In this document: in pieces, positions 1 through 64,000 of the stretch | How positions within the stretch are numbered: position 1 is the stretch's first letter | How the letters are laid out: each line of letters begins with the position of its first letter | NCBI GenBank assembly: GCA_036630325.1 | Contig: CP142729.1 | Location: 620,001-684,000 of the forward strand | Direction: 5' to 3' | DNA: 64,000 nt | From: Vairimorpha necatrix | Taxonomy: Eukaryota | Program-made: the position numbers and the translations under genes | The notes under the pieces: model-generated | Databases searched by the model: none | What the model saw: the letters and a program-made list of their open reading frames with translations, nothing else | Told to the model about the DNA's origin: nothing

Positions 1-6
1 TGCTTC

Positions 7-1812
7 GTGTATATAGATGACATTGTCTTATTCTCAAAGACAAAGGAAGAACATAACGATCTAATTATTAAAGTTCTAAATAAACTTAAAGAAAAAAATG
101 TAAAAATAAATTTTGAAAAAAGCAACTTTATGAAAAATGAAATAACGGTACTAGGAAATGTTATTAATGCTGAAGGAGTATTTCCAGCTAATAAAATTAT
201 TCCCAAAGAAATCTTAGAAAGAAGAATTAAAACAAAAAGAGATGTACAAAAACTCTTAGGTACGATTGGATGGTATAGAAAATTTTTGCCAAAATTATCA
301 ACAAAATTACTACCTATCACGGATATGCTAAAACAAGGAGCAAAGATAGAATCAACTCAACATATTCAAAATATCATCAAAGAAATAAGTGAATTTATTG
401 AGAAACGTGCAAAGTTAATTTGCCCAGATTACACTAAATCATTCGTCTTAGAATGCGACGCTTCGGACACAGGAATAGGTAGTGTCTTATACCAAGAAGA
501 TGGACCAATTGGATATTTCAGCAAAAAATTTGGAAAAGTCGAATTAAATTACAGCATTGTAGAAAAGGAATATCTTGGAATCCTTCTATCACTAATCCAT
601 TTCAAAAGCATCTTACAAGGAAATTTTGTAGAAGTAAGAACAGATAGCAAAAACTGCTTACACAGCCCAAAGCTCGAGACTTCAAGAATGAGTCGATGGA
701 AACTTATTATAAATGAATTTAACCATAAATTAATACACATTGAAGGTAAAGAAAACATCATTGCAGATAACTTATCAAGATGTTTCACAATGGTTCAACC
801 TAATGAGGATGAATACATAAAAATTGTCAAAGACGCAGTAATAAGAGACAAAGGCCAAAGGATAAAAACAAACAAACAAGGTAAGATATACATCAGATCA
901 ACCAAGGTAAAGTACTGGTTACAGAAAATCCACCATAATCAAGGACATAGAGGGATCACGACAATGTATAACAACTTAAGGAAATTTTTTTACGTCCCTT
1001 ACTTATTGAAGAAAATCAAACAAGTAGTACAAGATTGCAAAAAATGCAAAGGATACAAATTAACATTTACTAAAAGAGAGGTAGGAGCCCCTATGTGGTC
1101 AGAAAACAAGTTAGAAAGAATTAGTTCGGACATATATGGTCCATTTAGCCTAGATAACTTTAAACATAAAGGCAAACACGAAAAGGCATTTTTAATCACA
1201 ATTACTGATATAAAAACTAGATACACAAAGGTCTACTTATCGTATAAAATAAGAGGGGAAGAAATTATTCAAGCAGTAAACAATTGGATGGAAGTCACGG
1301 AATCTAAACCGTCCGTACTAATAACTGATAATGGAAAACAATATATAAGCAAAGAGTTGGAACAATATCTAAAGGAATCAGACATAAGACATTTACGCAT
1401 TCCAACTTATACACCAAGTTCAAATGGTATCTCAGAGTCAATAAACCGTACCATATCGTTTATACTATCTATTATGAAAGGTGAAAACATACACACAGCA
1501 GTTGGGAAGTGCGAATGGGTAATCAACAATAACTACAACAGGACTATTGGATGTTCACCCAATGCTGCTTTGACGGGAAAGGAATATTACGATCCATTGA
1601 AAAGACCAATACGAATGCGGGAGACAAAACATATACCAATTGCAGTTAAATACAGAATAGGAGACATGGTATATGTAAGAAATTTAACAGCCAAAAAGCT
1701 AGAGCGAAAATATCGGAGGAAGCGAAGAATCACGCAAGTAGGGTCTAAAGGAAAGTGGATAAAGGTCAATGGAATCCACGAATGGATACATGTTAAGAAC
1801 ATAAAGTTTTAG
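7..1812 (+). CDS. pol: Ty3/Gypsy pol, partial (RT end, RNase H, integrase); 5' end runs off the window
   Basis: YIDD RT motif, CDASD RNase H, H..GH..C..C zinc finger, SDIYGP / TDNG / SESIN integrase DDE. Confidence 0.95.
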   Translation: MYIDDIVLFSKTKEEHNDLIIKVLNKLKEKNVKINFEKSNFMKNEITVLGNVINAEGVFPANKIIPKEILERRIKTKRDVQKLLGTIGWYRKFLPKLSTKLLPITDMLKQGAKIESTQHIQNIIKEISEFIEKRAKLICPDYTKSFVLECDASDTGIGSVLYQEDGPIGYFSKKFGKVELNYSIVEKEYLGILLSLIHFKSILQGNFVEVRTDSKNCLHSPKLETSRMSRWKLIINEFNHKLIHIEGKENIIADNLSRCFTMVQPNEDEYIKIVKDAVIRDKGQRIKTNKQGKIYIRSTKVKYWLQKIHHNQGHRGITTMYNNLRKFFYVPYLLKKIKQVVQDCKKCKGYKLTFTKREVGAPMWSENKLERISSDIYGPFSLDNFKHKGKHEKAFLITITDIKTRYTKVYLSYKIRGEEIIQAVNNWMEVTESKPSVLITDNGKQYISKELEQYLKESDIRHLRIPTYTPSSNGISESINRTISFILSIMKGENIHTAVGKCEWVINNNYNRTIGCSPNAALTGKEYYDPLKRPIRMRETKHIPIAVKYRIGDMVYVRNLTAKKLERKYRRKRRITQVGSKGKWIKVNGIHEWIHVKNIKF

Positions 1813-1823
1813 AGGGGGTAGAA

Positions 1824-2166
1824 TGTGGTATTATAAATACCACAAAATATTTATTTTTATTTTATCAATTTTCCCTTTTTGGAAAATAGACCATTCGACC
1901 GGTCTATTCCAAAAATCGAATATTTATTTCTTTTTTGCCCTGACCCCCACCGGATCATGAAACAAACTAACGATCATTACCCTTGGGAACATAGACCAAG
2001 GAAGGGCTACCAAGCCAGGGATCAGTATCCCGTAACAGATGCCCAACGAGGCTTATTTAATAACAATAAAATCATTAATTACATCGAACTATATTTATCC
2101 AGAGGTAGCTCCTCTGGACTACGTCAGCTTGCTATTGAAACTCATCTTTTCTTTTGCTTTTGAACA
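1824..2166 (+). repeat. 3' LTR of the Gypsy element
   Basis: Polypurine tract AGAGGGGGTAGAA directly precedes TGTGG. Homologous to minus-strand LTRs ending at 30059 and 63826. The 3' end (TTGAACA) is inferred. Confidence 0.7.
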
Positions 2167-2169
2167 ACT

Positions 2170-4750
2170 TTCTTATTTAAGACTATTACAAATAAGAGTT
2201 CTATTGGAAAGCAACCTTTCGCCTTATGATATGGTTGCATATAGTCTCAAACTATTTTAGGTACACATTATGCCCCATAGAATGAACCAAATGGCTTAAT
2301 ATTTCTTAATTTTATGGTTATTGTAATATTGAACCTTTCAAAGGCCCCATGTTGTAGATTTATAGGGAATCATATTTCTAGATAATTTTTTTGTCTTCGC
2401 ATATTCCTCAAAGATATCATTTTTCAAGTTTTTTGTCATTATCAGATAAAATAGGCTTTTTAATTCCATACTTCCTGAGTATTTGTTTATCTACCAAATA
2501 AATAATACATCCATATTTTTGTATTAATAGGCATCGCCTCTGCAATTTTCGAAAAGTGGTCAATCACTGTCAATAGAAATTTATATCTTTACTCGCTTTC
2601 TCTCAATGGCCCTATTATGTCTAGTTAGTAAATTTCCTCCTTTATTTAGATATTAATTGTACGAGTCCCGAATTTTCCCTAAGGTTTCTTTTTTAACAAA
2701 TTTCACAATTATCTACGTAGTTTCTATGTCTTTCCCTATATTCTTACATGTAAATTTTCGACAAATATTATCATATTCTGTTTCAATCTATGTCCTGATA
2801 AATCATGGTAAAACTTAAATAGTACTAATCTTTTCTCTGTTTTAATTATTTTCTTTTGCATTAAATTTATTTCTTAAGCTTTTCTTCATGTTTTTAATTT
2901 TCTGCTGAGATGGTCTGTATAATTTGATGGTTCTGTGATATATGCAATATCGAAATCATATTCTTGTAGTAGTAATGACCACTTGTCAACCTACCCTTAA
3001 CGTCTCTAGACTTAAACAGATATTTCGGGACTTGATGATCCGTTTCGAATATGAAGTTCTAAGTTAATATTCTCTGAAGTAATGAATCGATTGTTACTGC
3101 TAGCAATTCTCGCTCTGTAGAGGAATAGTTCTTTTCTGCCTTGAAACGTAAAAAGCTGTAATAAGAAATAATCTTTTCTTTGCCTTCACACATTTGGCCC
3201 AATGCGGTCGTATTCCTCATTCAATGCATCCATTACCAAAATAAATTTTTTTTATAGATTTGGTATGGTCAAAAAGGCTGTTCTCTTCATTACCTGTTCT
3301 ACCTCGTCAATTGCCTTGCAGTATTTTTTATCGTTTTCTGCAGTTCCAAAAGCCTTAAGTACCCTCATTCTTAAGTCTTATTGTACCGAATTATGGATTA
3401 ACCACTTTATGTCTGTTTTTAATATATTTAAAGCAATAATTGTATAGCTCCAACAAAGATTGTGATTTCTTTTACCTTTAGGAACTATTAATTCGAATGC
3501 TTTATGTTCTTTGTACATAACACTTATTTCCTCCTTTGATATAACATGACAAAAAATGTTAAGTGGGTCTTATTGAACATGCACTTCTCTTTATTAAGTA
3601 TAATCCTACTAGTTTAGGCTTTTCTAATACCCAATGAACATCCCTATTATGATCTTCTCCCGTTTTACTATAAATTAGGGCATCATCTATACATACTACA
3701 ACAAATTTAACTAAGAATTCTATTAAATTGTTTCATCTTCGCTGAAATGTAGCTGATCCATTTATAAGTACAAATGGTATTTTGTAAATACAAATAACTC
3801 TTCTCTACGGGCGAAGGCTGTTTTTTCTATCAAAAAGCGTCATTTTTTTGATGATTTGCCGATTCTGCGTCAAATTTGTGAAGTGAGTAGCACCTTTAAA
3901 TGCATTGATACATTCTTCTTTTCACGTTTTATTATGCGCCTTTAAGTAACGCATCATTCAATCTTCTATGATCCGCTTATAACCTTTGATCTCCATCCTT
4001 TTTAAGACAATTATTATCGGACTTCTCCATGCACTTCCGCTGGCCCCTTTGATTCCTAAATTCAGATATTTATAAACTATTATCGACGCTATGTCCTTTT
4101 TGCGCCGCCTAACCTGTATAATTGTGAAGGACTAGTTTATCATCTTTTGTGACGATCTTGTGGTGGGCTTTGGGGGATCTTTTGCCTTTTATTTAGATTC
4201 AATTTCCACCCTATTATCCTCAATTTTAATTATATTTTGTCATATCAGTAGAGCATGTCCTTTGATACATATAATTGTATCCTCGCTTGTTAATTTAAAT
4301 TATCTTCAAATGTAATCTTTTAAATTTAGATTTGGCTAACGTTTTCCCGATGATCTTATTTATAATCTATTGAATGTTCTAATGAGATGTTTAGAACGAT
4401 TAACAGCGGGGTTGTTTGGCAAAAGCTCTGATCTAATCAACATAAATCTCCACATTTCTATTCAGTTCTTAAAAAATTTTCCTATGAATTGTTCAATAAG
4501 GCTGCTTTAAGTGATATTAAGGACCATAATCTCGAAGAGAAATAGTGTAGTAAACAATTTATTTGAATCATTTTTCTTATCTTCTACCGTTTTTTTTCTA
4601 CTTACCTAACATTCTTAAGATTGCTACTAATTTGAATTGAGCAAAATATGGACCTTTGCCTACAAATTAAGCACCTAATTTTAATCTTCTTCTCCGTTAT
4701 CCATTATTTTTCTGAATGACTTTATCTTATAGCTTTTACATTCATAAGCT
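2170..4750 (-). pseudogene. Highly decayed Gypsy gag-pol
   Basis: Minus-strand fragments of RT (SATFQR-like), RNase H (NYSSTERELL) and integrase (IDHFSK), with many stops. Boundaries approximate. Confidence 0.7.
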
Positions 4751-7700
4751 CTCCTACGCCACTTCAATATATCTTGGTACATTATTCTTTCAAATCATTC
4801 AAAGCTCTGTAAATGCACTCCAGCGATAAAGAATCCTTGTAAATTCAAAAAAAAGTTTGCTCGATATTTAATAGTTCTTTTAATGCGGAGGCAATTAATA
4901 TACCTTTAAATACATATCCTTGCGTGCTAATCTCGCCATCATATACAGATAGATATAAATAAAGCCCATAATATATCAATAAAAAGATTATTAATACATA
5001 TTTTTAACTGCATTTTACTAAAAATGACGTACACTAAATGACACAATCAACTTATCTAATCCAAATTTTACAGGCTGAGAATATATTTGGTTACTTACTA
5101 TTTTTTTATAGACATTATAAAAGGAGTCTCAGTAAACTCCCAATGCACTCATACAACCTCTTTCGTCGAGCATGTTCTCAAATAACTGCAGTAGGTCATT
5201 TTTTTTCATTCTAAATATGAGAAACGTCATGACATTGTCGCAAATTATTGGAATGAAATCATGAGTTTGTTTATTGTACAAATTTAAAGATTGACGTGTC
5301 AAATATCTTGAAATGGCCATTGCCTTCTTTGACATGTATCACCACTACTACAGGTATATTTATAAGCTACTTGTTTTTTGCTAAATTAGAAATGCAAAAC
5401 AAAAAAGATCAGCACATTCGAGAAATAAGATATAATTTCCGAACCAATGTTAAGATTGTTTAAAAGAAGATGTATGATGCATATTACGACATCATAAAAC
5501 TAGCGACACATCTTCCACGAGATTTAACAAAAATCTTTGAAGAAGGTAAGCAGTAGAAAAATTTATAATAAGCTAAGATAAGACAATATTATTGGCGTAC
5601 TTCTCATTAAATTATGATTATTCAATCAGAGTGTATTCTTATAGTGTTGTTCCACATCACCATATTAATCTAAAGACAATTGCAATTTTACAAGAATATC
5701 CAATGGGAAAATGTTAGCTCGATTCTAATTCGTCTTAATGATGTAAAGAGAGATTACATCTTTGAATCCTATTAATTCATGTCATAAAAACACTTTATAT
5801 GAAGAGCTAAGAAGTTATAACAGACAACATATAGTACTTTATCGAGGCGGCAAAAGCAATAAATTTTCAAATCTAGATATAATATGAGATTATACGTATA
5901 TCAATTTGTAAAATACAAATCCTAGAACAATTTGATTGTTGTTTCGTTACATTTATTCAGCTGAAAAACGCAAAAAATCATTTTGTTATTGTGAAAATTT
6001 AAGGGAACCATGGTCGGTTAACTAAAGGATTAATAAAAGATTGATTGCTCACCATTACTGCTTTTTTTAAAACGATCATAGTTGATCTTTAAGATCTTAG
6101 GTAATTCTAACCAAGGCCTGCGTTATGAAAGTAGATATTATAGAGAAAGAACCAAATTTGATTTAACCAGAATGAATGAAATTTAAACATACACATAAAC
6201 ATGCTTTTATTAGATAAAAAGTTTTTGGATAAAGAAAAAATAATTATTTTATGAAGATGCTTTGGCAGGAACAGAAAACGGACCATCTCTATAATGCATT
6301 TTTGACATTCTAATAAAAATTTATAAGTGAAATATAATTTTCAATTCAAAAATGGCAATATTTTGGGCGCAGAATGAAAGACAAAACATATCTTAATGTT
6401 TTTTCCTTTTTTTCTAGATAGGCTGGGTTTTTAATGTAAAACAAAATTCTTATGAAGCTACTGAAATCAAGACTGCTTATTGATACTATACCAAGAATCA
6501 ACAATGTCTAAACATTATTTTAAGCAAAGGATAGAGTATCAAAAGACTCTGGCGACGAAAGGATGTTAAAAAATTGACGATATTTATAGTAAATCTCCGA
6601 ATATCTCATTGTTGTATTTTGAGGCTTGTCTGTTGACATAGTAAAGTCCTCTAAATAAAAAGCTTAAGTTTTAGGAAAAATAAACATTTTTAGGTTTTTG
6701 TAAAAAGCCATATAATCTGCCTAGATTTATGAATAGTTGATAAAAGAAGGCGATGTGAAAATCAAAGAACATTATAACCTCATCATTTCAAGCTTTATTA
6801 AAAGAAAATACATCGCAAGAGCAATATATAGTGAATGCACTTTTAGTTATATACGAATTACTTAAAAGATAATTAATAACTGTCGAAATTTGATGTTTAC
6901 ATCTAAACAAATAACCATATCCTCTATTCTTCTGATTTTTAGTTCATATAGTACTGCTTAGTCAGGTATAATTTGCGAATATCTATCAAACAACATTAGA
7001 TATTAAGTATTTTTTATCTTTAAAAAAGCAAGGCCTTTATGGTGTGTTGGTGTGTATCACAAGTTATTAGCTATTAAAGTTTTTATTGGCTGGGTGGCTT
7101 TTCTTTAATAACAATAAAAGTTTTTTAGTTTATTTTTTTTAAGTATAATATACATTCTGTAATTTTATGGATTTGTAAAAGAATGCTTGGGTTGAAGTAT
7201 GAGCAATATATATTGTTAAAAAGGTCGGATCAAAAAAATGATCTTCTAGCCGGCAGTGAAAAATTTATAATGGTGGATATCTCTACAGGAAAACCTATAT
7301 ATACGATGAATATGATTTCTAAAATCGACGTAAAGCAGGCGAAACATACTTCTAATTGTTTTAAATAAATGATAATTTATTGTCTAGGTTTTCTATTTAT
7401 TAATTATATAAGTTTTAAATGTCCTTTGAAAATGTGAGCCGGGGTAAGGGAGCAGTTACATAACGAAGGCGAATGTCTGTATCTCTATTTTGTGCAAGAC
7501 AAAAGAGAAACTCAAGATGTTTTTTACTAGTAAGCCCAAAGGCTTGAAAAAATTCAATGAGTATTACTGAATCAAAGAAGACAATGAAGAAAAGCAATCA
7601 ATTGGTACAAAGATCAAGCAAAAGGATATCTACAGAAGCTGCTAAATTTATAAACAAATATTGATAACAATGGGAAATTGCTTAAAGAATAATACGTAAA

Positions 7701-10012
7701 CAATAAGAACCTCCGTTCAAAACTTAATACCAAGAGTTATAATTTACATAATTTTAATTCGATTGTTTATCACTATAAAAAAAAAATATTAAAAATTAAA
7801 ATTTTTACTTTTAATTGATATTACTTTAATTCTATATTGTATTTTTAGACAATTATAAACTCATTCTAACATTTATAAATGACACATTATGGGTATTTTC
7901 TAATTCGCCTTTTAAAATGAAAAAAACCAAATAACTTAAATTTAAATGTTATGCATACATTGATCAATGGTATTATATTAGACTGTAATATTTGAATAAA
8001 AATAAAGAATAGATTGTAATTTTATTGACTGGAAATTAAAAAAAAAAAGTTTCTGAATCCATATTAATATTATTTAATACTATTTCACTGTTTTTTAGAT
8101 AACTACTAATATGTTCGAAAAAAATATTTTTTAGGTCAAACTATTTAATTGGTTTTCTCTTTTTAATCATCTTTATTTTTTAAATCGCATTTCGAAAAAA
8201 AAATTATCATAAAAAACTACTTGCAACAATAACTTTGATTTTCTTGAACATACAGCCCTGCAAGTCTATAAAAACTTCGATATTTACTATTTCTCATCTA
8301 AAAAAAAATTTTATTTGCCCTTTAAGACGGAATAATATATTTACTATTTTAGAGATGAAGATGAAAAGGGGGGTTTAAAAAAAAAACTTTTGTAAATTCA
8401 TACTACTTATAAAAAAATAGTTTTTTTTTGTTTTAGTAAAAAATTACGTTGTTAATTATGAATATCTTGAAGGTTTTTTACAATTATGTTTATACGAAGA
8501 TGTCCCCGAGTCTACTGCGAATTAGATAATTTATGATAAACAGATTGAGCGTGGCGATTTTCTTATTTTGATTGAAGGTAAAGAATATTTGGTTTTAGTG
8601 TCGCCATTTAATGAACAGAAACATGAATCTTAAGTACAATTTTGCGCTATATGCCGAAGACAAGTTTCGGACCGGAATTATAATAATTAAATGTGAGAAC
8701 AAGAGCGTCAAGGATACTATAAAAGAAATTGAGGAGAGTATAAAACAAGAATGTTCTCGTACCAATTATGACTCCCATTTATTATTTAACAGGACAGCGA
8801 AAACAATACAATTTTTGAAACAAATAATTAAAGAATTGAAAGAAATTTAAAAATAGGGAAGAAGTAATGTTTATTTCGAGATTATATATGATTGAATTTT
8901 TCATAATACATCGTTATTCTTTAATTGTATGATGGCATAAAGAATCCTCGTTGGGAACGAAATTTTCGCGATCGTCGCCTCCCATTCACGATTTATGTAA
9001 AAACTAATATATCAAAATACTTTAGTTTTTATGCAATTATTGAATGAAGTTATTTTTCTTTGAATAAATTTAGACGATCTTGGAATTGATACTAATGTCG
9101 AATCTCCTGGAGCAGAACCATTGCATAGTAACTTGAATGATATTATAATCATGTCGTAATCTCGGGTAAATGTCTGAAAGAAGTTGTTATTCTATAAGTG
9201 TACATATAAATGTTTTATTTATATTTAAAGTTAAATTTGTATGATCTCGCTTCGGTTTAAAGTATGTTGATCGTCTGTCTGTTTAATCGTTTCTTTTCAT
9301 TGAGTATGCCTTTCTTTAAAACTTTTATTTATAAAAAATATTTTACAAATTCACTTTTTTAAGCAATTGAAAAGGAAGAAATAATTCAAAATTTATTGTG
9401 AGATTTACTAAACATCAGTAATTTTTGCATTGAATTATATAATTCTATTTATATGATAGTATAAAATCATGCGATGAAATTATTTTGCCAAATTGTGGAA
9501 TCGGCAAACTTCAATCAGACGATGATAAGCTTATGATTAAAATAATAAACTATAAAGTTTAAGTTCCAATTACTTTGTGAAATTTTCTTATTCGTTAACC
9601 ACAGAAAATATTATCAAAAAAGTATGTTTTTATGAATTTTATGAAATTTTCGAAACTTGACACGTTTTGAAAAGAAAGGGAAAGCTACAAAGTAGTAGAG
9701 TTATTTTTCGATTAATAAATTGTGAGGATTAATTTCTGAGCAGAACAGGAGCGGCGGGAAATTACATATTTGTACATATTTTGTTGACCATGGGGGCATA
9801 AAACCAAGTGAAATAAGTAGTTTTTTAAAAAATTAAAGCTCTGAAGAAAATCGCAAAACAGAACTTATAAAGATGTTATCATAGAATATATCAAAAGAAT
9901 AAAACATAAAACTATGCATTTAATGAAATCTTTTTAATTTTAAAGCAGAAAAATACGTAAATGGAAATGATATTTCTTTTGAATTAGTGTTTGGACCTTT
10001 AAAAGGGATGAG

Positions 10013-10810
10013 GCGGTGCCCTTAGCACAGTGGTAGAATGCAATGCTTCCATTGAGCAATGGCTGGGTTCGATTCCCAGGGGCACCAAAATTGTTTCTAC
10101 TTTCTATGATGCAGTTGGAACAACTCAGATGATGAAAATGTCCACGATAATCATTAAGTTGATTCAATGAAACTTGTGTGTGTCCAGCCACAAGGGGATT
10201 AGCATCTAGTGTAGAAACGCACCTCAAGGCCTGAAAAACAGTATCCCCCTTTGGTGACTTAATGATACATAAAAGTATCTAATGGGTACGGCCTAGTTGA
10301 AGCCCATGGCTGGTGCACTCTAGAGTGGGATCCCAGAGCTAACTAAGAGACTAGACGAAGTAGGGCAATAGAAGGTCTCGTGGACCCTATCCTACATGAT
10401 TCTGTAACACGGTGGCCGAAACTAGTGGGAGACTGGTGGTCAACGCAGCCTAATAAAAACGCCGGGCTGGGGATGTGGTCGTGTAAGGAGCCGTGTGTGC
10501 AATACGGATAATTGTAGGGACCTTTGAGTCAGTACGATGATCTCTCTCCTCGGGTTATAGATAACCATGCCCGTTAAGTATATCCGCTGTGAGGTCACTC
10601 TGGACGCGATTTGAGGTATAAATGGAAAGTGTTCTCCTGGAGCCAAAGTCCAATGGATACGGCGGAGCTTGCTGCACCGGCAAGTGTATGGAGGGAGTTT
10701 TAGTGAGTAAGAATCCCACAGTACCAGTTGGATGAGGATCACACCCAAATCCCTCTGGTCCCTATGTAAGGTTTCTCCCTACCTCTTACTTGCAAGAAAA
10801 AAAAAAAAAA
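10013..10810 (+). mobile_element. tRNA-derived SINE with poly(A) tail and 15-bp TSD
   Basis: tRNA-like head at 10015-10087, GC-rich body, A14 tail at 10797-10810, TSD TTTAAAAGGGATGAG at 9998-10012 and 10811-10825. Confidence 0.9.
10015..10087 (+). ncRNA. tRNA-like SINE head (Gly-like A/B boxes), probably not a functional tRNA
   Basis: Acceptor stem GGTGCCC/GGGCACC-A, A box TAGCACAGTGG, T arm CTGGG-TTCGATT-CCCAG. The anticodon loop lacks U33. Confidence 0.75.
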
Positions 10811-11187
10811 TTTAAAAGGGATGAGATCGGATTGAGTCAAAGCATTGTTTAGAAACTATTGTCAAAAGTGTTAATTCTTGGGTTCAAACTAAGAACGAAA
10901 ATTTGATTATTTAAAGATATATAAAGGTTTTTGTGGTATTATGACCATATAACATCTATATATCCTATAGGATGTATTTTACAATTTTTAATTATTTTTC
11001 CTCCTTCTTAATTTTAAATTATTTTATTTTAAATCTATACAAAAAAGAAAATGAGTTAAAAGGAGAAAACAGTAAATTAAAGCTATAACAATAAATGTCG
11101 CGCGCGCGGGGCGCACGTGCGCCCAGCCCGCACACGGCCCAATTCCCGCTTTTTAAGCCATTTTTCATTTTTTTAAGGGTGCTTATG

Positions 11188-11272
11188 AAAAATGGCTCGC
11201 GCGGGGATCGAACCCTTCCTCTTAAAATTTGACCAGTTCGTTTCAGAATTTCTGACCGCTGAGCTAAACTCA
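11188..11272 (-). promoter_or_regulatory. tRNA-like Pol III internal promoter (A box, B box, T5 terminator) inside the Ginger element
   Basis: Minus strand reads TAGCTCAGCGGT ... GGGTTCGATCCCCGCGCGAGCCA-TTTTT. Confidence 0.65.
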
Positions 11273-11347
11273 GTTATAAAAAAACCTTAAAATATAAATA
11301 AGTTAAAAACAACACCATTTTAAAAAATATTTCATAACATCCCTCAA

Positions 11348-12628
11348 ATGGTCTTACCTGTGAAAAACTCGGAAGAATATAAAAATATTCTAGATATTAT
11401 TGTAGAAAACAAAGTCGTAAAAGATATTTCGAGGTTTTCTTTGGCGAGATTAAGGAAAAAGGCTGAACACTTTACAATTGTAGATAATCATCTTTACTTA
11501 AGAGGTATCGACAATCTACATTTAAAGGTTTTTGCACAAACGGATATTTGTGCGATGAAGTTAGAAATGCAAAAACTTCACGTAGATGGGCATTTAGGTC
11601 AGAATGCCCTATACCTAAAAAGTAAATGTTTATATTTTTCAATCCCAAGGGAATTGATACGTGATGTTGTACGTGAATGTAAAATTTGCGCTCAATGTCA
11701 GCCTTTGAAGACAAAGGAAAAAATGAAACATATTACAGCAGAATTTCCATGGGAACGCCTAATGATAGATCTTATTGATATGAGATCATACAAGGAGTTT
11801 AACGATGGGTATTGCTGGATATTATCTATTTTGGATGTATATTCAAAACTTGCCAGAACATATCCATTAAAAGGTAAGACAGCTGAGTGTGTTATAGAGT
11901 GTTTGGAGGATTTATTTGAACATTATGGTGTACCTGGGATCATTCAAAGTGATAATGGTAAGGAGTTTAGGAACAAATTGATGTATGATCTTGCATCAAA
12001 ATATAAAATCCTTCTAATAAACGGGAGACCTAGACATCCACAGGCACAGGGTCAGGTGGAACGGTTTAACCAAACAATCACAAGGTTATTATCAAAAAAA
12101 TTAATGGACGAAGAAACATCAGAACGAAGTGAAAGGTGGATTGATTGTCTAAAAAAGGTTACTAGTGTTTATAATCAAGCAGTTCATTCTGCGACTTCTT
12201 TTACTCCATTTGAGAAAATGTTTAACAGAGCTGGTTACAACACAGTAGTTCGTAAAAATTTAGAACCTGAGAATAAAGTGTCTTTAGAGTTAGATAGAGA
12301 AATATGTCCTGTGTCTGTTGATAATGAAATCGATTGTGTTAAAAAGGAAGAAAAATCTAAAGAAGACTGTGTATTTTCGAGTTACCAAAAAAAATACTTT
12401 GCACGAATGGATAGACGCGCGGTACACAATTCTATTTATGATTTTGAAGTAGGTGATACTGTTTTATTGAAAAAAGATTTTGATAATAATAAAAAAACTA
12501 AGAAAAAAAAACTTGAATCTTTCTATCATAAAGAGTCTATAGTAATAGAAATTTTATCTAACAATCGAGTAAAGTTAAATTTAGAAGGAAATGAAGTTAT
12601 AGTAGATTTAAATTTGATTAAAAAATAA
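11348..12628 (+). CDS. Retroviral-type integrase/transposase, 426 aa
   Basis: H..GH...C..C zinc finger; IDLID, SDNGKEF and GQVERFN catalytic DDE; uninterrupted ORF. Confidence 0.92.
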   Translation: MVLPVKNSEEYKNILDIIVENKVVKDISRFSLARLRKKAEHFTIVDNHLYLRGIDNLHLKVFAQTDICAMKLEMQKLHVDGHLGQNALYLKSKCLYFSIPRELIRDVVRECKICAQCQPLKTKEKMKHITAEFPWERLMIDLIDMRSYKEFNDGYCWILSILDVYSKLARTYPLKGKTAECVIECLEDLFEHYGVPGIIQSDNGKEFRNKLMYDLASKYKILLINGRPRHPQAQGQVERFNQTITRLLSKKLMDEETSERSERWIDCLKKVTSVYNQAVHSATSFTPFEKMFNRAGYNTVVRKNLEPENKVSLELDREICPVSVDNEIDCVKKEEKSKEDCVFSSYQKKYFARMDRRAVHNSIYDFEVGDTVLLKKDFDNNKKTKKKKLESFYHKESIVIEILSNNRVKLNLEGNEVIVDLNLIKK

Positions 12629-13358
12629 AAAATTAGTTTATATATTTTGTCAGTACTTTTACTTATAAGGATTCCCGAACCCAACATATTATCTTGAGTT
12701 TAAAAAGATTCCAATATCAAAAATATTCCCATGCAAAAAAAAACTTCTGTAAATCTAAACAATTTAATTATCTTTTTAAAGTAAAACAAATCTATTATTT
12801 TTTATTCCTTAATTTTCCTTCGGAAAAAAAAAATTGTTCTCACTGCGCTCGAACCCGGCAAAAACTTCGTTTTTGTGCGGGCTGGGCGCAAGTGCGCCCT
12901 GGGCGCTTGACAATAAATATTATAAAAGCCTGCCAGGGACAGACGGGCAAACGTATAGTTCTTTAGAGTATTACTTTAGAACAAGTGCATCCCTGTGTAG
13001 CACGCCAGATTTCTAAAAAATTATTTTAAAGATGTCACAAACTTTAGAGACATAATAATATCATTTATCTATGCAATGACATGTTTGCTTATTGAAAAAT
13101 CTAAAAACAAAACTACAAGCCTAAGAAATGAAAAAAATTTATTTCTTTTTTAAAATTCTGTTTGACATAATATTATATGATCTTATTAAATATAATTATG
13201 AAAATATAGAATATCTTTTGATAAGAAAAACTTGTTAGAAGGACGAAAGAAGAAGAATAACTACTACTTCTTAAAATATATAAATTTCAATATTTTTATG
13301 TATACGATCTATATAATTTAATACATGAATGTTGTTTTTAATTTTCATTTAGTGTATA

Positions 13359-16091
13359 TGTTGCAGTAAATGTATACATTCCAGGCAATGTATACATTTA
13401 CTAGTCAATGCATATATTCGCTAAAATTCGTTGTTAAAGTATTCATTATAACTGAAATGAACACATTACCTAGTGGATGTATGCATATACGGGCTGCTAC
13501 TAGTCAAAGTGTTCACTCACTATTAAAATGAACATTTTAACTAGTGAATGCATGCATTATCTAGTAAATGTATGCAGAGTTACTAACCAGCTGCAGTAAA
13601 TTCGTTAATTAATAAATTTTAGAATAAAAAATAGTTTAAACAAGTTTTTTACAAGCACAAAATCATGATCGCCGTTCTAGATTTAGGCTAGAAGATAAAT
13701 GTTGAATCGAGAAATTGAAATTAGAACACACACAATGATTAAGTTTAAACAGTAAAACTAGGTTATATTAAATAAAAATTTTAGTTTAAATTGAAACACA
13801 TAATAATTTAGAACAAAAGTTTGAACAACATAAATAGATTATAATATTAAATAAAATATAAAAAATGATTAATAATTGACTCGATGATGTTTCCACTAAA
13901 GCTAATTAAAATATTTATTAGAAAAGATATAAATATAAAGCAAAAAATACAATATAATGGAAAGAGTAATTTCTAACATAAAAAAAGTAAAATTAGTATT
14001 AAAACGTTATTTGTTTGCACAATTTAAATTTTCATGACATTTGTAGTTGCACGATTTGCTTTCTTTGAGGCAGGCACATCTTTTTGTTGCGCATTTTGTT
14101 TTGCACTGGCATTTGAAGAATCCCTGTCCGCTACCTTTCGAGTGTTTGGTAGCTATATTACGCAATTTCAATTCAATTGCATTGATTTCAATATCATTTA
14201 GCGTTAATATACTTTTGGGAGACACGCTAAATTGAGATCTGGAATATAATCCTTTTAAAATCCTATTACGTGTTCCAATTTGAAAGTAATCATCATCAGT
14301 TTTAGTTAATAAACATACTAGTACTGCACGTAAATCTCCCCGTCCTCTATCAACTTCCGGTACATTAATTCTAACTGTCATTCCCATCTCCGCCGAGGGA
14401 TGCGAAGCGTCAGAAATTAGTTTTATGCGCTTAGCTTGCTTGTTCAAGTTTTCTTTTGCTTCTGCTCGGGCATAATTGATGCGTGATTGCGCCGTACAAC
14501 TATCGCATAATTTAATGGATTCCGAATTGAGTAAAATGTCACATCCATCACATTTTCGGGTCTCGGAGGCAGGCGGTACACTACCATGTTCCGTGTCATC
14601 CAGTAGCAATTCCTTGACGCCTTCACCAAAGATTATCTGATTCTAGATCTAGATCCTCTTCCTCAATAACTTCAACTTGTGGAATCTCCTGGACACTTTC
14701 TTCATTACAGTTAATATTTTTAAGAATATTTTCCAAATCTTCTTCACTGTTTATACTGTTTAATACCTCGTGTGGTAGCCAAGAAGAGGAGAGGCCGACC
14801 TTGGCGGGCTGTCCAAATATTGCCTCGTAAGGACTTCGCTTTATACCAGCGTTCAGAGCTCGATTTTTCATAAACTGCACATAACTTAGTCCTCTACTCT
14901 AATTACTAGTTTGATTATCTTGCATCCATGCGGTTAAAATATTCTCAATATCTTGATTCGCACGCTCCACACAGCCTTGAGACTGGCTGTGGCGCGGCTT
15001 CCCATGCACAATTTTTAATTCAGGCCACAAACCTTTAAAATCATCAATGACGGGGTTAACAAATTCTCAGCCATTGTCCGATTGCAAAATTGATGTGCCC
15101 CAAATAGTAAAAAAATTTAGAGGAGTTGATCAGCAACTTCATATGCTGTTTTTTATTAAAGGCTCTAAGAATGATAAACTTTGTTAAGTGGTCCTGGTAT
15201 ACCGATATAAATTTATAACAATCATCTAGCTGTGATTGGAAGTCAATTAAATCTACATGACACCTTGAATTAAAATGAGAAAACACCATTGGATTAATAC
15301 CAAGCCTTTCTTTTAATTCGCCCTTTTTTAAGGCCACTTCACAATTATTTAAAAATGTTTGAATATCTTGTGCTGTTATATGCTTAAAGCGAAGGTTAAG
15401 CTCCTTTTTCATTCTGTCTCGCCCTACATGTCCAATTGATAAATGAGTTTCATATAAAACTTCAAACAATTTTTCAACAGAAACATAATACAGCACTTTT
15501 TCATCTGATATTGGTGCAATTAGTTTATCCACATTGCCCACATATACTGTATCATAATGTTTTAGCAACAAGAGGTAACGGTTTTCTTTTTTCTGAGCAG
15601 ATTTAACATCACTTATTAGTTGAGTATATCTTTCCGTAGTCATACGAAAGCCGTTAGCTTTTTGTGGAGTATTCTTAATATTACCGGTAGAATTTATCTT
15701 TCATTGCTTGTTTATCCATTTTATATTTATAGCTAAAAATAATTAAAAATTATTAATTTCTATGGACACATATAATTTAAATAACTCACTTACCATCAAA
15801 CAATCAGCCAGTGTGTATTCTCTCAAACAGCACAGATTGAGCAACAGCCAACAGCACACAGTGCATCACGAATAAAGAGGTTAGATTTAAGGGTTTGCCG
15901 GCAAATTTAACGATTTAACCTTCGGATTTAATACACAACACTTTGACTAGAAGCAACCCGTGAATGCATACATCCACTAGGTAATGTGTTTATTTCAGTC
16001 ACAATGAATACTTTAACTACGAATTTTAGCGAATATATGCATTGACTAGTAAATATATACATTGCCTGAGATGTACACTTTAACTGTAACA
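13359..16091 (-). mobile_element. Ginger2/KRBA2-SCAND3-like integrase DNA transposon, decayed
   Basis: ~155-bp TIRs with TGT...ACA ends and probable 4-bp TSD TATA/CATA. Fragmented integrase (HLSIGH, VDLIDFQ, YQDHLTKF, SQGCVERAN) with a C-terminal Cys-rich domain. Confidence 0.85.
14007..15719 (-). pseudogene. Integrase-like transposase with CXC-like C-terminus, frameshifted
   Basis: ORFs 15056-15643, 14623-14880 and 14007-14609; C-terminus CQCKTKCATKRCAC...C...C. Confidence 0.85.
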
Positions 16092-16135
16092 CATACAAAA
16101 CACCTAAGAGTGCAGACGACGTAGTCAGAATACTG

Positions 16136-17186
16136 GGCTAAGATCAACATCTTTGTAAAAAAAACTGAGGTCAAAATTTTTAAAAATTGCCCCTTTTTTA
16201 AAATAGAAAGGAATGATGAACAATGAAGAAATTGAAGATTTTATATATCTATATCAAACAAGAAATTCAACCAAAAATGTATAAAATGTGGTTGGTATAC
16301 AAGCATAGTACCCAACGAAACTAGCTACTTAAGATGTAAAGCTAAAAAGTGCACACATAGATTTTGTTGGAATAATTCATTATTTGAAAACACTAGACTA
16401 GATCATTTACTGATTTTAAAATTACATTTGTGGATAATGGGAATTAATGTATTACATATACTAAGAATTTTGGGATGTAATGTACAAAATGTAAGTTACA
16501 CCCTGAGAAATTATCTAAATAAAAAATTAACGAGAATTATCTTAATAAGAGAAAAAACTGAGGGCAAAAATGTTATAGTGGAGATAGATGAGAGTAAAAT
16601 TGGGAAAAATAAATATCATAGGGGAGGCTTGTTAAGGGGGTTGGTTTTTCGGAATGGTAGAAAGAACAGAAGAAAAGAAGATAGTTGTTGTTATAATAAA
16701 CAAAAGATACAAAGATACATTGCTTCCACCCCTTTTTAAGCATGTTTATTTTAATTCAATCATCCATTCTGATATGTGGAAAGCATATATAACTGTAAAA
16801 AAATATTATACGGACCATAGAACTGTAAATCACAGTTTAACATTTAAGGACAGAGAGACGGGTGTCCATACAAACACCATAGAATGTAATTGGAAGTCTT
16901 TAAAAGCCTCTATACCCAATAGGTGTTGAACTTATGAACCTGCGGAAATATATCTAACTCTATATATGATTAAAATAAATGAGGGCCAAATCACTTTCAA
17001 AGGATTTTTAAATTTATGTTTTTGATATATTTTTAATATTTTAATGTTACTTTTATTGCATTTTTAGACCTTAATTATATTTTTTGTTTTTTCTTCATTG
17101 TTCATAATTTCTTCCCTTTTAAAAAGGGGCTATTTTTTAAAAATTTTGACCCCTCAGTTTTTTTTAAATAGATGCTGATATTTTCT
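16136..17186 (+). mobile_element. Merlin (IS1016/ISXO2-like) transposon, decayed
   Basis: VEIDESKIG, IHSDMWKAY and HTNTIE motifs; imperfect TIRs starting GGCTA. Confidence 0.85.
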
Positions 17187-18710
17187 GCAAATTTTTAGGA
17201 ATGATTAAAAATTATAGAAAATTTATTAAGAACTGTGCCGATATCTGTAACTATTTAGTGCTTTTGTTAAAGAAAAAAATGCTAGTTTGAATGCGGAGAA
17301 AGTCATGAACAAGCATTTAATCAATTTTAGGAAATTTTAACGTCAGTACTATATTTACACCAGCCAGATCTAGCTGCTAAGTTTTTTTTAACGACTGATC
17401 GTCCAACACGTGGATTGGGGCGATACTCATCAAAATTTGCGATGGAGCAGAACGACAATAGCATTTGCATCAAGGTAATTATGAGATGCAGAATTGAATT
17501 ATGCGATCACAAAAAAAAGTGTTGGCTGCATTGTGGGCAATGGAACATTTTAAATATTGGTTACCTGGTAGAATATTTATAATTTTTACAGACCATAGAG
17601 CGTTAGAAACCCTCGACCAAAGAGAGAAATTAAGTCATCACGAATTTTTAGATAGATAGAAAAGATCTAAATGTATGACTTCGAAATAAAATATAAAAAC
17701 CTACGGAATTGGCACATGTTGATGCTTTATCTTGCCAATATAAAGAAATAAACAACATCGGCGGAACTGATAACAGAGAGAGCAAAGTAAAAGTTCATGA
17801 AAAGCTGGTACATAGAGAAGGGAGCAACTTATGAATATTCAAGTGAAAATGAACTTGAGAAACCCATTAAATTGAAAAAAGTAAAAGGAATAGTTAAAGA
17901 ATGTATTCGTGTAAAGAAAACAGTCCAGTACGAATAATAGGATATAGACACATTGAAGCTTTCGGCCCTAGGAAAAGGTTGCCTTTGACATTATAGGGCC
18001 GATAGAAAGCTCATATATTTTTACAGCAGCAGGTTATTTTGCGAGCTATGCAATAGCAAAGTATTTAAGAGTAAAACGAATACGGACTTATTAAAGTTCT
18101 TGGAAATAGTACATAAGAAATTTAATTAGGGACATTTGTCTCTGACGCATCAAAATAAAACTGTAGTTATCTATAAGAAATTGGATGCTAGAAAACGAAT
18201 TTTTCTTCGTGTAACTTCTCATATCATCATTGTCTAAATAGAGAATAGAACGACTTAACAGAACCATGGGAGAAGGATTAAACAAACAAGGAAAACAATA
18301 AGATTGTCAAAACAAGTTGACAATAAACATAATGTTCTTACTGTATTTGCCATTCGGCAACAAACATGACACCTAAAGAGGCTTTAAACCCAGAAAATTT
18401 AGAATTACCAAAGAATACATTTTTCGAAAAATGAATTTAAAGTTTTAAAAAGGTTTAAGAAAACATACTATTCAAAACTAGAGCTACGTGATAATTTCTT
18501 TATAAAAGATCATATACATAAATAAAAAGAACAGCCCAAAATTTCAGCTATGTGCGAAGTTGTAAGTATATTGAATAACGATACGTATCTTATTAATCTT
18601 AAAGGTAAAGTAAGTTCAAGACATATAACTCAACTTTGTAAAATAAAAAAGGAAGAGTTCTATCTTTAGAGGGGAAAGAGGTACTAATGCCCTTTCGCGG
18701 GATGTTGTTA
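17187..18710 (+). pseudogene. Decayed Gypsy pol (RT thumb, RNase H, integrase)
   Basis: KFLGMI..YRKFI, FTDHRAL, DIIGP and RIERLNRT fragments with stops. Confidence 0.75.
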
Positions 18711-20830
18711 ATTATTATCCTAAATATATTTTAAAGAAATAACCCTGAACTTGGATATGTCTAACAATTGGAATGTACGAGGAGCCTAAAGTGGGAATGT
18801 CCAATATTCTGAACTGACCAACATTAACCTTTTGCATAGTAAATATAATTTAAACATAGTATTTTTCAACAAAAAAACGTACTCAACCCAATTGTACTGT
18901 AAATTTTTATGCTGACAACATTTTTACCAAACTTCGCGTACAACAAAACACAGTTGTAAAAAATACCAACCGTCACTGTCAATTACCAGGCCTAGAACTT
19001 TTAATTCCGCTGTTTGTTGTGACTAGAAAAAATGTGCGAGATTTTAGGTTGTTTAATATAAATAAATAAATATATATATACAAAACAGTAAAGTGAAGAT
19101 GAGTGGAAAGGGTTGTTTTCATATTTTTGTCGTTTTATGTATAATTTTATCAAAATTCTGTTATAAAATGCTCAAAACTATGTGATAAATTTACATCTAT
19201 ATGCAGTAATTTCACTTGTGATGTATGCCAGACTTTTTTATGTAATTGTTTGTTTTATGTTGTTTTTTTGAGTAAATTGAACAAAAGAGATGTTGAGAAT
19301 TATCTTAGTAAGTTGCAGGGCCGTTAGCTCTCAAAAGATAGCTTTGATTACCAAGAATCCGATGATGAAAACCGCAATTCTGTTGTCATTAATAGAGTGT
19401 TGCAGAAGAAGAATGATTTGGATGTGGATGAAACAGCTGCATTGATCCTTCTCTTGTAGAAACTGAAGTTCAAGAACCCTCTCGCCCACTGACTTCATCC
19501 GATTTGCAGTCTTCATCCAGTTTTTAATTTGAATAAAGAAGCTTGATTTGGAAAAGAGTATTTGGTGTATGACACAGAAAAATTTACTTTCCTAGGGAAG
19601 GCTACTGCTTCAGGTAGTCTATCACACTTAGAACCCCCGTATCAATTTTTTAATTATTTTATCATTGAAGATTTTATCAAAACATTAGAATCGAAGACAA
19701 AGTTATACATAATACAAGAAAATTCAAGCTCATCTATAACGTTAAAGAATATTATTTATATAGGTTCTTTGTAGTATTATTGTACATGTCGATAATCAAA
19801 TTTCCTAGCACAAGATCATATTGATAGCCAAAATTTGAAAATGAGCCCATTTCTACAACAATGTCACTGAACATGTTTGAGAAAACAAAGTTGTCATATA
19901 ATTTTAATATTAATGATCTTCACAAACCTAGGCAATCTAAACATGACAGGCTTTATAAAATCCGCCCTGTTCTCAAGCATCTCAATTAGAGATTTGCCAC
20001 AGTGCCAATGAAACAAAGACTTTCTGTAGATGTACAGATGTGTTCATTAAAATTGTGCATTTTTTAAAACAATTTTTGCCTTTGATGCACAATAAATAAA
20101 GCTTCAAATTGTATGTTCTTTGTATTTTGATTAGATATGCTTACAAGTTTGAGGTATATTTTGAACAAGAGAATGCAGAAAAGCTAACAGATGAACCATG
20201 TCTTGGTTTAACTAAAAGGTTGTTTTTCGTTTACATCAAGGAGTGCCAAGAAAGCAAAACTATATCATTTACTTATGAACATTTTTATGCATCTTTGCCA
20301 TTGGTAGTTTTTAGCTAAATCTGGCATTCATACAGTGGGAACTGTGCAAAAAAAAAACAGGAATTTAAATAAAAAACTTCCTGAGAATAATAACTTAACG
20401 AGAAAATCGGGGCTAGAAGTAGTTTTAAGTCCAGAATGTCTGTGCATGCGGTATGGATATAATTGTGTGGCTTGGAAAATATAAAGCAACCCAGCTATCT
20501 TTTTATAAGGAGCATTGCCTGTAACTAGAGTCAATAGATATGACAGGACAATAAAAGGAAAAATTGATATGACTTGCACGTTTATTGTCAAAGAATACAA
20601 TATACAATAAAGAAGATTAGATCTCATAAATCGTAAGGGGAAAACTCCGCCAAAATATAAAAGAAAATTTGAAAAAAATAGCCCTTAAAAGGAGCAATCA
20701 AAATGATCAAATTTATTGTAAAATATCATCTTTAAAGTTATTAGGGATGTTGTTTCTCTTAAAACTTCCAAACAGTCATTGTCTTTTTAATCTTCTATTT
20801 TTATTATTATTTTTGAAATTCTGGTCTTTG

Positions 20831-22109
20831 TTATAGAATTGTTTTTCTTGCTTTTAATATTATGTTTGGGTATTCATTTAAAAAATCCCGATTTCTCAAA
20901 CACATTAAAAGCTCAATTAAACTTGGATGTGGTGATCTCAATTCTCTTTTTAATGAAGAATTAAAACCTTCCGCTCCATTATTTGTAAATGGTATATCAT
21001 ATTCTATTCTTTCTTTAATATCGTTATAACGGATAAAGACTTTATTTAACCAATTCATTATATAATTTTTTTGAAATTCTTTAATTGCATGTCCACTATA
21101 ATCGCGACATATTAACCTAATTAAATATTTAAATGTAATATATTTTTTTTCTTCAATAATGAATATTGAACAAAGCAAACATTTGATATAAAATCTAAAA
21201 ATCTTATCATCTTTGTATAATTTAGAAAATCCCAATAATTTAAATTTTTTGAAATCCGATTGTGAATAATGAAAGACACAAAGTCTTATTCTGGTGCCTG
21301 GATATACACTATGCAATGCCTTATGTATGGTCAACTCACCATCTATTATCATATTTTCCATTTTTCTTACATTTGCTAAAGTAAATGTCATTTTAAAAGC
21401 CTCCACATACGATTCATATTTTTTATTTGGTAATAAAAAATAAGCAAAAGGAATGTAAGTCTATTCATCTACAAAAACTACTATGAAAAGATGAAAAAAG
21501 GCTAGATGCGTCGGTTCAATGTCCCATCACTGCAAAGACTTTCTTATTCATGGCGTTGTTTAAATTTTTATCAGACCAGCATGCTATTATTCTCTCTTTG
21601 GTACTAAAATAATTATCATACTGTACAAATTTAAGTCCAGATCGTGTCATTAGTAACTCATTTTGAATATCATAATTATTAGAATAGCTAAAATTTTGAG
21701 TTAAATATTGAATATTTTTAATTATTCTCTTAATGTTACGTATACTTGGAAGTAACTGTCTTTATGAATCATCAAGCATTGATGTTGTCGCACATACAAT
21801 TTCATTCTTAGTTTTTCTGCTTGTGAGGCTATCTCTTTTTATATCTTCATTTACAAATAATATTTTAATTTGTGAATTACTTAATTCCTCATGATTATGA
21901 TCTTGATAATTGCATACTTCATTTGTTATAATGTTCATGCGCATACTTCCATTACAATTTTTTAAAAAACAAGAAGATTTTATAAAAGAAGCCCTAGTGT
22001 ATTTCATATAATATTTGTATCCTTTGTATAATTTCATATGTTTATTTTTTATGCCTTTTATTTCAACAGGTCTTTCTTTCTGTTCTTGTAATCTTCTTTC
22101 ATTTTCCAT
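20831..22109 (-). pseudogene. MULE transposase with FLYWCH-like N-terminus, disrupted
   Basis: YKGYKY..C..C..HNH, DGT, IDGE...CVFHYSQ and TNNGAEGFN motifs. Confidence 0.85.
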
Positions 22110-22246
22110 ATTAAAAGGGTATCTAAAAATTATTGGATGAAAATAATTTTAAAAAAATCCAAATAATAATTTATTGTCTAAAAATTGTATATGAAGGGTT
22201 AATATATTTGTTATATGGCAAACAATTATTTATTTCGTATTATATT

Positions 22247-25200
22247 TGTTGAGTCCCGAAGACATGTCTGTATTAAATTGCATACTTTATTAGAATAAGT
22301 TTTCTTAAATAGTTTCAGTGAAACATACGTTACAGATAATAGAAGATAACTGGTTTACGATGACTGAAACTGTCTGGTGTTTGAAACAAGATAGTACTTG
22401 TTTCATGTGTTACAACGCCCCCTTGCTTAGTTAAAGACCCGTATTGAGTTTGATGTGTGCTTTGTTGAGTCGGAAATGCTTATTTTTAGATTTCACGATG
22501 TAAGCATCCGGAGGAGCTTTCTTGACTATTCTATAGCCGAAAGTCCACTCGGGCTTGAGTTTATCTGAAACAGCTTCTTTATAGATTAACACGGGATCAT
22601 CAATTTGTAACTCTGTCTTAATGTCTCTTTTCCCTTGCTCTATTTCTTTTTCGTACGCTTTTAAATATTTGTCTCGTTCTCGGATAAGTACCCTCCTGTC
22701 AATCGGTAAATTGGCTTTGCCGCATTTGCGATCCACTTCTAATACTGGTAGGTAACCGTATTTAAACATGAACGGTGTTGTTTTGATAGCCCGATTATAA
22801 GAGAGATTTACAGCCAGTGTGGCATCGGCCACTTTAGTTTCCCATTTTATCTTTCCGAAGTTAGATAGTTTTTTTAATTTCCTCCATAGTGTCTGGTTTG
22901 TTCTCTCCACGCATCCCACCGTCTGATGGTGAGCAGGAGAAGCGAACTTCCACTTTATGTTATGGCTCGCGGCAAAATTGCTTGTTTTGCTATTCTTAAA
23001 TTCTAAACCGACGTCAGAGAGTATTCTACGGGGATTTCCGTGTTTGCCTATGATAAGAGATTTGATGCACTTAATTATATTTTCCGGAGTTTTTTTAGAT
23101 AATACTTTAGTTTCTATCCATTTTGTAAAGTGGTCAACGGCGACGAAAATAAATTTATTCCCAGTTCTTGAGGGAATTCTTCCAAGCAGATCTACTTCCC
23201 ATAATTCATTTGGCTGTGGAAAAGAAATTACCCTATTCTTAGTTTTAACTAGAGGTCCTCCAGCTTTTAGACAAATGCTACATGTTTTGATGTAATTTTC
23301 AATCTCTTTAAACATCCCCTCCCATTTGTACCTTTTCGTAATTACATACTTCATAGCGGCAGAAGATGCGTGTCCAAGCGATAAATGATACTCTTTTATA
23401 ATTTCTCGTCTCAGTTCTGGCGTCGTATCACTTAATGTTTTGTTAGATCGCAGAGAACTAATGTTAATTCTGCTCATTGCGTCGGCTTTATTGTCTTCTC
23501 CTTTTATATATTCTACTTTGAAGGAATACTCTTGCAATTTTAATGACCATCTTAGCAGACGGCTGCTGGGTTTTTTTGATTCCCAAAGATATGCCAACGC
23601 CTTGTGATCCGTTCGCACTACGAATTCTTTTCCCAACAAGTAGTGTCTGTAGTTATCTATGCCTTTGACTAATGCTAAGAGTTCTTTGTCCGTTACTGAA
23701 TAATTTTGTTGAGCCTTATCTAATTCCTTACTAAATGCGGAAATCATTTTTTCTTTACCATCATTGTCAACCTGAGAAAGTATTGCTCCAATTGCGATAT
23801 CAGAGGCGTCTGTTGTTAACACAAATTTTCTGTTCACGTCAGGCTGTTGTCGTTCGAGTGCAGAAGATAAAATCGTTTTGATTTGTTTAAATGCAAGCTT
23901 TTCTGTTTCTGTATATTCAATTTGCTTCTGTGAGTTCTTTTTCTCTCCACCCACAAGCTTAAATAAGGGACGGGCCATGGTTGCGTAATCCCTTATAAAC
24001 TCTCTGCAGCAATTTACTATGCCCAAAAATGATCGTAATTTGGTAACTGCCTCGGGCAATGGGAACTTTTTAATAGCTTCTATTTTGGCAGGGTCTGGCC
24101 GAACTGTGTTATGTCCAATAATGACTCCTAAGATTTTGATTTCTGTTTTCATAAATTTACATTTAGCTTTATTCAAGCTTATACAAGCTCTCTTCAGTTT
24201 CCTCATGACTATGTCCACATGTTGTCCGTGTTCTTCTTCGTTTCTGGAATATATTATGATATCATCAAGATAAGGCATTACGAACTTATATCGTTCATCT
24301 TCAAAGATTTCATCCATTATCCTCTGAAATGTTGCTGGTGCATTACAGAGACCAAAGGGCATTCTATTGAATTCATATAGTCCCCCCTCCAGGAAAATGC
24401 AGTCTTTTCTTTATCATTTTCATCTACTTCTACTTGATAGTAACCAGAGGTTGCGTCTAGCGTGGTAAAAATGAGCGCACCTGCAAGATTGTCGACAATT
24501 TCGTCAATTCGAGGAATTGGATATCTGTCCTTTACTGTGATTTTGTTTAAAGGACGATAATCTATACACATCCGTAATGTTCCGTCTGGTTTAGGAACTG
24601 CCACAATTTGGCTTCGCCACGGACTCTTACTTTTCCTTATAATTTTAAGCCTAAGATTTTTTTCTATTTCTTTGTCAATTTCTTCACATAAATGTAGTGG
24701 AACTCTTCCTCCTTTTGAGCAAATAGGCACCTTTGACGATATTTCAATCCTGTGTTTACCTTTAGTACACACGTTTAACTCAGAGATTTCCGTTTGAAAA
24801 ATATCACTATATTTTGAAGCTATCTGTTCGCTTGTGAGAGAATGAAGGCAAGTGGGCTCTTTAGTCCTCTTATGTCTTGACATTAGTTTTCGTGTAGTAT
24901 TAATTAGGAGATCCGGATATTTAGTAATTGCGTCCAAACCTAGTATTATATAAGGTGGCCCGTTTGCTACTATATATGGGCTAATGCGGATTGAACCGCC
25001 CGTCTTTTTATCTAAAACGATTTCGTTTGCTCGATTTAATATTTTTATTTCTGTCCCACATGCCGACCTTATTCTAGTATTTCCTCTGTTTTTTGTTGTG
25101 ATATACTCCATTTTTTCTTACAGGATTCGTTTATTATTAATACATCGGCTCCTGTGTCAACCAAACACCAGATTGGCTTTGAGTTAAGTAAGAATATATG

Positions 25201-26183
25201 GAAGAATGGATTGGATATAAAAGTATGCTCAGAAATCGAGTACAAGTTAAAACTTTTTATTGAATCTTCTTCAACTTCTTCTGTCATCGGTGATTGTCCA
25301 TTGTCAATTATCGAATTTATGGACGAATTTCTTTTTCTTTTATCAAAAGAGTTTTTTTTGAACCCGCCTTTTTGTTTTTTCAGCTGAATTAGGTAAATGC
25401 AATCTTTAGTATTGTGTGTGTTACTCTCATGGTATTCACAATATCTTTTGTTGGTCGGGGCAGCCGTATCGGAGCTATATTCCGATGTAACCCTATTAAG
25501 ACATTTATCCGGGAAGGACATCCATGCGATGTTCTCGGCTCTTTTCACGAAGAGGTCCCATGATTCGACTACTTCTGCTGCTTGAAGTAATAATGGTTTT
25601 AGTGGGCACGGTGATTTGTTTATCACGACTTTCGTAAGAGGTACTATATTCATATAGTTTTTTTTGAAGAGTACAGTTGCGTCCTGTAATAATTTTGTAA
25701 ATTCGGTTCTCGATGTAGGTGGGTTACCATTTAGAAATCTGGTTAGGGATATATTAGTATTTTGCTGTCCCCCGAATCGTGTTTTCAGTTCTTCCAGTAG
25801 ATTGTTTAATGTGATTTGATAGGCGCGACCTCCAATAGGTTCTGACGCCCAACTTAGAGCTGCTCCTTTAAGCAGTAAAAAAATCATTTTACAAGTCTCT
25901 TCTTCGGTTTTTTGCATAATTTGCGCGATAAATAGGATCTCGTCGATCCAAAGGTAAACATCTTCATCTTGTTCACCTGCAAACTGCCTTAGTCCTTTGA
26001 TCGTTGTCGCCATGTTGAGTCCCGAAGAAATGTCTGTATTAAATTGCATACTTTATTAGAATAAGTTTTCTTAAATAGTTTCAGTGAAACATACGTTACA
26101 GATAATAGAAGATAACTGGTTTACGATGACTGAAACTGTCTGGTGTTTGAAACAAGATAGTACCTGTTTCATGTGTTACAACA
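22247..26183 (-). mobile_element. Ty3/Gypsy LTR retrotransposon, near-intact
   Basis: 171-bp LTRs at 22247-22417 and 26013-26183 (3 differences seen), TSD ATATT, PBS TGGCGACAAC, PPT. Confidence 0.97.
22431..26013 (-). pseudogene. gag-pol split by two frameshifts
   Basis: Gag with CHHC knuckle, VDTGAD protease, YLDD RT, TDASD RNase H and integrase across ORFs 25069-26013, 24317-25111 and 22431-24362. Confidence 0.9.
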
Positions 26184-27369
26184 ATATTATTATAAACTTG
26201 TGATTTTAGTTATTGGTGTTTCTTCCAATTGTGATTGTCCGTTTCGAAATTCATTTTTAAGGGCTATTTTTTTCAAATTTTCTTTTATATTTTGGTGGAC
26301 TTTCCCACCAACCCTCATAGATATTTTATACAGAAACCATATACCAATAAGGTCTAAAAAGTAGTACTTACGTATATTTAAATATTTATTAGATCTAGCT
26401 ATTATAAACTCTTGGATTATATGTTAAATGCCCAAAAAAGGTAAATCGAAAAAGAGTTCACTTACAATGGCCCAATTCTGAAATTTATTGGCCTTTATGC
26501 TATTCAACGGAGGACCCACTAAAAGCGCTAAAGAGGTCGTCCTAGTACGAGTTAACTTAAAAGGAATTACTATCAAAAAAAATAAAAGGTTCTTCAGTAA
26601 CCCCACCTCCAAGAGACATAAGAAAAGATGGTGTTGAACATTGGCCAACGGTGGGTAGGTCATTCTTATTAGATACTTAATATGTGTACTGGGGTTTTTT
26701 AAAATTCGTGTCTTAAATGTGGCGTCAATTTGAGCTTAAATAAAAAAAATAATTGTTTTTTAAATTATCATAAAGAATAATGAAGATTGAGTGAACAATA
26801 TTTTTATATTTATTTAGTACTGAGCCAAATATGTGAATATGCATAATGGTGTAAATTTCTATCATATTTGTTACCGCCATCACTTGAGGCACCAATCGTT
26901 TGACTTAAACGTGATGTTTTAACGTATAATCTCAACCTGAAACATGATTGTTTCAGGCTGGGGAAAAAACTATATAAGGAAATTATATAAATAAATATTA
27001 TGTCTCTTAAAAGAATATTTCAGTTAATACCAAGCCATAGACTGCCCCATCTTGCCTTCAGGTAACAATATTGTTTTTTACATAATACATATTTTATTTA
27101 CATTAGAATTTTTTTAATATTTTTCCTTGAATCAGAGAATTGTTACATCCCCTAAATTTTTTAGAAATAGCAAAAATCATGCAAAGAAGGGATAATAAAA
27201 TTACTTAAAGAGGTCCATAAACGTCACAAGACCATTATTTTACTACCAACAAAATTTCTAAATACTTGTTTGGAAAAAAACAGAAGTCTTTTTTTATTAC
27301 ACTATGTTCGACAAGCTTCCTAAAGACATATTTATATTTCTGTCGCATTAGGCCAGAATTACATTTTAG

Positions 27370-29440
27370 ATAATATATATCTTACTATTGATTATTATTG
27401 CAATGTGCAAAAAAGTTATTGCTCTCGACTTTTTATATTTAGCTCAAAAAATTATAAGTTTGCTTAATATCCTTAGGTCACAGTGTCACCTAAGACGACA
27501 CTAATTGAGTAAACACAAACAACTTGATTTATGCTTGATTTCTAAACATACTTTATGAATAATAAAATAACTTCGAAAGGTATAACAGTAAAACTTGATC
27601 ATCACAAATTTAATATCCGCGTGAATAATAGGCTGAAGCTATAGTAGGTACTTTATCATCCCGATATACTAACTACATTTACTATTGTTTTATCGACAAC
27701 AAGGCAATGGAGAAGGTTATTAAAAACATTATAATTGAAAAGGTAGGACCGAAGACAATTAAAACTTGTTATTTTATGGGAAGAATGAAACATATGACAA
27801 AATAAAGTTACTGTGGACAGCTTTATTGTCGTACTGAGAATTCTTTAATAGAATACATATCTATTGCCTATTCATTAGCCACATACTATTGTAAATTAAT
27901 CAGTAAAGCCTGATCATTTAAAATTCGGTTTTCTCATGAATCCTGGGCCGCTGTTAAGCTGGCCGCATACTCACATTACGATATACTCATAAAAAGCCGT
28001 GTGCACTTATTGATAAACATAGTAGTATAAAGGCTTTAAAAATTACAAAATAGGAAAGTAAAAGCTGAGAGTATTTTGTATTCTGTTATTTTAAAGTATA
28101 AATGGACCCCTTACGTGATAAAATTATTATGGGGGATTTTGTCGCCCCCAAGAAATTACTCATTGAAGATGAGTTTATGACACATTTGTAGGTTTGATAT
28201 GCTGTTGTCGTAAATTATATCCGTTAAATTTGATCAATTTATAGTCAAATCATCATAATTCTTAGTTCGCCATGCGAGTTGCGTTCTATCATCTTATGAT
28301 ATACTTACTACGGGCCCCAGTTTATTCAATAAAATGAAGTAATAGAAATTTTTTTTAAAACTACAACAATGAAATAGCATGTCGATCATATACATAAATT
28401 TTTAATGGATTTGAAATGATAAATATAGTACAAAAGACTTTACAATAAAGCTTTATCAATTAAAGATTAATACCCCCATGAATCATGGACAGCTGTTAAA
28501 GTGATCATTTTATTATGTTATGATGTATTAACTAAACCTGCTGTGTGCATTTGATAATTAAGTAGCAGAAAGGGTTGTTAAAAAAGATCACAAATTGAAA
28601 AGGTAGGAGCTGAAAAGAGTTTAGAATCCATCATTCCAAGAAGAAATGGGTGCCTTATCTGATGAAATTATTATGAGGATTGCCAGCGTCACCATAAATT
28701 TTCTCATTAAAGATGAATGTATAACCTATGTGTTAGATCGATATCTTATTTTAACTTATTTTCATAAATTTGACAATTATGAATTAAAAATCATCATGAA
28801 TCTTGGTCTGGAGTAAAAGTAGGGTTCTATCATGTTATGATATGCTTATTACACCCGCAGTGTATTCATTGAAACTAAGTAGTAAAAGTTCTTCAAAACA
28901 ACAAAAATGAAAAAACATGTAGATCACATTCATATCTTTTTAATTATTTAACAAATAATAAATTCAGTAGAGAAGATATATCTGTAAGAATTGACAAATT
29001 AGAGCTACAATATTCGCATGAATCATGGACTGCTGTTAAAGCGACGATTTTATCATGTTATGATAAATTAAATGCACAGGCTAGTGTGAGTATCGATGGT
29101 GAAACTAAAGAAAAGTTTGTCAAAAACAACAAACAGGAAAAGAGAGAGACGGAAAGTAATTTGGAATCTATAATTCTAAAGGAAGAGAGGGACGCCTCAT
29201 TTAATAAAATTATTATGGGAAATTTTGCTGGCGCCCCCAAGAATTAACTTATTAAATATTTTTATTATCTATTTAATAGATCGATATAATCAGGAAGATA
29301 TCGATCAATACAACAACATAAGCAAGTTCTTACACCTCGTAAAGACAACGAGTTGTATGCTTATGAAGAAAGGGTTATAAGAGAATGGTCAGCGAACTCA
29401 ATAATACTCGGTACCACTAAAGGGCGGGGGAACGTATTAA
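27370..29440 (+). pseudogene. Decayed gene for an unknown tandem-repeat protein with a signal-peptide-like N-terminus (copy 1)
   Basis: Recurrent KLDQ..KYPHESW.AVK..ILSCYD-like unit every ~220 or ~315 bp; hydrophobic start IYILLLIIIAMCKKVIA; paralog at 61453-63430. Confidence 0.6.
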
Positions 29441-29453
29441 TTGAAATTGTTGT

Positions 29454-29669
29454 TGTGGACATATGGTCCCATCAGTCCGGAAAGAATGTTTCGTTAAACT
29501 TTTTATTATTCTTCAGACCCATAAGCGTATGATTTTCTTTTATAATTTTAAAGGGGAAATGTCCTATTTCTCCCTCCAAAAAATATGTATTAAAAGGGGA
29601 AAATACTCATAGAAAGTATTCTCCGATCTCCATGGTAATCTTAGTGTAAATTGAGATCTGTCCCTGACA
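29454..29669. mobile_element. Solo LTR
   Basis: TG...CA ends with 5-bp TSD GTTGT; absent from the paralogous site near 63435. Confidence 0.65.
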
Positions 29670-30190
29670 GTTGTAATTCTTAAAAAGAAATAAGGAAACC
29701 TATGCCTTTGTAAAAGAGGTATTAAAAATTTTTGATGACTTACAAGAACCAAGAAGAGAAACCTGCAGAGCACAAAAATAAACATAAACACAATAAAAAT
29801 CTCATATGTGACAACTTCATTGAAGTTTTTGAAACGTTGCCCTTTCCATCGGGAATTTGTTCCTTGGCTGCTAGGCTCTTCCTTCGTCTTGTGTCCAATC
29901 GCATTATTAATTATAATATTGTCTGGTCATAATCTAGGGTAGGGGCAAAAATAATGAATAAGTAGTAAATATTTGGAATAGACCGGTCGAAAGGTCTATT
30001 TTTGAAAAGTAAAAATTTACAAAATAAAAATAAGCTATTTGTAGTATTATAGTACTACAGATCCTTTCTCTAAAGTTTTGCACTTTTACATATGTATAAG
30101 CAACAACTGCGTCTTGTGTGTCTTGTAAATGAGCCTAAAATTATTTCGAAACTTTTTCATAGCTTTTTCGTTTCTTGCATCATTCATATC
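29670..30190 (-). mobile_element. Decayed Gypsy 3' LTR and pol end (family of the 1-2166 element)
   Basis: Shares AATAGAC..TTCGACCGGTCTATTCC and the 5' hairpin with the 1824-2166 LTR. Confidence 0.7.
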
Positions 30191-30281
30191 TGTTACCAGA
30201 AGGAGAGCTGGTTATTGAAGAAGGCTTTTTATTAGAAGAAGAACTATATTTATTTGGCATATTTATTCTATTTAAGATTTC

Positions 30282-31040
30282 TTAAATAGTTTTAGTTTCG
30301 GATCTGAAACAATCATGTTTCAGATCATTATGATTTGTTTCATCTTTCAGTTTTAGTCTGATTATTGGTGTGTGCAACACAGCCGGTAACACTCTCCCCT
30401 CCTTAGAACAAGGCTTCACTTCCTGGGAAGATGCAACGTTCACCAATTTATCGTAGAACTTTTCATTCACAAGACTTAGGGGTTCAAAGGTTCTTCTAGA
30501 TGTTCTTTTTATATTAATGAATGATCCTATGTTCTTTTTATTGAAAGGTCTCTTCATGTTCCTATATTCAGTTGCGACTAAGATTTCCATTTTATGCATA
30601 TTAGCAAGAGGACAACTTGGTTTTATGTGTTCGTTTTTCATAGAATCTTTACTGAGCATGTTCCTGCTCTGATTATCCAATCTTTCATTTCTATATAATG
30701 TATAGTAAGACATTATGAACTTTTTACGCGGCTTATTAAATATATTAAATATTATTCTTTTGAGTTTTATTCTAATGTTATTCAACTCACAGTGCAGAAC
30801 CATAAATAGTAACTTCCAGGTCAGTATTGGCCTCATACCTTCATCTATTTTAGATATTATTTCGATAAGCACGATCTGCACGATCGCTACTTCCTCGCTC
30901 ACCACGCTTTTATTCACACATAAAAATGTTTGTTTCTTCACTTCGTGCTCGTAAATTTCTTTTCCAGAAGAGTTAGATAGTATCGTTTTCCCGGGTCGAG
31001 TTGGTGGTTCAATTTCGCTACACTTAAGTATGTAGAACAT
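30282..31040 (-). CDS. Unknown ORF (252 aa) overlapping the gag end and running into the 3' LTR
   Basis: Open frame only; no recognisable motif. Confidence 0.3.
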   Translation of the reverse strand: MFYILKCSEIEPPTRPGKTILSNSSGKEIYEHEVKKQTFLCVNKSVVSEEVAIVQIVLIEIISKIDEGMRPILTWKLLFMVLHCELNNIRIKLKRIIFNIFNKPRKKFIMSYYTLYRNERLDNQSRNMLSKDSMKNEHIKPSCPLANMHKMEILVATEYRNMKRPFNKKNIGSFINIKRTSRRTFEPLSLVNEKFYDKLVNVASSQEVKPCSKEGRVLPAVLHTPIIRLKLKDETNHNDLKHDCFRSETKTI

Positions 31041-32344
31041 TCTTTAATCACGGGGGATTGACCTACTTCTTTAGTCCGTGTTTCCTTTACTTTTGTGAGT
31101 TCATTGTATAGGCGCACACCATCGTCTCTTTCCTTTTCGATCGAACTATGTGCGTCCTTGGTGCTCGTATATTCGTCACTCTCCACGCTTTTATTTGCTC
31201 GTTCAATGTTTAGATTTTTTCTATCATTCTCGAGAAAGTTATTTTGCTGGCCATCGAATTGCTTGTTAATCGAAGTACTCGTCTCGGAAAACCTCAAACT
31301 TCCATACAGAAGCGACGTCTGAGCTGTTTCTGCACTTGCCCACTTTTTAATCCGCCCATCTTCTTGTATAGACATTGTTATATCTATACTCTGTGGAATA
31401 GTTTGATTAAAATGTACTTCTTTTACCTTTCTTAGTTTCTTTCTGCCAACAAAATTGCTTTCGATAAATGGGTTGGACTCCCCCGAGTCCAAACGCGTTC
31501 TTACTACGTCGCGGTCGATGGACCCTAAGATCGTAGTATCGTTCGTGTCTTTTGACACTGGATCTGCCTCGATTAAAAACACCTTTTTCCCTTCGTGTTT
31601 CTCGCAGTCTTTAAATAAGTGTTCGCCCCCACACTTATAACATACTAACTTTCTTGGACTCTCTCTTGTCCTTGTAGTATATGGCCTTGAAGTCCTTGCT
31701 TCCCTTGGCCTATTCTGTTCAGGTCTCTGCCTTGAACTCTCAATAAATTTATGATTTCTCTCATAAATCTTTAGTACAACGTCCCATGACGTTGCCTCTT
31801 CCACCTTTTCTTTAAGTGACGGTGGGAAATATCTAGCCAACTCCTCCGTAATTTCAGACACGCTAACTCCTGCTTTCTTGTTAAGCTTCATTAGTTCGTA
31901 TATAAAGTTTTCAATTTTCATATTTACAGGTCCAGAGTATAGTCTCTTATAAAGCATTTTAATGGGATTAATTCCCTCCCGGAATTCTTCTTTCCCATAT
32001 TTTGTTAGAAATTTCTGTTTGAATTCCATATATCCTTCCACCTCGTCTTCAATTACAGCCTCATACCATAGGAGAGCTGATTCCCCTAAGTATCTCTTAA
32101 TGTAATTGAGCAGTTTTATATCATTCCATTCTCCCTCGAGGTATTTAAATTGATTAATCCAGACCCATGCATTCTCGCCTTGGGTACCGTTGAATTTCAC
32201 CATTGTGTTAGTAGATATCCCTAATTTTTCTAGTAGGTGGCCCAATTCGTTGGATTTCGAATAGTTGTCGCCAGTGTTACCAGAAGGAGAGCTGGTTATT
32301 GAAGAAGGCTTTTTATTAGAAGAAGAACTATATTTATTTGGCAT
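30938..32344 (-). CDS. gag: Gag with CCHC knuckle, protease remnant and unknown tail (468 aa)
   Basis: CYKCGGEHLFKDC knuckle and LDSGES motif; the ORF starts inside the 5' LTR. Confidence 0.8.
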   Translation of the reverse strand: MPNKYSSSSNKKPSSITSSPSGNTGDNYSKSNELGHLLEKLGISTNTMVKFNGTQGENAWVWINQFKYLEGEWNDIKLLNYIKRYLGESALLWYEAVIEDEVEGYMEFKQKFLTKYGKEEFREGINPIKMLYKRLYSGPVNMKIENFIYELMKLNKKAGVSVSEITEELARYFPPSLKEKVEEATSWDVVLKIYERNHKFIESSRQRPEQNRPREARTSRPYTTRTRESPRKLVCYKCGGEHLFKDCEKHEGKKVFLIEADPVSKDTNDTTILGSIDRDVVRTRLDSGESNPFIESNFVGRKKLRKVKEVHFNQTIPQSIDITMSIQEDGRIKKWASAETAQTSLLYGSLRFSETSTSINKQFDGQQNNFLENDRKNLNIERANKSVESDEYTSTKDAHSSIEKERDDGVRLYNELTKVKETRTKEVGQSPVIKECSTYLSVAKLNHQLDPGKRYYLTLLEKKFTSTK

Positions 32345-32932
32345 ATTTATTCTATTTAAGATTTCTTAAATAGTTTTAGTTTCGGATCTGAAACAATCAT
32401 GTTTCAGATCATTATGATTTGTTTCATCTTTCAGTTTTAGTCTGATTATTGGTGTGTGCAACACAGCCGGTAACAATATCCACATCCATTTCTGTTGGTG
32501 AGATATTTTCCTTTGCCTACACAATATTCCATTTGCGTTTGCTTATGTCTTTAATTCTCTTTAAGCCAATTGGAACGGATATGTATGCATCGTTTCCTTT
32601 TATTCTTCTTGCTGACCATGTACGTCCTTTCACCTCTATTTTTGTGAGTGTAAATTATATGCTTTATGCTTTTTGCAATTCCCCGCCCTTTGTTTATTTT
32701 TATTACACGAGTGTTGGTTTTGTAATGAGTTTTTAGAATTATGATATGCTGCAATTGTTCTTATGTGTTCACTTTGGTAGTTCATTTTGCAAACCCTCTT
32801 GATTTTCACATTTGCCTTGAGTATTTACAGGGGGTTGCATTTTTATAGTCCAATTTTGCATTTTTATAGTTCATTTTTTAAAAAACAAATTTGATATATA
32901 ACGAATCATTATAAAAATATGTATAAAATGAT

Positions 32933-34132
32933 GGCGCAACGGTCTGAGCCCGGACTTCCCCTATTTTTTTACGTACTGAATCCGGACATAAACCGTAAAG
33001 TTGGGAAATGTTTTTTACGAACAATATATTCAAGACTCGAAATTTCACAGACTTGTTTAAATTTCATTTGGATTCACATTTCTTGAGCTTTAAACTTTTT
33101 TGTTTTTTAGATGATTTTTTCAAAAATATTCTACCCTTATGGCATGTCTGGTGGCTTTTGACAGTAGGTCAAAAATCTTCCAAGATTCACATGAAGCAAT
33201 ATGTTGGCTAAAAGATAAAAATCAACAAAAAACAGCCATAGAATGTACGAATTATTTTGGATAATAATTTTAACGCCGGACAATTCGCACATGGCCGCCA
33301 CCAGTTTAAGTGTAGGGGAAAAGTGATGTGGAACATTAATAGGAATTTGTGATAAAACAACATTTTCTAATCCCGAATACCTGTACATAATTATTTGTAT
33401 ATTCTGTAGTCATCTACTGAAAAACAGTCTACACTAAACCTAAACAATAATTCACGTGTTTCAGCTTCAGGTGTCTTCAGGGGTAAAAAAAATATACGAA
33501 GCACTAAAAAGGAAAATATCAAACACCAAAAAAATAGTGGATTTAAGAAGTGACACAGACCGATGAAACGGTTATAGTAAAGGGATAATTTGTCAAATCT
33601 CCTTCAAAAAGATATGACACAGTCATAAACTGTACATTGTTGCTAGAGTAATAGACGAGCGTTCATTAAAATTGAGAACTGAAATACAACAAACCTTAAA
33701 TATAAAGACGATGAGTCTATTTTTTAAAAATACATAAAAAACGACACGATATGCAAAACTAATGGGCATAAATCTTATCTCGCAGCAGTAGAATCTATCA
33801 TCGGTGATCATCGCGTTGTAATTCATGATGAAGGCTTTAAAAACGAAGCAGGTGAAACCAAAAATTAATACCAGGAGTCTGGTCACATCTTATATGTGAT
33901 ATAATAGCTAGAAAAGGGATTAAAGAAAGTGCGATCCCAGATTTTTTGAAGAATTTAAATAGAGAAGAAGGTATGCCATTTATAAAAACATCAAAAGTAT
34001 AAGAGAGTTCTTTATAGAAATTATCAAAATATTCTTAGAGTAAAATGCTTTTTTTATTATTTTTTTTTTTCGTTTCTCTTTAAGGGGGCCCCCTTGGAGT
34101 GAAAAAAAAGTCCGGGCACAGACCGTTGCGCC
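32933..34132 (+). mobile_element. Merlin transposon, decayed
   Basis: 25-bp TIR GGCGCAACGGTCTG(A/T)GCCCGGACTT; QTDETVI and HRVVIHDEGF...GVWSHL fragments. Confidence 0.8.
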
Positions 34133-34868
34133 AAAACTTTTGCTAAATATATGTCTATGAAAGACGACATTTGGTAAAATCCTTGAGAAGAAGATTCAAA
34201 CGTTCCATCAACGGCGAACGTGTCTATTTTTTCAATCATACTTTTTTTGAATTCTGAAAAAAATATTATAAATCTATCATGATCCTGCATACCACTATCA
34301 AACCTAAGAAAGCGATTTTTTTAGAATCTACTTGCAAGACTTCGGATATATCCATGATGCAACCAGTTATAAAACTGAGTCTTGAATTTCTTGTTCGTTT
34401 GATTGTAACTCTTAAATATTCTATGGAAAGCATTTTAGTTATATCTAAGCTGGTTGACAATGTTGGGAGTTGTTTTTTATAATTCCACGATGTTTGCATT
34501 ACTTGTAGCAACTTTTTCTTTTATTTTTTTAAAAATTCTTTTATATATGCATTTCTCAGGTAATGGTTCATGTGAATGAATAACTTTTTTAACAATTTCG
34601 TTTTGTTCATTCATTGTAATGGCACCTCTACAAGACCTATTACTGCACCTCCATCGCCATGTGCCGTCTATATATGGTCTAAAGTGTATATCTGATCTTC
34701 ATAGATAAGATTTTGTCCTCTACGTTGACCTTCAAAATTTTTAAAGTTGTCGTTCATTTTTTTAGGGTGATTTTCGGCAAAAAAGGAAAAAATTTTGGCG
34801 GAAACAACCATTATTAAACTTTTGGCGAAAAAACGTAAATTCGCCTGTGGGCGAATTTCCGGGTACTC
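34133..34868 (-). mobile_element. MULE 5' fragment
   Basis: WRWRCSNRSCRG..H.HEP zinc finger and VDGTFESSSQGFYQ motif. Confidence 0.7.
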
Positions 34869-36058
34869 ATAATATTATTAGAGATGAAAGAAGAGAGAAT
34901 AAAACAATTGATGAATATTTAGAAGATAATATAATACATTATCTGATTATTACATCATTTATTCCTTCTTAAGTAATATTTGAAATGGGAAATTTTGAAC
35001 CTAAGAAAATTAGTGCAATAAACCAAACTATTCACATATAACTAACTTTTACAACAATAAGATTTATCAAACACTTCAATAAACAAGCTGATGAAATCTT
35101 ACAAGAATATGCCTATGATTCAGAAATTATAGGTATTATTCATGATCCTCATAAATAATCTCTTTGAAGAAAAAAACAATATAGGCTTATCTGGTATTAT
35201 CACGGTAAACAACAATTTGATAGATAATATCCATGTCAATAGCTTGAGTAATGAAGTAATTGTCGGGAATGAAGTGGGCTTGAGGGGGTGGAAAAAACGA
35301 AGAGTTTTTACTCGATATTTATAAAATAACAAAAGATGAGAAAATTTTAAGCTTCTACAATGCTCTTAATGAAAAGAGTCCTTTCAACCCAAATGAGACG
35401 TTTGTGTTGAGAGTTTCTTAACTTTATTTTTAATTGAATGTAATATGGCGACTAAAATATTTAAAGCCAATTTAATTAATAATTAAAAACGCTAAAAGAA
35501 CTAAAAAATAGTTTGTTGGAGCTTAACAGAAGATTCAATTTGGAATTCGAAGGAGATTGTCATTTATTTGACAAAATAAAAGGAAAAACAGCATTGTCTC
35601 CAATAAAGCAAAAAATTGGAGCATTAAATGGGAAGAGTTTTTACTAGTAAATTTGAAAATATTTTATCAAAAAACAACTTAAAACTCTAACTAAAATTGT
35701 AACCCGATGTACACACATCCACCAACAATTTTTAAAGCGAAACTTTTGGGGCTAGCACAATTAGTACAATGCACCGTTTTTACATTATACACAACGATTA
35801 GCCAACAAAAGATAATGTATGTTTCTATTATATTAAGTCAATAAAATTAATAAATTTTATTATTTCCCAACATAATCAGAAATAATACGAGGGGTAAAAT
35901 TTATTTTAAATATTTAACTAGCGTATGCACACCCGTTCCGAGAACGGGTTGTTTGTGTTTGCATGGGTACATGTTTTAATTTTATCACATTTTATTTATT
36001 TTTTAAAAAAATGGCATAGTTCTTGTGCGCTCACGGCGCATTTCTTAATCTATTGCTC

Positions 36059-39000
36059 TTATGAGCCAATTAGTTCATGTAGAACTACATTTTTAGTATT
36101 GCTTCCTCTTGTCCCCAACTTGACTCTCAAGTTTTCACTCTTTTTCACTCTTGACAAAGCTACGTATAATTGACCATGAGAAAATACATCCTCAGGCAAA
36201 TACGCTCCCACTTTGTCGAAAGACTGTCCCTGTGCTTTATGTATTGTCATCGCATATGACAATACCACAGGAAACTGTCTTCTTTTGGGGTATAAATGGA
36301 AGAAGAGTGTCACTTGGCATCATGTCTATCTTTGGTATAACAGCAAGGGTGCCCCTTCCCCTTCCTGTAATTATCTCCCCCAAGATGTAATTATCTCTGA
36401 GACTTTTTATCTTAAATCTGGTCCCATTTAATAATCCATTCTTAGGATCAATGTTTCTCAATAATATCACAATTGCCCCTGTCTTCAGTACTAATTTATG
36501 TGGAGGTAGTCCTGATGGTTGCTGCATATTCAAAAACTCAAGAGGAAATCTCAGTTGTTCGTCGATATCCTCTGATTCTATAGCATCAGAACTCACATAT
36601 ACCCTAGAAGATCCTTTGAGGAGGTTTAGCACTTTTGTATTCAATTCATTGGCATGTTCATTTTTGCTTGTTAAGATAATCTTATCAAACAAAGAATCAT
36701 CACCTGCTTCAATTTTGGTTGTTCCAAAAATGCTATCGACTATGTCTTCTTCTTCGAGATACTTCTTGGGTATCTCCACATATCCTTCACTATCTCTATT
36801 CTGTCCCTCGCCTATATCTAATAACCACTTATTAAACTCAACTTGATTAAGAGATCTCATATTAGTTTCTAGCTTCAGTACACAGACGTGTAGCCAAAGT
36901 TTTGAACTAATTAGTGAGTTCTCGATGACATCATTTGGGGTACCCTTAATTACAATGGTTGATGTTTGTCTAAAATCACCACCCAATAATAGAGTTTTCC
37001 CTCCAAAGATATCATCATTGTCACAGAGTCTTTTAAGCACCTCATCTATTGCGTCCAATGCATGTTTTGACATCATCGAAACTTCATCTATCAGCAATAA
37101 TGAGGCCTTTATTATTTTTTCTGCCTCTGGAGTATTTCTTTTCAATCTAGATACGCTGGTCTCTGTCAAGGGGACAGGAAGTTTCATGCAGCTATGCATT
37201 GTTCTTCCATCCTTTAATAGATCTGCAGCAATTCCTGTAGTGGCCATCTGTATGAAGATTTTTTATTCTTACTTAGATATTCGATCAGGACATTGTATAG
37301 ATAGGTCTTTCCTGATCCTGCTGGTCCATCTAAAAAGAATAAATTTCCCCTTTTATCTATACTATCTGTTATTTTATTAATTGCATTTCTCTGTTTTTCG
37401 TTTAAAGAGGATATCATCTGATCTAGATCATGTTCAATGCCAGAGACTTTTCTTTCTTTCTAGATATAGTTAATCGGCTCATCTAAACCCAGTGCATTTA
37501 GACTCCATCCATGAGCATTAACTATATCTTTTAATCTACTTAATATTTCGTCTCTACTATTCTGATCTAGATCTTCAGACATATCTTCAAGATACTTCTC
37601 AAAGAGTTCTTTGGTATTTTTTGGCTTATTAAAAGCACAAATATATCCAAACAATGCTCTTATTATTGCTGGGGATTCGGTTGCTACTGCCTCATCCAAA
37701 GCCCTTCCCCATTCTTTGTCATCTTGAAGAAGTCCTCTTTCTTCCACCGCTTTTTCGAAAGAACTGTAAACTACACCATTTACAGTTCTCAAATCCTCAT
37801 ATGATTTAGCCCCCTTTACATTGATCAAATGGACTCTGAGGCTAAATCTTTCCTTCTCTGTAGGAGATACAGAATAAAGTCTAGTAATTATCTTGCTGTA
37901 CTTATTCTTTCTCCTTATCCATTCTCCCCTTTTATATGTATAGTGATAGGGTATCTCACTATACGAAAACTGATGTGCTCCTTCATCAACTTCATTCAAC
38001 TTGAAGTAGGCTAAAAGAGAAGTCTGTCTAAGATCGGACAATCTAACAGCTTCCTCTTCTCTGCCTTCTTCGAAAGTGATCAATTGTTCTTGTGGAAGAT
38101 GCACAGGAAGTCTATAGATCTTATGAGATCTTCCATGCATCTTGTATTCCATTAATCTCCAGGTTGCCTCTGGTGCTGAGACATATCTGGAATTCACAAA
38201 ATGATCAATTTCATTGTTGTCAGTTATTCTCATTTCAGCACAATCAAATCCCTAGTAAATATACTTGAAAATATACTTTACCGACTTAATAGAAGTACAA
38301 ACTTCTACATTAATGTGACAATTGTATTTTTCAAGCAGATAAGCATTATAAGGGACTACATTGACATTGGTAACAATGTTGCCCCTTACATTGTACTCGG
38401 CCCCTCTAGATCGTCTGTACTCAGGATATCCGTCTTTATTGATCCTTGTTTCAGTATTATGTTCCTTAGGATATTCCTTAGTGCAGAGACCATTTTCCAT
38501 ACATGGACTTGTCAAGTTACTTAGTCCACATGGTCCATATGTTTTGTTACACAGGTGTGTAACATCTCATTGTCCATGGGTGATGGTATTTCTGCACTCA
38601 CATACTTATCTATTCTTTCTTCATCCCGAATCTTATCCTTTAGCATTATCAATATGTGAGCATGAGGAAGTCCACGTTTTTGGAACTCAATAGAATAGAC
38701 ATGAGCCACGACTTCCCCGAACACTCTTCCTACCAAAATCTCCTCCATCATACTTTTTAATTTCATGTTGAAGACCTTTGCTACCAAATCTGGTCTATCA
38801 ACTGCTGTTTGTCCTTCAAAAAGATTTTCCTTGATCTCCTTCCAGTTTGGATCGCAAGTCATAGTAATAAAAAGATCGGGCTTGCCGAAACTTCTTACAA
38901 TTGACATTGCATCATGATATCTCTCTCGCATATTTCTCGGAGATCCTTGGAAGCTTGATGGTAAAATTACAGGCTTAGCAGTACTTTCTGATCCATTGTT

Positions 39001-40974
39001 CACATAATCTACTAAGCCTTTGTAAAGATCTACCCTCAACTTCTTCTGATTTAATGGTACATGACCGTTTGGAACCCGCATTGAAAAATTCAAAAAAAGG
39101 GAAAAATAAAAAAATTATTATAAAGGGACTTAACGATTTATTTTAAATAATGACAGAAGACAATTTATCCGGTGATTTGGGAAATTTGGAAAGCCCAGTG
39201 AAACTGTAAATGGTACTCATAGTGTTCTTCTTTGTTTATGTTGATATCGAATATCTCTTATAGAAACGAGCCAAAACCAACTAAATTATATGGTGTTGTG
39301 ACTCAGAATCGTTAGAGGTTACAGCATTTATACATTGTTTCTTGGTACTGTGCTCCATCACTTTGCTTAGATAATGTGGCATCATATGCTACCCATTGAT
39401 TATAGATCATAATAGAAACAGGTTATACATTTTCTTGTGTTACCTCAAGGAAAAGCAGTATTTATACTAGTTACAGAAACGAGCAAGGCGCACGCAGATT
39501 CAGCATCAAATGTTTCCAAAATAAACTTTTCTTTATATTCCATGTATGCATACATTTCATCACTAAAAACCTCATCTGCTTCAACAAACATTGTTTTTGC
39601 TAATTTTGCCATTTTTTTAAAGGGGGGTCCTTAAAAATTTCAATGCGGGTTCCAAACGGTCATGTACCGATTTAATTTTATGAAGTTGGAGTTATTTGCT
39701 TCAACTTGTAGATATGAATCTACAATCCATTGTTGAAATAACTTTCCTCCATAAAGTAAAGGATTGAACTTATCTTTTCTTATAGATATCTATGCTATTT
39801 TATATTGCAGCAAAGATACCTTCTGTGCCTCTACAAGATAAGATTGAGTCCTCAAATTTGCATTCCATCCAGCCTCCCCATGTGGATAGAATAGAGTATA
39901 TGCCATTGGATCTAGATGGGGACTTAAAATATCCAAATGTAAATTATCAGAATTGAGACCCTTACTATATACTTTGATGTCCCTTTAAATGGTGATTCTC
40001 CATTTGGATCAGTAAAAATCATTGCGATTTCACTTGTAGAGGGAGCATTATAACTTCTCTGATCCCTTTCTAAATTTTTATTAAAAACCATTGTGATGTC
40101 TTTAACTTCCTTTCCCATCTCCTTTTGCTCATTTATTACTTCTGACATATTCTTGTATGCTCTAGAATATGGATTGGCCAATCTTATAAATCCATCTAAT
40201 TTGCTCATGATATTAATATCACAATTTCTATTAGAAGGATTCATCATTCTCTGAGAATTTGCCATATCACTATCTACTACATATAATTGAGCATACTTCT
40301 TTGGTGCATTAGAATCCATATTATTCACATTATACGTATTATGATATACTTGACCATGTATCTTAAATACATATGGACCATTAGACACAGTTTCTATTTT
40401 CGCACCAAGAGAAGCAAAAGAAAGAGCAGCATTGTAAGATCTAATATTTTCTCTGAAGTTTTTTGAATCTTTATCTTTTCAAATGAAAAAATTCCTTATG
40501 TCCTCTGGGAAGTCTCTTGTTCTTTGTAACTTGACTTTACCAAAATGACAGCAGCTTTTGTATAATCCATTACTGCTTGCTTCTCCAGCAAAATGTAATG
40601 CACCACAAAAGCCACATTCTTCTTTCAAATCTCCACAATAATGTTCAGCATAGTTTCTGCTTGTGATACTACATGCTACATCTAATCTTTCCGTAAGAGC
40701 TTCTAATATTCTGTTATCTTTTAAGTCATCTAATTCTTCTTTGTTGTTTATTGGATTGCTTAGTGCTTTGTTGTCGCTAGAGAAACTGAATATAGAATTC
40801 CTTTTTTTGTTTCTCTAGCATTTGTTTTTTTATTTTTTGGATTATATACAGAGGTGTTGGCCTCATAGAAAATAACATTGTTATTTTCTGTATTACTACA
40901 AATCCCCTGAGAGATAGTAACAGTTGCTTTAAGTTGCTTATCAAATCGTTGTTTGCTTGATTTTTCATAAACAT
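36059..40974 (-). pseudogene. RepHel transposase
   Basis: PDLFITMTC, EFQKRGLPHAHILI (HUH) and YIFKY; GPAGSGKT, IDEVSM, GDFRQ, TIHKAQGQS and HGQLYVALSRV. Several frameshifts and a MITE insertion. Confidence 0.93.
39056..39668 (-). mobile_element. Merlin-type non-autonomous element (613 bp) inside the Helitron
   Basis: Perfect ~31-bp TIR GGTACATGACCGTTTGGAACCCGCATTGAAA and 8-bp TSD GATTTAAT. Confidence 0.88.
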
Positions 40975-41554
40975 AAGAGGGGTGGAGAAAAAAATTTTAT
41001 TTATAGTTTTTGAAATTCCATTGGGGAAGAAGAAAACAAAAAGGAGAATACGATTTTTATAAATAGAATTGATATTAGTGTAAATCTTATTTAATTGAGT
41101 TTGTTAGTCAGTTGATAAATTTCTAATGTTTGTTTCTTGTTTTGATTTTTGATTTTCCATTTCTGGTAGGAAGAATTAAAAAGGAGCAAATGTGATTTTT
41201 AGAAATTAAGTATATTATTGAACCAACATTGCAGTGTTGAAGTTAATTCAGAAGCAAATATAAATTCAAATGAGTTAATTTCACACATTAGCAACCAATT
41301 TTTTAAAAGTTGTGTCACATTGTTTTGTTTTCACTTTCTAAAAGGAAGAAATTAAAAATGAGAAAATCGTATTTCTTATTATTTCAAAAATTATTTATAA
41401 ATAAAATGTAAATAATGTAAGTGGTTCAAAATTGTCTATAAAATACAATTTAAGTATTCAAACTCATTTTTAGATCAAAATTAGCAATTTTATTTTTTAC
41501 CATTTTTTATATTTTAGGGGTAAAAAATTAAATAAAATTCTTTTATATATATGA

Positions 41555-42079
41555 CTAGCGTATGCTTTCCCGTTTTGAAAACGGGATCTAAATGTTTAGT
41601 TTTTTAATATTTATTTCCCCTTTTAATTTCGTTAAGTTTCCATTTTGGGATGAATGAATTTGAAAAGGAAAAACATGATTTTGAAAAATACTTTTTAGTA
41701 ACATATAAGGAGTAAACTTGATCTAAAAACATTTAATAATTATAATGAGATACTTTTAGGATTTTCTAAGCTCAATTTTTGACACTTATATTCAACTTAT
41801 TTTTGGTACATGTTTTTGTGAATTTTTTCGTAGAAGGGTCAAATAAATTCTAAAAAACGATTCTGACGATATTTTGGAACTGAGTTTTACAAAAATAATA
41901 ATATGAATTAAAATGCATTAATATATAATATACGCACTCACAATTATCAAATTAATACATTAAATCTATATATGATATTATATTAACGTAAAAGGCTTAA
42001 AATGTATCGTTTAGATTTTACAAAACCACAAAAAAGAGGGGTAAAAAATTAAAATAAAATTCTTTTATATATATGATGA
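41555..42079 (-). mobile_element. Non-autonomous Helitron, unit 2
   Basis: Hairpin CCCGTTTT-C-AAAACGGG plus CTAG at the 3' end; same 5' TCATATATATAAAAGAATTTTATT terminus as the full element. Confidence 0.8.
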
Positions 42080-44217
42080 CTATCGTATGCTTTCCCGTTT
42101 TGAAAACGGGATATAAATGTTTTGTTTCATAATATGTCTTGCCTCGGTAAATTTTGGTAAGTTTCCATTTGACATAATTGAATTTGACAGAGTATGACAT
42201 GATTATTAGAAATGTTTTTTAGTGTTATAGAAGGAGTAAAGTTGAGTTAAAAACACTTATGAGTCTCATTGAAATGGTTCCGGGATTTTCTAAGCTCAAT
42301 TTTTGACACTTATGTTCAACTTTTTCTTTAGTTGATATTTTTTGAATTTTTTCTAGAAGGGTTAAATAAATTCTAAAAAACGATTCTGATGATATTTTGG
42401 AACTGAGTTTTCTAAAAATAATAAATAGAATAAAAATGAATTAATATATAGTATACGCCGTTAAAATTATCAAATTAAAGCATTGAGTTTAAATTTGTTG
42501 TACGTAAAACTGTCATTGGAAACATGGGGCTATTTATTTACTGAATTTATAGTCCAAATGTCACATGTCAAATATCTTGTGTCGAATGTCATTTGATAAA
42601 TAATTGGATGACATTTGACATTTATACTTTCAACAAAATTTGATATTACAATAACATAATAAGCCATAATAAGAAGTTTAAAGTTTACAAAACCACATAA
42701 AATAGGGGTAAAAATTTAATAAAATTCTTTTATACAGTCCGTTGCATGATCTTAAGACACCCCCATTTTTCGATTATACTAGCGTGTTTAATGGCTTAAA
42801 CATCACAATAAAATCATTTTTTCAAGTATTTGCACCTTTTAAACCTTTTTAATTAAATAATTTTTGATGAAACCACTTGCATTGGACTGCACTCGTTTTT
42901 TATCGAAATTAGGTGTTGCATAATCTTAAGACAGTTTTCGTTTTGGAGGAAAAAGTTACCTCCAAAAAAGTTTAAGAAAAGCCTATTTTATTTGCCCTTA
43001 ATGAGCAAAGGTTTGCCACTGACTGATTTAGAAAAATCCATGATAATATATATGACCAAGGAAAAAAATCAATTTCTCAAATAAGTAAAGATTTAAAGAG
43101 ATCTAGAACAGTAATCGGCAATTTTTTAAAAAATCCTGCTATTTATGGAGTTAAAAGATTTACTGGAAGACCAAAAAAGCTTTCACTAAGAACAAGAGCA
43201 AGAGTAATTAAACTTGCTCGAGGAAAAAACAAAACAGCAAATTTTATTAAAGGACAACTAGAACTTAAGGTGCATAAATGTACAATATTAAGAGTATTAA
43301 AAAACGAAGAAAAGTTGACAAGAAGAAAAATAAAACGAAGGCAGTATTTAACAAAGCCTCATAAAAAAACAGAATCAGGGTTTCAGGCAAATATGAAGAT
43401 CTAGAAGAAGGATGGAAAAATGTAATATTTTCAATTGAAAAAAGTTAAATTTGGACGGTCCAGATGGATTTTTCTACTGTTGGGCTAGTTTAAATATTAA
43501 AAAAGTAGTCTATTCGCGCAGAGCCATGGGCGGACCGTCGGTTATGATTTGGGGCTGTTTTAATTACAGCGAGAAATCGGAATTGGCGATTTTTGAAGGA
43601 AATATAGACAGTAATAAATATTAAGACATACTTGATGTTTTTTTATTCCCTTTATTATTGAACAGAATCTTGTGGATCCTATTTTTCAGCAGGATAATGC
43701 AAGAGCACATGTTTCAAAATCAACAAAAAAACTGGTTTGTAAACAATATTATTGAGAGAATGTTCTGTCCTTCTTTTCTCGGGATTTAAATCCGATTGAA
43801 AATCTTTGGGGAGAACTTCCCAGAATGGTTTATGATGATGGAAAGGTGTATGATGATATTGATTCATTAAAAAAATCAATCAACGAAAACTGGCATATAT
43901 AAGTCAAAGATATTGTCAAAAGATAGTAGATTCTATGGAAAAGAAACTTACAATAGTTTTAAATAACGATGGAGGCTCAACAAAATATTAACCCTTTTAT
44001 ATTCTAAATTGTCTTAAGATTATGCAACACCTAATTTCGATAAAAAACGAGTGCAGTCCAATGCAAGTGGTTTCCTCATAAATTATTTAATTAAAAAGGT
44101 TTAAAAGGTGCAAATACTTGAAAAAATGATTTTATTGTGATGTTTAAGCCATTAAACACGCTAGTATAATCGAAAAATGGGGGTGTCTTAAGATTATGCA
44201 ACGGACTGTATATATGA
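42080..44217 (-). mobile_element. Non-autonomous Helitron, unit 3 (contains a Tc1 insertion)
   Basis: Diverged direct repeat of unit 2; 5' TC at 44217 preceded by A. Confidence 0.75.
42735..44208 (+). mobile_element. Tc1/Tc3-like transposon with ~200-bp IR-DR TIRs, transposase disrupted (43001-43991)
   Basis: TA TSD, CAGTCCG ends, internal direct repeat GTTGCAT.ATCTTAAGACA; FQQDNA and LNPIENLWG motifs. Confidence 0.92.
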
Positions 44218-44507
44218 TAGTTGTTTAATTAAATATCAAAAAAAATCATTCTTTTCGAACATCTCAATTTGTAACAAAAATTTGTTAAATCATTTATCTT
44301 TATATTTAAATGCTTATACTCTCGTTTTTTTAAAACTGTCGATTTTTTTTTGTTTGTGTGTGCACAAATCAAAAATTGACACTTAATATAATGTGTTAAG
44401 AAAATTAATATGAGTACTAGAGAAGAATAGTGATATAAATAAATAAAACTAAGTCGAAATCAAAAAATATAGATAAATAAAAATAATTAAAAAATACCAA
44501 TGTGATG

Positions 44508-46325
44508 TGTCAAACGTTTTATTAGAATTTTCCATCCCCATTTGGAAATGTTTTTAAATACTTTTTGTAGCCAATCAAATCTGTCCATTTGTAGAATATG
44601 ATTGGCCAGTATTTGATCGGCTACGACACCCCCTCAATCAGTCTTTAACGTGTCCTTCTTAATATGACCCATGTTAACTCTCAATTCGTCCGTTGAATTT
44701 TTTTACCAGAAATGCGTCTACACTTAGAATTTCGACAAAAATATAACCAGGTGACCATTTGGCTTCTAATTTTCCACTTCCTTGGTAATCCCTGTAAACT
44801 AAAACGTCTTCTCCTACTCTAAATTTTTGTTTGATGTCTCTCTTTCCCTTGACGATGTATTTACTGTACTTTTTGAAGTTCGAATCCCGCTTACGTAACA
44901 GCTCTTGTTTCGAATAAGTCTTAGGGGTAACCCCAATTCTCTCATCTACGGTTGTTGTTATTTGTTGACCGAATTTTAAAATATATGGCGACGTTCCTAT
45001 TGACCGATTAAACGACAGATTTACTGCCAGTGTAGCTTCTTTAACAACTTTTTTCCAACTGATTTCTCCATAATTAGATAGTTTTCTAATTTTGTTCGTC
45101 AATGTCTGTATGGCCCTCTCCACTGCGCCAGTAGTCTGATGATGATACGGCGAACAAAATTCCCACGATATGTTATACTTGGTTCCCAATGCTTGTAACT
45201 CTGAGTTATCAAACTCTAAACCATTGTCCGTTAATATTCTCTGGTATACCGTGCTTACCAATAATTTATTCCTCGATTGCCTTGTATATTTCACAGCCAC
45301 TCTTGCTTCTCAAAATCTTGGTTTCTATCCATTTAGAGTAGTGATCGATCGCTACAAGTATGTAACCACTTCCACCATTGTCGGTAAGCTTTCCTGGAAG
45401 ATCGAATTTCCACAGTTGATTTGGCCTTTCGGGAGGTATGACCTTGTTCTTTGTTTTGATGCGTCGATATCCAGAGCGTAAGCATGTTTTACAATTACTT
45501 ACAAATTGGGCTATGTCTCGATACATGTTTTTCCACTTATGTAATTGTGAAATCATAAATTTCATGGTGTTCATCAACCCATGTCCTGAGATTTTATGAT
45601 ACTCTTCAAGTATATTCTTAATGTTACTGTCCGATAATTGATGTGTATTGATATCACATGTTTCACACGCTTGGTGGAATCTACTAAAACCATCTACTAT
45701 GTTATTCTCCCCTTTTATATATTCTAATTCAAATTGGTGCTCCGCTAATTTGAGTGCCCACCTGAGAATCCTACTTGTTGGATCCTTTACTGTCCAGAGG
45801 TAGATTAAAGCCTTATGGTCTGTTCTAAGCGTAAATTTTCTTTCTAAAAGATAATGTCTAAAATGCTCTATTCCTTTAACCAACCCGAGGAGTTCTTTAT
45901 CTGTTACAGAGTAATTTTCCTGGAAATTGTCCAGCCTCTTGCTAAAGGCAGCTATCATTTTTTCGGCTCCGCCTTTGTTCTTTTGTAGAAGGACTGCTCT
46001 GATTCCTGTTTCGGATGCGTCTGTGACAAGTATGAATGGAGCATTAAAATTGGGCTGTGTGCGTATAGTATTTTGACTTAATACTTTTTTGACGTTTTTG
46101 AATGTTTCTAATTGTTGCTCCGTAAGTGATAGCTTTTTATTGGAGGTCTGCTTTCCGCCTTTGAGTAAATCGTACAGAGGTCCTGTGACTTCCGCCATTT
46201 TTGCAGCAAAGTCTCTGCAATAGTTAGCCATTCCTAAGAAGCTTCTTAATTCTTTCAAGAGTAGGGATCGGATACGCCAGTATGTCTTTGATTCGTGTTT
46301 CATCTACCTTGATAACTCCATTGCC
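44508..46325 (-). mobile_element. Gypsy 3' half (LTR 44508-44628, RNase H, integrase), related to the 53030-56930 element
   Basis: LTR similar to the 53030 LTR; PPT; TDASE and TDNG motifs. Confidence 0.88.
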
Positions 46326-47432
46326 GGCGCTCCTTAAATTCAAAATCACAGGGGTTAAAAAAAATTAAAAAATTCGCGAACATGTATTGTAAACATTCTA
46401 CAAAAAAATTCCAAATGCCCCTATGATTTTGAATTTAAGGAAAGCGATTTTTTGAATTTTAATTTTTTACACCCTAATGCAAGTAAAGAACCTCTACAGC
46501 ATAATCTTTGTTGAAGAGGAACCAGCAATAGAGTACTTAAAGTCTCTAAACTTCCACAGACATACTGTAAGGTGTGAGTGTGGTTTTTTTATGAACCAAG
46601 TCCAAAAATTACTTGGAAAGAATCTGCTTTTATTGCACGAATGGCTGCAAAAAAAGAAAAAGTATCAACAATGGTACTTTTCTCCAGAAGTCTCGAATGC
46701 CCACACATATACAACTTAGAATGTTATATTGTTGGGTAATTTAAATGACTAACTTCATGGCCTCAGTAACATGCGAGGTCTCCGAGCCCACCTACATTTC
46801 TTTTAGGGCTTTATCCTAGAAAAAATAAAAAATGAAATAAATACATTTTTTGTAAAAATAGGGGGAATAGGTAAAACTATTCAGGTTGACGAAACAGCAA
46901 TCTGTAGAGGTCGTATTATACGAATCCTACTACAGAATAAGATGATATACCTGGAACGACTTGGTTGGTTGGGGGTATAGAAAATGAAGATAGGGACTGT
47001 TTTCTAAAAATTGTTCCTAATAGGACTGCGGCTGTAAAGTTAGAGCTTTTTAAGGAGTATGTTGTCGAAGGAACGATAATAAGAACTGATGGTTTTGCAT
47101 CTTATCGTTCTGCTGTTCGTGACTTCGGATCTGTTCATGAAGTTTTTAATCATAGTGTTGGCTTTACTAATGAGTATGGACATCATACTAATAAAATAGA
47201 GAATCTATGGAGTCATCTAAAAGCAGAATTAAGAACAAGAAGAGAAATAATGAAGGTGAATAAGGAAGATTTTATATATGAATTCCAATTTAGAAGTAAA
47301 TATCTAAAAGACAAAAATATCGATACTTATGCTGAAAATTTCAAAAAATACTTTTGTTAGAATAAATGGTTTTGGTTTTTTTTTAATTTTTATTTTTTTT
47401 TAACCCCTGAAATTTTGAATTTAAGGAGCGCC
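46326..47432 (+). mobile_element. Merlin transposon, frameshifted
   Basis: TIR GGCGCTCCTTAAATTCAAAAT..CAGGGGTTAAAA; QVDETA, RTDGFASY and HTNKIENLW motifs. No TSD found. Confidence 0.88.
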
Positions 47433-47680
47433 TAAAATTTTATAAAGATTCCCATTTCCTTCTATGGTCGTGTTATGAACTGGAGTAATTGGGTCTCGAA
47501 AATATAGCGAATGATTTACAAAAAGATGTTGGTTGCATATTAAGCCCAAATTATGATAGATTCTCCACATATCGCTATAAATTATACTATTCTTATCTAC
47601 GTGTTTTAATAAAACATTAGTGAGCGTTATTTAGGCTATTTTACATTTAAAAAATTTATTGAGTTAATTTGTTATTAAGA

Positions 47681-50600
47681 TTAGATATTTATAGCACAGG
47701 TTTCCCCGGTATCGCTCATGGGATTTAGCTCTTCACAGACTTTGGTTTCTGTGGAATTATTAATGTTTTCAAACTTTACTTTTTCAGCTTCATTTCCCTT
47801 TGCCGATACCACCTCTTTAACAGTCGCCATATTCGCTAGTACGCTTACAGCTCTAGCCACTTCTTCTTCTCCTGCATCCTTCTGATCGTATCCTCGTCGT
47901 CGTTTCAAAAAGATGGACTCTAAGTATTTTCTATCACAATAGACTGGATGTATGCTTCCAGTTAGGGTCAGATTTCTGGCTTCCTGATGTACTTTCTGTG
48001 ATATTTGATCACCCCATCCCATGTTATTACATAAGGAACTATTATTGTCCGAGATTCATGTATTAGTCCCAGTTCATTTGCAAGAAGATTATATTTTCGT
48101 AGTTTTTTGTTCTCGACTATAGTAAGTCAATCATAGTTGGTTATACCAACTTCAACTTTAAATTTTCTTTCTTTTTTTGTCAAACACAATAATAATAGAC
48201 TTATTATGGGTCGCCTTTAAATTGGTGGATATTCTCGTATCAACCCTTATTTCTGCACGTTCTCTTCCATGATCTCTTGTACGGAGTGTCCAAGAATTTT
48301 CTTTGTCTTCTTAAACCTATTTTTAGTACATAATAAGAGATGAATGCATCTAACTTCCTCGTTGTATCTTTTCATACTATCAAAACCCAACATTCGATAA
48401 CACTTGGTTGCTAAATGATCCACGGTCTTCCTATGAAATCCTCAATGCGGACATTGACCCTCTTGTCTACAAAAAAATATTTCTATCCTGTAGGAAGCAG
48501 TAAATTGCTTCGGATCTAGCCTGATTGTTTCCTTTGAACATCTAGGTAGAAGAGTCCCTAATACATACTAAACTATTGTCCCTAGCTTTAAACAACTTTC
48601 CATGGTTTGCCCTTGTGTCAATTTTGTTGTAAAGCACTTCTTTTGGGGATTATATTAGCATCTTCTGGGTTATCTCTCCTACAAAGCTTTACCTAATCCT
48701 TAGATACTCGTTAATTGTAGACAAGTGGGATTTGCTCTCTGCTTATACTTTAAGTATTACTGCCCGTCTTAGTGAGCTATTTCTAGACCCATCAACATTT
48801 TATAAATATTTAGAAGCATACTTTCGCTTCTATCTTCGATACTTATAAGGACACTTCCCATTTTGGACGTATGGGGATAAGTTTGCCAAAGTATAAAAGA
48901 AATTTTGAAAAAAAATAGCCCCCAAAAGGAGAAACCAAAATGAATAAATTTATTGTAAAATATCATCAGGAAGTTGTATAAATACGTAACTTTTTTAAAA
49001 CTTTTAAAAACAGTCATTGTATTTGAAGTATTATGTTTTAGGTATTGTTTTGTTATTTATTGTCTTTGCTGGAAGCTTGTTTTGTCAAGTTGTTTATTTG
49101 GTAAAGAAAATAAGCAAAAGAAATAAAGTATATCATACATTAAAATACATGAATCTTGAAAAGGACTGAAGAAAATAGTAAAAATTTTCATAAATTGCAA
49201 AGCTTGCCTTATTCAAGGCTTTGTTTATATTTTTATCGGCCCAGTATGCTGTTATTCTTTCTTTAGTACTAAAATAATTATCATAGTTAAAAATTTAAGT
49301 CTTGATCTTGATATTTATAACTCATTTTAAATGTCACAATTATTAGAATTGCTAAAATTTTTGACCTTCATCGTGTGTATTTCTGGCTCATCTTTTGGGT
49401 TTATTTTGCTTAGAAGTAATTGTCTTTCTGAATCATCAAGCATTGACGTTGTTGCCAATATAATTTTATTTTGAATTTTTCTGCTTTTAGGTTATTTCTT
49501 TTTATATCTTTTTTCACAAACAGTACTTACTTCGGAAAAGTACTCAATTTTTCATGATTATGTTCTTGATAAGTGTATGTTTTCTTTTTATAATAATAAT
49601 GCTTATACCAATACTGCAATTCTTAAGTAACAAGGGCAGTTTATAATACATGGGGGTTTTAAAATTAATTTGGCCTTTTGTATAGCTTTCCGTTGTTAAA
49701 TTTTAATGTCTTTTATTTTAACATGACTTTCTTTCCGATCTTGTAATCTTATTTCATTTTCCATTTTAAGGAGAGTTCTTAACATAAGGGAAAATTTAAA
49801 TTTACATAAAAAAAATTTATACAGTCTTTTAATGGCATAAAATTGGCTCAGAAGAGTAAATAAATTTGTTATATTGTATTTGTAAAATTTATTTTGTATC
49901 ATATTATTATTAAATTGGATTTTTAGTTTATAGAGTTTCTTCCCGATTCTGTTTCTTCGATTCAAAATTCATTTTTGAGGCTACTTTTTTTCAAATTTTC
50001 TTTTATACGTTGGCGGACTTTTCCACCAACCCCATCAACGTTTATAAATATTTAAAAGCATACTTCCGCTTTTATCTTCGATACTTATATGGCCACTTCC
50101 CATTTTGGATCTAGGTAGGTATAGTCTTTCCTTGCAGGCTAGCTGTAGATGGACCTGGTACTTGATAAGTACCTGTCGGATATCAAAATCGAGACTTTTA
50201 TAATCTATTGTTTCTAATTTTAAAAATCCTTCATGATAGTTTATTACTGATATTACATGCTTGTTTAAAGCTCGTATCATATTCTTCCATTTAATTGAGT
50301 CTTGCACAGTTTTTCAACCCTCTGAAGTATCTCATTTCACATTTTCATTAAGTCTCTCTTTTGACAGCACTAGAGGCATACTCTGTTATTCCAAGGTATT
50401 TGTATCCTTAAAGCCCTTCTAGTACTACTAATCTCCGCTACAATCAATACAGTTAGTTACGGACTTACTCCTGTTTATTTCTTAACCTACCGCCGAAAAA
50501 GAACTTTATAGTTTCCCAATTTATCAGCCTTATAACGACATCGTTCTCTGAAAAAGATCAAGATCATCAATAAATAGAAGATGGTTTGTTACATAAAAAA

Positions 50601-50880
50601 TTCGTGGGTCTGTATTCCTACTTTTGGGTAGTTGAATTCAGTTTCCTGCCCTACGCCTACATACATAGTAAAACAAAAGCGGCGACGAGGAATCCCCTTG
50701 TAATATGCCCCTTCCAATCTTCATATTCAGTATCGCTTCCGATCCTGATTTTATCTCAATGTGCCACGCTTTAACAGTGACTTCTAAGAATTTACTTATC
50801 TATTGAGGGAGATTTAACTTGCTAATGCACGTTAATAGATAAGAATGGTCTACGAAGTCGTAGGCCTTCTTTACATCTAT
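47681..50880 (-). mobile_element. Non-LTR retrotransposon with restriction-like endonuclease (R4/Dong-like), decayed
   Basis: NHLLFIDD, YKYLGI, ERLYLPR, TVDHLATKC zinc finger and VEVGIT..K..KY RLE motifs; interrupted by a MULE. Confidence 0.8.
48868..50030 (-). mobile_element. MULE deletion derivative (same family as 20632-26313)
   Basis: TIRs and the N-terminal MENEIRLQDRKE match the 20632 element. Confidence 0.82.
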
Positions 50881-50889
50881 CAACATGGT

Positions 50890-51557
50890 CTTCAGCTTGT
50901 TTATTTGCTCTATTTAACTGCTATATTAATTATTGCTTGTTCTTTTGCTCCTTGGACTTGTCTAACGGCCCTAATTGGTTCTCTGCTAGTAAGTCTCTTT
51001 TCACAATATATATTTATAAAAATAATTCGGCGTTTTATGGTACGTTCGACCATACCAAAATACCACAAACTTATTACAATTTTGCCTCTATCATTCTTAT
51101 TCTTACCAACCTTCGTACCATCGATTTCATCTATTTTGTTTTCACCACCTATAATCTTGGTTCTAGATAATTTTTCTATAAATATCAGATTTTTTAACCT
51201 TGTAATATAGTTGAAACAGATTCGGCAGAACAACCATAAATTTGACAAATAGATTTTCGAAGAAGCCAAGAATCCACATATCAGCATTTGTAATATGGTT
51301 ATGTTTAAAATCTTTAAAGAAAGTATCTTTCCATATTGAAGTTGTATTTTACATGTACTCCATTTACACTTTATAATAAGGATTTTTCCATAATTATCAT
51401 CTGAGAATCACTTAACTAACATTTCAAAATTTTATTTTTTTGCTATCAAATTATTATATATTATTTCTAATTCTTCTTTTTAAATTATCTCCTCCATTTT
51501 CCAAAAGGGGCGAAACCCCCTATATCGAAAATTTTCTGCTAAAGCCGACATTAGCCC
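50890..51557 (-). mobile_element. Merlin 5' fragment
   Basis: IGGENKIDEIDGTKVG...WYFGMVERT; GGCTAAT terminus. Confidence 0.75.
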
Positions 51558-53029
51558 ATTAATTTATCTTTGTCTTGAAAAATCTATGGTTAGAAATTCT
51601 TATAATATGAAAAATAAAACAAAAGTTTATTTTTTTACTTAATTTGTACATAAAAACTAGAAAATTACTAAAAAGGACAAATTTATTAAATAATATCAAA
51701 ATGTTTTAACTGGAAAAAAAAAACTACAATAGAATTAAAAAATTATAGAAAACATATTTACACTCAATCAATATGCAGGTGTAACCATTTTATGTAATAA
51801 AACTCCTCTAATGCTTGTTAACTTCCTCAACATGGCACCCGGTACGGAACAAAAAATCAAAGGATCAACATTTAAACTTGCATAAGCCAAGCAAAGAGAT
51901 GAACCAATTTAAGCTTTAGTTGGCCCTAAAATCCTTCGATATAAGGTAAAGATTTAATCTTCCCTAGATTTTTGAGAGGAAGGCTCAAATTTTCATTACA
52001 AGAAACAAAGAAAAATTCACAAATGTAACATGGAGACATTTAAAAGGACGATTAGAAAAAATGACAGAGAAAATTACAGCATTTAAAATAGTAGAAGTCT
52101 AGCAAAGTTTAAATGAACCATTAAGTGAATGGTTATTAAGAATCATTAATATCGCTTATGATTCGGGTATGGATGAAGAAAATGCTAAACAAGTAATTCC
52201 TATTACCTTTTGATATAGAAGGATCCATAACATATAGAGACTATTTTCCAACCAGTCTCTATACGAAGATTACTTAAACAAGATAGAATTATTGAAAAGA
52301 AGAGAATACTATGTGGAAACCCCGTTTTTCATTTCAAACCCGCTAAGGTCGAACATAAAGAAGACAAGAATCAACAAACAGCCTTCTAAAGAAGAACATA
52401 AAATTTTATTAAAAAATTTTTAATCATAAATCTACAAACACCATTGAGAGAAGTTCAAGACAATGAAATTATGTCTTTCAGAGATAAACTAAACGCATTA
52501 GTAGATACAGGAAGTAATTTAAAATCTAATGTAAAGAAGCTGATAGAATAAATTGGGAGTTTGTTATAAAGACAAAAGAGAATACGGTAACTTATGTTTT
52601 TGATCAAAAAAATATCCTAATAGAACACGTAGAGTTAACAGCGAAAAAATACATCTTAAACTGTCATCTTTCACATTATGATAAATGGCACATTCTCTTT
52701 TGATTTGAAGCCCAACTATTCTTAATGTCCAAGAATCGTGATATGAGATAGAACTCAAGAAAAGATTTTATGAAGTCTTTGACGATGAATTAACAGAAGG
52801 TTATAATAAAATATTATCCACAATAGATACAAAAGAAGGTGCCAAGTCAATAAGAAAATTACTACAATGTGACAGAGAGGATACCCAGAAACAATAACTA
52901 AACTTTTAAATTTGGATAAAGAAAAATCTACCTCATCTCGAGCAATCCTATTCGACCAATATAAACCCTTAATGGAGAATATATAAAACCCAGTATTATG
53001 CAATGGTTAAAAGAATTGTCAAAGACAAC

Positions 53030-56000
53030 TGTCAATTGCTTTATTTGTATTTTCCATCCCCTCTTTTGGAAATGGTTTTAAATAGTTTAAGTAGCCAATC
53101 AAATACGTCCATTTGTCGAAAGATGATTGGCTGGACTTGATGGGCTACGACACCCCCTCACTTAGTTTTTGACGTATCTCTTTTTACGTGACTTTTGTTA
53201 ACTCTAAATTCTCCTTTGTTATTCATCGGCTTCACTAGATAAGCATCGTCAGATAAGATTTCTGATATTTTATACCCAACAAACCATTTTGAGCTTAATT
53301 TGTCTTTTCCGGGCAAACTTCTATAGATCATTACTGGTTCCCCGACTTCTAACTTTTCTTTGATATCTCTTTTACCCTTAATTATGTCTTTTTTGTATTT
53401 AATAAAATTTTTATTTCTTTTCTCTAGCAAGTGTTGTTTAGAATATCTTTTAAGAATTGTTCCAAGTTTCTTATCTATTTCCGTTTCTATCTGATGTCCA
53501 TATTTCATTATATACGGTGAAGTTCCTATAGCTCGATTAAACGAAAGATTTACAGCTAATGTTGCTTTTTTTAAGAATGGGCTCCAGTCACGTTCTCCAA
53601 ATAATGACATTCTTCTTAATGTGTTTCTAAGAGTTTGATTTACTCTTTCGACTGCTCCAGTTGTCTGATGGTGATAGGGAGAACCAAATTCCCATTTTAT
53701 ATTATATTTTTGTTGTAGTGATAGTACTTCTTGATTACTAAATTCTAGTCCATTATCTGTCAAAATTCTCTCGGGTATTCCGTGCTTTTTTATTATTAAC
53801 TCTTCTACAGCACAATAAATTTCTTTTGAGCTTTTATTAGACAGTATTTTAGTCTCTATCCATTTCGTGTAGTGGTCAATTGCTACAAATACATATTTTG
53901 ATCCAGTACTTTCATACATTTTCCCAAGTAAATCAATTTCCCAGAGTTCATTGGGTCTTTCCGATATGATTACTTTATTTTTAGTTTTAATTCTTGGTCC
54001 CCTCGACATAAGGCATATTGTACATTGGGCGCAAAATATTTCAATCTCTTTATGCATATTTTTCCATGCGTAATTTTGCGAAATCATAAATTTCATAGTA
54101 TTCGCGGAGCCATGGCCAGAGATCTTATGATATTCTGTCAAAATCTGTTTCTTATCTTCTACACTAAGTATTTGTGTATTTATGTGGTTTACTTGTTCTT
54201 GTTGAAAAAATCTGCTGAATCCATCCGCTATATTATGATCTCCTTTTACATGTTCTATTTTAAAGTCATAATCGGAAAGTTTTAATGACCATCTTAAGAG
54301 TCGGCTTGATAGGTCTTTTGTTTGCATTAGATAGACGAGTGCTTTATGGTCTGTTCTAAGGGTAAACTTTTTCCCTAATAGATAATGTCTAAAGTGACCT
54401 ATTCCTTTTATTAGTCCAAGTAATTCTTTATCTGTTACTGAGTAGTTTTTCTGACATTTGTCTAGTCTTTTACTATAAGCCGCAATCATTTTTTCTCCAC
54501 CTTGTCCGTTATCCTGTAATAGAACGGCTCCTATTCCCGAATCTGATGCATCCGTCATGAGTATAAATTCCTTTTGAAAATCGGGCTGAGTCCTGATAGT
54601 ACTTTTCCCCATTTCCAATTTTGTATTGTTAAAAGCTTCTATTTGCTCACTGTTCAGATATATCTTTTTATTTGAGCTTTGTTTTTCTCCCTTCAGTATA
54701 TCATATAGTGGTCCAGTGAGGGTTGCTATATTTTTTATAAAGTCTCTGCAATAATTTATTATCCCCAGAAAGCCTCTAAGCTCTTTTATAGTGGTAGGTA
54801 TTGGGTAGGACTTTATTTGACTAATTCGTTCTGGGTCAACTTTTATGTATCCACTTCCTATGATATTTCCGAGTATTTTAATTTCATTTTTATAAAATTT
54901 ACATTTTTTTAGGTTTAATGATAATCCGGCTGCTCTAATTTTACCCAATGCTATTTGTAAATGTTTATCATGCTCGTCTTTTGTTTTAGAATAAATAATT
55001 ATGTCATCTAGGTATGGTATGATAAATTTTCTATTTTCGCATCTGAAAATATTGTCCATAGCACGTTGAAATGTAGCCGGAGCATTGCACAGCCCAAACG
55101 GCATCCTATTGTACTCATATAAACGACCTTTAAATGAGAAAGCTGTTTTCTCTTTGTCTTTTTCCTCCATGGGGAGCTGTTGAAATCCACTTGTGGCGTC
55201 TAGGATTGAAAAGAATGAAGCTTTGGAACAAGTATCTAAAATTTCGTCGATTCTGGGTGACATATAGGAATCTTTTATTGTAATAGAGTTCAAACCTCTA
55301 TAGTCTATACACATTCTCCAGGTTTTATCTGGTTTTGGAACCATGACTATCCTACTGCACCAAGGGCTTTTACTATCTCTAATTATGCCCAGCTCTAGTA
55401 ATTTTTGGATTTCCTTTTCAATTATTTCCTCCTGCATAATTGGTATTCTACCATTTCTTTGACAGATTATTTTACCGCTATTAACTTGTATATTATGTTT
55501 CCCCGCTGTACATAAATTAAATTCTCCTATTTCGGTCTTGAATAAATCTTTATATTGTTCCTCGATTTTTGTTTTATTTAGTTCGTTGCAGTATCTAACT
55601 TTTTTGTGGTTATCTGGTGATATTTCTGTAAATATCTCAGTGACTAAGCTTAAATTTCTTTTAATTACTTCAGATCCTAGAATTATGTATCTTGTATCTT
55701 GCATTATTAGTGGTGAGAATGTTATAGTTTTGTTTTTTATTTTTATAGTAACGTTCTTTAACTGTCCAATAATTTTTAGTGTATTATTACCTGCTCCTTT
55801 AACAATTCCTGAATATGTATTAATATGTTTATGCAGATCAATTGGTATATCTGATTGTCCGATGAGTGACACATCTGCTCCAGTATCCAATAAAACACTT
55901 TTCTTGTTATCAAAGATATAACCTTCTACGAAAAAGGGATTATCGCTATTTATAACTCTACATAAGGAATAAAAAATATCGTCGTTTATTTCGTTATCAT

Positions 56001-56930
56001 GTTTCTTTTCTTCTTCTTCGACTATGTTGATGCTACCAGATGATTTCCTCTTTTCTTCTTCAATAAATTTAGATAATTTTTTGCATTCTCTTGTTGCGTG
56101 GAATCCTTCTCCATGCACGATGCAATGTTTTTTGTTTAAGTGAGAATTTCCTGATTGTCTCTCTCTGCTAAATGACACCTTGTCATGTTTTTTGTTATAT
56201 GGTGTCTCTCTACCATGTTTTTTGTTGTTAATTGGCCCTCTGCCATAATTGTAATTGAATGATGGTTTACGTCCGTATTCTTCTACTCTAGACAACATCT
56301 TATCTGGATATGGAATCCATGCTATTTCTTCCGCCATTTGGACAAATACTTCCCACGTCTCGGCCGATTTAGAAGCTTGGAATAATAATGATTTTATTTC
56401 AGGTGGGGATTTGTTAATAATCATTTGAAATAAAGCATTCAAGTAAATTTGTTTTCTTTCAGAGATGATCGTGGCTTGTGTCAACATTTTAGAGAAGTCT
56501 TCCCTTGTTTCTGGTATGGGGAGAGAGAGAAATCGGCTCAATGTTATGTCACTATCTTTATTCGCTCCAAATCTGGCCTTCAACATTTTTATAAAGTCTG
56601 CTAGGCTTATTAAGTTCATCTTTCCTGCTAAGACTTGAGATGCCCAGGATAAAGCATTCCCTTTCATTTTAAAAATAAGCGCTTTTTTTATTTGTTGTTC
56701 TGTCCACTCAGAGACCTCTCCCAACATCATTATATCTCGTATCCAGGTGTTTACATCTTCACCTGGCTCCCCGGAGAAATAGTTTGCATTATTTGCAGTT
56801 GTCGCCATGTCAATTGCTTTATTTGTATTTTCCATCCCCTCTTTTGGAAATGGTTTTAAATAGTTTAAGTAGCCAATCAAATACGTCCATTTGTCGAAAG
56901 ATGATTGGCTGGACTTGATGGGCTACGACA
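53030..56930 (-). mobile_element. Intact Ty3/Gypsy LTR retrotransposon (3901 bp)
   Basis: Identical 123-bp LTRs at 53030-53152 and 56808-56930, TSD ACAAC, PBS TGGCGACAACTGCA, PPT GAGGGGG. Confidence 0.98.
53158..56808 (-). CDS. gag-pol: Single-ORF Gag-Pol polyprotein (~1216 aa counted from MATT)
   Basis: CHHC knuckle, LDTGAD, YLDD, TDASD, HHCC and DDE integrase; no stops. Confidence 0.96.
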   Translation of the reverse strand: MATTANNANYFSGEPGEDVNTWIRDIMMLGEVSEWTEQQIKKALIFKMKGNALSWASQVLAGKMNLISLADFIKMLKARFGANKDSDITLSRFLSLPIPETREDFSKMLTQATIISERKQIYLNALFQMIINKSPPEIKSLLFQASKSAETWEVFVQMAEEIAWIPYPDKMLSRVEEYGRKPSFNYNYGRGPINNKKHGRETPYNKKHDKVSFSRERQSGNSHLNKKHCIVHGEGFHATRECKKLSKFIEEEKRKSSGSINIVEEEEKKHDNEINDDIFYSLCRVINSDNPFFVEGYIFDNKKSVLLDTGADVSLIGQSDIPIDLHKHINTYSGIVKGAGNNTLKIIGQLKNVTIKIKNKTITFSPLIMQDTRYIILGSEVIKRNLSLVTEIFTEISPDNHKKVRYCNELNKTKIEEQYKDLFKTEIGEFNLCTAGKHNIQVNSGKIICQRNGRIPIMQEEIIEKEIQKLLELGIIRDSKSPWCSRIVMVPKPDKTWRMCIDYRGLNSITIKDSYMSPRIDEILDTCSKASFFSILDATSGFQQLPMEEKDKEKTAFSFKGRLYEYNRMPFGLCNAPATFQRAMDNIFRCENRKFIIPYLDDIIIYSKTKDEHDKHLQIALGKIRAAGLSLNLKKCKFYKNEIKILGNIIGSGYIKVDPERISQIKSYPIPTTIKELRGFLGIINYCRDFIKNIATLTGPLYDILKGEKQSSNKKIYLNSEQIEAFNNTKLEMGKSTIRTQPDFQKEFILMTDASDSGIGAVLLQDNGQGGEKMIAAYSKRLDKCQKNYSVTDKELLGLIKGIGHFRHYLLGKKFTLRTDHKALVYLMQTKDLSSRLLRWSLKLSDYDFKIEHVKGDHNIADGFSRFFQQEQVNHINTQILSVEDKKQILTEYHKISGHGSANTMKFMISQNYAWKNMHKEIEIFCAQCTICLMSRGPRIKTKNKVIISERPNELWEIDLLGKMYESTGSKYVFVAIDHYTKWIETKILSNKSSKEIYCAVEELIIKKHGIPERILTDNGLEFSNQEVLSLQQKYNIKWEFGSPYHHQTTGAVERVNQTLRNTLRRMSLFGERDWSPFLKKATLAVNLSFNRAIGTSPYIMKYGHQIETEIDKKLGTILKRYSKQHLLEKRNKNFIKYKKDIIKGKRDIKEKLEVGEPVMIYRSLPGKDKLSSKWFVGYKISEILSDDAYLVKPMNNKGEFRVNKSHVKRDTSKTK

Positions 56931-56993
56931 ACAACAATTACAGAATTCCAAAAGAAAATGATATCATCAATATGACACAGGGCAAAAGGATTT

Positions 56994-58035
56994 GGCTAAT
57001 ATAAGCATTAGTGTTAAAAAGTAGGGGCCAAAGTTTTTAAAAAATTGCCCCTTTTTAAAAAAAGGAAAGGGACAGAAAACGTCAGACAAAAAAAAATTGT
57101 AATTAATATGTAAAAATGTAAGAAAATAATCATTTAAATGTATAAATGCATCGAAAAAAATATAAAAAAGGCTTTGAAGGTGTCTTAGCTCTCATTTCTT
57201 TTAATCATATATAGAGTTAAAGTAATTTTAACAAGCCCAATACGTCCTACACCTGTAGGTTTAAAGACTTTTTAGACACCAAGAGCCTTTGATGGTGTTT
57301 GTATGGGCGGCCGTCTCTCTGTCCCTATATGTTTGACTGTGATTTAGGGTTCTATGGCCAGTATGATGATAATATAAAAAGTTATACATGCCTTCCTCAT
57401 ATCCGAATGGATGACTGATTTATAATTAACATGTATAAAGATGTTTGAAGAATTTTATCTTTGTTTCTTCCATCTGTTATTACGAAAACTGTCTTCTTTG
57501 CTTCTGTTCTTTCTACCATTCTGAAACACCAACCCCCTTAACAAGCCTTCCCTATGAAATTAATTTTGCCGATTTTGCTCTCATCCATCTACCTATAATA
57601 TCTTCGTCTCCTATTTGCTTCACCTTATTTGAATATTTCTCAATAATTTGAATTTATAAAATTTCTCTAGGGAGTAGCTTGGATTTTATATTGCATCCTA
57701 AAGATTCTTGATATATAAATTACTTAGTCCATAATATCTACAAATTTACTATTTTAACATATGTAACGTTTTATTTATTGCTTAAAAATAATGTATTATT
57801 TAAAATTGTAAATATACGTCTACACTTTGAAGACTTGCACCGGGAGTAAGCAGTTTAATTTGAAACTATTGCCTTTTTAACCTTATTTTATACATTTCTG
57901 ATCGTATTTGTTGCTTGCTATACATAAATAAAAATTTACAATTTCCTTGTTAACTGAATACCTTTTCTTATAAAAAAGGAGCTATTTTTTAAAAATTTTG
58001 ACTCCCTTCTTTTTTACACCAATGCTGATTTAGCC
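56994..58035 (-). mobile_element. Merlin transposon, decayed
   Basis: GGCTAA TIRs, perfect 8-bp TSD AAGGATTT, IHSDM and HTNTI motifs. Confidence 0.88.
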
Positions 58036-58877
58036 AAGGATTTTCATATATTAGACCTATCGGGCAAATTCTTCCTATTGAAATTGGTACTAAGAAATAA
58101 TTTAAAACAGTCTTTTATTTTAGAAACCAGTTGTGTTAATACACCAGAATGCCACAAGGCTTCTAAAATTCACCTGTAATTTTCCAAATGATAATGGACA
58201 ACATCTTTTATGATATCATGGAAACTAAAGGTATGGTCTATATGGATTACATGATAGTGTTTTGAAAAACTGGATAAGAATATGATTAGAGCATACTAAA
58301 AGTTCTATGAAGGCTCGTTAGAAATAATTTTAAAGTAAACACAGATAAAATGCAATATAAAAGTACAGCACTAAAACTTTTAGGATTTATGATCAACGAG
58401 TCAACAAGAAGACCAATGGGAGAACATCAGAGGAAGATATTAGATTTAAAACACCATAAAATAAAAAAGACTTTTAAAATAATCTGGATTTGCCAATTAC
58501 TTTAGAAAATACCTTGCACATCTAGAAACAATTTTGCAACCACTATATGATGACATAAAGGTCTTACAGACAATGATCAATTAAAAGGGACTGAGGAATG
58601 TGAGGACGTATTTTGTGACATAAAACTAAGGATAAAAATGTAACATATCAGTAAATGTAGCAGACTTCACAAAGCCATTGTCCTTACAACAGATGCTACA
58701 AACACTGAAATTGGAGCCTGCTTTGAACAAGCAAAAGAAGGTGAACTTATAGTTATAGATTATGCGCCTAAAAAACTATCTGAATCTGAGGAAAAATTAC
58801 AATAACTGAGATGGGATTTCTAGCAATGGCTTGGGGAATACAGCACTATGAATTGTATTTGAAAGGATATAAATTTA

Positions 58878-60179
58878 CAGGGGTTTGCATTTCTATATTC
58901 CCATGTTTGCATTTCTATATTCCCCTGTTTGCATTTCTTTATTCCCCTGTTTGCATTTCTTTATTCCCCTGTTTGCATTTCTATATCCCCATGTTTGCAT
59001 TTCTATCTTCTTATAAAAATTTGAATTTTTTAATCCCCCCAATGGTAAGAAAAATAAGGAAAACAATAACCAACGAATTAAAGAATATCGTTTTCGAATT
59101 GGCAAAAGATGAAAAGCGATCCATAGCCGAAATTTCGACTTTGGTCAAATTACATCGTAAAACCGTTGCATCTATTATTCGAAACCAGCACAATCAACCT
59201 ACAAGGTCTATTCGGCAGTTGTATCAAAATGAAATGCTTTCGAATACAGACCGGGTTGTTAAAAACATAGTTGATTGTGCTAATGATAAAACTTTACAGG
59301 AAAATTCTAATGAGTTAAATTTACGAACAAATGTAAATTTGTCAAAATCTTCAATATCGAGAAAACTCAAAAAACTCGGTATAACAAAAAAAAAAGGCTC
59401 AGTTTGATTCCTGTTGAACGTAACTCGTTGGACAAAATAAACCAAAGAAGTATTTTTGCCTCCGAAATTAGTAGGTACTCGGCCAAAAACCTAGTTTTTC
59501 TCGATGAAACTGGGTTCAACGTATATACTACGCGAAGTTACGGATATTCAGAAAAGAATACTAAAGCCTATAAGAATGTGCCAGCAAATCGTGGCCAAAA
59601 TATAAGCTGTATGTGTGTAATTACTATCAATGGATTATTGGCATTTGAGTATAAACGCGGAGCATATAATTCCGAGAGTTTTATGAACTTTGTTGAAAAT
59701 AAATTATCTATGTTCTTTAGGAATAATCCTGGTAAAGTTCTTATAATGGATAATGCCAGTTTTCATCATTCGCGGGAAGTTTTACAAAAATTAAATAATC
59801 TAGGCATTAATCATAAATTTCTGTCTCCTTATTCACCACAACTAAATCCCATTGAAGAGTTTTTTTCAATGCTCAAGGCAAGATTTTCATCATTTCATTC
59901 ATCAGAAAGTCTAATTGAAACAATTATTGAGAACGTTTTGAGTTTAGATTATAACCGTGAGTGTCCTGCGTTTTGCAGAAATATGATAGGCTGGCTAGAA
60001 AAGGCAAGAGCAATAGAAGATTTTATTTAATAAACATTTTTTATTATTATTGAAATTTTTTTTTATGGGAATATAGAAATGCAAACAGGGGAATATAGAA
60101 ATGCAAACATGAGAATATAGAAATGCAAACATGAGAATATAGAAATGCAAACATGGGAATATAGAAATGCAAACCCCTG
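58878..60179 (+). mobile_element. Tc1/IS630-like DD34E transposon with tandem-repeat TIRs
   Basis: TA TSD, CAGGGG ends, 22-bp subterminal repeats GTTTGCATTTCTATATTCCC. Confidence 0.95.
59042..60030 (+). CDS. DD34E transposase split by a -1 frameshift at an A10 run (~59386-59395)
   Basis: HTH N-terminus; FLDETGF, MDNASFH and LNPIEE with 34 residues between the second D and E. Confidence 0.85.
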
Positions 60180-61452
60180 TAAAGTAATAACTTATCACAC
60201 TGCCCTTACATTTTCCAAAACAAATCTTTTTTTGAAATATGAAATTAGAAAAGGAGGAAGAAACTACAAAGCTATGATTTCACAATACACACAAAAAGGC
60301 ACATAAATAATTGAGGCTGATGTATTTAGTAGAATATATGAAACGTCGGACTTAACTAATGATTTCAAACATCAAAAAAATATGTTCATAGATTCTAAAG
60401 GCACATGGTATTATAAAGTAAACGACACAAAAACGAAACTCTTCTCGCCAGTCGAAGATAGACCAGCGCTCCATTAAATAGCACACAAAATACTTACAAC
60501 TCATGGTTTAAGAGATGCAAATCATTTTGCTTAAAATGAAAACACTATTGACTCAAATGAAACGAATCGATTGCTCAAAATCTTAAACGTTGTAAACCAT
60601 GTCAATGTAACCAACAAAAGACACAAGGAGGGAAAAATAGTGGAGGCAAATTATAAATTTAAAGGGGTTAGTATGGATCTATATAAATAGAGCAGACCAT
60701 AACCTTGCTTACATGTATTGATTTTTACACAAGAAAGTAAATTTGAAATATCTAAAGAATAAAATGGACAAAGAAACATTTAAAATATGCATGAAAACTT
60801 TGAGAAATGGTGAATTCTGAAACAAATAATATATGATAACTGTAGAGAATTTATATATTAAGAGGTTTCTGTGTAATGCGAAAAAACTTAATTATGATTA
60901 CATTACAAGCCCAAGAAAACATTAGTCCAATGGAAGAGTTGAAAGACTAAATAGAAATGCATGGCAGATTTAAAAAAAGCTTTTTGAAGAACTTAATTAT
61001 AATTAAAAAATAAATCTACCAGATATTATCATTAGATTTAATAATACCTATCACAGGGGCATTGAGTGTACACAAATATAATGTGGAAATACTAAATATC
61101 ATATTAAGAAAGAGAAGCGCAACGACTTAAATACGAGAAGAAATTTAAATCTTTAAGGAAAAAAGCCATTGGGGAGAATGTCTAATACAAGACATTTACG
61201 TCAAAACATCATCTGCCAAAGCAGATAGCAAATTTGCTTTTGAAGGAAAAATTGTAGAAATCTTAGATGGAGATTCTTATCATATCATAATAAATGAAAA
61301 GAAAGTCAAACGTAACCACGCTCAACTTCAAAATATCAAAAATTCTTCAATGAAAATAACAGGGAAAGAAATAAACCGATAAGGTGCTTCTAGTGGATAT
61401 TTTTGTCTTTATAATATCTAATAATACTTCTTTTCTTGTTAACTCCTTCAAT

Positions 61453-63430
61453 ATATTATATCTCTATTGTTGATTTTTATTGCAATGTGCAATAAAGTTT
61501 TGCTCTTGACATCTTATTTTTAGTTTCAAAAACTAAAAGTTTGCTTAATATCCTTATAACGCTACAGTGTACTCAAAGACGACGCTTAATGGGTGATTTA
61601 AGGATCAACTTGATCACATTCACAATTTTTAAAATTCTTTAAAAATAATAAATCGGTTACGAATGATACATTTGTAAACCTTGATCAATTCGAGTTAAAT
61701 ATCCGAATGAATAATAGACTTTATAAAAGCAACTTTTTACCGTGTTCTGATATACTATCACACCTTATTTCATATTATTAACGTCGAAGTAATAAAACAG
61801 GTTATTATAAATTAAAATTGGAAAAATAGGAGCAAACCTTTTGGAACATGTGATTTTTTAAGAAGAAGAAAAAAAAGGTTCTATAAAGTTATTGTAGAAA
61901 GGTTTATTGCATTGCTAGGAATTGTCACAATCAATACATGTTTATTACCCATTTGTATGACCTATTTGCTGTTGTAAATGATATCAGTAAAGCTTGATCA
62001 TACAAAAGATGATATTCTTTATTAATCTTGGACTACTGTTAAGATGGCCACGTAATCACGGTACGATATATTAGAAACCTTGATAGTGTGTTTATTGACA
62101 ACAAAGTTTTTGAAAGGGTATATAAAATGACAAAAATAAAAAGGAGAAGCCGTGAGAAATTTGCAATCTATTATTCCAAATGATGAAAAGAGCGTCTTAT
62201 GTGATAATATTATTATGGGAAATTTAGCCAGGGTACTCATAAATTTACTTATTGAAGATGAATATAAAACTTATTTATTAAATCGTAAAATATCGTAAAT
62301 TTTTTCCTTAAACTTGACCAATTAAAAGTCAAATTTCGTCATAAATATTGGACTACCGTAAACGTGACTGTTAAACCATGTTATGATGTACTACTACAAT
62401 TGCTAGTTTATTCATTGATAATAGAATTGTAAAATAGTTTTCCTAAACAACAAATTTGAAATAGCAAAGTGGACAAATACATGACTATTTAATGGACATA
62501 AAAAATAGTAAATATAGCACAAAAGAGATTTAAAAAAAGCTTGACCAATTAAACATAAAATACTCGCACGAATCATGGACTGCTTTCAAAGCGATAAACA
62601 TGTTATTATACACTATAACACCGGATATTCTGTATATTGGAATGAAATGGTAGAAAAAATTGTTAAAAACAACAAAATTGAAGTAACATGTCGATAACAT
62701 ACATGACTTTTTAATGGACTTAAAAAATAGTAAATATAGCACAAAAGAGAATTTATAAAAGCTTGACCAATGAAAAATCAAATACCCGCATGAATCACGG
62801 GCTGCTGTCAAAGTGGCGATCTTATCATGTTATGATATTTTAAATACGACGGAAAATGTGTATATTGATTATAACATTGTTGAAAAAATTGTTAAAAACA
62901 ACAAAATTGAAGTAACATGTCGATAGATTACATGACTTTTTAATGGACTTGAAAAATAATAAATTTAGTAGGGAAGATATTATAGTAAAACTTGATCAAT
63001 TAAGGGATAAATACCCGCATGAATCATGAACTGCTATCAAAGTGGCCTTTTGTCATGTTATGATATTTTAAATACACCGGCTAGCGTGTGATGGATAGTA
63101 ACATTGTTGAAAAAATTATCCAAAATAACAAACAGGAAAAGTTCAAAACAGAAAATAATTTAGAATCTGTAATTCCAAATGAAGAGAGGGACGCCTTATC
63201 CGATAAAATTCTTATGGGGAATTTTGCTGGCGTCCTTAAGAATCTGCTAATCGAAGATGATTTTATAAACTACTTGTTAGATCGATATCGATCAATACAA
63301 CAACATAAGCAAGTTCTTACCCCTTGTAAAAGACAACAAGGTGTATGCTTATGAAGAAAAGGTTATAAGAGAATGGCCAACGAACTCAATAATATTCGGT
63401 ACCACTAAAGGGCGGGAAAACGTATTAATC
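61453..63430 (+). pseudogene. Decayed tandem-repeat protein gene (copy 2)
   Basis: Units such as LDQ..IKYPHESRAAVKVAILSCYDILNT..VYID.NIVEKIVKNNKIE; homologous to 27370-29440. Confidence 0.62.
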
Positions 63431-63434
63431 GAGA

Positions 63435-64000
63435 TGTTTGTAATCTTAATTATAGAGACAAGGAGACCTTCGCATTTGAAAAGAGGGATTGTAATTTTTT
63501 ATTGACTATTACAAGAACCGAGAATAGAACCCGCATAGCACACAAAAAAACATAACACAATAAAGGTATTATACACGACACCTTTATTGAAGTTATGCAA
63601 TGTTTTCCCTTTACATTGGGAATTTGTTCCCTGGCTGCTAAGCCCTTCGTTGGTCTTGTGCACCAAGCGTATTGTTGATTATGATATTGTCTTGTCAATA
63701 CCTGGGGTAGGGGCAAAAAATGAATAAATAGTAAATATTTGGAATAGACCGGTCGAAAAGTCTATTTTTGAAAAGTAAAAAATTACAAAATAAAAACTTA
63801 CAATTTGTAGTATTATTAGTACTACGTGATCCTCTTTTTAAAGTTTTAGACTTTAACATACATATAAGCAAAAACCGCGCTTCGTATCCCTTACGTTTGC
63901 CGTTAAAAACATTTCGTTGCTTCTTCTTATTTTTTTCAATTTTTGCATCATTCATATCAACATCCCATTGCTGTTTCAGAAGATTTTCTTTGCATGCACA
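63435..64000 (-). mobile_element. Decayed Gypsy 3' LTR (63435-63826) and pol end; paralog of 29670-30190
   Basis: Same LTR motifs; contains the empty insertion site CATTCATATC. Confidence 0.7.

Follow-up and report, generated by a model that had tools for sequence, protein, structure and literature searches.

Structure of the inserted element

Within the 64-kb window, by which we mean the whole stretch of DNA analysed, positions 10013-10810 of the forward strand are occupied by an insert of 798 bp, or 784 bp without its A tail, which represents an entire retroposed SINE copy bounded by a target site duplication (TSD). The upstream copy of the TSD, TTTAAAAGGGATGAG, lies at 9998-10012 and is identical at 15/15 positions to the downstream copy at 10811-10825. 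As this is the sole perfect direct repeat of at least 15 nt within 9500-11300, and as both copies are placed exactly at the edges of a compositionally distinct block, it is not attributable to chance; being perfect, it also implies that the left and right flanks formed one locus before the insertion.

The element opens with a tRNA-like head on the forward strand (10015-10087) that has a perfect 7-bp acceptor stem and a 5-bp T stem. ARAGORN, which called no other tRNA in the 64 kb, identified it as tRNA-Met(CAT), and the Rfam tRNA model RF00005 matched 10016-10086 (model positions 1-71) with a borderline 29.5 bits, the gathering score being 29, in an alignment that marks four non-standard pairs. 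The head contains both internal promoter elements of RNA polymerase III (Pol III), for which the consensus sequences are TRGCNNAGTGG (A box) and GGTTCGANNCC (B box). The A box, TAGCACAGTGG at 10023-10033, and the B box, GGTTCGATTCC at 10066-10076, both on the forward strand, match these patterns exactly, and the patterns occur three times and twice in the window against 0.31 and 0.07 expected matches, respectively. A functional tRNA gene was considered and rejected, given the borderline score, the lack of a T run behind the head, and the fusion of the head to a 709-nt body that is repeated together with it.

This tRNA-unrelated body extends over 10088-10796 (forward strand) and is followed by a tail of 14 pure A at 10797-10810, read directly from the sequence. 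The insert holds no open frame, all six frames being full of stops; the ORFs inside the element matched no Pfam family, and a 112-aa frame on the reverse strand (10443-10778) found no relatives in the protein database. With Rfam, nothing except the tRNA exceeded its gathering score on the element, and a mascRNA-like match was discarded at 26.6 bits, under the gathering score of 42.5. Neither an internal repeat of the body nor an exceptional fold was detected (z = -1.1 sense, -0.3 antisense). Our results confirm four features that an earlier note had read from the letters of this DNA: a tRNA-like head containing both boxes, a non-coding, GC-rich body of about 710 bp, an A14 tail, and a perfect flanking TSD of 15 bp.

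A single internal run of four T (10698-10701) could stop some Pol III transcripts early, and the first run of at least four T beyond the tail is a T5 at 10928-10932. On its sense strand the element shows no significant shortage of T runs, with one run of four or more T against five of A (P = 0.29 and 0.17). Two RNA runs contained a share of only 0.04 of the element's words.

The element is a copy from a diverged multi-copy family

Contigs of three coded public runs, X1 to X3, each from a different study, were placed on the window at a threshold of at least 80%; the family is demonstrated from these contigs, and their summed depth is not a copy number. The element attracted 289 contigs in X1, 21 in X2, and 499 in X3. 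These were spread over the identity classes of 99% and above, 95-99%, 90-95%, and below 90%, with 50, 61, 68, and 110 contigs in X1 and 186, 117, 85, and 111 in X3, respectively. All bins from 10032 to 10787 had depth in X1 and X3, and the body at 10088-10796 was repeated whole in all three runs. At the A tail the depth was 0 in X1 and fell more than 1000-fold in X3.

Family contigs start or end within 2 nt of 10013 and halt at the A tail, in agreement with the bounds of the insert. Upstream sequence diverges just before 10015 in X1, in four contigs with differing flanks, and just before 10011 in X3, a family 5' boundary of 10011-10015 that agrees with the start defined by the TSD at 10013. 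In X3, contigs also enter the element only at 10337, after AT-rich sequence unrelated to it, a sign of copies truncated at the 5' end; in some family contigs the head in front of 10088 is decayed, with changes of the types G>A and C>T.

The layout of the insert would also be compatible with a one-off chimeric retrocopy, in which a LINE reverse transcriptase switched templates from a polyadenylated RNA to a tRNA and left a tRNA-plus-body pseudogene. Known chimeric retrogenes show the same arrangement, with a short Pol III RNA in front, an A-tailed RNA of other origin behind it, and a duplication. However, diverged contigs (records 2 and 3 of X1 and record 9 of X2) run across the boundary between head and body at 10087/10088, and hundreds of contigs repeat the 0.8-kb unit as a whole. 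This places the joint in the ancestor of a family instead of in a single event, and we regard a chimeric retrocopy as extremely improbable. The multi-copy contigs, the 5' end predicted by the TSD, and the conserved head-body joint together establish that 10013-10810 is a SINE copy from a diverged multi-copy family.

The sampled-word shares of the window copy in the runs were only 0.47-0.52, and this copy differs from the majority base of X1, X3, and, where covered, X2 at positions 10300, 10334, 10451, 10506, 10510, 10542, and 10716; the window's own copy is probably absent from every run. The element had been called young, a description that the perfect TSD and tail favour but that holds only loosely, with at least seven sites differing from the family majority.

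The 64-kb window contains no second copy, and the 3' end of the element has no match elsewhere in it. Three short stretches of the element, used as exact patterns, had 0 matches in collections of metagenome, genome, and viral contigs. A further run, X4, yielded only four 151-nt contigs at 80-92% likeness. Small word shares were also seen in freshwater, bovine, soil, root, and sediment metagenomes and in organisms C to I; they carry no claim about habitat or expression.

Flanking sequences and integrity of the locus

Among the better matches of an ORF 500 bp to the right (11324-12628), the only named relatives were from Nosema granulosis and Enteropsectra breve. The gypsy pol gene at 53158-56922 has 62-69% identity to proteins of N. 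granulosis and Vairimorpha necatrix, followed by other microsporidia, and the right flank enters a microsporidian-type transposon 260 bp from the element. Judged from their sequence, the flanks of the element are microsporidian.

Among the contigs listed, none bridges either junction of the window copy, as would be expected if a host repeat had been misjoined into a parasite contig through contamination or faulty assembly. X1 is without cover in the bins 9870-9977 and 10788-10895, a hole that proves nothing. Against such an artefact, a misjoin cannot create a perfect 15-bp TSD at both edges of an A-tailed insert; the TSD shows that both flanks belonged to a single locus before the insertion, and the sequence on the right continues into the microsporidian-type transposon. 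We consequently attach almost no weight to an artefact.

Probable residence of the family

Our preferred reading, which we consider probable, is that the element is a copy, retroposed fairly recently, of a SINE family whose members are tRNA-derived, A-tailed, and about 0.8 kb long, and that this family resides in a microsporidian of the Nosema/Vairimorpha type at roughly a hundred copies, a figure meant as an order of magnitude only. The family would reside in the parasite and not in the host, since the three best holders of the element contain, besides it, repeats of the right flank, which is microsporidian, and since the length of the element matches that of fungal SINEs.

X1, X2, and X3 each have contigs on the right-flank repeat at about 10950-11057, with a common variant at 10999 (T>C), and the neighbouring microsporidian transposon has its terminal repeat (11112-11200) covered in X1 and X3. 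An X1 contig of depth 5.5 matches the left flank at 9600-9837 without a single difference, and the individual depths of the diverged SINE contigs listed for that run are similar (3.0-6.5). In X3, contigs of 717-1736 nt that join parts of the SINE to unrelated flanks have depths of 60-482, the same order as the right-flank bins at 10788-10895 (204-295). This argument for one genome holding both SINE and flank draws on a few contig depths.

Alternatively, the family might belong to an arthropod host. The window copy, and perhaps a few more, would then stem from SINE RNA or DNA of the host that reached the intracellular parasite and underwent retroposition in it, and the hundreds of copies in the runs would be the host's own, the samples containing both organisms. 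The composition of the element is in line with such an origin. Its G+C content is 0.477 (10013-10796), compared with 0.317 in the window as a whole, 0.259 in the 2 kb on the left, and 0.229 in the 258 bp on the right, so that it is indeed foreign in composition to its flanks, as had been claimed (48% versus 23-26%). Its CpG count is 24 against 44 ± 5 expected (o/e 0.54), a ratio lower than the 0.71-1.11 of the window's gypsy, integrase, and Tc1 genes and similar only to that of the Helitron (0.32-0.54). A host origin would also accord with the single copy in 64 kb and with the presence of the element in a bat-gut metagenome, an occurrence that fits insect prey and their parasites alike. Exchanges between hosts and Nosema bombycis have been documented for piggyBac (PMC3614468) and for Lep1 Helitrons (PMC4038834).

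On the other side stand the right-flank repeats in all three best holders, the similar depths of SINE and flank contigs in X1 and X3, and the decayed, AT-shifted heads, which indicate a long stay in an AT-rich genome. Moreover, hypermethylation of transposable elements is described for several microsporidia (PMC12449221), and a loss of CpG is therefore no sure mark of a foreign origin; with the window's Helitron equally depleted, we discarded CpG depletion as proof of an animal origin. We thus regard a host family as unlikely; an animal host had been proposed in the earlier note as a possible source, but the balance of the data is in favour of a family resident in the parasite. There is likewise a small chance that the family is common to both partners, a host Pol III retroposon having crossed, remained rich in G+C and poor in CpG, and come to be amplified by a LINE of the parasite.

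Proposed mechanism of insertion

For the family taken as resident, Pol III would start at the internal A and B boxes of the head and continue across body and A tail. Acting in trans, the reverse transcriptase and endonuclease of a LINE would nick an AT-rich target, and the element RNA would be copied from its A tail by target-primed reverse transcription; a staggered second nick would then give rise to the 15-bp duplication. The first primer end at L1-type sites is classically TTTT-3'. The TSD begins with TTT, and the first nick would leave a primer ending in ...TTTTAAA-3'. The earlier inference of an APE-type LINE from the TSD is therefore plausible but goes no further, as this primer end differs from the classical one.

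The same note had placed an RLE-type LINE in the window. We found no non-LTR reverse transcriptase of any type among the stop-to-stop ORFs of the window (257 queries, 255 ORFs listed), and that assignment finds no confirmation here. An unannotated 475-aa ORF on the reverse strand (30938-32365) encodes a gag-like protein with a CCHC knuckle.

Significance

The element is a conceptually ordinary SINE in a group where SINEs are hardly described. The abstracts of the surveyed literature present no characterised microsporidian SINE family, and only RepeatMasker tallies were found. The main text of PMC4202319 and PMC12449221 does not mention the term SINE, and 0 SINEs are given for Microsporidia sp. 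MB in PMC11585130. Surveys of microsporidian mobile elements, as far as searched, omit SINEs or give totals only.

If the family is resident, the Nosema/Vairimorpha group has an active Pol III-driven retroposon system, which implies a LINE acting in trans inside a reduced parasite genome. Clean insertions with perfect TSDs, if absent from related samples, would make useful presence/absence markers with which to type insect-pathogen strains. Should the family instead be shared with a host, it would extend the exchange between insects and Nosema, already reported for DNA transposons and Helitrons, to non-autonomous retroposons, and should transfer from host to parasite prove true, this would be the first SINE shown to move in that direction in microsporidia.

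Comparison with known SINEs

Silkworm Bm1 and rodent B2 and ID are tRNA-derived, A-tailed SINEs moved by LINEs, with lengths of 100-450 bp and 10^4-10^6 copies. Such animal SINEs have A and B boxes, an A-rich tail, a TSD of 7-20 bp, and AT-rich targets. The element described here is similar in its tRNA-like head with boxes, its A-rich tail, and its TSD in an AT-rich target, but it is about twice as long, and its family appears to comprise on the order of 10^2 copies instead of 10^4-10^6.

Within the microsporidia, the RepeatMasker table for N. bombycis lists 28,669 bp of SINEs, or 0.18% of the genome, and 1.42% of LINEs, of which Dong-R4 makes up 1.04% and others 0.38% (PMC3614468, Table 2 for the SINEs). 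These roughly 29 kb would equal a few dozen copies of 0.8 kb; the SINE entry there is a total, given without family, sequence, or structure.

At 784 bp plus tail, the element exceeds the usual SINE length of 100-600 bp (PMC5063351). The earlier description of it as long for a SINE is correct by that measure, but it is ordinary beside fungal SINEs, for which 700-900 bp and 40-160 copies are on record in the same source. Examples given there are Magnaporthe mgsr1 (800 bp, about 40 copies) and the tRNA-derived MgSINE (472 bp, about 100 copies), and the powdery mildew elements Egr1 (700 bp, about 50 copies) and egh1/EGH24 (900 bp). Aspergillus fumigatus AfuSINE2 likewise combines a tRNA-related head, Pol III boxes, a long tRNA-unrelated region, TSDs, and a low copy number, but it measures 140-493 bp with TSDs of 4-14 bp, compared with 784 bp plus poly(A) and a 15-bp TSD here, and one AfuSINE2 element ends in ACT repeats common to a Tad-clade LINE, whereas ours ends in a poly(A) tail (PMC5063351). 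The element differs from these ascomycete SINEs in lying in a microsporidian genome and in its A14 tail and 15-bp TSD. By description, it resembles the long fungal SINEs in being non-coding, 0.5-0.9 kb in length, and present in tens to low hundreds of copies, and it shares with MgSINE a tRNA-derived head.

Anatomy of the inserted element

The element at 10013-10810 is flanked by a 15-bp target-site duplication, TTTAAAAGGGATGAG, whose copies at 9998-10012 and 10811-10825 were found to be 100% identical in a repeat search, and it ends in a tail of 14 pure A residues (10797-10810), read from the sequence. Its head is a tRNA-like gene with a Met (CAT) anticodon at 10015-10087, the only one called by ARAGORN in the whole 64 kb. 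The Rfam tRNA model covers 10016-10086 end to end and scores 29.5 bits, barely over the gathering score (29); its alignment marks four pairs as non-standard. By eye, neither the acceptor stem (GGTGCCC/GGGCACC) nor the T stem has a mismatch. Motif scans placed an A box, TAGCACAGTGG, at 10023-10033 and a B box, GGTTCGATTCC, at 10066-10076, as matches to the consensus motifs. Stops occur throughout all six frames of 10013-10810, leaving no open reading frame, and the G+C content is 0.477, compared with 0.259 in the left 2 kb and 0.229 in the right 258 bp. The sense strand of the element contains one internal TTTT (10698-10701), and the first run of at least four T downstream of the A tail is a T5 at 10928-10932. 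The promoter-bearing tRNA-like head, the perfect duplication with its A14 tail, and the non-coding, G+C-rich character described in an earlier note were thus all confirmed.

A multi-copy family in public sequencing runs

No second copy of the element was found within the 64-kb window. An index of sampled words detected it in many public runs, and the three best holders, X1, X2 (a bat-gut metagenome), and X3, contained 0.52, 0.51, and 0.47 of its sampled words, respectively. Contigs from these runs and from a further run, X4, were aligned to 9600-11200 at a likeness of at least 80%, giving 289 contigs in X1, 21 in X2, 499 in X3, and 4 in X4. In the identity classes of at least 99%, 95-99%, 90-95%, and below 90%, X1 had 50, 61, 68, and 110 contigs, and X3 had 186, 117, 85, and 111.

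Cover in X1 and X3 is unbroken over 10032-10787 and collapses at the A tail. Non-matching sequence lies immediately upstream of 10015 in four X1 contigs, with mutually different flanks, and immediately upstream of 10011 in X3, so the 5' end of the family coincides with the start set by the duplication. Diverged contigs, with 38-49 differences per ~345 nt, span the joint between head and body, and a chimeric retrocopy formed in a single event is thereby ruled out. In X3, two contigs start at 10337, preceded by unrelated AT-rich sequence, indicating 5' truncation. Variant or decayed heads, with mainly G>A and C>T changes, occur in contigs preceding 10088 and 10061, and one 30-nt variant is identical between X1 and X3. 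Such a pattern marks a genuine SINE family, long-lived and divided into subfamilies. The X1 run may lie near the source sample, and independent support for the family therefore comes from X2 and X3, which represent two studies.

The mean summed depth over the element in X1 is ~520, compared with ~5 per single copy, a rough ratio that suggests about a hundred copies as the order of magnitude for the family. With so many in a genome of 10-20 Mb, one copy per 64 kb would be unsurprising.

The window's copy differs from the family majority base (X1, X3, and X2 where covered) at 10300, 10334, 10451, 10506, 10510, 10542, and 10716, and at several further sites in single runs, which accounts for the recovery of no more than about half of its 31-letter words from the runs; this copy is probably absent from the X1-X3 samples. 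The claim that it is young holds in a relative sense: both duplication copies and the tail are unchanged, but these 44 bases bound the post-insertion divergence only to less than roughly 7%.

Genomic surroundings of the insertion

Domain searches of ORFs showed the window to be a field of mobile elements, including Ty3/gypsy elements (among others, 53158-56922(-), 22431-25117(-), and 45266-46303(-)), a Helitron at 36062-39114(-) with Helitron_like_N and PIF1 helicase pieces, and transposase remnants of the Tc1/Tc3, Merlin/IS1595, and MULE types. The gypsy pol at 53158-56922(-) has its closest named matches in Nosema granulosis and Vairimorpha necatrix proteins (62-69% identity), followed by Enteropsectra, Pancytospora, Pseudoloma, and Nematocida, animal matches being more distant. 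The element has an uninterrupted 1254-aa gag-pol frame (protease, RT, RNase H, and integrase) and is possibly still active.

The ORF nearest to the SINE, 11324-12628(+), encodes only an integrase, whose better named relatives come solely from N. granulosis and Enteropsectra breve. Since the perfect duplication shows that both flanks formed one continuous locus before insertion, and a microsporidian-type transposon is reached 260 bp into the right flank, the insertion lies in parasite DNA, and an assembly misjoin cannot explain the element.

This neighbor, a compact 1.84-kb unit at 11084-12924 bounded by terminal inverted repeats that are rich in G+C (11084-11134 and 12874-12924, 82% over 51 nt), codes solely for the integrase (zinc-binding H2C2 and rve domains) and appears to be a small DNA transposon of the integrase type, presumably Ginger-like. 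The integrase relatives are 390-450 aa long and lie on 1.4-1.9-kb contigs, the only named ones being those of the two species mentioned; the transposon type may be specific to microsporidia. Its 5' region contains a tRNA-like fragment, 11190-11275(-), with a perfect B box, GGTTCGATCCC (11204-11214, minus strand), an A-box-like TAGCTCAGCGG, and then TTTTT; neither ARAGORN nor Rfam called it as a tRNA, and it is repeated in X1 and X3.

Elsewhere, a 475-aa ORF at 30938-32365(-), without a Pfam family and with a CCHC zinc knuckle, CYKCGGEHLFKDC, resembles a gag protein from a diverged LTR retrotransposon. A pair of 161-nt inverted repeats (13353-13513 and 15937-16097, 90% identical) encloses ~2.7 kb in which ORFs lie on the minus strand and show a weak match to an integrase zinc finger (15056-15700); the pair may bound another element. 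Clustered exact direct repeats of 15-31 nt at 41516-42720, spaced ~523 nt apart, suggest a tandem duplication or satellite-like unit.

Probable residence in the parasite and possible host origin

Several observations in the runs favor residence of the family in the parasite genome. In X1, the left flank 9600-9837 is present with 0 differences at a contig depth of 5.5, and the individual diverged SINE contigs listed have depths of 3.0-6.5. X1, X2, and X3 all contain contigs over a right-flank repeat (~10950-11057) with a common T>C at 10999, and the terminal repeat of the neighboring transposon is covered in X1 and X3. X3 contigs of 717-1736 nt fuse SINE parts with unrelated sequence at depths of 60-482, and the right-flank bins adjoining the insertion have similar depths (204-295). 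A single genome carrying both the SINE family and the flanks is the simplest reading; as contig depth does not measure copy number, this evidence is moderate.

That the family came originally from a host, which the earlier note had raised as a possibility, is the less likely reading, although several observations point that way: the element's composition is foreign to its flanks, it is present in the bat-gut metagenome, and insect-to-Nosema transposon transfer is documented in passages of PMC3614468 and PMC4038834, the latter reporting that Nosema bombycis and Lepidoptera have exchanged Helitrons, which lends interest to the Helitron in the window. Its CpG is also depleted (24 observed, 44 ± 5 expected, o/e 0.54), below the 0.71-1.11 of the gypsy, integrase, and Tc1 genes of the window. 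However, the CpG argument is weakened by the Helitron, which is equally depleted (o/e 0.32-0.54, the strongest depletion in the window), and by the hypermethylation of transposable elements in several microsporidia described in part of PMC12449221.

Mechanism of insertion

The element has promoter boxes, a tail of A residues, and a duplication at an AT-rich target, and some of its relatives are 5'-truncated. In the established model, SINEs are transcribed by Pol III, and a LINE enzyme acting in trans then inserts them through target-primed reverse transcription; by this model, Pol III would transcribe the present element and a LINE enzyme would reverse-transcribe it at the target. Because the leading TTT belongs to the duplication, the first nick would fall between 9997 and 9998, and the bottom-strand primer would end in TTTTAAA-3' rather than in a T run. 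The APE-type enzyme proposed earlier is plausible, although the predicted primer end is not that of classical L1-type sites. A 12-bp duplication, with the three extra T derived from the U-tail of the Pol III transcript, would restore a classical TTT|AAAA site; it requires a coincidence and is less likely than the 15-bp duplication. The RLE-type LINE formerly reported in the window was not recovered: no LINE or non-LTR reverse transcriptase was found among its stop-to-stop ORFs (255 listed; 257 queries). Dong-R4 and other LINEs are reported from N. bombycis in passages of PMC3614468.

Comparison with known SINEs

The element is well supported as a SINE and is conceptually ordinary; proof of host transfer would make it more interesting. 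In the literature searched (listings, abstract beginnings, and genome-paper passages), no SINE family is described for microsporidia, only totals or zeros, such as the 0.18% SINE tabulated for the N. bombycis genome (PMC3614468, Table 2). Within that literature, it is the first anatomically clear SINE found for the group. With ~0.8 kb and an estimated copy number of the order of 10^2, it matches fungal SINEs in both respects, those listed in the Introduction of PMC5063351 being mgsr1 (800 bp, ~40 copies), Egr1 (700 bp, ~50 copies), egh1 (900 bp), and MgSINE (472 bp, ~100 copies).
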